A stretch of DNA of 64,000 bases, from contig NC_092670.1 in NCBI RefSeq assembly GCF_964355755.1, positions 8,918,201 through 8,982,200 of the forward strand, given 5' to 3'. The notes beneath the pieces were generated by a model. That model was not told where the DNA came from. It worked only from the letters and a program-made list of their open reading frames with translations, and ran no database searches. Position 1 is the first letter of the stretch. Each line of letters opens with the position of its first letter. Shown here piece by piece: positions 1 to 64,000 of the stretch. Both the position numbers and the translations under genes were made by a program. The DNA is from Antedon mediterranea (lineage: Eukaryota > Animalia > Echinodermata).

Positions 1-810
1 ATACGTATTTTTTCGCGATGAATTAAGTATGTGATCGCTTCAAACTAGGGTTAGAGTTATATAACCTAAAACAGTGTCTATTCTTTATCATTGTGTTTAA
101 CTGTGTAACCAAATTGGTTCTGTAAAACAAGATGATAAACTATGTAACTTGTATTTATTATTATTACATTATATGTATCCTATAATGTAATATGAAAAAT
201 AAAATGTACATAGTTTATCATTGTGTTGTACTAAAACCAATTTGGTTAAAAGTTAAACACAGTGTTAAAGAATGAACTGTTAGGTTATTTAACCCTAACC
301 CTAGTTTGAAGCGATCACATACTTAATTCATCGATAAAAATACGTATCGTCTTAAAAAACGTTTGAAATTTGGTACATGTTCAATATAGGTTCTTACATC
401 TATAATGTAAAAGAAATATCATAATTTGTTTTATTTTGATTTCTGGGAATCATCAATGAAGTAAAAATGTGTTGGAAAATGTATGGTATTTCATAAGTGT
501 ACATTTTTAGAAATGCAAATTATTAAAATCACGAATTTTTTGTGAAATTTTTATTTTTTGTTTGTTTTATAGACGTAAGAACCTATTAAACATATCTAAC
601 AAATTTCAAAAGTTTCTAAATACGATACGTACTTTTTCGCGATGAATTTATTATGTCGCTTCAAACTAGGGTTAGGGTTATATAACCTAAAACAGTATCT
701 ATTCTTTATCACTGTGTTTAACTGTGTCACCAAATTGGTTCTGTAAAACAAGATGATAAACTATGTAACTTGTATTTATTATATTATTACATTATATGTA
801 TCCTATTCTT
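1..810. repeat. Chained foldback (alternating inverted) repeats
   Basis: 1-347 is an imperfect palindrome (atacgtattttttcgcgatgaattaagtatgtgatcgcttcaaactagggtt ... aaccctagtttgaagcgatcacatacttaattcatcgataaaaatacgtat). About 625-805 is a direct copy of 1-183, and 348-620 is itself roughly self-complementary. Confidence 0.8.
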
Positions 811-1029
811 TTCATAACGTTTAGATAATAAGATATGTTTAATATAATATTTTGCTATGTAAATAATATCATATAATAAATGTTTCATTATCATTGTGTT
901 TTACTGTAACCAAATTGGCTATAGTAAAACACAATACTAAATTTGTATGTAAATGTATCATATTATTATATGTTTCCTATTCTTAATTTGTGTTTTACTG
1001 TATCCAGCACAGTGCTAAATATCATTTAT

Positions 1030-2975
1030 CATAGTTAAAATGTTTTACTCTAACCAAATTGGTTATAGTAAAACACAGTGATAAATTACTATGTAAATGT
1101 CATTTATCATATTATTAATGAAATGTTTCATATTCTTTATCATTGTGCTTTACTCTAATCAAATTGGTTATAGTAAAACACAGTGCTAAATTTATATGTG
1201 AATGTCATTTATCATGTTATTAAATGTTTCCCATTCTTTATCATTGTGTTTTACTCTAACCAAATTGGTTATAGTAAAACACAGTGCTAAATTGCTATGT
1301 AATGACATTTATCATATTATTAAATGTTTCCTATTCTATATCATTGTGCTTTACCATAACCAAATTGGTTATAGTAAAACATGGTGCTAAATTGCTATGT
1401 AAATAATCATTATTATTAAATGTTTCCTATTCTATATCATTGTGCTTTACCATAACCAAATTGGTTATAGTAACACACAGTGATAAATTGCTATGTAAAT
1501 GTCATTTATCATATTATTAAATGTTTCCTATTCTTTATCATTATGTTTTACTTTAACCAAATTGGTTATAGTAAAACACAGTGCTAAATTGCTATGTAAA
1601 TGTCATTTATCATATTATTAAATGTTTCCTATTCTATATCATTGTGCTTTACCATAACCAAATTGGTTATAGTAAAACACAGTGATAAATTGCTATGTAA
1701 ATTTCATTTATCATATTATTAAATGTTTCCTATTCTATATCATTGTGTTTTACTATAACCAAATTGGTTATAGTAAAACACAGTGCTAAATTGCTATGTA
1801 AATAATCATTATTATTAAATATTTCCTATTCTTTATCATTGTGTTTTACTCTAACCAAATTGGTTATAGTAAAACACAGTGCTAAATTGCTATGTAAATG
1901 TCATATATCATATTATTAAATTCCTATTCTTTATCATTCTGCTTTACTTTAACCAAATTGGTTATAGTAAAACACAGTGCTAAATTGCTATGTAAATGTC
2001 ATTTATCATATTATTAAGTGTTTCCTATTCTTTATCATTGTGTTTTACTTTAACCAAATTGGTTATAGTAAAACACAGTGCTAAATTGCTATGTAAATGT
2101 CATTTATCAAATTATTAAATGTTTCCTATTCTATATCATTGTGTTTTACTCTAACCAAATTGGTTATAGTAAAACACAGTGCTAAATTGCTATGTGAATG
2201 TCATATATCATATTATTAAATGTTTCCTATTCTTTATCATTGTGTTTTACTATAACCAAATTGGTTATAGTAAAACACAGTGCTAAATTGCTATGTAAAT
2301 AATCATTATTATTAAATGTTTCCTATTCTTTATCATTGTGTTTTACTCTAACCAAATTGGTTATAGTAAAACACAGTGATAAATTGCTATGTAAATGTCA
2401 TTTATCATATTATTAAATGTTTCCTATTCTATATCATTGTGTTTTACTATAACCAAATTGGTTATAGTAAAACACAGTGCTAAATTGCTATGTAAATAAT
2501 CATTATTATTAAATATTTCCTATTCTTTATCATTGTGTTTTACTCTAACCAAATTGGTTATAGTAAAACACAGTGCTAAATTGCTAGGTAAATGTCATAT
2601 ATCATATTATTAAATTCCTATTCTTTATCATTCTGCTTTACTTTAACCAAATTGGTTATAGTAAAACACAGTGCTAAATTGCTATGTAAATGTCATTTAT
2701 CATATTATTAAATATTTCCTATTCTTTATCATTGTGTTTTACTCTAACCAAATTGGTTATAGTAAAACACAGTGCTAAATTGCTATGTAAATGTCATATA
2801 TCATATTATTAAATTCCTATTCTTTATCATTCTGCTTTACTTTAACCAAATTGGTTATAGTAAAACACAGTGCTAAATTGCTATGTAAATGACATTTATC
2901 ATATTATTAAATGTTTCCTATTCTTTATCATTGTGTTTTACTCTAACCAAATTGGTTATTGTAAAACACAGTATA
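1030..2975. repeat. 100-bp tandem satellite (~19 units) with internal palindrome
   Basis: Unit starts at 1131/1231/1331 etc., with some 97-bp variants. Each unit contains tgtgttttactataaccaaattggttatagtaaaacaca. Confidence 0.95.
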
Positions 2976-3366
2976 TTTTACCTCAACAACATCGCCGCAA
3001 AATTGTTTATACGTTTATTTTGATTGGCTAACTAAAGTACGGTCTAATGAATATTGATATCAGAAGATTCCCTAGCTTAGTGAAAAAGTTTTATTACCAA
3101 AAATATGCTGATTACGTCACTACCGGAAGTTGTAGTCTAGCATGATGCAGACGCAATTGATTATGTACGTTTGTTAAACATATAAAAAGCTGTAAATTAC
3201 CACAAAACGACAATAGGAAAGAATTCAAAGAAATGCCCTACGTGTTCAAAATCATTGTTTTAATATAGTCTGTATGTATAACTAACAATTGACCTTGTGG
3301 AAGAGCGTATAAATTTAATTTAAAGTAAAACATGATTTACTCGCCAATTTGGTATTGGATATATAG

Positions 3367-3567
3367 CTCTGTGGATGGAACAATGTAAAATTAAAATTGT
3401 AATGATAATAGTATAATCATGCAAGTACGAAGAAATAAATACTGGCAAATAAATTTTAATTTAAAAATCATGATAAGTTTGTTTGTTTCGTTTTCTTTCT
3501 GTTTTTATACTTGTACTATTATTGTTGCTCTTTTGGCGCTCCATAAAAACAAAAACATTGAGCATGG
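3367..3567 (+). mobile_element. Internal fragment of the Mutator-type MITE family (left part of the copy split by the 3568-17331 element)
   Basis: Near-identical to ~14410-14607 and ends at gagcatgg. The continuation (ggagctcgaggagttac) is found after 17331. Confidence 0.8.
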
Positions 3568-4445
3568 CAGCTGTTTCAACCAATGTAAAATAAATAGAAA
3601 AAGTCAAGCGCCCTCAATATTGTCAGACGGCGATATGTGCCTGAGCGTGACGCCGCGCGAGTGGTTGAATCTCGTTCAACTTTCGCGACATTTGCAACTT
3701 TTATAACTACACTTTAAATTAATTTAATCAATTTCGTCATAAATATTATAAAACCATTTTTATACTATTTGTTAGAAAATAAGATTCTTAATTACCGATT
3801 TTTTGGAAATAGTAAGTAATTAAGCATAACAACAAGTTTACGAAATTATTTACACCCGGAAGTTTTAAAAATTAACATCGATCGGCCTAGCAAATGTAAA
3901 CAATGGAAAGTTTGAAAAAATGCTTGTCAAATTGTACACTTTTTGTTTTTATTCGTAATTTTCATAAATACTTGGAAAATCTAGGTAAAAGTTTGATTAT
4001 ATATGCTTACATGAGACATTGAATTGTTAGGAGGTGACGGTGAAAATCTCAAGAAATTTTCATTTAAAAACTCGACTGTTTTGTTAAATGCGAAACAGCG
4101 TATTTGGCGAGAGGTCGATGAACGCGGCTGATAACCGCTCGCTAGGCTGTACGCAACTAGGCCTAGGTTGTAGCTAGGCCTAGTTGGTACGTATAAGTAG
4201 TGTAATCATACTATACATCATTTTAATTTACAATAGAATAAATAATAAGCTTAATTATTATCATTGTATTTATTTCAACTGAATATAATTCATCATAAAT
4301 GTAAAAATTTAGTAAAACTACTAACTACCAGGCCTAGCTAGGCCCTTAAAATTAAAGCCTATACAAAAATACTCAAACTACTGTATGATAAATATAATAT
4401 AACATTAAAGGTTGGTAAAATTAAAATTTCTTTTCTTTTTTGTAG

Positions 4446-5330
4446 GCAACACAGTTTCACGAAAAGGCTTTACGTTCTACTTGCTTCTGTTGTGGAACAA
4501 AATTTTAAGAAAAGGATAAAAAATACAACTTAAAAAATATGAAAACCATCACAAATTTGCACTAAATCTAACAAATGTAAAATTACAACCTATATACATT
4601 TATACAACCTGCCATTCGCGAATTTTCAATGGATACTGTATACTACCACGCTAACATTTAAATTAACAGGGCATGGACCAAATTGCTTGGCATGCTACAC
4701 TTCAACAACAACTATGACCTGGGCCAAAACTACATTCACAAGTGAAAGAACACACTGGCGTTTAAGGGAACAGTTTTTTGTCTGGTACAGCTGCTCCATA
4801 ATCTGCTTTTCTTCTTTATATCTTCACTCTTTTTGAAAGTTTATACTAACAAATTTAATTAAATGAACATACCTCATAATCAAATAACTGTTTTCTCATC
4901 CTAATTTATATACATAGTTTAAAAAGCGCCAATTTTCAATTAAGATTACATCATACATTGTATATTTCTATTCAACAAAATTGTCAGAACTTTCTATTAT
5001 TTAAATGTCTAAGATAGTCAGATCTTGGGTCCATTCTACAGTCACCACAGATTGACTTTTTCATCACAAAATTTCTGAAATTATAAAATGTATTAATGTG
5101 TAAATTAAGTATTTTTTAATTCCATAAAAATATCATACAAGTATTTTTAGCAGAATACAGGCATATTGCACCAGGTGTAATACAGCCTAAGCTACATATG
5201 CTTGAGCACCATGCTATTGCATTCATGAGAGAATGGAAGGGGGTCTCAGAGCAAGGCGGGGAGCTAATACATGCCAAACTCAACCGTCACAAAACAGCAG
5301 TGTGGATTAGAGTCAAACTTAGACTCATCT
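4446..5330 (+). pseudogene. Chapaev/RAG1-like transposase relic (N-terminal Zn-binding Chapa/RAG1-N motifs plus C-terminal catalytic-Glu motif)
   Basis: After the acceptor at 4445: FHEKALRSTCFCCGTKF*, then LQPIYIYTTCHSRI and GHGPNCLAC (cf. RAG1 HQANLRHLCRICG / HPTEFCHNC / HPHTPSCDIC). 5150-5330 reads QPKLHMLEHHAIAFMREWKGVSEQGGELIHAKLN. Stops, frameshifts and a missing core. Confidence 0.7.
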
Positions 5331-5589
5331 GATTTTCACATCTCCAATGATACAAAATGAAATAATAAAACCCAACAAATGCAAGAAAGCCAACAAAGAA
5401 TGATTCATTAACATTAATGATCATAAAATATTGTACATTTTTAAATGTTAAAGGAATATTGCATTGTATTGATTTCCTTTTAACAATGCCTAATGATAAT
5501 GAATATGTAAAAGTAATACTATAGTATGTCTATATTTCAATTACTAACTAATTACTATTGATTGATAGTACTACTGCTGTACTGTACAT

Positions 5590-8210
5590 GTGTTAGTGAT
5601 TGATTGTTAAAGTTACAAATTCATAGCATGGTAAACACAATTTAAAATTTACTAGTTCTTGAACAGTAAAATAAACTTACCTATATAGATGGTAGGTATA
5701 GGTATTGGTCCAAATCTGTTTAAAATGTTTTAGCCATTTTGGGTTGCCACTATATATGTACCTAAAAAATAGTAATAGTAATAGTATAACATTATAATAA
5801 GAATTAATTAAAATTAACTTATTAAATTTACTATGGTTGCATACATACTAATTTGAATATGCAGTGATGAGCAAAAACAAATGTTAAAATTCATTATTTA
5901 TAATAATTGTAATTATTACATACAGGGTAGGCATATATGCCTTATGTCATTGCATAGGGTATATATAACCAGGTATCCTCATAATAAACATTATTTGTAA
6001 TAAATACTGTAAATATATTAAAAATAAAAATTAATAATAATTAAATAATAATATATAGGCATAGAGCCTCTAGGCCTAATTAGGTAGCCTACTAATACCT
6101 AGCCTATTGCTCTAGGCTAGGCTAAATAAGCTGGAAAGCTGCTTCTCTGTAGGCTGCTAGTGCAAGAGAGCACAGGTCTAGCTAGTATATTAAAATAAAA
6201 ATAGGGCCTATAATATAGGCCTAGCCTACCCAGCCAGTGGTAGTGATTGGTTGTTAATATTGAAAATTAATAGCATGGTAAACACAATTTAAAATTTACT
6301 AGTTCTTGAACAGTAAAATAAACTTACCTATAATATAGATGGTAGGTATAGGTATAGGTATTGGTCAAAATCTGTTTAAAATGATTTTTCCACTTCGGGT
6401 TGCCGCTATGTACCTAAAAAATAGTAAAACATTACTATAAGAATTAATTAAAATTAGCTTATTAAATTTAATATGGTTGCATACATACTAATTTGAATAT
6501 GCAGTGATAAGCAAAAACGAATGTTTAAATTTATTATTTATAATATTGTAATTGTAATTATTACATACAGGGTAGGCATATATGCCTTATGTCATTGCAT
6601 AGGGTATATATAACCAGGTATTCTCATAAGAAACATTATTTAAATAAAATACTGTAAATATATTAAAACTAAAAATAATAATAATTAAATAATAATATAT
6701 AGGCATAGAGCCTAGACCTAATTAGGTAGTCTACTTATACCTAGCCTATTGCTCTAGGCTAGGCTAAATAAGCTGGAAAGCTGCTTCTCTGTAGGCTGCT
6801 AGTGTTAGAGAGCACAGGTCTAGCTAGTATATTAAAATAAAAATAGGGCCTATAATATAGGCCTAGCCTACCCAGCCAGTGGTAGTGATTGATTGTTAAT
6901 ATTGAAAATTAATAGCATGGTAAACACAATTTAAAATTTACTAGTTCTTGAGCAATAAAATAAACTTACCTACTGTATATAGATGGTAGGCTGCTAGGTA
7001 TTGGTCCAAATCTGTTTAAAATGTTTTTGCCACTTTGGGTTGCCGCTATGTACCTAAAAAATAGTAAAACATTATTATAAGAATTACTTAAAATTAGCTT
7101 ATTAAATTTAATATGGTTGCATACATACTAATTTGAATATGCAGTGATGAGCAAAAACGAATGTTAAAATTCATTATTTATAATAATTGTAATTATTACA
7201 TACAGGGTAGGCATATATGCCTTATGTCATTGCATAGGGTATATATAACCAGGTATTCTCATAAGAAACATTATTTAAATAAATACTGTAAATATATTAA
7301 ACAAAAATTAATAATAATTAAATAATAATAGGCCTATATAGGCGTAGAGCCTAGCCTAATTAGGTAGCCTACTTATACCTAGCCTAATTGCTCTAGGCTA
7401 GGCTAAATAAGCTGGAAAGCTGCTTCTCTGTAGGCTGCTGCTAGTGATAGAGAGCACAGGTCTAGCTAGTATATTAAAATAAAAATAGGGCCTATGATAT
7501 AGTATAGGCCTAGCCTACCCAGCCAGTGGTAGTGATTGATTGTTAATATTACAAATTAATAGCATGGTACACAATTTAATATTTGCTACTTCTTGAACAG
7601 CAAAATAATCTTACCTATATAGATGGTAGGTATGGTCCAAATCTGCTTAGCCACTTCAGGTTACTGCTCTATATATGTATCTACAATAGTATAACATTAA
7701 TAATTATTATAACAATTTTATAAAATTAACTTAACTTATTAAATTTAATATGATTGCATACTAATTTGAATATGCAGTGATGAGCAAAACCGAATGTTAA
7801 TATGATGCTTGTCATTATTTATATTGTAATTATTACATACATATAGGCCTATAATATTCCCTATTGCATACATGTTACATAGTAGGGTATATATAATCCT
7901 CATAATATTAAATTTACAGTTTTTGTAATGAATACTGTAAATTTAATAAAACTAAAATTAATTATAATGATTAAATAATATTAAAAATATATAGGCCTAG
8001 GCGTAGATCCTGGGCCTAATTTTAATTAGGTAGCCTACTAATACCTATTAGGCTAGTAGGCTAGCCTACTCAAGGCCAGGCTAACTAAGCCGGAAAGCTG
8101 CTTCTCTGTAGTAGGCTGCTAGAGAACACAGGTCTAGCAAGGGCCTAGGCCTAGTATTAAAATAAAAATAGGGCCTATAATATTGGTATATGCCTACCCT
8201 ACCCAGCCAG
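5590..8210. repeat. ~645-bp tandem repeat, 4 copies
   Basis: tagtgattgattgttaa...cctacccagccagtgg recurs at ~5593, 6241, 6883 and 7529. The fourth copy is the most diverged. Confidence 0.92.
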
Positions 8211-8782
8211 GCCTAAATAATTAAAATAATGTAACATTTCCAAACTCATTTGGGTCAGCTGTCACATGAAAGGCAGTGTTGCAACTAGAGTAGACATAAG
8301 CCTAAGCCTAAAAATGACACAATTTGAAACGGCCATAGCTCAAAAATTCAACCATCACCTCTCGACCATTACTATGTTATAACATTCACAGATAACTAAA
8401 TTATCATGCAGTACCAAAGAATTAGAGTGAAAATTACATTTTTTAAAGATACGGACAAACAAACATGTACCTAATTTGGAAATGTCACTCACGTGCGTCA
8501 ATTGGTCTATGCTTGTAATTTATGGTCCACCCTTCCATTAATTTTCAGCGTTACATTCCTTCTTAAAAACAAAACGACAACGTACTTGTTTCATCCAGGG
8601 ACTCTTTAATGAATATTCATATTTTTAGCGACCCTTTATTTTTTTATCTCATTCTCATTGGCTGTTTAAAACATGTCTTTAAATGACGTTTGACTCCACT
8701 CTGCACACGTGGATTTGTAAGTAATTGTTTATGTATTGTTACTCCAGCGATACGACTTGTAACGTTGAGGGCGCATGACTTA

Positions 8783-9029
8783 TAAAGAGATTGCTAGTCT
8801 CTTGGTTTAGTTCCTTAACTACGATAAAAGACTACAACGTAAAATACTCACCATTATAATAGTCTTTGTATGATAATAATGAGTGAGTAGTAATAATATA
8901 GGTTTAGTTTCCGTCGTCGACTTCTCAAGTGTCCCTAACGTACTTGACGTTCCAAGATACACACGGCGGAGCGCGTCCAGGTGTTTAGAGCGACGCGCTC
9001 CGCTTAAGCATCTGTGTAGCGGCACTACA
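8783..9029 (-). repeat. 3' LTR
   Basis: Identical by eye to 16646-17303 once the 408-bp MITE and its TAA duplication are removed. Confidence 0.93.
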
Positions 9030-9072
9030 TTCCTCCTTGTTTTATTTCTTTTGTCTTCCCTCTTGTTCTTCT
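9030..9072 (-). promoter_or_regulatory. Polypurine tract
   Basis: Minus strand agaagaacaagagggaagacaaaagaaataaaacaaggaggaa lies immediately before the LTR start TGTAGT. Confidence 0.75.
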
Positions 9073-9313
9073 ACACACGTACTTGCTCTTTCTTTCTTTT
9101 CTTCCACTTCATTTTTCTTCTTTTTTTTTTCTTTTTTTTAAACACAACAATAACACAACATACATACATAGAATTCCAGAAAAAGAAACTACCAAGAACC
9201 CGATAAGAATTTTGTTTAAAAAAATGAACTAATTGGAATTAATTTTAAAATTACTTTAAATAAATTTTCATTAATTTGGTCTTGGATTTTTTTTTTGTTT
9301 TTTTTTTTTTAAC

Positions 9314-10546
9314 CTATTCATAGGCAAACTGGGCGTGGAAGTGGAGGTTTTCCAAGAATCCCTCCAACATCCTAACCGCCGCTGCCCTCAGCTGGCCACT
9401 TCCCGGCTGAGCCAAACGCTCCACCACCTCCCGATTGGCATTGAATGCCGATCGCAGAGCAACTCTGTCGGCCCGCCTTAACTGGCATAACAGTGGCGTG
9501 GGTGAATGGATGTTGTTTTCCACGTTCGGTTGCCACCGTGCTTGGCGTGATGATGGTCCGGTCCGTTGACGTAGTGGTCCAGCTGGCTTGGGAAATCGAC
9601 GGCGTCTGGGCTCCGCCGAGGTAGGCCTACCATACCTCTGGCACAGCTCCACAAATGCCCCCTTATTATCCCTAGTGGCTCTCGCCACCAGGAAAAGGAG
9701 ACACCGAGTGTGGAGCAGACCCAGCGGTGACACTAACGGCGATAGAGTGTTCAACTCGGGCATCTCGAGCCCCGCCGCCTCGCCCATCGACTCCATCATC
9801 TTCCTTAGAGATTTGGTGAAGAAGAATAATCCAGGCTGGATTCTCCCCTCGGCGTTGAAAAGTGCTACCGCCTTGGTGACACTCCCGCCGCACTCCGGAA
9901 CGAGTTTCACTAACTCCTGGATGAAACTCCAGCGCCGAGATGAGGTGGTCGACGATACCTCCGGCGATGTTTCCGTCATGAATGGCGGTATGTGGTGCGC
10001 CAGGTGTTGTTTTGGGTTTTCGGGCACCCGGCCACATCCTGCCACTGGACACAGGAATGCCCGACGTGACCGTTTACCCGATTCCATCTGACCGCCTTCA
10101 GGATGAGGTCTTTTGTTGTCTTTCGACCGTTTGTCGGCCTTTCTCTGAGATTTAACTTTTGGTACCGCCCCAGCACTAGGTGGAACAGCACTGGTCGCCG
10201 TACCAACGAGACGGACGTCTCGGCACGCAAAGTCCGACTCCTTACTTCCTGGAGTTCGCCATACCTTCACGGCTGGCGCGGCGGGAAGCAACTCTTTACG
10301 AAAAATGGAGGGGGACTTTGGCCTCTCCGGCGATCCTGCCAAGACCTCTGGCGTCTCTCTGCCCTCAACTACTGGCGGATCTGGGTCCCCGACCTCCATC
10401 GCCACATCATCTTCTTCCAATCCAGTAGGTGAAGGTGGAGACTTTCGTTTCGCAGCTGGTTTGCCCAACGGCGGGAAGTCTTCCACCTGCAGCAGGAACA
10501 ATTCCTCCTCCACCGTTACTCGATCGGAAGTAGTGCAGTTATCCAT
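9314..10546 (-). CDS. LTR-element accessory ORF (410 aa), disordered N-terminus and C2H2-like CPVAGC...HLAHH motif; function unknown
   Basis: Intact GC-rich ORF in the env-like position. The ATG at 10546 is directly preceded by the acceptor tgttttacag. No RT, integrase or env motifs recognised. Confidence 0.7.
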   Translation of the reverse strand: MDNCTTSDRVTVEEELFLLQVEDFPPLGKPAAKRKSPPSPTGLEEDDVAMEVGDPDPPVVEGRETPEVLAGSPERPKSPSIFRKELLPAAPAVKVWRTPGSKESDFACRDVRLVGTATSAVPPSAGAVPKVKSQRKADKRSKDNKRPHPEGGQMESGKRSRRAFLCPVAGCGRVPENPKQHLAHHIPPFMTETSPEVSSTTSSRRWSFIQELVKLVPECGGSVTKAVALFNAEGRIQPGLFFFTKSLRKMMESMGEAAGLEMPELNTLSPLVSPLGLLHTRCLLFLVARATRDNKGAFVELCQRYGRPTSAEPRRRRFPKPAGPLRQRTGPSSRQARWQPNVENNIHSPTPLLCQLRRADRVALRSAFNANREVVERLAQPGSGQLRAAAVRMLEGFLENLHFHAQFAYE

Positions 10547-10689
10547 CTGTAAAACATTAAGAGGCAAAACACAAGTTTAGTACAAGATAGTATTTCTACC
10601 CCTCGATTACAAATTGTTGGGACGAAAACTCTGGCGCCTGTAACAAATAGTGATCATCGTTTCCGCCAGAGGAGTTCCAACATCTCTTC

Positions 10690-11330
10690 AGAGCTAGTTA
10701 CCGAGTTATTTGTGATGTCACTGCCGTGAAGAATGTACAACGTAAGTAGTACATGGCTGCTTTCCCCTTCTTACCTAAGTGAAAAGCCTCCTTCTTCTCC
10801 GCCAGGTTCCATCCACTAATTCGGGCATACCCCTCAAATCTATCCCAGAAAATGTACCAGTCATTTTGACCGAAAAATTCCAGGTTTCTCTGAGGGCGGA
10901 AAAGTAGTCTTTTCCGACGCTCACCTCGCCATTCTTCATTATGACCGTATCAACCACGCAAGTGGTCCCTATCCACATAATGAACTCAGCGCGGATCACG
11001 TCCGAAACTTCCGCCATTACTCTCTCTTCGGACGTACTCGTTCGTATTGTCCTCATTACCGCGATCTCGATCATTGTAATCGAAACCTCGACAATCAGTC
11101 CGAACTTGACCGACATCGTCCGAGTAGCGTTTATAGCGATTACCGTCGATGTACCCCTGTGGCGACATTCCCATTCTACGACCTCGATTAGGATACCGTC
11201 GTTCGGACTCTCGATCTGTTGCGTCCCCCTTGACGATTTATTGATCGCCAAGGAACTCGACCGCGTTCCATAGGCACAAACCTATTGGACTCGCCGCCAG
11301 CTCGTTCATCGAAACGCATGTTGTCATCGC
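10690..11330 (-). pseudogene. gag relic
   Basis: An R/D/G-rich stretch with stops, then LEFFGQNDWYIFWDRFEGYARISGWNLAEKKEAF...GKAAMYY, matching the Gypsy capsid N-terminal pattern F.G..DW..F...FE..A...W...K. Confidence 0.7.
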
Positions 11331-11548
11331 CCGGATAATGAGAGTCGCGATTTCAGATATCCCCATTAGGAGTACCGTAGTTGGAACAGGAATTAAACCA
11401 CCTATCCGTGGTTACATTCGACACAGAGTTAACGTCAGGAATAACTGCTCCTCCTTCCCGTTAAAACTAATCGACGCATTCTTTGAAGTCACCTGATTAT
11501 TAGGATTAACTTCAAGATCAGACCCTTCAAAGACCTCGTCAGTACTAT

Positions 11549-14015
11549 TAGTCCAGTCAAAAATCACCCTCACCATGGTATAAGAACGTACCCTAATAAA
11601 ATTTCATCCGTAGGTTCTATGTATATAGGTAATAACATTTCTTGATGTTGCGTCTTGCAAAACTTGGGATTTTACGAGAAAATTAGACTTTTATACCCAA
11701 TTTATAACCGCCTCATGTCGTATTATTGTGTACAGCGAATTCGACGAAGCGTGACTAAAATTACGAGACGCCATTAACGCCCGTTGAAAAATGCATTAAC
11801 AAAGCTAAAAACCTACAAAATTAATAGTTTATACAATAATTTAAATATAGTTTACAATAAATTGTATAATAAAATACATAACATATAAAGAAAACCCAAG
11901 TATAATCTCAAATATTTACAGATATGTGTTAAAAAATGTACAAATCAAAATGGCCTTCCATAAAATAAAGTGCGCCCTCACTCGTCATACTTTTATCGGA
12001 CTTGTATGGATGGTTATACAAGGCATTAATATAATATGAAACACGATGCGGTTTGTTAGTTATTGCCTCTGCAAGAGGCAGAATATTATATTTTCACAAA
12101 TATATTTCTAATTTTTATCATGGAAAAAAAGAATTGTATAATATTTAAACACATTACAACCTCCAGTATACCATCGTCATGATGGATTAAGTGTATATTT
12201 ATATATCTGCTGAAGCGTAATGATCTACTAGTTTTGCTGGTTTTATTTTTAGACATTCTTTTTTTTTTCACAGCATTACTTGCGTGGATATCACAATGCA
12301 TTGCATATTTTGAACTATCATTCGCGATTATGATCTTAATTAGAGTAAGAACCAATCATTTAAGGATAATCCATTTCGTGTAGGCCTATACGAAAGATAC
12401 TAGGCCCTACCTCAAGTAGCCCTACTTTCACTTTCCAACAATTATTAAGAGCGTATCAAAGGGGCTGGTTGGCATTCGTCTGAATCAACATTTATCATTT
12501 TTCCCTTTCACCCGCCGATGCCCCCACTGCCAATGGGGAGGAGGAGCCAGTTTGATCCTCTCTGAATCCGTCTGGCCTTCACATCGTACCGATGTGTGAA
12601 GTTTGAGCCAATAAACGTCATTCATGACGATTCTTAAGTTCGAAGTCGTCTTCCAGAATTCAAAGGATTCTAAATTTAAAGTATTTTCCCGTTTTTCCAC
12701 CGTTCACATTTCACGGCCTGAAAGTTCTCGCTTGGGACAAAAAAGTAAAGTCCAGAACAAAAGTTTTATATGCATTTATTTCAAATATTGTTATCCGCCG
12801 AGTCCGACGCATTTTAATGCATTTAAATAAAATTTAAAAAGCTTGGGAGAACACAGTAGTTTAATTTGTTGGCTTATTCAAATGCTTATAAATGACGTTT
12901 TAAACCTAAAAGATGTAGGCTATTTTTCCCAAAAGTGAAGATGAACATTAATTAATTAATTAAATGTAAAAGAATAACACAGTTATCCGTCAGAAGTCTT
13001 CGAACAGAAAGAATCTTCGGTGGCAGGATTACATTTTCTAAAACACGAAATTGTCTCACACATCATACGATATGGATGCCAATAAACAATTCAAAGAAAA
13101 TTAAACAAAACTAACAATCACAAGGATTCTTTGTTGCGGATAACCAATGAGAAAATATTTCAGAGTACTTTATTAATTTAAATCTTTATTATATCGTATA
13201 CGCGAAATGGACTGTCATTTAAAAATGATTCTTACTCAAATTAATATTGACTATAATCGCGAATAAACAAATGCATTGTGATATCCACGCAAGTAATGCT
13301 GTGAAAAAAAGAATGTCCAGAATATAACCAGATAACTAGAAGATCATTACGCTATAGCATATACAATACGGCGCTTCACTTAATCCATCATGATGGTAGA
13401 CTGGAGGTTGTAATGTGTTTAAATATATACAATTCTTTTTTTCCATGATAAAAACTAGAAATATATTTGTGAAAATATAATATTCTGCCTCTTGCAGAGG
13501 CAATAACTAACAAACCGCATCGGGTTTCGTATTATTAATGCCTTGTATAACCATCCATACAAGTCCGATAAAAGTATGACGAGTGAGGGCGCACTTTATT
13601 TTATGGAAGGCCATTTTGATTTGTACATTTTTAAACACATATCTGTAAATATTTGAGATTATACTTGAGTTTTCTTTATATGTTATGTATTTTATTATAC
13701 AATTTATTGTAAACTATATTTAAATTATTGTATAAACTATTAATTTTGTAGGTTTTTAGCTTTGTTAATGCATTTTTCAACGGGCGCAAACGGCGTCTCG
13801 TAATTTCAGTCACGCTTCGTCGCATTCACTGTACACAATAATACGACATGAGGTAGTTATAAATTGGGTATAAAAGTCAAATTTTCTCGTAAAATCCCAA
13901 GTTTTGCAAGACGCAACATCAAGAAATGTTATTACCTATATACATAGAACCTACGGATGAAATTTTATTAGGGTACGTTCTTATACCATGGTGAGGGTGA
14001 TTTTTGACTGGACTA
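11549..14015. mobile_element. Academ-like non-autonomous DNA transposon with ~780-bp TIRs
   Basis: Ends TAGTCCAGTCAAAAATC / GATTTTTGACTGGACTA. 3-bp TSD TAT (11546-11548, 14016-14018). Arms ~11549-12330 and ~13255-14015. Confidence 0.85.
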
Positions 14016-14047
14016 TATCCTTTTATGATTTTCGCCGATGTCGGCGC

Positions 14048-15125
14048 GGGTGTCACGAAAGCTCAGACCACGAAAGCTCAGACCCCCTAAGACCTAAGAT
14101 CACGAAAGCTAAGACCCAACACCTAAGATTACAAATATTTATCTTTCGCACCTGCCTTGTATTTTAACTCCCAACATTTATTCTGAATACCACACCTTAG
14201 AATTGGCACTTTCATGAAAAAGAATCACATAAAAAGTAACAAATACATTTTTAAATTGATGATTTTACAGACGTTTTTCTCGCACACAAAATGACTAGCC
14301 TACAGTACTACAGTAGGCCTACCCCATGTTCAATGTTTTTGTTTCTATGGAACGTCAAAAGAGCAAAAATTATATAGAGGGCTGAAAACTCTGTGGAGTC
14401 CATCTACAGTGTGGATGGAACAATGTAAAATTAAAATTGTAATGATAATAGTATAATCATGTAAGTACGAAGAAATAAATACTGGCAAATAAATTTTAAT
14501 TTAAAAATCATGATAAGTTTTTTTGTTTCGTTTTCTTTCTGTTTTTATGCTTGTACTATTATTGTTGCTCTTTTGGCGCTCCATGGAAACAAAAACATTG
14601 AGCATGGTGGGAGCTCGAGGAGTTACATTACAGTATACAAAGAAACACATATGTAAAATCATCAATTTAAAGGATTTATTTATTTGTTATTATGTGTTTC
14701 TCCTTCTGAAAGTACTTATAAGTCCTAATTTTAAAGTGTGGTGTTCAGGATAAAGTTAGTCAACAAATTTGGAGTCAAAATACAAGAAAGGCAGGTGCGT
14801 AAGAAAAACATCCTCTGAACCAACACAATGGAGTAAATATATACCAACAAACAACCCGTCAAGTTTGTTTGTTGTAAAGAAAAAATATACATTTACTCAA
14901 CGGGCGAAAATAATGTGAGTTTATCTATGTTTTGCGGTAGTATTAAATTATATTTATGGTAATAAATGAAACCTACTGTGTTTAAAATTATGTATGGATT
15001 AACAAGTATTGTTTTTAATCTGTAGTATATCTTAGTATTTGTAATCTTAGGTGTTGGGTCTTAGCTTAGGTGATCTTAGGTCTTAGGGGGTCTGAGCTTT
15101 CGTGGTCTGAGCTTTCGTGACACCC
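14048..15125. mobile_element. Complete Mutator-type MITE
   Basis: ~90-bp TIR GGGTGTCACGAAAGCTCAGACCACGAAAGCTCAGACCCC. 10-bp TSD ATGTCGGCGC (14038-14047, 15126-15135). Confidence 0.92.
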
Positions 15126-16631
15126 ATGTCGGCGCATTATTATTTTTTTTTTTAACAGAGCCGGTGCTTTCTTCGTTATAAGCAAACACCGAATAAAGCA
15201 CGTAGTTGATGCCATATAGCTATCTAGATCCGCAACTCATGTTACGTCTCCCGATCGCGTGCAAGAACTCGTTCCGACCTCGAATCATTGCCCTCAGTCT
15301 TCTTACATTGAGCGAACTAGTTTACCATAAAACTCGCCCTTCTTCTAGTATACTCGTTCAGAATTACCGAGTTATACTGTGACTGAACTAAATTTACCGT
15401 TGGAATCTTTCGATTGAATTAGTCACCAATGAATACAGTAGACACATTTAGAAAGAACACACAGAACAATATCACAATGTAAGCTAATAATAAATTCTTT
15501 ATAATCTCAAATAAATGTCCACTTCATTGATTCCTAAAACAACTACAACCCAACAGTAAATAACTGCGTAATAATAGAATTCTGAGCATTGCCAGAGCGT
15601 ACCGGCGTGCGTATAACTAAAACTCACATCCACATCCTAAAAATAGTATTCTAAAAATAGGATGTTTCCGTAAAGTAAATAGCCAATCAGAACTATTAGT
15701 ACATAGAATTCTTTCATTGCTCAACCAATCAGAGTACGCACGTAACCGCGTCATCATCGCTTGCATTTTCATTCCCTGGATAGTGCACAGCTCGCGCTGC
15801 ACGACCCTCTCAGGTAGCGACTATGCGAATGCAATGATATGATTGGTTGCTGTAGCCTAGCCAATCGTATGATGTCCAAGAACTGCGCGGCAGTTTGTTC
15901 GAATGGAATAAGACCTGGATGAGATCTGAAACAATATCGAAAAACTATCGCCCAAGACTCGGAGGATCTAGGCCTAATACAATTGACCAGTATACCTTAA
16001 ATACATTTTCAACCATCTTCCCTCTAATGAAATTTTTTTTTTTTTCAAAAAAGGCAAAGGTTTAATTTATTTTTGCGGTTCATGATAAACTAATAAAATA
16101 AATAAATAAATTCTTCCAACACTGCCGACTTCCAGTGAAGGAACGACGTAAACAACTGGCCCACTAATATGATAACTAATACTTCCTAGCCTAACCTAAT
16201 CGTATATTTTCCGAAATCGGACATGAAACACGGGCCATGTCGTTTCGTTCTGGAATCACGAGTCCAGCGGGTTAACATACAAAACCCATTCACGTCACGA
16301 GCGTGAACATTCATGTCACGAGCATGAAATTCATGTCACGAGCATGAATAATAATATTCTTATACTACAGTTTCATCTAGTATAGGCCAATCGTTCATTC
16401 GTCGAATATTAAATATAAAAAATAAAAATAATAAATCCTAATCTACTATTCATCCCCAACTCTCGGAGAGAACATGAACTTATAAGAAACATTCACGTTC
16501 TTATCCTCGAGACGGTGATGAATTGGCGAGGGCCGATACATTGAATGTAAATAAATAAACAACGCACGTCCAGATTCGCGTATTTTCGGCGTCATATTTC
16601 GCCAGAAAAATATCGCGTTTCATTTTAATTA

Positions 16632-16644
16632 ATCCTCGTCGCCA
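16632..16644 (-). promoter_or_regulatory. Primer-binding site, tRNA-Ser(GCT)-type
   Basis: Minus strand TGGCGACGAGGAT, 1 nt after the 5' LTR, complementary to the 3' end of metazoan tRNA-Ser(GCT) (ATCCTCGTCG-CCA). Confidence 0.8.
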
Positions 16645-16645
16645 A

Positions 16646-17303
16646 TAAAGAGATTGCTAGTCTCTTGGTTTAGTTCCTTAACTACGATAAAAGACTACAA
16701 CGTAAAATACTCACCATTATAATAGTCTTTGTATGATAATAATGAGTGAGTAGTAATAATATAGGTTTAGTTTCCGTCGTCGACTTCTCAAGTGTCCCTA
16801 AAGCCCGGCGCACACTAGAGCTTTCGGCTGAGCCAACTGGCACGAGTAACACTTGGCTCACTAAAAAATTTGCCGCAAACTATGTTCGCGTTCTATCGGA
16901 CGCACACTAAACGCCTTGAGTACGCGATTTTCTGATTGGATAATTACTTACTACGCTATACAGCACGCGCTGAAATATCATAATAAATCAGAACATGTCA
17001 TGCGCAGTGGAATTTTTTAGTGAGCAGGAAGCTCACGTTCGGCGCACACTTGAGGAAAATGGCACGCGTGCCAAAAAATATTAAACACGATAGATATTTT
17101 CCTCAGCGGCACGCGTGGCCGATTCCTCACGAAATCCCCGGCGCACACTGTGAGGCAAGTGTTACTCGTGGCAGTTGGCTCAGCCGGAAGCTCTAGTGTG
17201 CGCCGGGCTTAACGTACTTGACGTTCCAAGATACACACGGCGGAGCGCGTCCAGGTGTTTAGAGCGACGCGCTCCGCTTAAGCATCTGTGTAGCGGCACT
17301 ACA
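16646..17303 (-). repeat. 5' LTR (interrupted by MITE)
   Basis: Matches 8783-9029 and is adjacent to the PBS. Confidence 0.93.
16802..17209. mobile_element. PIF/Harbinger-type MITE (408 bp)
   Basis: TIR AGCCCGGCGCACACTAGAGCTT..., TAA TSD (16799-16801, 17210-17212). The empty site gtccctaacgtac is seen in the other LTR. Confidence 0.92.
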
Positions 17304-17331
17304 CTTAATTCGTATGTTTGAAACAGCTGTG

Positions 17332-17859
17332 GGGGGGGGGGGGGGAGCTCGAGGAGTTACATTACAGTATACAAAGAAACACATCTGTAAAATCATCAAT
17401 TTAAAGGATTTATTTATTTGTTATTATGTGTTTCTCCTTCTGAAAGTACTTATAAGTCCTAATTTTAATGTGTGGTGTTCAGGATAAAGTTAGTCAACAA
17501 ATTTGGAGTCAAAATACAAGAAAGGCAGGTGCGTAAGAAAAACATCCTCTGAACCAACACAATGGAGTAAATATATACCAACAAACAACCCGTCAAGTTT
17601 GTTTGTTGTAAAGAAAAAATATACATTTACTCAACGGGCGAAAATAATGTGAGTTTATCTATGTTTTGCGGTAGTATTAAATTATATTTATGGTAATAAA
17701 TGAAACCTACTGTGTTTAAAATTATGTATGGATAAACAAGTATTGTTTTTAAGCTGTAGTATATCTTAGTATTTGTAATCTTAGGTGTTGGGTCTTAGCT
17801 TTCGTGATCTTAGGTCTTAGGGGGTCTGAGCTTTCGTGGTCTGAGCTTTCGTGACACCC
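17332..17859 (+). mobile_element. Right half of Mutator-type MITE, TIR abutting and truncating the MULE transposase
   Basis: Matches ~14610-15125, is preceded by a G-run and ends GTGACACCC at 17859. Confidence 0.88.
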
Positions 17860-20377
17860 GGAAACGAGCGGTTATACATTCTCGTTTGATGCAGTAGAAC
17901 TTCCTGGTAAGTTTGGTAGAAACAAGTTTGTTCCCCTTGTTATTTGGATCCGGATATAGCCACTTCTCATCATGGTAAATTGCAATATTATAAGGGATGA
18001 TTTCTTGTCTCCGTGGGAATTCCGTGTGACATTGTCTGCATTCAATGGCTCTAGATTCCTTCATAATAAAACAGACCACAAGAGAATTGTTGTTGTGGTG
18101 AATATCAGTGTAAGGGCGTGTAGTGGCAGTAGTTGTAGCTCTGGGACGATTACGCCATTTGTTCTTGTGTGTTCCTCCTTTTTTACCGCTTGTTTCCGTG
18201 ACCTTTTCGACCAATGCACATTTTGAGACCAGATGCTTTTGTTTGAGGTGATGTAGATGTGACTTTAAAATGCCGTTAATTTCGGCAACACAAATGGAGT
18301 GTTTGCACAAACCATTGTATTTATAACAAGGGCAGGTACAGTTCGCATGATCGGAGTAAACTACACACTCATACATACCGCTCTTGCAACTTTTAGAAGC
18401 GACTAAATATTTTGTCGGACCGTTCGTCAAAGAGGGCATTTTCTGCACGCCGTTTTTGCTGTTGAGAATTTTGGTAGCTTCATCAATGATCGTTTTGATC
18501 AGACCATCAGAGTGACCTGTTATGCTTAACAGAATGGTTAAGTCCTCTGAGAATGTCTTGTATTCATAAAGATCTTTCTGGTTTTGCCCAGTTACAATTA
18601 TGGTTTTCTTTTTGATGGCATCTTGAATTGTCAGCTTGTTGAACTTATCAATATATTGCTGCCTTTCCTCCTTCTCCCATTCAAACCAATCATCAGGCTC
18701 AACTGCGAGGTAGCTTGCTATCTCTGCCAGTTTATATTCGTCACTTAGCCCACAGATTGCCAAACCCAGCTCAATTTGTTGTTGGCGGTCTACTTCCTCC
18801 CAAACATCTCTTACGAATTCCAACTTAGTCATGTTGGTTTTGTTTTTTTCTTTCTTTACAACAGCTTCCTTTTGGCGAGTTAATTTGTTGTTTATGCTCT
18901 CCGATTGGTTGGAGTAGCATCTTTTTGTTTTTCCTGTGTTGTCTGTTGGCATTCCCGCCTTCCGCCTCGCCGATTCTACCATACTGGTTGCCATCATCGT
19001 TTCGTGGGCAGCAAGGTAGGCCCAGAATTGTGGTGATCTGCATCCAGTAACCAATGTTTCATGGTTATCTATTACTTTTTTCGAAGCTGTAAGGCGACTT
19101 TTCAAATCATCACTGTCACTTGCATCTAATATTCCTTCATGTTTACCATCTCCGAAAACCGAATCAATGATTGGTTTCTGTGACTTCTTTTGCACCCCTA
19201 ATCTCTTTAGCTTTTCCACGCAATTTATGCGAAAGTGTCTGAAACACCTTAACCCGGTTGCCCTTTTCATTGATTCTTCTATTGCACCATGTAACGCTGT
19301 TTCTCCATCTGTGATGAATCCCAACCCATCTTCAAGACCAGGACAGTTTCCATTGACAGCAGATGCTATTTTTCTGTATGTTGCTCTGTCCTTACTGCTA
19401 TGAATAGCAGTTGGGCCTAGAAAAACTGGTGCTTCTCCGGTTCTCTTTGTTACCAACATAAGATGTTTATATGTATATGGCGTTACCTCGTATTTTCCGA
19501 AACTGTATGTTGGATCAACACTGAAAGGATGACTAAGCCCTTCTGTTCGGGAAGTACAGAAACGCGAAAGGTCTTGGCACATATGTGGCTTACCCAAAAC
19601 CCAAAGATCCTCTGGAACATCATGGTGTTCTAAAACTATCGGCTCTTCTTTATGCTTTGAGTATAATAGGAGGTCATCCACACTGTCATAATTTAATGAT
19701 TTATTCTTTATATCGTGGAGTTGTTTTCGTGATCTTGGTAGTTGACCTGGATTTCGAGAATTGTGTAAACCTCCAAAGTCGTCAAACACTTTCTTAAATG
19801 CAACTGACACAGACTTAGTGGATACTTCCTTCTTCAAAGCTTCCATTGTGCTTTTTTGGGTTGGATAGTAGGGTGTTCTACCATGCTTCCTATTTCCATG
19901 AGGTTCGACAGTAAACTCTACTGGATCGTCGTTGTTATTACATGTATTGTACTGTAATAAACAGGTTTTGTTCACTATATCATTACTTCCTTTAGTTAAA
20001 AAGAAAATGGAGCGACACAAGCCATGGCAATTTTTCTTAGAGTTCACATGAAGATGATATTCGCTTTCATTTTGAAGCTCTACTTTCTTTTTTTCAAGAA
20101 TATGTATTTTCTCTCCAGTGATGCTTATTGTCCATATACATAAACGGAGCACATTGCGATATATACCATTCATGTCATTTTTTATGTCCTCCCAGTTCTT
20201 GTATCTCGATACATCAATTAAGAAACTCATGTTTCTTCTTACTCTGAGTGGTGTCTTTGTACATTTATTATGCTTGTTATGTCGTAGTATTGTAACTGCC
20301 TCAGTCACAGTGTATCGTTGACGCCTAAATCGTTCAAATATTGGTAATTCATCATCGTTCTTATACGACATCACATC
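17810..20377 (-). CDS. MULE (Mutator) transposase exon with SWIM zinc finger
   Basis: SVDPTYSFGKYEVT, FLGPTAIHSSK, FITDGETAL, LRCFRHF (CxxH), SNQSESINNKL, SWIM CTCPCYKYNGLCKH. The last ~16 codons read into the MITE TIR. Confidence 0.9.
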   Translation of the reverse strand, partial: DVMSYKNDDELPIFERFRRQRYTVTEAVTILRHNKHNKCTKTPLRVRRNMSFLIDVSRYKNWEDIKNDMNGIYRNVLRLCIWTISITGEKIHILEKKKVELQNESEYHLHVNSKKNCHGLCRSIFFLTKGSNDIVNKTCLLQYNTCNNNDDPVEFTVEPHGNRKHGRTPYYPTQKSTMEALKKEVSTKSVSVAFKKVFDDFGGLHNSRNPGQLPRSRKQLHDIKNKSLNYDSVDDLLLYSKHKEEPIVLEHHDVPEDLWVLGKPHMCQDLSRFCTSRTEGLSHPFSVDPTYSFGKYEVTPYTYKHLMLVTKRTGEAPVFLGPTAIHSSKDRATYRKIASAVNGNCPGLEDGLGFITDGETALHGAIEESMKRATGLRCFRHFRINCVEKLKRLGVQKKSQKPIIDSVFGDGKHEGILDASDSDDLKSRLTASKKVIDNHETLVTGCRSPQFWAYLAAHETMMATSMVESARRKAGMPTDNTGKTKRCYSNQSESINNKLTRQKEAVVKKEKNKTNMTKLEFVRDVWEEVDRQQQIELGLAICGLSDEYKLAEIASYLAVEPDDWFEWEKEERQQYIDKFNKLTIQDAIKKKTIIVTGQNQKDLYEYKTFSEDLTILLSITGHSDGLIKTIIDEATKILNSKNGVQKMPSLTNGPTKYLVASKSCKSGMYECVVYSDHANCTCPCYKYNGLCKHSICVAEINGILKSHLHHLKQKHLVSKCALVEKVTETSGKKGGTHKNKWRNRPRATTTATTRPYTDIHHNNNSLVVCFIMKESRAIECRQCHTEFPRRQEIIPYNIAIYHDEKWLYPDPNNKGNKLVSTKLTRKFYCIKRECITARFRVSRKLRPRKLRPPKT

Positions 20378-23300
20378 CTACAAATAATAAATAAACAGTA
20401 TTATTGTAAGATAATATATAAATTATTTATTTTAAGGCTATACCTATTACACTGCCCTTTGTTTTCAAACGGGGGAGTCGGATAAAGGAAACAAATGCGG
20501 CAGTAAAAAAAATCGTAACGTGTATAGAGCTAAATTTCCTGTTGAATTTAAAGATACTCATTAAGGACCTCATTGGAAACAAGTCCGTAGAGAACTTTTA
20601 TGAGTTATCCTTGGCATCCTTTCTTGTTTTATTCATGGTTTTTTAAATTTGCTATTTTAATTGTTTGTCTGTGATTTTTTTATGTACTGATGCCGAAATA
20701 AATCAAATCAAATCATACTGTATGCCTACTTTTGCTATTTATTGCATACGGTAATCAATTGGTCAATGACAGATTGTAGTTTAGAACTACAGCCAATATT
20801 TAAGGGGTTGTTTGTAATTCCTTGTTATGGCGGTGGAACAAGTGGCTTATATCAGAACTTGTGAATGAATCATATTCACATGAAAATTTAAAAATATCTT
20901 ATAGCTAAAATAGGAAATAAATAAGTAAAATATATATTTTGGACAGTCATCATTCACCTTTTCACCGTATACATCGGATTTAACTTTCGGTACAGGTAAT
21001 TCCATTTCAGTTGTTGTTTTATGACCAGAAATATTTGGTCCTGTAGGCCTACTCGTAACATGTATATTTTTTGAAATAGAAGTAGCGTCATTTGCCTAAA
21101 AAATATAAATTCATTCATGTAAGCTTTATTCCAATCAAACATGTATACTGTAATAATAATTATAAGAAACAAAATTACATTTATTTACAATCGCTTTTTG
21201 CCAGTTCAATGGCAATAACTGTCGATTTGTCTAACTCATGCTTTCTATAACAGGCATGAATTACTTCCAATATTGATTTCACACAGTGTTTATAATTATA
21301 AATAATCATTTTAGTACAGTAATATAGTATACCGTACCTTAGTGTCATATACGTCATCGTCCGAGATTACAATCGTAAAGTCATCATCAGATGAATTAAT
21401 ACCACCTTGTAGGCCTGTACAGCTTGTAAAAGGCGTAGTGTAAGTCAGATTCTATAAAAACAAGAAAAGTTGTCTACATGTCAATTACTGTGTTATACTA
21501 CGATCTATTATTAGAATTGTTATTGTCAAATCAATGACACAGTTGATAACTGGCTTTAAAAATTTACTCATCTCAACTTCACTCGTTGTAGGCGTACCAT
21601 TATAATTACATTTAATTTTGAAAAAGGGAGATGACGACAACATTGTTAATAGGCCTATATATAATGTAATCATACCGTACCTTTTTGTCACAATCAACGT
21701 CATCGTCCATTATCGTAAAGTCATCATCAAATGAACTGATACCACTCATTAGGCCTGTACAGCTTGTAGTAGGCGTAGTATAGTTCGGACACTATAACGG
21801 ACAAAACAAATTCAACACTATGAGTAGGTCTGTATGCAGCTTGTCTAGTTTCAAAAAGGTCATTGTTTTAAATATGACTGTAATATGTATTGTTTATTCC
21901 ACTACGTTACGAATGTAACCGTTCTAACTGAATCTGTAGGTCAGATTATAAAGAATAGATAACGACACAATTTTTAATAAATAAATAAATTATGTAATAA
22001 TACTGTACCTTATTGTCACATTCAACGTCATCATCCGATATTACAATCGTAAAGTCATCATTGAAAATGCCACTCTGTAGGCCTGTACAGCTTGTAGTAT
22101 TCGTAGTGTATACCGGACACTGTAACGAACAAACAGTGCAATTATTCTTCAACAAACTATTGTTAATTATCTTTTACGAGGGTACCATTCTAACTAAATT
22201 CGTAGGCCAGATTATAATAAAGACTCTCTATTGAAATTTAGAGGAAATGAAACAATTTTTATTTAATGTAATCATACCGTACCTTTTTGTCACAATCAAT
22301 GTCATCGTCCGAGATTATCGTAAAGTCATCATCAAATGAACTGATACCACTCTGTAGGCCGGAAAAGCTTGTAGTAGGCGTAGTATAGTTCTGACACTAT
22401 AACGGACAAAACAGACGTTCAATGTAATATTAAATTGTTTTAAAATTTAAAAAAAAATTTTATTATAGTGAACTCAGCAGTTTAATTAACTTTCGGTAAT
22501 AAAGGTAGGGTAAATTTTCAGAAGTATGTAACAGAGTCAGGTCTAATGCCCGCTCCCAAAACTTGTATTTGTAATTTATTACCTATAGTCCTAATTTGGC
22601 TTTTAAAGTCTAAGTGATTTTTCCGCCCGTCTAGATTATACTATACAACATTTTTAATGACAGTATAAACAAAAAACACAGGCTAATTTAGATTTTTTAA
22701 GCTGTCACTGCTGTGCCGTTTTAAAAAGACTCTTCCTTCTATTCCACCCTTATGGATCACTTTATTTTAAAAACATAAATCTACAAATGATTGTCATTTA
22801 TCATGAGGTTTTGAAGTGAAAAGGAAGAACTTGAACTTGAGAGTAGACCTGTAACAGACAGTGTATGGCCGTGATGCTCATCGACTTCTTAACCTTTCTC
22901 TTATTATAAATGCCTATACACGTTAACGAATCTGGGGGGAAATGTATACCTTGCTCTCTGAGAGTACACTTGTAGGCATCTCATTTGTTGTTTCTTCACT
23001 GGATGAATCACTGGGGTCACTAATATAGACACTCGCAGAAGAACTTGGCATCTGTAAGTTATTTATGAAAATAGATAACTGTAACAGCACCATGAATCAT
23101 TGCACATTCACGAACCATAGCTATTTTATCTACTGCTTCCATAGCCTAATTAGAAAATAAATACTCATCATTGATTTCTTTTAAAGGTTTAACATGGATG
23201 ACATAATATTAATATAATTATACCTCTGAATGCATAGTTTTGACATGTTTATACTTAGGAGAACTGGATATGGACGGGCTCTGAAGAAACGAATGTCTGG

Positions 23301-24349
23301 AATGATAAATGAGAAATTATAAAAACGGGTACACAAAATATTCATCCGTACACAGTTTAGAGCAAATTAAAAAATATATGCCTTGCTCAAAACATTATTT
23401 TTCCATATTCTCGTGCTGCAGTATTTTATTAGCCGTACTTGTTTTGAGACTCTACATAATTAAGTTATATATTGAGCTATAATTTTTTTTTACAGTACAG
23501 TAAGTACTATAATATAATTATTGAAAGTAGTAACTTTACTTTCCCCCTTATGAAAACGGAGACCCAAGGCCAATTATGTATAGCTTTACCATACTTAATT
23601 TATTATCATTATCATCATAAGGTAAACTAAATCATAAACATAATCAATTACCTTGATACCTGCTCCTTCACTAGAGAGAAAGATTGTAGTTGGTCTACGT
23701 CAACACCACTATGTCTCATCCGTTTCCAGACCCAAGAGCATAGCTCATTAACGGAAGTTACGTCGGTCGATGGGAGCACCTTTATTATTCCTTGGCCGTT
23801 TCCACCTAGTTGTTTTTCAACTGGGTGGGTATCAATTATAAAATAATTTCTGCGAGTGCAACCAATTATAATTATATACCCGCCACAGGTATATAGTGCT
23901 ACATTTAGCCTTTCATTTTCATTAGGATTCAGTTCGATTACAGCCTTTACAAGAGCATTCCGTCCTTCGTCTGTATATACACGTTCCTGTACAATCATCT
24001 CCTCTGTAATACTATAGGGCGAAATCAGGTTTCCATTTCTTAAGACCGTGTAGGCTTCCAGGACATCATAGAATGAAGCAATATTACGCAAATAGTTGAA
24101 TAGTCTTGGTGAATCGATAATAATATGCTCAATTGCCGATTTAATTTCTTCACCAAAAAATGTATTCCAGTTCTTGATGAGCCTATCAGCGATTATCAAC
24201 CCTAAGAAAGCACATGCATTTGTTGCATCATTTGGAATGGCTAGGCCTTCCACTGGGTCTTTGCAAATCAAACTACCTTGCTCAACTATTGTGGAGAGAT
24301 CAAACTCCTCAACAGCACTAGTTTGGCTGTACCTTAATGGGATATCCAT
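17860..24349 (-). CDS. Spliced Mutator transposase fusion: tegument-like Cys protease + SIM-like repeats + MULE DDE + SWIM (~1330 aa, C-terminus truncated)
   Basis: Exons 24349-23652, 23296-23224, 23051-22950, 22396-22283, 22119-22009, 21791-21681, 21451-21338, 21095-20958 and 20377-17860. All are GT-AG, phase-compatible and stop-free. Confidence 0.75.
21338..22396 (-). repeat. Four duplicated phase-0 mini-exons (111-114 nt) encoding DDDFTI(V)ISDDD
   Basis: CQNYTTPTTSFSGLQSGISSFDDDFTIISDDDIDCDKK; CPVYTTNTTSCTGLQSGIFNDDFTIVISDDDVECDNK; CPNYTTPTTSCTGLMSGISSFDDDFTIMDDDVDCDKK; NLTYTTPFTSCTGLQGGINSSDDDFTIVISDDDVYDTK. Each ends AAG|gtac. Confidence 0.88.
23652..24349 (-). CDS. Herpesvirus-tegument-like (VTD / peptidase C76-like) cysteine protease exon
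   Basis: YSQ...ATNACAFLGLIIA (oxyanion Gln and catalytic Cys helix) and a beta-strand YFIIDTHP (Asp-x-His), the Cys...D-x-H order of UL36/M48-type deubiquitinases. Confidence 0.65.
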
Positions 24350-25520
24350 ACCTATAAATCAGTTACTGAATTGTCCAACAGAATTCCTGCTCACCACCAG
24401 CGGATTCACATGGGTGCTATGGCCTTACGTAGTTTCTTCACTGGTGTTGGTGGTGCAGACCACCTCACGTGCAGCAGCAGAAAGTATCAAAAGTTGTTGT
24501 TGCATCACCATAGTAGTAGTCCGCTACGACCTTTATGGGTCGCCGTCTCGAAATAGGTGTTGATGTTGATGTTAAGTGAAATAAATAGGCCTAAATAAAA
24601 AAAAAATTGTTTGGAAGCAGCGAGGGGCAGTGATTTTGGTTAAAAAAAAACCCGTGTATGATAATATAAAACGAGACTAAAAAGAGGAGAAAGAGCGATG
24701 GCTTTTAATAAAATGTATAGGTATCTGTTTTGTTTCTATTTTCTATTCATTTTTGTCCGATCCTCTTTAATAAATCCTTTCAATTCGGACATTTCCTTCC
24801 TTTTTGGAAACGTTCAAATATTGTTCCTATTCAAAGGTGGCTATGGGAAACAAGGAAATTAATTTCCAATTAGAGACTAATCTCGCTGTTGATGAATGTT
24901 ATGAAAAAATATTATTATTTTTAACCACATTTTGACTGTCTGGTCTTGACCTTTTGACTGACTCATGGAATTATATTGAAATGGAAGTGAAAATTTAGGG
25001 ACTACTTGATAATAACATTAAAATTGAAACAATTCACGAACAATTCTTAGGCATAATTAAAGGTGTAGTATAGGCAGAAATGCCTCAACGTTGGAGTAAC
25101 TGCTAAACTCGGTAGAGTACCGGTACGAATTAACTATATTCTTATAACGTTATGCGATACTTTTACACATATTGTGAGTTGATCAAAGCAGATGTGAGTC
25201 CTTTCACAGTAAACCAACACCAAACCTTACATTTTTCATAAAAACTAAATGTATATAATTATTTATTGTTCAAACTTTGGGTATTATTAGGTAATTTAAT
25301 GTAGTTTTATAAAACAAAAGTCAAAAGATAACTTGAGTGTGTTCAATATAAAATATGTGGTTGTTTGTAACATGGTGGAACATATCACGGGTGTAACATT
25401 GACACATACACAGATGCAAGAAACAGATATAAAACTACAGAGGTAAGTCAAATGTATTTATCTATTTTATTAAATTGCCTGAACTTAGAAAGAACACTAA
25501 CAATTATGAATGCTATTCTT

Positions 25521-25620
25521 TTTAGTCGCGTTCAACGACACTACAGCTCACTATGTCGGTCGGTTGGTCGGTCGGTAAACACTAACTTGAGCTCGCGACT
25601 GCAGCCATCTATGGCCTTGT
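25521..25620 (+). mobile_element. Short DINE-1/HINE-like (Helentron-derived) element
   Basis: tttagtcgcg...cactatgtcggtcggttggtcggtcgg...tggccttgtt, inserted in a T-run. Confidence 0.6.
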
Positions 25621-26039
25621 TTTTCCAAGAATCATGATAAAAACAATAAACGCTCGGAATAATCCATTCTTACAAATCGAAACATAATTATGAATTTTTA
25701 AATAACATGGAATTATTAACAAAAATTGTTTACTAAGTTTTTATATAATTGATTTCAACCAATCACACAACTATCTATTTAATAAAAAGCATATCATAAT
25801 ATTATTTTAGCAAAAGTCTTCTTTAATGATGCCCATGAAATACCATTGTAGTATAATGGACGAACATTGACATACAATTTTTAGTATTTTAGTAATTACT
25901 TTAGATTTGGAGCTGTGATAATATGAAATAAACAAAAAAGCTAATAATACATAAACAATAAATGATTATGATAATAAAGTGTCTTTCATTAACCCTTTGC
26001 ATTACAACAAGTTAAAGGTGTAAACAGGGTTCCCAGATA

Positions 26040-26326
26040 AGCTGGCCCCGATTCGAAACGGGGTATTGGTGGTGCAATAACTTTCATAACATTCTCCCAA
26101 CTGTACCAGATCAAATCTTTCTCACCATCAGGCCATATCCAATACAGTCAACTTCAGTGTTAGTGTTTATTATCTGTGTGACAACACCTGGATATTGCAT
26201 AGTACCATAATTGACTACTACCCAGTCATTGCACTTCCAAGGTAGGACATCATCCACCAATGGTGCTTCATTAGACAAATCAGGAACTATAGGTTCTTAG
26301 TCAATGCCGTACAACTTTCAGCAGTA
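26040..26326 (-). pseudogene. Tudor-like C-terminal fragment of a DNA-transposon protein
   Basis: NDWVVVNYGTMQYPGVVTQIINTNTEVDC / WIWPDGEKDLIWYSWENVMKVIAPP, with a frameshift. Acceptor at ~26327. Confidence 0.55.
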
Positions 26327-26816
26327 CCTGTATGCAAGATATTATATTTTTTAGAGTATTAACTAAAATGGTTATTATCAAATCAAATCACTTTATTTCA
26401 TCCTCAACAGGAAAATAATTTAAGTGAATTACATACTGTAGTATTACATACATTTAGATGTTATGCTATCCATTAAGAAAAGTCGATATAAATGAAATGT
26501 GCTGGACCATGCAAGTTAGATATTTACTCTGTGCATATGGCTTCGGTAATGTTTGGTTCAAACAATATATATTGTCAATTTCTCAATTCAATGACTCTAA
26601 CTAAGGGTTACAAACAAAAAACACATTCTTAGTTGAAATATTATCGTTTATTAAACATGACATCATAAGTAGGCCTAGAGTTACCCTATTATTGTGAATG
26701 TTCATAATCTTAAGTCGGCCTACATTATTATTTTAACTAAATTTCACCTTGGATTTTTAAAACTCGAAACCTAAAAGGCGATTTAGAGGGCTATTCCCGT
26801 TACCTGTATCATACAA

Positions 26817-27410
26817 AGTTTTTTGTTTCGTTTTCTTTCCCGTTTTTATACTTGTACTATTATTTTTTGCTCTTTTGGCGCTCCATAGAAACGAATATTG
26901 AGCATGGAGAAGAGTTAAGAGTATACAAAGAAACACGTCTGAAAAATCATCAATTTAAAGGATTTATTTATTTGTTTGTATGTGTTTCTCCTTCTTAAAG
27001 TACTTATAAGTCTTAATTTTAAAGTGTGGTATTCAGGATAAAGTTAGTTAACAAATTTGGAGTCAAAATTACAAGGCAGGTGCGAAAGAAAAACATCCTC
27101 CAAACCAACACAATGGAGTAAATATATACCAACAAACAACCCGTCAAATTTGTTTGTTGTAAAGAAAAAATATATATTTACTCAACGGGCGAAAATAATG
27201 TGAGTTTATCTATGTTTTGCGGTAAGTATTTAATTATATTTATGGTAGTAAATGAAACCTACTGTGTTTAAAATTATGTATGGATAAACAAGTATTGTTT
27301 TTAAGCTGTAGTATATCTTAGAATCTGTAATCTTAGTCTTAGGTCTTAGCTTTCGTGATCTTAGGTCTTAGGGGGTCTGAGCTTTCGTGGTCTGAGGTTT
27401 CGTGACACCC
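26817..27410 (+). mobile_element. Right terminus/TIR of the Mutator element, likely the end upstream of the fusion gene
   Basis: Diverged copy of the family right arm, ending GGTTTCGTGACACCC. Confidence 0.8.
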
Positions 27411-27643
27411 GTTTTTCAATGGCAGCTTGATCAAGTTCTTCCAACATTAAAAACTCCTATAGAAAGGCAAAGCATTAAGACAATGAAGGCCCAGGGTTGA
27501 ACATGGCAAGAAATATTTGAGATATCTTCTATAAATATCAATATATCCATCTGTCCCATATCATCCATCCAGACAATTAGGGAGCTAATGATTTTCCGCA
27601 ACTAAACTAGGTCAATTCACTGCGCATATGTAGGAAAGTTGGG

Positions 27644-28163
27644 GGGTGTCACGAAAGCTCAGACCACGAAAGCTCAGACCCCCTAAGACCTAAGATCACG
27701 AAAGCTAAGACCCAACACCTAAGATTACAAATACTAAGATATACTACAGCTTAAAAACAATACTTGTTTATCCATACATAATTTTAAACACAGTAGGTTT
27801 CATTTATTACCATAAATATAATTTAATACTACCGCAAAACATAGATAAACTCACATTATTTTCGCCCGTTGAGTAAATGTATATTTTTTCTTTACAACAA
27901 ACAAACTTGACGGGTTGTTTGTTGGTATATATTTACTCCATTGTGTTGGTTCAGAGGATGTTTTTCTTACGCACCTGCCTTTCTTGTATTTTGACTCCAA
28001 ATTTGTTGACTAACTTTATCCTGAACACCACACATTAAAATTAGGACTTATAAGTACTTTCAGAAGGAGAAACACATAATAACAAATAAATAAATCCTTT
28101 AAATTGATGATTTTACAGATGTGTTTCTTTGTATACTGTAATGTAACTCCTCGAGCTCCCCCC
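27644..28163 (-). mobile_element. Inverted half Mutator-type MITE
   Basis: Reverse complement of ~17340-17859, including diagnostic variants and the G/C-run break point. Confidence 0.88.
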
Positions 28164-28940
28164 ATCCTGAATACCACAGCTTAGAATTAGTAGGCCTACT
28201 TTAATGAAGAAAAATCACATAAAAGTAACAATAAATCCATTAAATTGGTGATTTTACAGACGTTGTTTTTCTCGCATTTCGCACAATCAATGTTCAATAT
28301 TTTGGTTTCTATGGAACGCCAAAAGAGCAAAATTAATTAGAGGGCTAAAAACTCTGTGGAATCCATTTATATTTAACGCATTATTTGGTGAAAATCAAGT
28401 ACAATTTCAATAGATTTTGTCACTGTCAGTAAGGAAAAATGTTACTGTTGATAATGTACACGGTTTCGTTAACCTTTTAAAGAATAAAATAGAAAAATTC
28501 ATCATAATATCCTTAGTAGGATGTCCTAGGTCTAGACTAGGTAGTGATGTTGATTTAGGATCGATTATTATTCTTTGAAGAAAACAGAACAGTATCAGCA
28601 GTAACATATTACAACATTTTTATTGACAAATTAACAAATATATTGAAATAAAACGTGTTTTTCACCAATAAATGCATGAGAAATTGACGCATTCTACTGA
28701 GTTTTAGTCCTCTATTATCGTTGCTCTTTTGGCGCTCCATAGAAACAAAAATATTGAACATTGAATAAGTGAAATTCGCGAACAGTGTGCGAGAAACACG
28801 CCTGTAAAATCATTAATTTAAGGATTTATTTGTTACTTTTTATGTGATTCTTTCATTAAAGTACTCATGAGGTATACTTCTAAGGTGTGGTATTCACACG
28901 ATAAAGTTAGTTATCAAATTTGGAGTAAAAATACAAGCGA
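28164..28940. repeat. Diverged inverted subterminal arms of the same Mutator family
   Basis: tgaataccaca...ctatggaacgccaaaagagcaa at 28168-28330 mirrors ttgctcttttggcgctccatag...tgtggtattca at 28721-28896. Confidence 0.65.
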
Positions 28941-31491
28941 AGGAAACTAGCGCCACGTTTATTAGTACGTACATGGACAACAATAAATAAAAATCGTTCG
29001 TAATATACTTAGCTTACTAAAACAGGAATAGTGTATCATTATTAAATATTACACCAATTATTATTATATCAAAATTGATTAAATTATTTTCTACATAGGC
29101 CTCTTATCTAGGTTAGGGCTAAGCATAATAAAAATTATTAGCTAAAGTTTAATTTTAGGCCTAGTATTACAATTGTCCGACGTAAGTCTTTTTTCACACG
29201 CGCTCCAGAATTCTGTCGCAATTTTTTTCTTTGCGGCATGTTATTGGATCGGCATATCAGTTACCTTTTATTCACCGCCAGTTATTGAACTTGTCCTGGC
29301 AATCGCTGTTCACCTTATTTGCGAGAGAGGTACACGTGTTGTTCCTAGAGAATGGAATGTCAAAAATGTCTTTGGCACGCCGCTCAGAGAGAAGTCTGTG
29401 CGTTGCTGCTGAAACCACGTGCTATAGTAGGGGAATGCACCACAATCCTCTGAGCTGAGGGCTGAATCATTCCGCTACCTGCTAATAGTAAAGAGGGATT
29501 TTCCATCTCTCGGGTCTACCGGATCTAGGCGCAGGGGTGTGACAAAATATTATTTTCACTCTGCTATGTTCGAGAGACATGTGAGTGAACACGCTCGAAA
29601 TGCCAACAAACATTGCAGTCATTTGATGAGTGTGTCGCTATAACAATTATTGTTTATCGAAAGTTGAAGACTGTCGTTCAGATTTTTTAACCGTAGTTTG
29701 GGCACTTTTGTAAAAGTAAAATTTGACACGATATGACTTGAATGAAAAAAACAATCGTTACATAAAAATAAACAACATGATGAGTGTATACACGAATCTA
29801 TTTAGATACGCTTGTATCGATTGATTATTAGGCCTATAATATAGCATAATAGCACGTTAAGATATGCCTCGCACCTTTTTGAAATTGTAAACTATATGCC
29901 TCGCACTTTTGGAAATGATAAAATGATGCCTCGCACAAATATTTGGCATGCCTCGCTTGCCTCGCACTTTGTCAACACTCTATCGTATCGCAGTTATAAG
30001 ACCGGCAGCCCAGAGACATTTGGTTAGATGAGCTAGGTACCAATATCTAACTATTTGAGTGTGTTGGGGGTCACTTGAAGTGAATGAAAATGGGAGTCTG
30101 CCGGGTACCCCCTGCTGCGTCTAGACCGGGGGGACCCCGAAACGTGCTAAAAAATCGGCACAGGCTAGATGAGAGAGATACCACCCAATTTTACCACCAT
30201 GGGATGCCCATTGGCATCCTTATAACAGTATCACAAACGACAGACTTTTTCTCTGCTGCAAAAGGCCCGCCAGACCCCCCGAGGGAGGGCCTAAAATGGG
30301 GTTAGCATAGATGAGTGAGGTACCACTCAAAATCAATTCCAAACGAACAAGTTGTGTTCATACAATACTAAATGGATAACAACAGACTAATTGTCTGCTG
30401 CACCGCAAGTGCCAGACACCCCAAAGTTAGACTAGAGGCCCCCCTTCCCCCAACTAACCCAGCTTAGATATTGTAGATACCACCAGCAACCAATGTTATA
30501 TGATTTAGCACATTGTAAGCAATACCAAATGACCTATTACAGACTATCTGAACACTGCCCTGGCCCTGGCAGACCCCTCTAAAGTTAGACTAGAAACCCT
30601 CTTTCCCCAACTAGCCCAGCTTAGATATTGTAGATACCACCAGCAACCAATGTTATGATTTAGCACATTGTAAGCAATCACCAAATGACCTATTACAAAC
30701 TATCTGTACACTGCCTTGACCCTGGCAGACCCCTCTAAAGTTCGACTAGAGACTCCATTCCCCCAACTGGCCTAGCTTAGATATTGTTGATACCACCAGC
30801 AACCAATGTTATAATTATGATTTAGCACATTGTAAGCAATACAAAATGACCTATAACAGACTATCTGTACACTGCCTTGGCACTGGCAGACCCCTCTAAA
30901 GTTCCCCCATTTACCCCAAGTATATAGCCTACCTTAGATATTGTAGATACCACCAGCAGCAAAAAAATAACCACCCAAAACAACATGTTTAATTGAATAA
31001 AGTTTAACTTTAATCGAACTAACACAAAACAATTGAAAATATATCAATGACGATAAAATGACCATTACCATTCTAAAGGGGAAAATAGTTTAAGAGTTTC
31101 AATTAAAACTTATATAATTATAAGCCAAATATATATAACAAGTATGGATTCGGGTAAATTTAGCATTCCTTGCCTTTGGATGTCAAAGATACATCCGTCT
31201 GTAACTCTTGGACATATTTTGAGAGAAAGCTTAGTAATCACCCTAATCAAATTCAGGATGGTAGTAACTTAATCTAAAGTGATTTGATTAATTAATAGTG
31301 GGTAATTTTAAATGCTGTATATTATAATCTTAATCCTGTATTCATATGTATATATATATATTTATAAATCCAAAGGCAAATTACTGAAAAAATGACAATG
31401 CTGTGGGTATCAGTGGCTGGATCTCAATGGAGATACAAAAAAAAAGCGAAAAGCTAAATCAAAACGATAAAGTAAACAGCCAGAAAAGTTA

Positions 31492-31530
31492 GCAGAGCTT
31501 TCGCGCAACACTAGCCCTTCATCAGTGCAA
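31492..31530 (-). ncRNA. Minimal type I hammerhead ribozyme
   Basis: Minus strand GCA-CUGAUGA-agggcuaguguugcgc-GAAA-GC-UC-UGC. Confidence 0.7.
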
Positions 31531-31799
31531 GTCTTATATAGATGCGTTGAGGCTGCAAACGTGCTCAATTGGAATCAAGAGCGAATATATATTTTTATAA
31601 AGTAGATGGAACACGGACGTCTACTACACGGTGTTTCACGTTAAACGATCTTCAGATAGACTGAACAATACCGTATCTCGATCGAAAAAAATATTAAAAA
31701 AAAAAATTATAAATATATATAATTTTTTTTTATGTACTTTATTTATGTAGATATGTAGTACTGTATCTATTAAAAAAGGTATTTGAACAAAATTAGAGA

Positions 31800-33545
31800 T
31801 CTCAATGAGATCCAAATTGACAATTGCCGCAAAATCCTCACTGAGTTTGACGTTGAAATTCACTCTAGAACTAAGAAGTTGAAAAGAGAACTTCCTGCAT
31901 CCTAGTTTCAAAACAAACTCAGGATTATCGCCAATGACTGCCGTAAACAATCAACGATAATGGCCCGAAGGGAACATCACAAATTTGGTCTACCATGCAG
32001 ACTTGGTCATTTCAACACAAATGACTCTACCTTCGGATGACTTCAGGGCTTTTAGGAAACCCTGCAGAAGGTTCGTTGGGACATATAACAAGAATCAGAG
32101 CAACACCTCTGATTCAGTTGTTGAAATTGTCGACTTTCCGAAGGAGAGAAAAAACTTCCTTCCCGAGGACTTAAATTCTGCCCAAAACCAAGGCAGGTCG
32201 GCGCACAACAACTATCTTTGGATATAGAGTCTTTTTCTAGAAGATTACGATTACGTGAATATTTTGCTGATTCAGACACCACGCAAAACGAAGGCAACGT
32301 TAACAAATTTAAACCAAAAAGTTCCTGGAATCCACCTAAAAATCGTTGTCCAGCTTTAGAAACATTTATCCAGGCTATTGAGGAGGATGTACAAAACTAC
32401 GTCCCGAGTCCAGATAAACGTGACAATCTCAAAACAAGAGAGGCAGGCCATTGCCAAATTGCGTCAGCGTAATGATATCATCATTAAACCCGCTGATAAA
32501 GGTTCTGCCACTGTTGCTATGGACATCAAATTTTATTAAGAGGAATCCTTAAGACAGCTTCATTATATATCGTAAACTCACAACGGAACCCACCCCGGAA
32601 ATTGCGGATAAGGTGGCAAAATCTGTTTCTGTGATGGTAAAAAAAAACACTCCATCGATCCTAAGATTTACAGTTACCAAATCCACTAGTAGCGTTGATT
32701 TTGTGGACACTATAGTGACCATAGAAAATGGTACTCTCAAAACTGACCTATTCCGTAAACCCACTGATAAAAATATGTACCTGCTCCCTAGCAGTTGTCA
32801 TCCCCAACATTGTACTAAAAACATACCGAACAGTAAAGCATTACCTATCAGACGTATCTGTTCTTCAGATTTAGATTTTCAGAATCGTACCGAAGAACTA
32901 ACCGGACATCTCCGGAATAGAAATTACAAACCTATCAACCTAGGTTGCCTCCATTACGGGGCTATTAATTTATTGAGAAACATATGCCCATTCTACAGTC
33001 CACAGAACGTCTCAGGACTGTTTTTCCGGAACCACCCATTATTGCATTTCGTAGACCTCCCAACCTTCGTGATATATTAGTCAGATCCAAATGTAAGAGT
33101 GAAATTAACTCTCATGACAGTCAAAATTTGGGCAGTCACCTTTGCGGCAAATCTTGCAAAACTTGTTCATTGGTTGATTCTACTGAAAAATTTAAGAGTA
33201 ACCAAACTGGCCACATTTTTCGGATAAGACAATCAATTAATTGTCTAACCAAAAACGTCATTTATCTCATATACTGTAATATTTGTGGCAAACAGTACGT
33301 CGGAGAAACCAAAAACACTCTCCGTATGAGAATGACACAACACAGATCAGCTATCAACACATTAAAGCTTGTTCAACCTGTAGCCGAACATTTTAATTCA
33401 TCTGGTCACTCGATAACAAATTTCAGAGTTATTGCAATATTCCATGTGTCAAATGGAGCGACAAAACTTGCAAAGACAAGGAAAACCACTGGGAATTACA
33501 ACTTAAAACCACAAAACCTTTTGTACTTAACATTAGAAACATACT
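31800..33545 (+). pseudogene. Penelope-like retroelement RT / GIY-YIG endonuclease, frameshifted and internally deleted
   Basis: FSRRLRLREYF, KSSWNPP, IIIKPADKGSATVAMD, TDLFRKPTDKNMYLLPSSCHP, NVIYLIYCNICGKQYVGETKNTLRMRMTQH. The RT catalytic core (Y/FxDD) is missing. Confidence 0.9.
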
Positions 33546-33614
33546 CCCAGGTTGGTAAAATTATTCCATTGTCTACCTAAATTTAAGTATCAATATTAAC
33601 CACCATTTAAGCTG

Positions 33615-33738
33615 TTTTTAGTCGCGTGGACGCGACTCTATAGTTCACTATGTCGGCGGTCGGTCGGTCTGTCGGTCTGTCTGTCGGTCCGGTATCACTA
33701 TGCGTTTTAGCACGCGACTTATGGCTGTTGGCCGTGTT
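33615..33738 (+). mobile_element. DINE-1/HINE-like short element
   Basis: tttttagtcgcgtggacgcgactctatagttcactatgtcgg(tcgg/tctg)n...ccggtatcactatgc...tggccgtgtt. Confidence 0.7.
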
Positions 33739-33886
33739 TAGTTTCATTCCAAAATTGTTTATACTGTATCTCTACCAAGCTACCTTCTTTGTTTTCTACT
33801 CTTATTCAGACTCCACCCTGTCTCCTTTTGTTGTATTTCTTTTATTCCTGTCCACCCAGGCAGCACTTGCCAGCTCTTATCCTTCA

Positions 33887-33927
33887 CTTGCAATGATGAA
33901 GGGCTAGTGTTGCCCGAAAGCTCTGCT
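33887..33927 (+). ncRNA. Minimal hammerhead ribozyme copy with mutated core
   Basis: GCA-AUGAUGA-agggcuaguguugccc-GAAA-GC-UC-UGC (C3 to A). Confidence 0.55.
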
Positions 33928-36214
33928 AACGTTTCTGGCTGTTTTACTTTAGCCTTTTGATTTAGCTTTTCACTTTTTTTTTGTATCTTTATTGAGATTC
34001 AGCCACTGATACCCACAGCATTGTCATTTTTTCAGTTATTTGCCTTTGGATTTATATATATAAATATATATAGAGGATTAAGATTATAATATACAGCATT
34101 TAAAATTACCAACTATTAATTAATCAAATCACTTTTGATTAAGTTACTACAATCCTGAATTTGATTAAGGTGATTACTAAGCTTTCTCTTAAAATAGGTT
34201 GCAAGAGTTACAGACGAATGTATCTTTGACATTCAAAGGCAAGGAATTCCAGATCCTCACAATTCTTAGCAGGAATGCTAAATTTACTCGAATCCGTACT
34301 TGTTTATATTTGGCTTATATAAGTTTGAAGTGAAACTCTTAAACTATTTTTCCCTTTAAAATGGTAATGGTCATTTTATCGTCATTGATGTGATATATTT
34401 TCAATTGTTTTGTGTTAGTTCGATTAAAGTTAAACTTTATTCAATTAAATATGTTGTTTTGTGTGGTTTTTTTGTTGGTATCTACAATATCTAAGGATAT
34501 ACTTGGGGTAAATGGGGGAACTTTAGAGGGGTCTGCCAGTGCCAAGGCAGTGTACAGATAGTCTGTTATAGGTCATTTGATATTGCTTACAATGTGCTAA
34601 ATCATAATTATAACATTGGTTGCTGGTGGTATCTACAATATCTAAGCTAGGCCAGTTGGGGGAATGGAGTCTCTAGTCGAACTTTAGAGGGTCTGCCAGG
34701 GCCAAGGCAGTGTACAGATAGTTTGTAATAGGTCATTTGGTGATTGCTTACAATGTGCTAAATCATATAACATTGGTTGCTGGTGGTATCTACAATATCT
34801 AAGCTGGGCTAGTTGGGGAAAGAGGGGTCTCTAGTCTAACTTTAGAGGGGTCTGCCAGGGCCAGGGCAGTGTTCAGATAGTCTGTAATTATAGGTCATTT
34901 GGTATTGCCTACATGTGCTAAATCATATAACATTGGTTGCTGGTGGTATCTACAATATCTAAGCTGGGTTAGTTGGGGGAAGGGGGGCCTAACTTTAGGG
35001 TGTCTGGCACTTGCGGTGCAGCAGACAATTAGTCTGTTGTTATCCATTTAGTATTGTATGAACACAACTTGTTCGTTTGGAATTGATTTTGAGTGGTACC
35101 TCATCACTCATCTATGCTAACCCCATTTTAGGCCCTCCCTCGGGGGGTCTGGCGGGCCTTTTGCAGCAGAGAAAAAGTCTGTCGTTTGTGATACTGTTAT
35201 AAGGATGCCAATGGGCATCCCATGGTGGTAAAATTAGGTGGTATCTCTCTCATCTAACCTGTGCCGATTTTTTAGCACGTTTCGGGGTCCCCCCGGTCTA
35301 GACGCAGCAGGGGGTACCCGGCAGACTCCCATTTTCATTCACTTCAAGTGACCCCCAACACACTCAAATAGTCAGATATTGGTACCTAGCTCATCTAACC
35401 AAATGTCTCTGGGCTGCCGGTCTATTAGTTGCGTATTCGCTTCTTGTTGCTATACGCTTGGGTGCACACGGAACAACACATTTACTGATGAATTATTCAT
35501 GTTTATTTTGTGACGTTTCATGAGGGGGTCCCCAACTTATGTACGAAAAAAAAAATCGCGCGCGGGTCAGCCATTTAAAATTTTACTGAGAAGATCGAGT
35601 TAAGACTATATATATTTAGGAACCATGGCGGTACGGTAACTTTTATATTTTTTAGGCCCCCAACAAAGTATGATCGCCACGAACCACGCACTTCATAGCG
35701 TCACAAGAAAGCGCTAGGCCCCCTAAACATTCCATCGCGTGGTGAATTGCCGCATCTCCCATTGTCGCTATGGCGTGACGTAGCTCAAGTCGGACTTGCG
35801 CGAAGAAAATAATGTAATTTGTATACAGTTGTAAATAAAGATGATTTTCATTATTATAATTTATACCAATGTATATTTAATTAAGCTAATATAAATATAG
35901 ATATTTCATTCATCAATATCTGGCCAATATAACAACTCAATGATTGTTACGTTTTTTATAAACATCGTTTAAAAACCATTTAGTCGACCATTTAGTCTGC
36001 CCCCTCCAGGACTAAAAAAATCGATCAAAATCCGTCTCGATTTAGTCGAGGTTGGCCTGATTTAGTCGGTGATTTAGTTGAAGTTCGGTTTATGAATTAA
36101 AATGACGTCATTTTTTAAGTTTTAGCTCGAACTACGACTAAAGTCCGGTTTAAGAATACGGGCGTAAGTACGAAAGCCCATTAATGCCATTTGAAGTATA
36201 TGTTTTTCGAACGT

Positions 36215-36950
36215 AATCCGTTCTAACGAATTAGTAATTCGTTTGAACGGATTAATAATCTGTTCAAACGAATTAGTAATCCGTTCAAACGAATTGCAAC
36301 ATATACAACAAGTGCCATTTAAAGTATATGTTGTAATTCGTTTAAACGGATTACTAATCCGTTCAAACGAATTACTAATTTGTTTAAACGGATTACTAAT
36401 TTGTTCAAACGAATTACTAATTCGTTCAAACGAATTACTAATTTGTTTAAACGGATTACTAATTTGTTTAAACGAATTAATAATTTGTTTAAACGGATTA
36501 CTAATTCGTTCAAACGAATTAGTAATCCGTTTAAACAAATTAGTAATTTGTTTAAACAAATTAATAATTTGTTTAAACAAATTAATAATTTGTTTAAACA
36601 AATTAATAATTTGTTTAAACGGATTACTAATTTGTTCAAACGAATTACTAATTTGTTTAAACGAATTAGTAATTCGTTTAAACAAATTACTAATTCGTTT
36701 AAACAAATTAGTAATTCGTTCAAACGGATTAGTAATTCGTTTAAACGAATTAGTAATTTGTTTAAACGAATTACTAATTCGTTTAAACAAATTAGTAATT
36801 CGTTTAAACGAATTACTAATCCGTTTGAACAAATTAGTAATCCGTTTAAACGAATTAGTAATTCGTTCAAACAAATTACTAATTTGATTAAACAAATTAC
36901 TAATTCGTTTAAACGGATTACTATCAGATTAGTAATTCGTTCGAACGGAA
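36215..36950. repeat. 21-bp subterminal tandem array in left TIR
   Basis: Unit taatt(c/t)gtttaaac(g/a)aatta(g/c), near-palindromic. Confidence 0.95.
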
Positions 36951-38057
36951 TATTCACTCATTAGTTGAGGGCGCAATTTACCAAACTTTTGACACTACTT
37001 TTACACCACCACCAGTACCGTACGTAGTACCGCGTGTTGGTGTTGGTTGTTCTTATTAAAGTTGTTTGGTAAGTGTATTATTATTATTGTTATTATTAGT
37101 GTTATTGTTATGAAACTATTAACGAATTAAATGTTACAGCATAGTAGCCTAGGTGTTAATTTTTTTCACGCTGCTGCTCTAGCCCGCTACGTCCCATTAG
37201 GACTACTCAATCAGAAGCTAAAGCAGGCAGCAGTTATAGTATCTAAGGATGACAGAAATGCGAAAATGGAAACTCCACTTTAATTTATTGATTCCAGCTG
37301 CTACAACCAAAAAACGTCTGGGAAAAGAGTCTATTAAGACATGTCATGCTAAAATTACAAATCCCAAAGCATTTCTTGTATTTGACTATAATACTGACTT
37401 TTGACTGTAATTCACTGTCAGATATTCATTGAATTATTATCAAAACAGTCCATTAAAGTTTGTGTTTGAAATAGGATACTTCACACTTGAAATATCTAGG
37501 TTGATGAAGTGACCTCCAGACTTGACCTTAGCAATAAAAAATTAACTAAAGTGACAGAAATTGAGTATTCACTTCTGTAACCAAAAAATAATATTTATTC
37601 ACATATAAAAAGAGAAAAGAAACCACAATTTAAGTATTTGTTGCTTTAAATTACCCTTTTTTCAGGGAAAATAACTATTATGTGACAATAAAATGACACA
37701 TTCAAAAACAAATTTGAAATAAAAAATATGTGTCAATAAGCGAGCAGCGTTTTTTGTAAGGAATATTTCTTGTTTATTCAACTTCTCACTAACTCTGTTA
37801 GTGAAGAATCTGGACCAACACCTTTAAAACGGTCCAGTCCCAACTGTGCGTGTTATGCCCAACTCAAGCTCGACAGTATAGACCTGTTGTTTATTTGACT
37901 AGTAGTAACAGTTATCCTTACAGGCCTATGTCTAAAAAATTGTAACAATAAACAATAATAATTGATTTAGATAATGAAAATAACCGTAATCGCTAACCAT
38001 TTTGTTTGTTTATTTGATAGAATCTTGATTAATTCGTATGCGTTCAAGGACACAAGT

Positions 38058-39302
38058 ATGGAAAATAGAAATCTTATTCGATTATATTTCCATTTTGGTT
38101 TAAATTATGAAGAGATAATTGAACGCATGTTTATGGAACATGACGTCCTGTTGAGTGTGCGAACTCTAAAGCGAAGACTTAAGGAAATGAGTCTTTTTCG
38201 GAGAAAATATCATTCGGATATACTAGATGTTGCGATGTTTATTGAGGATCAAATAAATGCATCAGGTCAATTACACGGGTACAGATGGATGCACATGCGA
38301 TGTAAACAAAATGGCTTAAACGTTGACAAGGAGACGGTCCGTATCATTTTGGGTGTTTTAGATCCGGATGGAGTTGCTCTAAGGAGAAGAAAACGACTAC
38401 AGAGGCGACGTTATTTGGTACCAGGCTCGAACTTCATGTGGCATATAGACTCGTATGATAAACTGAAACCTTATGGTATATGCATCAATGGATGTATTGA
38501 TGGTTTTTCTAGACGTGTAATATGGTTAGAGGCTAACTCAACTAGTAGTGATCCTAAGGTAATAGCCGGATATTATATACAAGCTGTTAGAAATTATATG
38601 GGTTGTCCCAAATTTATACGAACCGACTTTGGAACAGAAAATTCAGTTGTCGGTTCGATGCAACAGTTTCTATCGAAAGAAAATAGCAGTTTCATCCGTG
38701 GTACAAGTCAACATAATCAAAGAATAGAGAGTTGGTGGAGTATTCTTCGAAAACACTGTGCACAGTTCTGGATGAATGTATTTAAACAATTAAAAAATGA
38801 TGGAAGGTTTGATGGTGGCCACATCGACAAGTCGTTGATACAGTTTTGCTTCATGAAACTTATTCAGGTAAATTCATACAATTCGAAACAAACAATTGTT
38901 CATTCATGATTTTTAAACTAGCAGATAATTAACATAAACTAGTCAAGTGAATATTTGGTTTATTATTCTTCTCAGAAAGAACTTGACATAATTGTAAACG
39001 AATGGAATGCCCACCGTATTGCAAAATCAAGAAACTGTCACGGGCCTTTTGGAAGGCCCGAAATGATGTATACCATGCCTCATCTTTATGGAGGAGAAGA
39101 ATTCATTGTAGGTGTTGAAGCTGATGAAATTGATGTATGTGGTACTGAATGTACTTTTAAATGTCGAATTCCTTGTGATAAAGATGTCTTTGACCTGTCT
39201 TCAATTCTGATAGAAGAAAGGCAATTAACAATACCAACAAGTTGTGACGAAGGATTGCAACTGTACAACAGTTTAAGAAACATACTTTTAGAAATTGTTT
39301 GA
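38058..39302 (+). CDS. IS3EU-type DDE (integrase-core) transposase, 2 exons, apparently intact
   Basis: Exons 38058-38867 and 38976-39302 (phase-0 GT-AG). HTH SVRTLKRRLK, WHIDSYDKLKPYG, GCIDGFSR, IRTDFGTEN, SQHNQRIESWW, WNAHRI. Confidence 0.9.
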
Positions 39303-40045
39303 TCGTTGTGTTTAAACATTATACTTTCATAGAATCTGTTTCTTAAGTAGGCCTACCTTTTGGCCCATGCAATTATATTTTTGGCCAACACAATTGTAAA
39401 CAACGTTCCTGTCTATTCTGTTTTATTGTAAAATCATTAAGTTGTAATGACAAAAAAAAAACAGTAAAGCAATCAGTTTATATTTTTATGTTTAAATAAA
39501 GCAGGCAAATTTAAAATGATTATTGGACTATTTCTTTCCCAACATCCTAATATGTACGGTAAATTGTATTCATTAGTATGAATTTAATTTCTGTAGTGGT
39601 TCTCGGTATATTCAATTTTTTTTTAAATATAGGCCTATATTTTTAAAACTGTAATGTTGCATCTATTCAATAATGAAATGTAACTGTCTATTATATTACT
39701 GTATGTGTGACTTATTTCTCCCAAAACAACAAATATGAGGGCGTTTAAATGCTCTAATTGCGGTATAACAAAGGTACTCCGAACGTCATAAAGCCGTAAT
39801 TAGAGAATCACGGTGTTGTAATTATGACGCCTATACATTTTTATGGGGTTAGGAATCTATTGGTTTCTGCCCTCAGCATCATTATCATTTTGATTGTTAA
39901 AACTATCTGTCAACAATGTAAATATATAAAACTGTAAAAATGCAATAAATTCATATCAATGTACACAAGAAATGATAACGGTAGAATCACATAAAATAAA
40001 AACTGACGACACCAAAAGTAATGGTACTTGTTTGACTATTAGATT

Positions 40046-40180
40046 AAACAAGGCCAACAGCCATTAGGTCGCGTGCTACAATGCATAGTGATACCGGACC
40101 GACAGACAGACAGACAGACAGACCGACCGACCAACCGACCGACATAGTGAACTATAGAGTCGCGTCCACGCGACTAAAAA
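40046..40180 (-). mobile_element. DINE-1/HINE-like short element
   Basis: Reverse complement of the 33615 family, with (gaca)n(gacc)n. Confidence 0.7.
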
Positions 40181-40589
40181 TCATTGAAAGTGGTTCAGCA
40201 TTAGCAATATAAAGCAGCTAATGAAACGATTCTAGAGTTTGGAAAAATAAAAAGTTCGATATTCTACTCATACTGGAATGAGAAACTTTCAAGGAAATCA
40301 ATGGAAACAATACACAGAAACGTATGTAATTGACACATCTAGAGAGAAAGATATACGACCAAATCCGACGTCTTTTCGACGAATCAAAATTGTGCTTATA
40401 CATTGCCCATAAACATAAAAACCACATTTTAATTATTTTTACTGTATATATAAATTATTTCGAATTAAGTAAAGTAGTACTAGGACTTCTAAGGAGAATG
40501 TTAGGATGGCCACCAGAACAAGTTTTAAAAACGTTTGTAATCAGAGACACAAACGGTATGTCAAAGATTTATCCATGAGATTAACATCA

Positions 40590-42350
40590 ATTCTCAACGA
40601 TTCTGTCGTGGATCAGAACATCTCAAAAATCATCATCTCTACCGTCTATCGTATAAAGACCATATTTTTACCAAAGCTAATACTTTTTAAATGCGTTTTT
40701 AATGCTTCAACTTTCCCACCTGTGAACTTGCTACGTTGGACCTCATCTTGACGAACCTTGAAACTAAATGCCACTCACCCAAAGCAATGTCTTATTGGTT
40801 ATAGCGACCATGTTTGTAGTTTATAGAAACCTAAAGCTCAAGTTACCAGAAATATTGTAAAATCTACTAGTGTTTGCCCCTTCTATGACATCATAATAAG
40901 AGCGTTTGTCACCTGGCTTCAATCTCAGAATTGGAATGACATTTATTGCTGCATCTCTACACAGAGTAAAATTGACGTTTTTTAAAATTCCAAATTGAAC
41001 TCTGCTATCGATGTGTTTTTTTTCCTTAAAAAAATATTAAAATCCACAACACTAACAGACCATGGTTAGTCCAGCACATCAGATAATTTATTTCTGATCG
41101 CCAAAAAGCATTCAAATCCCATGATTTATCACATTGGAAAGTTTTCAGAAATTTAGTTAAAAGGGAAATTACCAAAACCAAGGTTAAATTTAATGTTGAT
41201 AGAATACTGATCCTGGCAAATGGCACAAACAGATTAGAATTATAACCAATACTAAAAAGTCTGATCTTAATATTCCTGTTCCTAGCATTCCACCATCTGA
41301 TCATAAATCCATTGCCGATGCCATTAGTGACTTGTTTACCAACATTAGCTCCCACATCCCGATCTTAAATAACAAGGCCAACAGCCATTAAGTCGCGTGC
41401 TACAATGCATAGTGATACCGGACCGACAGACAGACCGACAGACCGACAGACAGAGAGACCGACCGACCGACATAGTGAACTATACTGACCGAAATTACTG
41501 AACATGTTTAAAAATGTTTAAAAACAAAAAACAACAAAAATATGCGCACTCATGGCAATTTTGTAAACGCTTAAAATTGCCTGAAATGTACTCTTATTTC
41601 ATCGAAAATAAATTTTGTAAATGTTAAGCGCGCGTACGCATGCGTTACATGCGCTACGCACGTAATTGTATTGCCATATGATGATTTATGCCCTGAAATT
41701 TATGAGTACCAAATTTTATTTAATTGTGATTCATGGTTGTGAAGATATGATTACAAACGTGATTTCGTTAAATCGTGCGTAGACCGCGTAATTTTTTATT
41801 GCGCACCGTGAAAACATAACCACATTGATTCCTGGCCATAAGGAATATACTGTGAAAAATTGACCTAGCTAGATTAAACTGATATCAAGATAAGGTCAGA
41901 AAGCGATAAAACGCATAGTGATACCGGACCGACAGACAGACAGACCGACAGACAGACAGACCGACAGACAGACAGACCGACCGACCGACCGACATAGTGA
42001 ACTGTAGAGTCGCTTCCACGCGACTAAAAATTTACTCCCTTCATTCTTACCTTTTCAGTTTATTACTGATTGGATTTTACAGGATATTAGTGTAAAAATT
42101 GATGTTAACCAGTTTGGAAATGTCCATTCCCACTGCCGGACTCATCTGGTGCATTAATGTGTTAAATATAATGGTTTTTTGAATTATGCTTACTTAAAAG
42201 CTGGGGTTCCACATGAACCAAATTAGGCCCAATTTGCTTTCAGATCGTGATCAATGATGCTGGTTCACACTCTAAAATTAAGTATTTAAAATACGTGGAC
42301 GATCTTACTTTTTGTGAGATCGTAAACTCTCTTTACCTGTTTTTTAGATG
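40590..42350 (+). pseudogene. Degraded non-LTR retrotransposon (CR1/L2-group) ORF2 fragments
   Basis: WLQSQNWNDIY, KIHNTNRPWL, ISDRQKAF, FRNLVKREITKTK, a GVP..T..GP-like stretch and LKYVDDLT at ~42285-42310. Many frameshifts. Confidence 0.7.
41371..42030 (-). mobile_element. Longer DINE-1/HINE-like element with two microsatellite blocks
   Basis: Same ends as 40046-40180, with the catagtgataccggacc(gaca)n block duplicated around a ~430-bp core. Confidence 0.7.
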
Positions 42351-43024
42351 ATTTCAATTCTCTTTTTTTTGATCAGCAGGGAGTTTATTCACAGATTTTA
42401 GAGAGACTTTGAACTTCTTTGGTTTCGTATGAATATGACAAGATGTTTGCATGTTTTGTGATTGTGAAGTTGTTGTTGTTACTATTATTTTCAGCGCTTT
42501 TGTGAGATTGAATCATAATTTAGTAATCCAAGAGGATAACGGATTCCAACCCACAGAAGCGTGTCTATGGCAAAAAAAAAAACAAATAATATATTTTCAA
42601 TAACGTTCAATCTTTTATTAAAATACAAAAAGCAAAACATTTGGAATATGAATAAGTTGCCTTTGTGATTTAAGGCATGTTTCAGATACCGATATTAAAT
42701 CAAAATTAAGGGATTTGCAAGCTGGTATTGAATCAAATGTATAAGAATACTCCTTGCATTAAAATGATTACGAGAAAAACTTCCCACACATTGAATTATA
42801 TATACTTCTGAAAAATGTAAGATCATGAAAAAACGATCTATCTGGATCAATAGCATTTAAATGTTTACTAGTTTCTAAATATAAGGATTAAAACCAAATT
42901 GTTAAGCCTATAGTTTAAACAGGCTTTAGATCTGATGATTCGTTCATTTAAAATTACAAATATAAATGTAGTGTTGAATAAGCACAACAAATCATCAGGT
43001 TACGAAACATACCAAAAGTCCTAT

Positions 43025-43297
43025 GAAAGCAACAACTCATACTTATTTCTGCAACCAACATGCAGTTATAAAATAATGAAGCAACAAGTCATACTTCAGC
43101 CACCTTAATTAAGGTGCAAAGTTAAAATCTAAAAACAAGGAAGACAAATTTAACATTTCTGCAACCAACATGCAGTGTACATTGTTTTAAATTAATGAAA
43201 AGCAAAAACTAATACTTCAGCCACCTTAATTAAGGTGCAAAGTCAAAATCTAAAAACAAAGAAGACAAAGTTAACATTTCTGCAACCAACATGCAGT
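43025..43297. repeat. ~120-bp tandem duplication (2+ copies)
   Basis: atttctgcaaccaacatgcagt occurs 3 times and atacttcagccaccttaattaaggtgcaaagt twice. Confidence 0.8.
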
Positions 43298-43426
43298 AGA
43301 AGAAAAAAACACAGTATGATGCTGAATTTATCATGGCATAGATAGAGGAACTTGACAACAATGTGTATGGGCGAGTTCTTTGATTTTTTTTTTCCTGGCT
43401 TATGTTCATTAGAACTTTTTTTTTTT

Positions 43427-44680
43427 AATCGTACACATTCATATGTTCACATTTAAGTACATCATGTAATCGTTCACATTCATATGTTCACATTTAAGTA
43501 CACCATGTAATCGTACACATTCATATGTTCACATTTAAGTACACCATGTAATCGTACACATTCATATATACACCTTTAAGTACACCATGTAATCGTGCAC
43601 ATTCATATATGCACATTTAAGTACACCATGTAATCATTCACATTCATATGTTCACATTTAAGTACGCCATGCAATCGTTCACATTCATATGTTCACATTT
43701 AAGTACACCATGAAATCGTTCACATTCTTATATACACATTAAGTACAACATGCAATTGTTCACATTCATATACACATTTAAGTACGCCATGCAATCGTGC
43801 ACATTCATATGTTCACATTTAAGTACACCATGAAATGGTTCACATTTATATGTTCACATTTAAGTACACCATGTAATCGTTCACATTCATATATACACCT
43901 TAAGTACACCATGTAATCTTTCACATATATATGTTCATATTAAAGTACAACATGTAATTGTTCACATTCATATATGCACATTTAAGTACACCATGTAATC
44001 GTTCACATTCATATATACACCTTTAAGTACACCATGTAATCTTTCACATTCATATGTTCATATTAAAGTACAACATGTAATTGTTCACATTCATATACAC
44101 CTTTAAGTACACCATGTAATCTTTCACATTCATATGTTCATATTAAAGTACACCATGAAATGGTTCACATTTATATGTTCACATTTAAGTACACCATGTA
44201 ATCGTTGACATTCATATGTTCATATTAAGGTACAACATGTAATTGTTCACATTCATATATGCACATTTAAGTACACCATGTAATCGTTCACATTCATATA
44301 TGCACATTTAAGTACACCATGTAATCGTACACTATTTATATATACACCTTTAAGTACACCATGTAATCGTGCACATTCATATATGCACATTTAAGTACAC
44401 CATGTAATCGTACACTATTCATATATACACCTTTAAGTACACCATGTAATCGTTCACATTCATATGTTCACATTTAAGTACACCATGTAATCGTGCACAT
44501 TCATATGCACATTTAGGTACAGCATGTAATTGTTCACATTCATATATGCACATTTAAGTACACCATGTAATCGTTCACATTCATATGTTCACATTTAAGT
44601 ACATCATGTAATTGTTCAAATTCATATGTTCACATTTAAGTACATCATGTAATTGTTCACATTCATATGTTCACATTTAA
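43427..44680. repeat. 41-bp minisatellite (~30 units)
   Basis: Unit aatcgttcacattcatatgttcacatttaagtacaccatgt. Confidence 0.95.
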
Positions 44681-45404
44681 GTTCACCCATTTTACTCGTA
44701 CCGTTGTTCTGTGTGTCCTTGTACGTTCTTGTTACAATTATATGAAGGACCAACAAACTGTAGACTAATATGCAAATTATCTCGGTATGCACTATGCAAA
44801 CGCCCATATACAGTGAACGATTAATAGTAATATATGAAAGCTAAATGCGAGTGTGTTTGATTTGTAAGCTTTCTAATTATTTAACCCAACTTAACTTAAT
44901 ATAATTCAGGCATCTAGATTAACATTCTGAGGTCAAAGGTCGAAATCGACTAACTACAACTGTACTAACCAACCTCTGTGAATTCTTCTGAGTTCTTTGG
45001 TGCTCTTTGAGCAGTTTCAATCCTAACATCAAGTAGTTTAAAATCGGGAGTTTAATAGTGTTTAATTTGTTCAAGTGAATGTTTAGTAAATGACTAAGGG
45101 ATGCCCCAAACTTCAAGTTATAATGTTCCAGCTTAGGGTTGAATATTTTCTCATTGGTTTTTTTTCTGCAGCATTTCTTGTTCTACAACAGTGCAAAAAT
45201 GTATAAATAATTGATAAAAGAAATGGCAGTTACTGAATAAAGCACATGGTTGCTTACATATCAATGAAAAGGGTAAAAGGTTAAATAGTTCCAGTAGCAT
45301 CAACGTTACAGTTATCCCGGTAAGATTACATAACAAAAACGGTAGTTAAAACAAGTTCTGTATCTATAAATTGTTGATCTGATACAATTAAAGCAGATAT
45401 AGTG

Positions 45405-47709
45405 TTAAGCAATGTCCATTACCCATACTGAACTTGAAAGTATTTGCTCAAATTCTTTCTTCAAATCCAGAAAATTCTCATAGTTTTTTGGTACCTGAAG
45501 TTCATTACCGCAAGTATGTGCAATTGGTCTTCTTTCAAAACCATCCAACTCACTGAATGACACATTAATATTTTCTGTGATCACATCAGATCCGGTACAA
45601 AATCTTAAAAAGTTTTTAAGTAATTTATCATCTAGAGAGCGTACAAAACGTCGCAAGTATGTGGCCGTTGAACTCTCATTTACCGACATCAGATCTGGGA
45701 ATTTCATCAATGAAACAACTTTTTTGGTGTTTGGCCGAAGGTCTTCATACATTTTGAAGAAAGATTCCTTTGTGAAGTTATCCTTTAAAGGAGAAAGAGC
45801 GGGACGCATAGCATCAGCTATAAACATTGGTTTCTGTATTATCTCTTTGTGGCCTAACTCGTTTACTATTCTTAATATGTTTTCTTTTGACACCATCTTT
45901 CTGCAATCGTAGCTTCCTAGTATGTCTATTAGTTCACTGGTATCGTCTGGAAACTCTTTCATCGCTGTTTGTATCACCTCTCTTTCCGACTCCGGTACAA
46001 ACTCCAAAAATTAGCTGCTTGTATCTATGTCAATACACGAGCCAAATATGGCTGTCGCAATGAAGGGAGGGGCAAAAGAAATTGGAAAAAAGTGCTTTTC
46101 CAACCAACCTTTTGTGATTATTCGCCCTACAGCTCTCCATTCAGTTTCAGAATAATCATGCCTGATTACCGGGACTTTAAATGTGTCGCCAATTGTCAGT
46201 CGCTGAAAAAAATCTTGCCAGAACTGTGTAAGAGCATCTTTAAATACACCACTCCCAGAACCTGCCTCGATATCTCCGTTTGGTAAAATCATGTGAAAGG
46301 CCAAGTGCATGTTCATAATGTTTTCATTTGTGAAAACGTTTATCATGTCTTCTATAACGAAGCTTCTCCGGATAAGAACTATTTCAACAACTTCATTAGG
46401 AATTGTATCATCTAAGTAAATTGGGTTATCATCTTCAAGTGTTGGGCCAAATAAAATAGTTGGGGTGTCTGGTTGCTGAAGAGGAGACTGTGGAGATTGT
46501 GGAATTTCAACGTTAGTGGCAATATCAATAAATGGAAAGTCAATATTATCTGAGTGATAAAGACTATTCTTTGAAAGGTTGGCTGTTGAATGTTCAAGTC
46601 CAACAAATGGAATAGCAAAATCATCAAATTCTGATTCTTGATCATCATACTCATTGCTTGCACTGCCATTTTCATTGGTTTTCGTTTTAAGAGATGTTTT
46701 AAGATAGAATCTTAAGGTAGCCATTTTTGATTCCTCATAGAGTTGACCGACTGTTGTATACTGATCTAATTTCAAATGTCGAAAATCACAAACTTCACAG
46801 TCAAATGATTCTAATGGCCCTTTTGAAGAAATGCCATTTTTAAAAAACAGGTCTTTAGCAACTTCCAGAAGTTGACAAGGTGTAGTAGACTTTGCAATTG
46901 CCAATTGGCGCGTGCCCCCTCCATTTTGCTTTCTTACTTGTTTCAATTTGCCTGTAGTTGGGCATTTATTTAGCCACCCTACATCGATCCTTCTCTCGGC
47001 TTTGCGGGCATTTTTATTGCCTTTAAGACGTACTGACCTAGTTTCGGACTTACTGTCACTTTCTTCGTCATCACTGCTGCTTGTGCTTTCTTCTTTTCCT
47101 CTTTTTAATTTAAGCTTATTCCGTAACCTACATAGTATGGTATTTTTTTTTGGTGAAGACTTTTTTTTATCTTCGCAAAAGGATCTTATTGCGATTCTAT
47201 CACCCACCAATGGAATGAAGTTACTTAATTCCTCATCTGTCATCAGCCCAATGACTTGTTTGTTTATCTGCAATAAAATTATGTAAAAGTAAATTAAAGT
47301 ATTACATTTCAAAATATGAATGGAAAAAGCTATGTTGCAGTCACAGTTTCATTTTATAATTGATAATTTTATGATTTGTTATCCATCAACAAATTATTAT
47401 ATATAATTACATTATATCAATTATTATAACTAGGGCTAGGCTACAAATTAGCTGTACCGCTGTCATTTAATACTCAATTGATAATTAATAACAATAAATA
47501 ATCTGAAATTTATTTATTTTATTGTATAACATAAAATAATATATAATATTGTATAATTATTTCTTTGACAATTTTCATCCTACATAAGGATACCCATGAT
47601 ATCACTGCATCAGCCTAGGGCCTACCTTTTCATTTTTCATCCGTTCTACTACTTCATCCTCAATACCACGACTGGCCATATACTCAAATACATCTTCTTT
47701 ATTCGTCAT
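45405..47709 (-). pseudogene. SAM-like + HECT-domain E3 ubiquitin ligase (G2E3-like), second gene of the IS3EU element; one in-frame stop
   Basis: Exon 47709-47626 (MTNKEDVFEYMASRGIEDEVVERMKNEK) splices to 47267. EAGSGSGVFKDALTQFW, FLRFCTGSD, RPIAHTCGNELQVP (catalytic Cys). A TAA at 46013-46011 separates two same-frame ORFs. Confidence 0.85.
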
Positions 47710-48254
47710 AGTAAGTAGGCCTACGTTTTGTTGGTGTACTGAAAATAAGTTATTAATATTTATAATAAAAAAAGAATTAGTTTAGGCTAGTCTTCTCAAA
47801 CAGACCTAATCCTACATATTTACCACATCTCTCCTCCCAGGAATTACCCATTATCTACTACCAGTACCACCTAGGCTACCTAGTCCTAGCAGGGAGTTGT
47901 AACAACTTCCTGGTCCTAGCAAGGAGTTGTTGTAGAACTCCCTGGTCCTAGGTTATCTTCAAAATAGTATTATATTATTAGTCCTAGGTCCTCACACGAA
48001 TTTTAAATATCCTTGCTTGCCTTGAATGTTGTTCATATCAGGCCTATGGGCTATATAATGGCAGTCACTTAAAGAAAGAGAAAATAACACTTACCGAAAT
48101 AAATTTACCATACCAACTTCTATAAAAATTGCAGAAGAACACAGTGACAAGGGCAAGGCACTGCTGGTGGAGGTGGCCGTGCACGTGGTGTGAAAGTAGT
48201 GTCAAAAGTTTAGTAAATTGCGCCCTCAATGATGAGTAAATATTAAATTTATAC

Positions 48255-49065
48255 TAATAGTAATACGAATTAGCAATCCGTTTAAACAAATTAATAATTC
48301 GTTTAAACGAATTACTAATTCGTTTAAACGGATTACTAATTTGTTCAAACGGATTAGTAATCCGTTTGAACAAATTAGTAATCCGTTTAAACGAATTAGC
48401 AATCCGTTTAAACAAATTAATAATTCGTTTAAACGAATTAGTAATTCGTTTAAACGGATTACTAATCCGTTCAAACGAATTACTAATTTGCTTAAACGGA
48501 TTACTAATTCGTTTGAACGAATTACTAATTCGTTTAAACGAATTACTAATTTGTTTAAACGAATTAGTAATCCGTTTAAACAAATTACTAATCCGTTTGA
48601 ACGGATTACTAATTCGTTTGAACAGATTATTAATCTGTTTAAACAAATTAGTAATTTGTTCAAACGGATTAGTAATCCGTTTAATCAAATTATTAATTTG
48701 TTCAAACGAATTACTAATTCGTTTAAACGAATTAGTAATTCGTTTAAACAAATTAGTAATTCGTTTGAACGAATTAGTAATCCGTTTAAACAAATTATTA
48801 ATTCGTTTAAACAAATTAGTAATCCGTTTAAACAAATTAGTAATTCGTTTGAACGAATTAATAATTCGTTTGAACAAATTAGTAATCCGTTTAAACAAAT
48901 TAGTAATTTGTTTGAACGGATTAGTAATCCGTTTAAACGAATTACAACATATACTTTAAATGGCACTTGTTGTATATGTTGCAATTCGTTTGAACGGATT
49001 ACTAATTCGTTTGAACAGATTATTAATCCGTTCAAACGAATTACTAATTCGTTAGAACGGATTAC
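48255..49065. repeat. 21-bp subterminal array in right TIR
   Basis: Mirror of 36215-36950. The unique inner TIR part 48185-48240 pairs with 36955-37010. Confidence 0.95.
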
Positions 49066-49101
49066 GTTCGAAAAACATATACTTCAAATGGCATTAATGG
49101 G

Positions 49102-50558
49102 TACGAAAGCCCATTAATGCCATTTGAAGTATATGTTTTTCGAACGTAATCCGTTCTAACGAATTAGTAATTCGTTTGAACGGATTAATAATCTGTTCAA
49201 ACGAATTAGTAATTCGTTCAAACGAATTGCAACATATACAACAAGTGCCATTTAAAGTATATGTTGTAATTCGTTTAAACGGATTACTAATCCGTTCAAA
49301 CGAATTACTAATTTGTTTAAACGGATTACTAATTTGTTCAAACGAATTACTAATTCGTTCAAACGAATTAATAATTTGTTTAAACGGATTACTAATTCGT
49401 TCAAACGAATTAGTAATCCGTTTAAACAAATTAGTAATTTGTTTAAACAAATTAATAATTTGTTTAAACAAATTAATAATTTGTTTAAACAAATTAATAA
49501 TTTGTTTAAACGGATTACTAATCTGTTTGAACGAATTAGTAATTCGTTTGAACGAATTAGTAATCCGTTTAAACAAATTAGTAATTTGTTTAAACAAATT
49601 AATAATTTGTTTAAACGGATTACTAATTCGTTTAAACGAATTAGTAATTCGTTTAAACAGATTAGTAATCCGTTTAAACAAATTACTAATCCGTTTGGAC
49701 GGATTCCTAATTCGTTTGAACAGATTATTAATCTGTTTAAACAAATTAGTAATTCGTTTGAACGGATTAGTAATCTGTTCAAACGAATTAGTAATCCGTT
49801 CAAACCAATTGCAACATATACAACAAGTGCCATTTAAAGAATATGTTGTAATTCGTTTGAACGGATTACTAATCTGTTCAAACGAATTACTAATTTGTTT
49901 AAACAGATTAATAATCTGTTAAAACGAATTAGGAATCCGTTCAAACGGATTAGTAATTTGTTTAAACGGATTACTAATTTGTTCAAACGAATTACTAATT
50001 CGTTCTAACGAATTAGTAATCCGTTTGAACAAATTATTAATTTGTTTAAACAAATTAATAATTTGTTTAAACGGATTACTAATTCGTTCAAACGAATTAC
50101 TAATTTGTTCAAACAGATTAATAATCCGTTTAAACAAATTATTAATTTGTTTAAACAAATTACTAATTCGTTTAAACGGATTACTAATTCGTTTGAACGA
50201 ATTAGTAATTCGTTTGAACGGATTACTAATCCGTTTAAACAAATTAGTAATTCGTTTGAACGAATTAGTAATCCGTTTAAACAAATTAGTAATTCGTTTG
50301 AACGGATTATTAATCCGTTTGAACAAATTAGTAATCCGTTTAAACAAATTAGTAATTTGTTTGAACGGATTAGTAATCCGTTCAAACGAATTACAACATA
50401 TACTTTAAATGGCACTTGTTGTATATGTTGCAATTTGTTTGAACGGATTACTAATTCGTTTGAACAGATTATTAATCCGTTCAAACGAATTACTAATTCG
50501 TTATAACGGATTACGTTCGAAAAACATATACTTAAAATGGCATTAATGGGCTTTCGTA
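49102..50558. mobile_element. IS3EU-derived MITE made only of TIR/21-bp arrays, nested in the parent's right TIR
   Basis: Starts TACGAAAGCCC, ends GGGCTTTCGTA, flanked by duplicated TTAATGGG (49094-49101, 50559-50566). Confidence 0.88.
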
Positions 50559-50669
50559 TTAATGGGCTTTCGTACGTAAGAGTTATGGTAGGTGGTCTGT
50601 TTTATTAATTTTAGCCTAGTAAAGATACTAGGTAGTAGTAAATGTAGGCCTATATTATGTTAAAACGAA

Positions 50670-50760
50670 AGGCAGTTTGCTGCAGCACGTCGCTGAGGAT
50701 ATGCCCTACATATATTGCATTTTACTTGAGGTATTGCATGTACCATTCTGTTCGTGGGTG
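50670..50760 (-). mobile_element. Putative EnSpm/CACTA-type TIR (right end)
   Basis: gtttgctgcagcacgtcgctgag, cttgaggtattgc and a terminal gtggg are the reverse complement of 62737-62840. Confidence 0.5.
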
Positions 50761-51309
50761 TTTGCTATCCACTGTCATTTCGCGTCAATTGGCGTTACTC
50801 TAGTGTTTCAAACTCACTTGCCGTCAAAGTCTAGGGGCCTACACAGTGCAGTGACAATCCACGATTTTTTTCGCTGAAATGCGTTTTTTAGTAAGTAACA
50901 CTGCTGATGCCTAGTTAAGTAAAGTACTGGTAAGTAAATAAGTTTTAAAAAAAAGATTTTTATTTGAAGGTCACATACCCTAGTAGGCTAGCTAGGAGAG
51001 GCTAGCCTACTAGTACTAGGCCTAGGCTAGGCCCTACTACTATTCTAGGCCTAGGGCCTAGGCCTAGTAGGCCTACTAGGCCTTTAGGCCTAGCCTAGGC
51101 GGCGCTACTGCAGTAGAAATCGAAGATATAACAGTGTGGTGCGAAACTGCAGTAGCGCCGCCTAGGCCTATATAGGCCTAGCTAGCTAGTTAGTAGTCTA
51201 GGACCGAGGCTAGGCTAGGCCTACTAAATAGAGTGAGTATTCCAGCCTAGCCTAGAGGGCCTAGCCTAGTATTAGTAGGCCTAGCTAGGCTACCTAGCCT
51301 AGAAAATAG

Positions 51310-53293
51310 GGTTTACGATGAAATCGGTCGCGTGTGAAATCGGTCGCGTTTGAAATCGGTCGCGATAAAATCAACTTCCGGTATTTTGTATGGCGCGCCG
51401 CTAGAGCTATACGTTTGAAATCGGTCGCCCTTGAAATCGGTCGCGCTATTTTGTATGGAGCGAGATGCATGCTAGCGGGATTTACATTTTCTTCGTTTAT
51501 ATAGTCTAGATTTAATTGATATTTTTTAGGAACCAGATTATTTATGTGGATATTTTTTATTTTGGTTAATAATATTTATTATCAATCATTTTTTTTTATT
51601 TCACAGGTCTCGAAGAAAGACCGTGTCTTTTCAAAATGGCCATTTCTAAACACGTTTAAATATTTTATTAGGCATATAATAATTTACCTCTATTTTATTA
51701 TATGTACTGTAATTAATATATTATACTGTATAGAGAATATACGTCTGTGTCTTTTAGTAATACAGTATTATGCAAACAATTACGTAAAAGAGAACAATTT
51801 ATTTAAAAACAATAAACGTTACAATGTATAACCCGTAAAGCCAGCGTATCCATTTTTATACTTATGCATAATGTGGCAGATATATCATATATTGGACCAC
51901 CTTATTTTAATTTCTATTTTATTTATGTCCGTACGTTATGTAGGATTAAGTAGAGGCCTATAATGATTATTGTTGAGGAAAATCACGTGTATATTTTTAT
52001 TTCTAATGTTTAGGCCTAAAATAGTTTCTAGTAAAAATGATTATTATATGCGGGTCGTTAAAAGACGAGTTACTGAAATAAACCCCGAAATAGGCCATAA
52101 CGTGGATGCGCCTTCTATGATCGTGCAGACGACGTTAACTGCACGTTATTTTGCTGACGGGGATTCCCCTTAAAAAAAACACGCACTAGTGTGTCAAATC
52201 ATGGACAAAACACGTACTACGATCGTTGTCCATGGCCATGTAAAGATGACGTATAGGCCTATTACTAACCATACGTTTGAAACATCTATATATAGGCCTC
52301 TGCACTGCACGTGTTTTTGTGAAACATAGTTCCATGGTGAAACGATGTATATAATTTACGTATATAGGCCTACGTCGGCGATACTATAGTTTTTAATTTG
52401 AATATTTCTTCATTTATAATAATCACTTTAATGTAAATAATATAAGTACCACTCAGTGTCTCACATCCGTACGCCGTTCGTACATCTAAATGTTTAAAAT
52501 ATCAGTGCAAGATTACCTCTTTGAGAATCGTGCCCACCTTTTAATATCCATCCATTATTATTATCACATATAGGCCTATCATTGTACAGCATACTGCATA
52601 GTCATAGTATAGGCCCTGTAGATTGATTTATAACGGCATATTATTTTATTAGTATTATCCTAAAACCATGCTCACGTAAGAGTGGCGGAAATCGAACGTA
52701 AAAATCATCATCATACATCATCTTCCTTTATTGCATAAACCTCATTGAGCTGGTATCCACTTGCAGATATAAAACTAGTTTCGTAATTAACTGCGATTAA
52801 AAAATACGCAATAGGCGCGTCTAATTGTTTAATATTAAATTATTTCAACATTATTAAAACTTTAAACAGTGGCATGTTAATCTTTTCAAAAACTTAAACA
52901 ATATTCAATAACACTTTTTAAAACGATTTTCTAAACACATTACAATTATTCATTGACACCTGACGTAAGATAAAATGAAAACACAAATTATTTATAAATA
53001 ATGAGATAATATTTATATTTACTGTACTAAAAAAATAATAACGATCGAGGTAAAACAATTGTTAATAGTATTAGAAATTCTATATTCAAAATTAACTAAA
53101 AACATAATTAGCGTTTACATTTAAAATGTATCTAGTGCGTCCCATGCAAAATAGCGCGACCGATTTCAAACGCGACCGATATCATTAAACGTATAGCTCT
53201 AGCGGCGCGCCATACAAAATGCCGGAAGTTGATTTTATCGCGACCGATTTCAAACGCGACCGATTTCAGACGCGACCGATTTCATCTGACACC
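51310..53293. mobile_element. Non-autonomous TIR element (probably Mutator-like)
   Basis: ~150-bp TIRs with repeated gaaatcggtcgcg, GG...CC ends, 8-bp TSD GAAAATAG (51302-51309, 53294-53301). Confidence 0.85.
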
Positions 53294-53559
53294 GAAAATA
53301 GAGGCCTAGGCTAATAAGCTAGCCTATCTGTGCCAGAAGCACACATGCTAGGGCCTAGGACTAATAAGTAAGTGAAATTAATATTAAATAATTAGGTTCT
53401 GTCTTATTACACTTTTATTCAATTCAATAACATTAACATCTATATGTATTTAACATCTCGTTGCCAAATTGCTACTGTCTGTAGTTACAAATTAAATTCA
53501 TTAAATGCACAGCTAGACAGAGAGAGACGTTAAAAAAAATGTAAAAAAAAGAAAGAACT

Positions 53560-53885
53560 GAATAAATAAAAAAAATCTGAGAGGAGAACCTGCGGTTAAT
53601 GAGTTCAATATAAAACGGGAAAATTGTTTAGTGCGGGTTTTCAGATATGAAATGTTATTACGGTTTTGCAGGTTTCTACCGTTTGTTTGGAAACAAGTTG
53701 ATGGTAACAAGTCCGCAGAGTGGGCAGTGTTATTAGAGAGACCTTTGGCAAACGTCAGGCAATGGAATATCCTCCCCTCAGAGAGAAAAAGGAGATTCAA
53801 CCTTGTTGTAAGTGCTTCGCTATATGACACAAAGTCACGATCCAACATAATTCTACACGCCCTTATTTGAATAACTTCAACAGAG
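53560..53885 (-). pseudogene. 3' fragment of non-LTR retrotransposon ORF2 (CR1/L2-group)
   Basis: EVIQIRACRIML...SYSEAL...LSEGR...CLTFAKGL...LLP...RNLQN...LKTRTKQF resembles the LINE C-terminal E.IQKRA.RII...Y..AL...L..RR pattern. Confidence 0.6.
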
Positions 53886-56800
53886 TTTTAGCTAACCTAC
53901 CTAGCTTAGGCTAGGTATTTTTTCAAATGTAGGTCTATTTTTAATGTATGCTACTGTTTTATACATTAATTTTGAAACCGCTATTTAGGATCGATTGGGA
54001 TGTAGGCCTGTGTCTAAATCTATAGGCCTAGGCCTATAATATTTTTCTTCAAAAATAACTCTAAATGGTACATTACTTATATGTATTTAAGTGTAGTTTT
54101 CCATGTATTTTCAAATTTGTCTTACCCCACCCAGCCCCAACCATGGTGGGATGGAGGTTTTTTTTGTTACAATCGATGGATGTCCTGGCACAAGCTAGGT
54201 GACATGCACTTAATTATATATGTACTATAATCTATATTATGCTGGGTAGGGTATAGTCTGGGCTCCAGACGGAGTTTTTTTCTTAATATTAGTAAAAATT
54301 AAACATTTTTGCACATATGGCGTTTCATACGTGTATTACTTGAGTTTGGATACTCCGTCTGGGGAAACACGCAAAAGTCACGTGGTTTGACACCAAGAAT
54401 TCTTGGTGCATAGATTATCCGGTTGACTAGTTTCAGCTGCATGCGATTGGCTACTCACTCGTACACTGTTTTAATATTCATATTTCAGAATTTCAAAGAC
54501 TCAACAACTAAGATGGTACGCATGCGCTATGTTACGTTTAGACAATGTACTTGGGCAAAGAATATATATCACAAGAATGAGTATTCCGCGATTTTTGCAT
54601 GAGAAATTTGTAACAGAGAGCTCCAGTTAGTGATGCCCGCCCTCATAAGGGCGGATGTATACATACTAAATAAGACTTGATTTAATAGATATTAATACAT
54701 GTCACATTAAATAGAATTATGATAATAGTTTTGCAATTGTAAACTATTTTATAATACATATTTATTAACAAACTAGTGTACATTCACTTGTACAGACAAT
54801 TATTTACTAACATGCTAGTTAGTTCACAAAAAAGGCCTAACACAGCAACACCAAAAGTCAACGAATCGTTACTCAGCACGGCCTATTCTTTACCACATTG
54901 CCCGTGTATTACTCTACGCCCGGTAAATTAAGTATTGTTTTTATGATATAAATTAGTATAAAATACATGTTATTAATAGGAAAAAATGTTAAATGTCATT
55001 AACATTTATTTGTTTTACCAGAAAAAAGTTAAATATAGGAATATTATTAAACTATCCTACGTGAAAACGCGTAAACACCAACACGCCCGGTCACGCTATT
55101 GTAGCGCCCGGTTGATAAAGCAAACTGTTTATACGGCAGTTTTTACTAAATAAATTGCATAAAACGAACAATTAAATATCCAAATAGTATTTAACATGAT
55201 GTTGGCATGTAGTTGATAACATTTTTTATCGCGAAAATACTACCGGTGGTCCAGCCTTTGATTAGTGAAACCTTCACAAACAGTTGTATACATCCCAGAT
55301 ACATCCACACTTATGGCGGCGCCCTACCACATGGACAATATTACTGTTACAGGGAAAATCGCGGATTACTCATTCTAGTGATATATTCTTTGACTTGGGT
55401 ACATTGATCGGGACATTGATGAAAGTTTCTGAAGGCTAGAAATGATTTTATATGCCTAGTAGTAGTCTGGTAAACATTTGATGGGATTTTCCCCAAGAAC
55501 ATGAAAACCTGTCTTGCTTCTCCGCAAATCAAACATTGAATGGATCATTTAATATTACGCGGAGATAATTTGATTTAAATCCCACCTAGACCCTGTCCTG
55601 TTATGTGTAGTGGTGTCGTAGCCCTGTCTGTTGTGTGTGAATCCTGTTGTGTGCCGGTGGTGGTATGTAGGCGCGCCTACCTCTTATTGGCGTTTTATTT
55701 GGCAGATCATACGTGCGAGGCCTAGGCTAAGGACTAAACAATTAATAAACAAAACAATTTGGCAACACGATTTCATTATTTCAACAGTCTCGATCGTACA
55801 TTCAGCACTGTACGTACTCGATCTTTTTCATTTTGAAACAAAATGATCATTGGTTGATTTGAAATCCATATTTACATACCGCCCGCCCCATATAGCCAAA
55901 TACGGTATGATAACCTACGTCATTCTTATCAGTTGTTTGCGGTCTGCAAATCGATTTCTATACGTGTTTCACAAGTCTGTATTTTCAGACAAAATTCGCG
56001 GTCGAAATAAAAACAAATAAATTATTAAAAAAAACAATACAGACTTGGAGCAAGTCTAGGTAGGGTACTCTATTATTACTTCTAAGCCTAACTAGTTGCT
56101 CTACTGAAAGTTTATGGGGTGACAGCCTACAGTAGGTAGGCGGCTAGGCCATCTAAAAAAGGCAGTAATCCGATTTTCATCATGAAGTAGAGCAGATTTT
56201 TTATCTTTTGTAGGATAACGAACATTTTGCCATACCAAAATTGTTGTATATACACACTGGGATGATTTTTGTCAAGTGAATTAACTACAATTTTAATAAC
56301 AATAACTACTAAACCAACATTTTAACTTTCTACCTTTAATGCATACATGATAAACATAGCGCTGCTCAGTACAAATTTGTTGTGAACTTTTTACTCAGAA
56401 TTAGTTGTAAGTACTCCATGAAATTAACCAAAATTGAATTCAAATATTTTTCCAATTTGAAGGCCTATAGTAATAAGCATTTCTTATCATTTACATGAAA
56501 GTTAACCATGCAGAATCTCCATGGTTAAACCAATAAAGCATATAAGCAAATCAAGTATAATATTTGTCAACAACACATCTTTCATTGTTGGTAAACAAAT
56601 ATGATTTTAGATAAGTTAAATTATATTTAAAGCAATTAAATACGTGTTCAACAAAAAACACACTCTCAAGAAAAAATCCTGTAAATGCTCAAATGTACCT
56701 TTAAATACATTTTTATTTAGTGAATATGATATTATTCATCACAGGGAACATGTTTATATTAATTTAGATAAGAAAAATTATATTTAAAGCAATTAAATAC

Positions 56801-58510
56801 GTGTTCAACAAAAAACACGCCCTCAAGAAAAAATCCTGTAAATGCTCAAATGTACCTTTAAATACATTTTTATTTAGTGAATATGATATTATTCATCACA
56901 GGGAACATGTTTATATTAATTTAGATAAGAAAAATTATATTTAAAGCAATTGAATACGTGTTCAACAAAAAACACGCTCTCAAGAAAAAATCCTGTAAAT
57001 GCTCAAATGTACCTTTAAATAAATATTTAATGAGTGAATACGATATTATTCATCACAGGGAACATGTTTATATCAATTTAGATAAGAAAAATTATATTTA
57101 AAGCAATTAAATATGTGTTCAACAAAAAACACGCTCTCAAGAAAAAATCCTGTAAATGCTCAAATGTACCTTTAAATAAATATTTAATGAGTGAATATGA
57201 TATTATTCATCACAGGGAACATGTTTATATCAATTTAGATAAGAAAAATTATATTTAAAGCAATTAAATACGTGTTCAACAAAAAACACGCTCTCAAGAA
57301 AAAATCCTGTAAATGCTCAAATGTACCTTTAAATAAATATTTAATGAGTGAATATGATATCATTCATCACAGGGAACATGTTTATATCAATTTAGATAAG
57401 AAAAATTATATTTAAAGCAATTGAATACGTGTTCAACAAAAAACACGCTCTCAAGAAAAAATCCTGTAAATGCTCAAATGTACCTTTAAATAAATATTTA
57501 ATGAGTAAATACGATATTATTCATCACAGGGAACATGTTTATATCAATTTAGATAAGTAAAATTATATTTAAAGCAATTAAATACGTGTTCAACAAAAAA
57601 CACACTCTCAAGAAAAAATCCTGTAAATGCTCAAATGTACCTTTAAATAAATATTTAATGAGTGAATACGATATTATTCATCACAGGGAACATGTTTATA
57701 TCAATTTAGATAAGTTAAATTATATTTAAAGCAATTAAATACGTGTTCAACAAAAAACACGCTCTCAAGAAAAAATCCTGTAAATGCTCAAATGTACCTT
57801 TAAATACATTTTTATTGAGTGAATATGATATTATTCATCACAGGGAACATGTTTATATCAATTTAGATAAGAAAAATTATATTTAAAGCAATTAAATACG
57901 TGTTCAACAAAAAACACGCTCTCAAGAAAAAATCCTATAAATGCTCAAATGTACCTTTAAATACATTTTTATTGAGTGAATATAATCATTCATCACAGGG
58001 AACATGTTTATATCAATTTAGATAAGAAAAATTATATTTAAAGCAATTAAAGACGTGTTCAACAAAAAACACGCTCTCAAGAAAAAATCCTGTAAATGCT
58101 CAAATGTACCTTTAAATACATTTTTATTGAGTGAATATAATCATTCATCACAGGGAACATGTTTATATCAATTTAGATAAGAAAAATTATATTTAAAGCA
58201 ATTAAATACGTGTTCAACAAAAAACACGCTCTCAAGAAAAAATCCTGTAAATGCTCAAATGTACCTTTAAATAAATATTTAATGAGTGAATATGATATCA
58301 TTCATCACAGGGAACATGTTTATATCAATTTAGATAAAAAAAATTATATTTAAAGCAATTAAAGACGTGTTCAACAAAAAACACGCTCTCAAGAAAAAAT
58401 CCTGTAAATGCTCAAATGTACCTTTAAATACATTTTTATTGAGTGAATATGATATTATTCATCACAGGGAACATGTTTAAATCAATTTAGATAGGATAAA
58501 TTATATTTAA

Positions 58511-59300
58511 CTAGATTGTACGCTCGCTTCGCTCGCGTACCATCTGAGGCGTGTCCACAATGGTTCTGGAATACACAGTAATTTCAGCGTAAAAAAACTG
58601 GCGACTTTAAAATAATGTACGTACTACCGGACTAATACATTGTCAGAAAACGAATAAATAGACACGATGATTTATGTAGTCAACTAAAATTAGCACCCTG
58701 GGTATTATTACTTCCGAAAGAGAAACTTGTCATAAAATGAGTCCAAATTTTGGACTTAAAATAAACCAAATGTGTGTTTTGTATGTAGGCCTATGTTTAG
58801 GGATTGGGAAGAGGATGTGAAGTAACGAAATATTGTTTCATGTTTTATAGGCCTATAAATATTTAATATACCACTAAATACAGTAAAACAATTGCGATTT
58901 AATACTTTGTTAAAACTGTCCCTTTTATAGTCAATTGAAATAGTAAAGTATGTAACAATACACCACTACGACGTTTATATTTTTTATAATTATTAATTAT
59001 AATACAAACGTTGAGAAGCAAATTTTCGATGCAAATGACGACCAAAAATGGTTAATATATATTTACAGTACAGTATTGTCTCACTATTGCAAGTTTATTC
59101 TCTAAGGGCCCATAAATTTATGTGTTATACTTAAGGGCTCATAAATTTACCTACTTGTGTTAAACCAAACTGACAGACTGAGGGATTGGAATGTTCCATT
59201 CATCGCAAATCAATACAATTGTATAAACGTTTATTAAATCTATCGAAATAGTTTTTTTTTTTTAAAGAAAATCAGCCTGTCTTCAACATTATGATGCTGT
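58511..59300 (-). mobile_element. Helitron-like non-autonomous element, 3' end (5' limit uncertain)
   Basis: Minus strand gtacgcgagcgaagcgagcgtac hairpin, then aat-CTAG followed by T. It interrupts the satellite. Confidence 0.6.
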
Positions 59301-59328
59301 ACTTGAGCTCAACCGGTGTTCAGCTATT

Positions 59329-59518
59329 AAAATACGGTATAAATTTGTAAATACCGTATTTTATCCACAAATTTTGTGGGGAAAATACGGTATACAAAAT
59401 ACGGTATTTTTTTATGAGCGCAGTTTCTGCAGCCAAAAAAATACGGTCTATAGGCCTATACGGTATTCACAAAATACCGTATAAAATACGGTATTTTCTT
59501 GGCAGCAGAAACAGGGCC
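59329..59518. repeat. Cluster of aaaatacggtat motifs in both orientations (MITE-like end)
   Basis: About 8 copies. tttctgcagccaa / ttggcagcagaaac are inverted, and the cluster ends cagggcc. Confidence 0.5.
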
Positions 59519-60454
59519 ACAGGGAATATGTTTATATCAATTTAGATAAGATAAATTATATTTAAAGCAAATAAATACGTTTTATAAAAACCAAGCTCTT
59601 AAGGAAAATTCCTGTAAATGCTCAAATGTATCTTTAAATACATTTTTTTATGATATTATTCATCACAGGGAACATGTTAATATCAATTTATATAAGATAA
59701 ATTATATTTAAAGCAATTGAATATTATCTAAATTCAGTTTCTATTACTTGATTATAAGAAATTGGATAAATAGGCCTACAGCATTACTTACTGAAAGGTG
59801 TAGCCATCTGTGCTGCAATTTCACACTGGTACGGTAGCAAACAAACTTCTAAATTATTTTATTTAGTTTATATCGAAATTTTCAGCAATGCATGCGGTGT
59901 AAGAAACAACCATTTCTTTTACTACTTTTTAATAAATTAATCTGTATTTATAGAGATTTAGCAAAACAAATTAGGGGTTGCTAACCAATCAAATTGTAAG
60001 AAACAGATTCGTATGTACGTACCCATCAATCAAACAAAACAGTGTGGGTAAGTTTCATCAACCTGTCATTTTTGTAGGGCATTATCCATATTTTGATTTC
60101 CTTCCGTTCCTTAGCCTTATTTACATTCCTCGTGGTTTATGCAATGTCCCCTGTTGCCCCCGACCTTCTTTCCCTTGAAATCTACATCCTCTAATCCATC
60201 AAATTTTAACATTCCTAAGGGATGACACTCCTGGCCTCCCTCCCTCAAATAAATAGAGATGTTATAAAGTGAACTATAATATCTCTATGCTCAAATCAAA
60301 ACGTATGCAATGAGAACTTGATAACTCGATGAAATAACAGTATATCGTAATTTAATGTACTAATAATAATTAATAAATAATTAATTTATAGTTTAATCAC
60401 AACCTACATTCATTAACAGAATCGGACATCTTTATATTGTATGTAGGCTCGTAG

Positions 60455-61100
60455 CTAGGAGTACCTAATAATTCTAGAAAGGCCGTAATATATGTTATCC
60501 CCTATATAGTTATTAACTGTTATAATATAGAGGGAGTGTAATCTGTCACGGGGATACCTAATATTCTAGTAAGTCCGTAATATATTGCACCCCATAAAAT
60601 AGATAGTTATTGAATGTAATAATATAAGGGGTCCAATCTCATCTGTCTCGGGGGTAGACAGCCCGTAATATATTGTATCCCTTAATGTATATATTTACTG
60701 TAGGGTTTAATCTGTCACGGTGATACACTATTTCAGCATAGGATTTTGTATCCATTTGCAAAAAAATGACAAAAGGGGAGAACCAAGAATTATTATTTAT
60801 TAATTAAATTATTTGATTGAAGACAGTGTTTAGTTTTCGAGATCCTAGTGGTATAGGTACAATGCGGTATGTCCATCTTATCTGACCAAATTGAACTATT
60901 GTGGTTTAGTGTTAAAATAATTAACATTCTTAGATCGATTTTTCAAGTGCAATCTTTCACGGGGGTACCTAATAGTCTAGAAAGTCCGTGATATATTGCA
61001 CCTACTAAAATAGATATCTATTAACTGTTATATTATAACGGGGTCAAATCTGTCACGGGGGTACCTCAGACCGTCCAAAATATATTGATTCCTTTATTAT
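60455..61100. repeat. Degenerate ~90-bp repeats
   Basis: atctgtcacggggg-tacctaatattctagaaagtccgtaatatattg recurs about 6 times. Confidence 0.65.
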
Positions 61101-62736
61101 AGTGAACAGACGTTACAAAAAATAAATATACAATAATAATTCAATTCAAATTTTATTTCAGACAAACTTTCCATAGCAACAAAAGAAATGAAATACAGAA
61201 CATTTTGTAACTAAACTATCAACAAAAATAAATTATAAGAATATTTGATTGAACACATTGTGCTGTTTTCTGTGGTCAAATGAGGTACACCGACTTAAAA
61301 TATATACATTTTGAATCCCCAATTTAAATTTTGTTGTTGTTATGTATATACTCAAATAGACCAAATAAATAATGAAATGAAATGAAATCAATATTAGTTT
61401 TTAACGTAAATTGTTGTCGTGTAAATGAAATTATGATTGGGCCTTTTTCTTTATACATCTCGGTATAACTTTTAAAATTATTATTAGACCTATTACATAA
61501 TGGGTGGGTGTTGATCTTAAATTAAGTACAGAAATGTATTGTGTATAACAAAAACACAATAATGCACTTTCGAAGAATATTATTGTAGTTTCGTATATTG
61601 ATAACACGACAATTTCATTTTATTAAATGTACTCGTGGTATAAATCTGTGAACATTTTGCATTTTTAGACTAGAAGTGAATATTTATCAATAGGCCTAAG
61701 TAGTAATAGAAAGTTTGTGTAGCAACAATGTTATTCAGTAGGCCTGTAGTATATAAAAGAGGACATTTTAGAATTGGTTTGGTTAATGTAGGCTACTCAA
61801 ATTTAATCTGATTTTTTATTAAACTGACCTTTGGCCCCGAATTTCAAACTTGAATGATGAATCCTGTTCATAAGTATATGTGACGTGAATTTCGTTAATG
61901 TACTAACAATTCTAATTAAATGTCTAATTAGCACTAATTAAGGGCGTTAAGTAAATTTAGCACAGGAATGGTCACTTAAGAATTATGGATATTAATTCCT
62001 GATAGGTCAGAGAACATTTAGAATTGGTTTGGTCCATTATGAATTACCGGGACACTTTCTCTTCTTTTTTAAATTATATTTCCATTTTGTGTACATAATT
62101 AACCTGTTATTTTTTTTTTTTATATTAAAATTCATTTAAATGAATAATTGTTGTATGTATTGTTTGTTTGTCTAGAGTTCTAGAGTTGAGGATACGCCCT
62201 TTGGTGATATCTGTCATCGCTCTCCTTGGTGCTCTCTTTTTTCTCACCACTGAAAGGAATCAATACATAATTAAATGTCATCACAAATAATGAATTACAT
62301 TTTGAAATACTACCTCCTACCCATTTTGTTTCAAAGAAACACGAAAAAAGCAAAATATCTATAGAAATTCAATAATTATGCTATACTACATAGCAAGCCT
62401 CCACGAGGGGATGGGGGTTGAAAATACTTCGTGTCCGATCACTCGATGAAAAATTGCCTTGATTATTTCTTATTAATTGTATATGGCAATTGAAATAAAA
62501 TCTTAAAGCATACTACAAAAATACACCGTAATTTATCAAAGTAGAAACGTAAAAGAAAACACGAGTTTGTAAAAAAAAATAAAACTTTACACAGCAGGTT
62601 TCTACAATACAGCAAATATCTTTGAATACAGTTAAAAATCCATGGAATAAAAATTAATATATAGAGGGCAGCAATCAGGAAATTGTTTTCCTAAAGCTGC
62701 AGTTTTCAATATTTATTATAAATTTGACCGCAATTA

Positions 62737-62840
62737 CCCACAGTACAATGGTATAGCCCGTGCTATTCTTTAACAGGCAATACCTCAAGACAAATACAAT
62801 ATATGTATGACTAACTCTCAGCGACGTGCTGCAGCAAACC
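62737..62840 (+). mobile_element. Putative EnSpm/CACTA-type TIR (left end)
   Basis: cccacagtacaatggta...gcaatacctcaag...ctcagcgacgtgctgcagcaaac, matching 50670-50760 inverted. Confidence 0.5.
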
Positions 62841-63671
62841 GCAATTGGTTAAAACTGTTAAAGAGAGCCAGGCTAGGCTTGACTTACTCTCAGACTCTGG
62901 CCTGACATAGCCTACTGTACACAATACAGGCCTGCCTAAAAAGCCTCTAGCTAGACCAGGACTCAGCAGTCAGGAGGTAGGCCTAGGCTAGGCCGTACAG
63001 TACAAAATACAAATGCTTGGCTAGTAGTAGGCCTAGCTAGGTCTTGTTGTTGATGAAAGTGAAAGGGAGCCGTAGTAGTAGTAGTAGACCTATAGGATCC
63101 CGACCTATATAGGCCACCATGTTAAATACGGTATACTTTCACTGTTCAGGAATTTAACATTATTCAATAAAGTAATTAAAATGTACTTTTCTATTTAATT
63201 AACCTATAGTATATTAAATATTATTATTCCACCATAAATTGTATACAAGTAGGCCTAGGCCTGCCTAGTATCTTTTCAGGAATTGACATTATTTATAGTT
63301 ATTAATTATTAAATAACAATAATTATGCCTATTAACTACTATATAGGGCCTACAGTAGCTAGGCCTACATACAACTTTTTTTTAAATGTAATTGGGACCG
63401 GCGGCCCCTCCCGCCCTGGGTTGGTTAGTGCCTACTAGCCGAGCTAGGATTCACTAGTCCAGACTATGCCCACCCAGTAGTAGTAGTAGAGTATGTTAAA
63501 GTGTTGCAAACTTTAAATGAAAAGGAGAAAGAAAGCCAGTCCTTGCATTGTTTATTTTGGCATTGAAACATCTTGAGAATAAGGTTCTCTTTTTTTAGAC
63601 TTCTTCTTGTATCAAATAAAAGTGTGCTTGTTATGTTGTAAAAAATTATTAGGTTTTTTCTTAATTTACAG

Positions 63672-63842
63672 AGGAAATTTTAACAACATCAAAGTGGATG
63701 CTGGCTGTTGATGGCCATGTTGTATTAATAATAACATTGTTACGTGTGTGTGTCTGGATTAGAAATGCTGTTCGCTGCATACTACTGTTTTGGAATCCAG
63801 TATAATGCTGAGATGTTGCAGCTACGATGGATTTTTTCAAAG
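63672..63842 (+). pseudogene. Exon relic of EnSpm-associated (SAMD3-C-terminal-like) accessory protein
   Basis: ttacag|...KWMLAVDGHVV.../GLEMLFAAYYCFGIQY.../AATMDFFQR|gtatg, with frameshifts. Fits the pattern FA.YYVFN+.Y...TLEF+QR. Confidence 0.55.
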
Positions 63843-64000
63843 GTATGTTTTGCATACTTATTGTATAGTTTCACTGGCTTTTATGCTGCTACTGGCTTGA
63901 ATTTGAACATCTACAGTAGTGTTTTTAATTATTTTTAGACCAAATGTAATATAACACTTGGTGATATTAATGTGTCTTTCATTTGAAAGTGACTATAAAA

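Follow-up and report, generated by a model that had tools for sequence, protein, structure and literature searches.

In a 64,000-nt stretch of the Antedon mediterranea genome (contig NC_092670.1, hereafter the window), four tandemly duplicated exons are predicted to encode a linker that joins a VTD deubiquitinase domain to a MULE transposase, and we regard the chances as roughly balanced that this linker binds SUMO and so guides the deubiquitinase either to chromatin marked with SUMO or to the transposase in its SUMOylated form. The proposal is drawn from sequence patterns in the window and in related proteins. A protease combined with a likely targeting motif, and in relatives also with a kinase, gives a testable model in which the element would counter SUMO-targeted ubiquitination at its own sites, and the exons of the ladder form a natural series in which the number and strength of the motifs vary.

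The four homologous exon-like units lie on the minus strand, each between an AG acceptor and a GTAC donor. Repeat exons A (22396-22283) and D (21451-21338) are 114 nt long and repeat exons B (22119-22009) and C (21791-21681) are 111 nt long, so the four homologous exons of 111–114 nt described in the original prediction are indeed present. Its claim that splice sites and frame are kept holds as well: the AG/GT dinucleotides are found everywhere, all four exons are phase 0-0, and frame 0 is free of stops in each, with 1–7 stops in the other two frames. Pairwise identity ranges from 89/117 to 104/114. All four indels counted between the exons are multiples of 3, again as claimed, compared with 16 of the 99 gaps in alignments of the intron flanks, where the gaps are partly alignment noise. 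The acidic-hydrophobic-acidic core, also said to be kept, is complete (DDFTIVISDDD) in only two of the four copies, B (NDDFTIVISDDD) and D (DDDFTIVISDDD), and has been shortened by in-frame deletion in the others, A being one residue short (DDDFTIISDDD; FTIISDDD) and C eroded (DDDFTIMDDD; FTIMDDD), which places two of the four exon indels inside the motif core. None of the four copies departs from the DDFTI stretch, and the repeat cores are spaced ∼37 residues apart. A comparison of exon D with PDB chains gave no match. Contigs from sequencing run X1, which may be the window's own sample, span 30 of 30 bins of 21200-23400, and the ladder is therefore not an assembly duplication.

The introns had been said to diverge around the conserved exons. 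This is true of whole introns between repeats, which align at identities of 0.49–0.59 against ∼0.50 for shuffled flanks, but the first ∼100 nt 3′ of A and B are still alignable, with mismatches at 21/92 positions there versus 17/108 in the exons. Repeat exons A and C are identical at 104 of 114 positions and have short flanks in common, with a shared block of 154 nt at 93%. Because homology runs into the introns in both of these pairs, the duplicated unit, to judge from the alignments, is the phase-0 exon plus its flanks, copied in tandem, and A and C would be either the youngest pair or a pair homogenised by conversion. Starting from about one motif, such growth would have produced four, two of them good and two weakened. 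Across the four repeat exons the pooled dN/dS is 0.48; five pairs lie at 0.32–0.61 and A/C at 1.82, the latter from seven nonsynonymous changes versus one synonymous change. Fisher tests for selection on three pairs gave p values of 0.03, 0.25 and 0.16, so that one of the three reaches 0.03, and in a neutral, substitution-only simulation the frame and splice sites survived in 2–13% of runs. Coding constraint on the repeat exons is thus likely, though modest.

With five further exons the repeats join in frame into a 1342-codon ORF on the minus strand (24349-17810), in which all introns are GT-AG and no stop or frameshift occurs across nine exons, and splicing into one 1342-residue protein is predicted. 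Predicted exon 1 (23652..24349) encodes the VTD (Peptidase C76-like) domain, residues 1–232, with Cys46 and Asp173-Thr-His175, and ends in a phase-2 donor; an alternative phase-0 donor two codons earlier would create a stop in exon 2 and was rejected, and the sequences of relatives suggest that in them, too, the VTD ends in a phase-2 junction. Exon 2 (23224..23296; 73 nt, phase 2 to 0, AG/GT) would restore the frame with a Ser/Pro-rich linker. Exon 3 (22950..23051; 102 nt, phase 0-0) carries a weak SIM-like VYISD with an acidic/Ser tract; the fifth motif that the original prediction placed in this exon, SVYISDPSDSSSEE, is there as stated, though it departs from the published SIM patterns at more than one position. 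The four repeats would come next, then a further linker exon, exon 8 (20958..21095; 138 nt, phase 0-0), and exon 9 (17810..20377), which encodes the MULE transposase with its SWIM finger; all of these exons are on the minus strand. Upstream, a possible short leader exon (24511-24469, minus strand) consists of an ATG, 14 codons plus one base and a GTGAGG donor, fits the phase of the acceptor that immediately precedes 24349 and could have replaced the kinase part. Since all four repeat exons are phase 0-0, skipping them is possible, but the flanking exons 3 and 8 have the same phase, so this property is not special to the repeats. Pfam found no RING domain in the two domain exons, and no RING-like Cys/His pattern occurs in the linker exons. 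In this predicted VTD-MULE ORF the repeats are the linker and do not stand alone as a SUMO reader.

Exon 1 is a divergent VTD/Peptidase C76 subfamily. Pfam assigned it to no family at E ≤ 0.1, PF04843 included, and a PDB sequence search gave no relevant match. In the ESM Atlas, exon 1 falls on PF04843 Herpes_teg_N clusters at 0.96, with a recognition value of 2244, just below the 2300 mark. Single-sequence fold prediction yielded no usable model (pLDDT 35.5), and a model from a seven-sequence alignment reached a pLDDT of 68. Searched with Foldseek, the latter model matched only VTD or cytomegalovirus M48 chains at E ≤ 0.001 (5/5; TM scores of 0.44–0.53), the best being 8adc, 8adb, 8add and 2j7q with E values of 2.9e-4 to 7.7e-4. 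Cys46 and Asp173-x-His175 agree with the VTD active site given in PMC9741609. Among 92 homolog segments spanning both motifs, the catalytic Cys, Asp and His occur together in 78; residue by residue, Cys is present in 91, His in 92 and Asp in 79, with Glu in the remaining 13. The domain would be expected to cleave ubiquitin.

Exon 9 has 67 homologs, at up to 56% identity over its whole length, the named ones coming from corals and sea cucumbers. It has the features that mark Mutator/MULE transposases, namely a SWIM finger and a DDE triad whose second Asp is followed by C865xxH868, and D775, D844, H868, E980, C1169, C1178 and H1180 are invariant in 29/29 aligned relatives, with C865 conserved in 28. 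It falls on MULE/SWIM clusters of the ESM Atlas at 0.90–0.91. The Pfam MULE profile matches the window at E 0.092 and relatives at E 1e-4 to 1e-3, the latter falling short of the curated cut-off. Homology to P0001 and P0003 ends at 17861, 33–34 residues short of their ends, where a 520-bp MITE arm starting GGGTGTC (17340..17859, minus strand) interrupts the 3′ end of the transposase; the last ∼16 codons of exon 9 are read-through into this arm, and about 33 C-terminal codons have been lost, a piece that was not found in the window. A search with 23 kinase-bearing relatives found no kinase remnant in the window either. This copy is therefore damaged: it is without a kinase, its C-terminus is truncated, and no right end lies in the window.

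The element ends belonging to this copy (TIRs and TSD) were not found. A complete MITE of 1078 bp (14048..15125), bounded by terminal inverted repeats and flanked by a target-site duplication of 10 bp, has ends like those of the coral element L001, described below, and a MITE-type left end on the minus strand (26819..27410; 91% to the MITE over 611 nt) is possibly the left end of the autonomous element. The 520-bp arms at 17340-17859 and 27644-28163 are 100% identical, inverted and share the same poly-C end point, and their termini face inward and enclose the whole gene; this arrangement suggests a recent rearrangement driven by transposon ends. In the pieces examined from small shares of sequencing runs X5-X7, only related copies of the transposase exon were seen. 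Run X8, presumed to be RNA, showed no coverage over the repeat exons and no listed splice joints, a result that bears in neither direction on expression.

Other parts of the window contain further repeats and coding fragments. At 47348-45408 (minus strand) two adjacent ORFs are split by one stop, the second matching Pfam HECT at E 4.7e-7, which by this match is a second ubiquitin-system gene in the window. An integrase-core ORF lies at 37971-39299 (plus strand; Pfam rva_4, E 7.5e-30, and a weak Clr5 match), and broken ORFs at 32125-33577 (plus strand), which resemble a Penelope-like retroelement, have a GIY-YIG match (E 1.5e-4) at their end. A short broken coding fragment (26330-26050, minus strand), located between the gene and the end at 27410, has a WVVVNY...YPGVV...WPD pattern and is what we take to be a Tudor-like tail from a different DNA transposon. 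The GC-rich ORFs at 9317-11281 (minus strand), 420 and 168 aa long, have no Pfam match. A 21-bp near-palindromic satellite occupies 36213-36923 and 48265-50558, with long blocks open in several frames and nested inverted segments, and tandem arrays of 101, 41 and 157-bp units occur at 1041-2972, 43426-44687 and 56599-58510, respectively.

A full HMMER search with exon 1 returned 374 proteins, of which 152 were analyzed (150 plus P0069 and P0070). Named relatives are mostly cnidarian and include Sanderia malayensis, Clytia hemisphaerica, Actinostola, Porites lobata and Paramuricea clavata; no related loci were found in viral contigs or prokaryote genomes. An HRDLKPxN-type kinase motif is present in 23 of the 152 VTD proteins, and in relatives the kinase directly precedes the residues at which the window ORF begins. 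In eight of the 152 a MULE match lies on the same chain as the VTD, and six of those eight also match a Pfam kinase, one of them below the cut-off. Because these database proteins show the fusion, the kinase-VTD-linker-MULE architecture does not depend solely on the predicted exon model. When longer transposase fusions were sought, P0042 alone was returned; in the profile search, many kinase matches dominated the results. In a quick tree, whose unlabelled rows are mostly single-exon ORFs and from which no gain or loss is read, VTD-fused elements are scattered. Two proteins left out of the tree, P0260 and P0279, carry a VTD and then a different long domain that is MULE-like by eye and has no match to the transposase profile, and the VTD cassette may therefore sit on more than one transposase clade. 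From a coral metagenome, L001 is a complete MULE of 6918 bp (124-7041) with TIRs starting GGGTGTC and a 10-bp TSD; its open frame, predicted to span five exons and at least 1058 aa, contains a poly-Lys stretch and has neither VTD nor kinase.

The SIM-like reading of the motifs is carried by the family more than by the window. Using the SIMa, SIMb and SIMr patterns of PMC3395311, none of the five window motifs matches exactly, the four repeats being off by one position and the fifth motif by more, and the window linker holds four near-matches versus 2.3 in its own shuffles (reached in 339/2000), which is not above chance; on the published patterns the case for the window is weaker than for its relatives. 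Under a looser definition (PMC12751080), a core of four residues, three or more of them hydrophobic, between acidic/Ser flanks, all four repeats qualify, with an IVI core in B and D and with FTII and FTIM in A and C. Among relatives, we collected 29 post-VTD segments, eight bounded by a MULE match and 21 tails of at most 150 aa, some of the tails probably being intron read-through; the other 123 of the 152 proteins had no VTD end or no 40-aa tail. Exact SIMa/b/r motifs number six in six of the 29 linkers against a shuffled mean of 1.4, and 5 of 2000 shuffles reached the observed motif count and 0 of 2000 the protein count. The remaining 23, P0063 and P0192 among them, have no exact SIM. With one mismatch allowed there are 31 motifs versus 22.6 in shuffles, and 15 of 29 proteins versus 14.4, the latter not an enrichment. 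ELM-like patterns gave 14 versus 7.7 for the parallel form (27/1000) and 7 versus 5.2 for the antiparallel form (275/1000), again without enrichment in the second case. A VIDLT-like pattern, written after the linkers had been viewed, occurs 7 times versus 0.2 expected and 0 times on reversed linkers, at a density of 2.3 per 1000 aa in linkers versus 0–0.12 in domains; the window copy has no VIDLT-type motif.

Independently of these pattern counts, L001 has SIM-like motifs: VEVVVINDSP and DTIVIPDSP lie in the exon before the transposase, after the Lys-rich stretch, and P0085 contains the SIM-like VILSD and VLISDS. An exon-3 paralog from the same and a related organism, represented by one 374-nt contig with loose ends read by hand, has IYISD and IIVLSD at sites where exon 3 of the window has VYISD and a decayed SVLSE. 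Contigs matching 22981-23012 in runs X1, X3, X5 and X7 come from this paralog, which shares its acceptor and start with exon 3 of the window, carries stronger SIM-like motifs and, in X1, shows a 6-nt in-frame length variant. Internal duplications occur in 6 of 31 linkers or N-termini: P0241 (four 30-aa units), P0042, P0266 and P0299 each duplicate a motif that is, by eye, hydrophobic and then acidic/Ser, and P0214 and P0243 duplicate linker segments without a clear SIM.

If the motifs do bind SUMO, as we infer, the linker would have a low affinity per site and some avidity, as the tandem SIMs of RNF4 have, and would place the deubiquitinase at sites of SUMO-dependent ubiquitination, whether the transposase or the chromatin at its breaks. 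SUMO-targeted ubiquitination would thereby be undone, such that the transposase would be spared degradation or repair and silencing signals at the breaks would be dampened. The motifs do not always accompany the protease, and because L001 has SIM-like motifs with neither VTD nor kinase, they may in essence do no more than localise the transposase. A broader proposal, which we put forward tentatively and would sooner expect to fail than to hold, is that an animal Mutator group of wide distribution carries a signalling cassette on its transposase, made up of a kinase, a herpesvirus-type deubiquitinase and an expandable SIM array. Phosphorylation of a Ser adjoining a SIM raises affinity (PMC12751080), and the kinase could phosphorylate the Ser by the SIM cores and so switch SUMO binding on. 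The whole would be a SUMO-targeted deubiquitinase, the mirror image of RNF4, whose repeated exon duplications would record an arms race over SUMO-dependent transposon control.

The ladder could instead be the tolerated growth of a disordered acidic spacer, with selection acting only on the open frame and splice sites while the extra motifs drift, an account that we consider unlikely, though a serious prospect. It would explain the deletions within the cores of A and C, the high A/C dN/dS (on few changes), a window linker no richer in near-matches than its shuffles, the duplications without a clear SIM in P0214 and P0243, and a frame and splice sites that neutral simulation retains in some runs; it accords less well with the pooled dN/dS, the invariant DDFTI and the family-wide SIM enrichment. 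Improbable, to our mind, is that the motifs are LIR/AIMs for ATG8-family proteins and would tie the protein to autophagy. The two kinds of site, SIM and LIR, overlap in structure (PMC12751080), and F-T-I is retained in all four copies where the SIM-specific V-I-S is not. Compared with the p62-type LIR/AIM (acidic, then [WFY]-x-x-[ILV]), A, B and D fit with DDF-T-I-[IV], three of the four copies, but LIR patterns are not enriched in relatives (13 versus 17.4 in shuffles, and 1 versus 1.8 for acidic LIRs), an aromatic residue is absent from the motifs of L001, P0085 and the exon-3 paralog, and a SIM is favoured both by the SDDD that follows and by the family context. Transposases, moreover, act in the nucleus.

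We give little credence to a dead or untranscribed copy, or to a VTD and transposase on separate transcripts, in which the ladder would be a recent fossil with no present function. The missing kinase, the transposase cut at 17861 by a MITE arm, the absence of a right end from the window and the rearranged MITE arms on both sides are what such a copy would look like. Against this stand the 1342 codons that run through nine exons uninterrupted, the existence of fused relatives with a phase-2 junction suggested at the same VTD end, and a variant contig over 22072-22196 with five intron differences and one exon difference, the latter read as synonymous. Scarcely any credence attaches to the version put forward originally, a dedicated poly-SUMO reader of the RNF4 type, possibly a domesticated host gene, with its valency set by alternative exon skipping. 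Four cassette-like phase 0-0 exons and the avidity that RNF4 gains from tandem SIMs (PMC3901395) speak for it, but the setting is a multi-copy transposon with MITEs and paralogs, no RING was found, the adjoining non-repeat exons share the phase, and two cores are eroded; a regulated host poly-SUMO reader is not supported. The SUMO-binding linker of a VTD-MULE element is thus the reading we prefer.

It has repeatedly been noted that transposases carry ubiquitin or SUMO proteases as fusions. Ulp1 and OTU domains occur on Ginger, Mutator and Helitron proteins, for which a role in transposition has been suggested (PMC2836005), and Table 1 of the PMC6446971 survey includes a Hydra MULE with an OTU domain, the main text making no mention of a kinase. 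VTD deubiquitinases (Peptidase C76) are described in Helitrons and herpesviruses by Erven et al. 2022 (PMC9741609), who propose that the VTD shields transposition proteins from degradation and mention cnidarian VTDs fused to unnamed transposon domains; the words 'MULE', 'Mutator' and 'kinase' are absent from the main text and three supplements of that paper. Our search, whose scope excluded most subscription journals and Repbase, found no description of a kinase-VTD-SIM-MULE fusion, of which a prior record is possible, and no literature on a transposase with a SUMO-interacting motif.

The likeness to RNF4 and other STUbLs that the original prediction drew is a loose one. Several short hydrophobic-acidic motifs lie in tandem in a disordered region beside a ubiquitin-system enzyme in both (PMC3901395), but here there is no RING, the enzyme would remove ubiquitin instead of adding it, no VIDLT-type motif is present, the spacing is ∼37 residues and two of the four motifs are eroded, and no homology is claimed. 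Closer in kind are the Ulp1/OTU Mutator-like elements, MuDR-6_HM and Ginger1 (PMC6446971, PMC2836005), which are likewise transposase-protease fusions with introns and with cnidarians among their hosts, and which have TIRs and TSDs of 9–11 bp, ends of a kind seen here in L001 and the window's MITE; the family described here differs in its N-terminal protease of another family, in the kinase that relatives carry and in a SIM-like linker that has undergone repeated duplication. With the VTDs of Helitrons and herpesviruses (PMC9741609) it shares the fold, the catalytic Cys and D-x-H, as well as carriage by a DNA transposon. Unlike the Helitron VTDs, however, the carrier is a MULE DDE transposase and not RepHel, and unlike the VTDs known from that work, the relatives of the window copy have a kinase directly in front of the domain and a SIM-like linker behind it.
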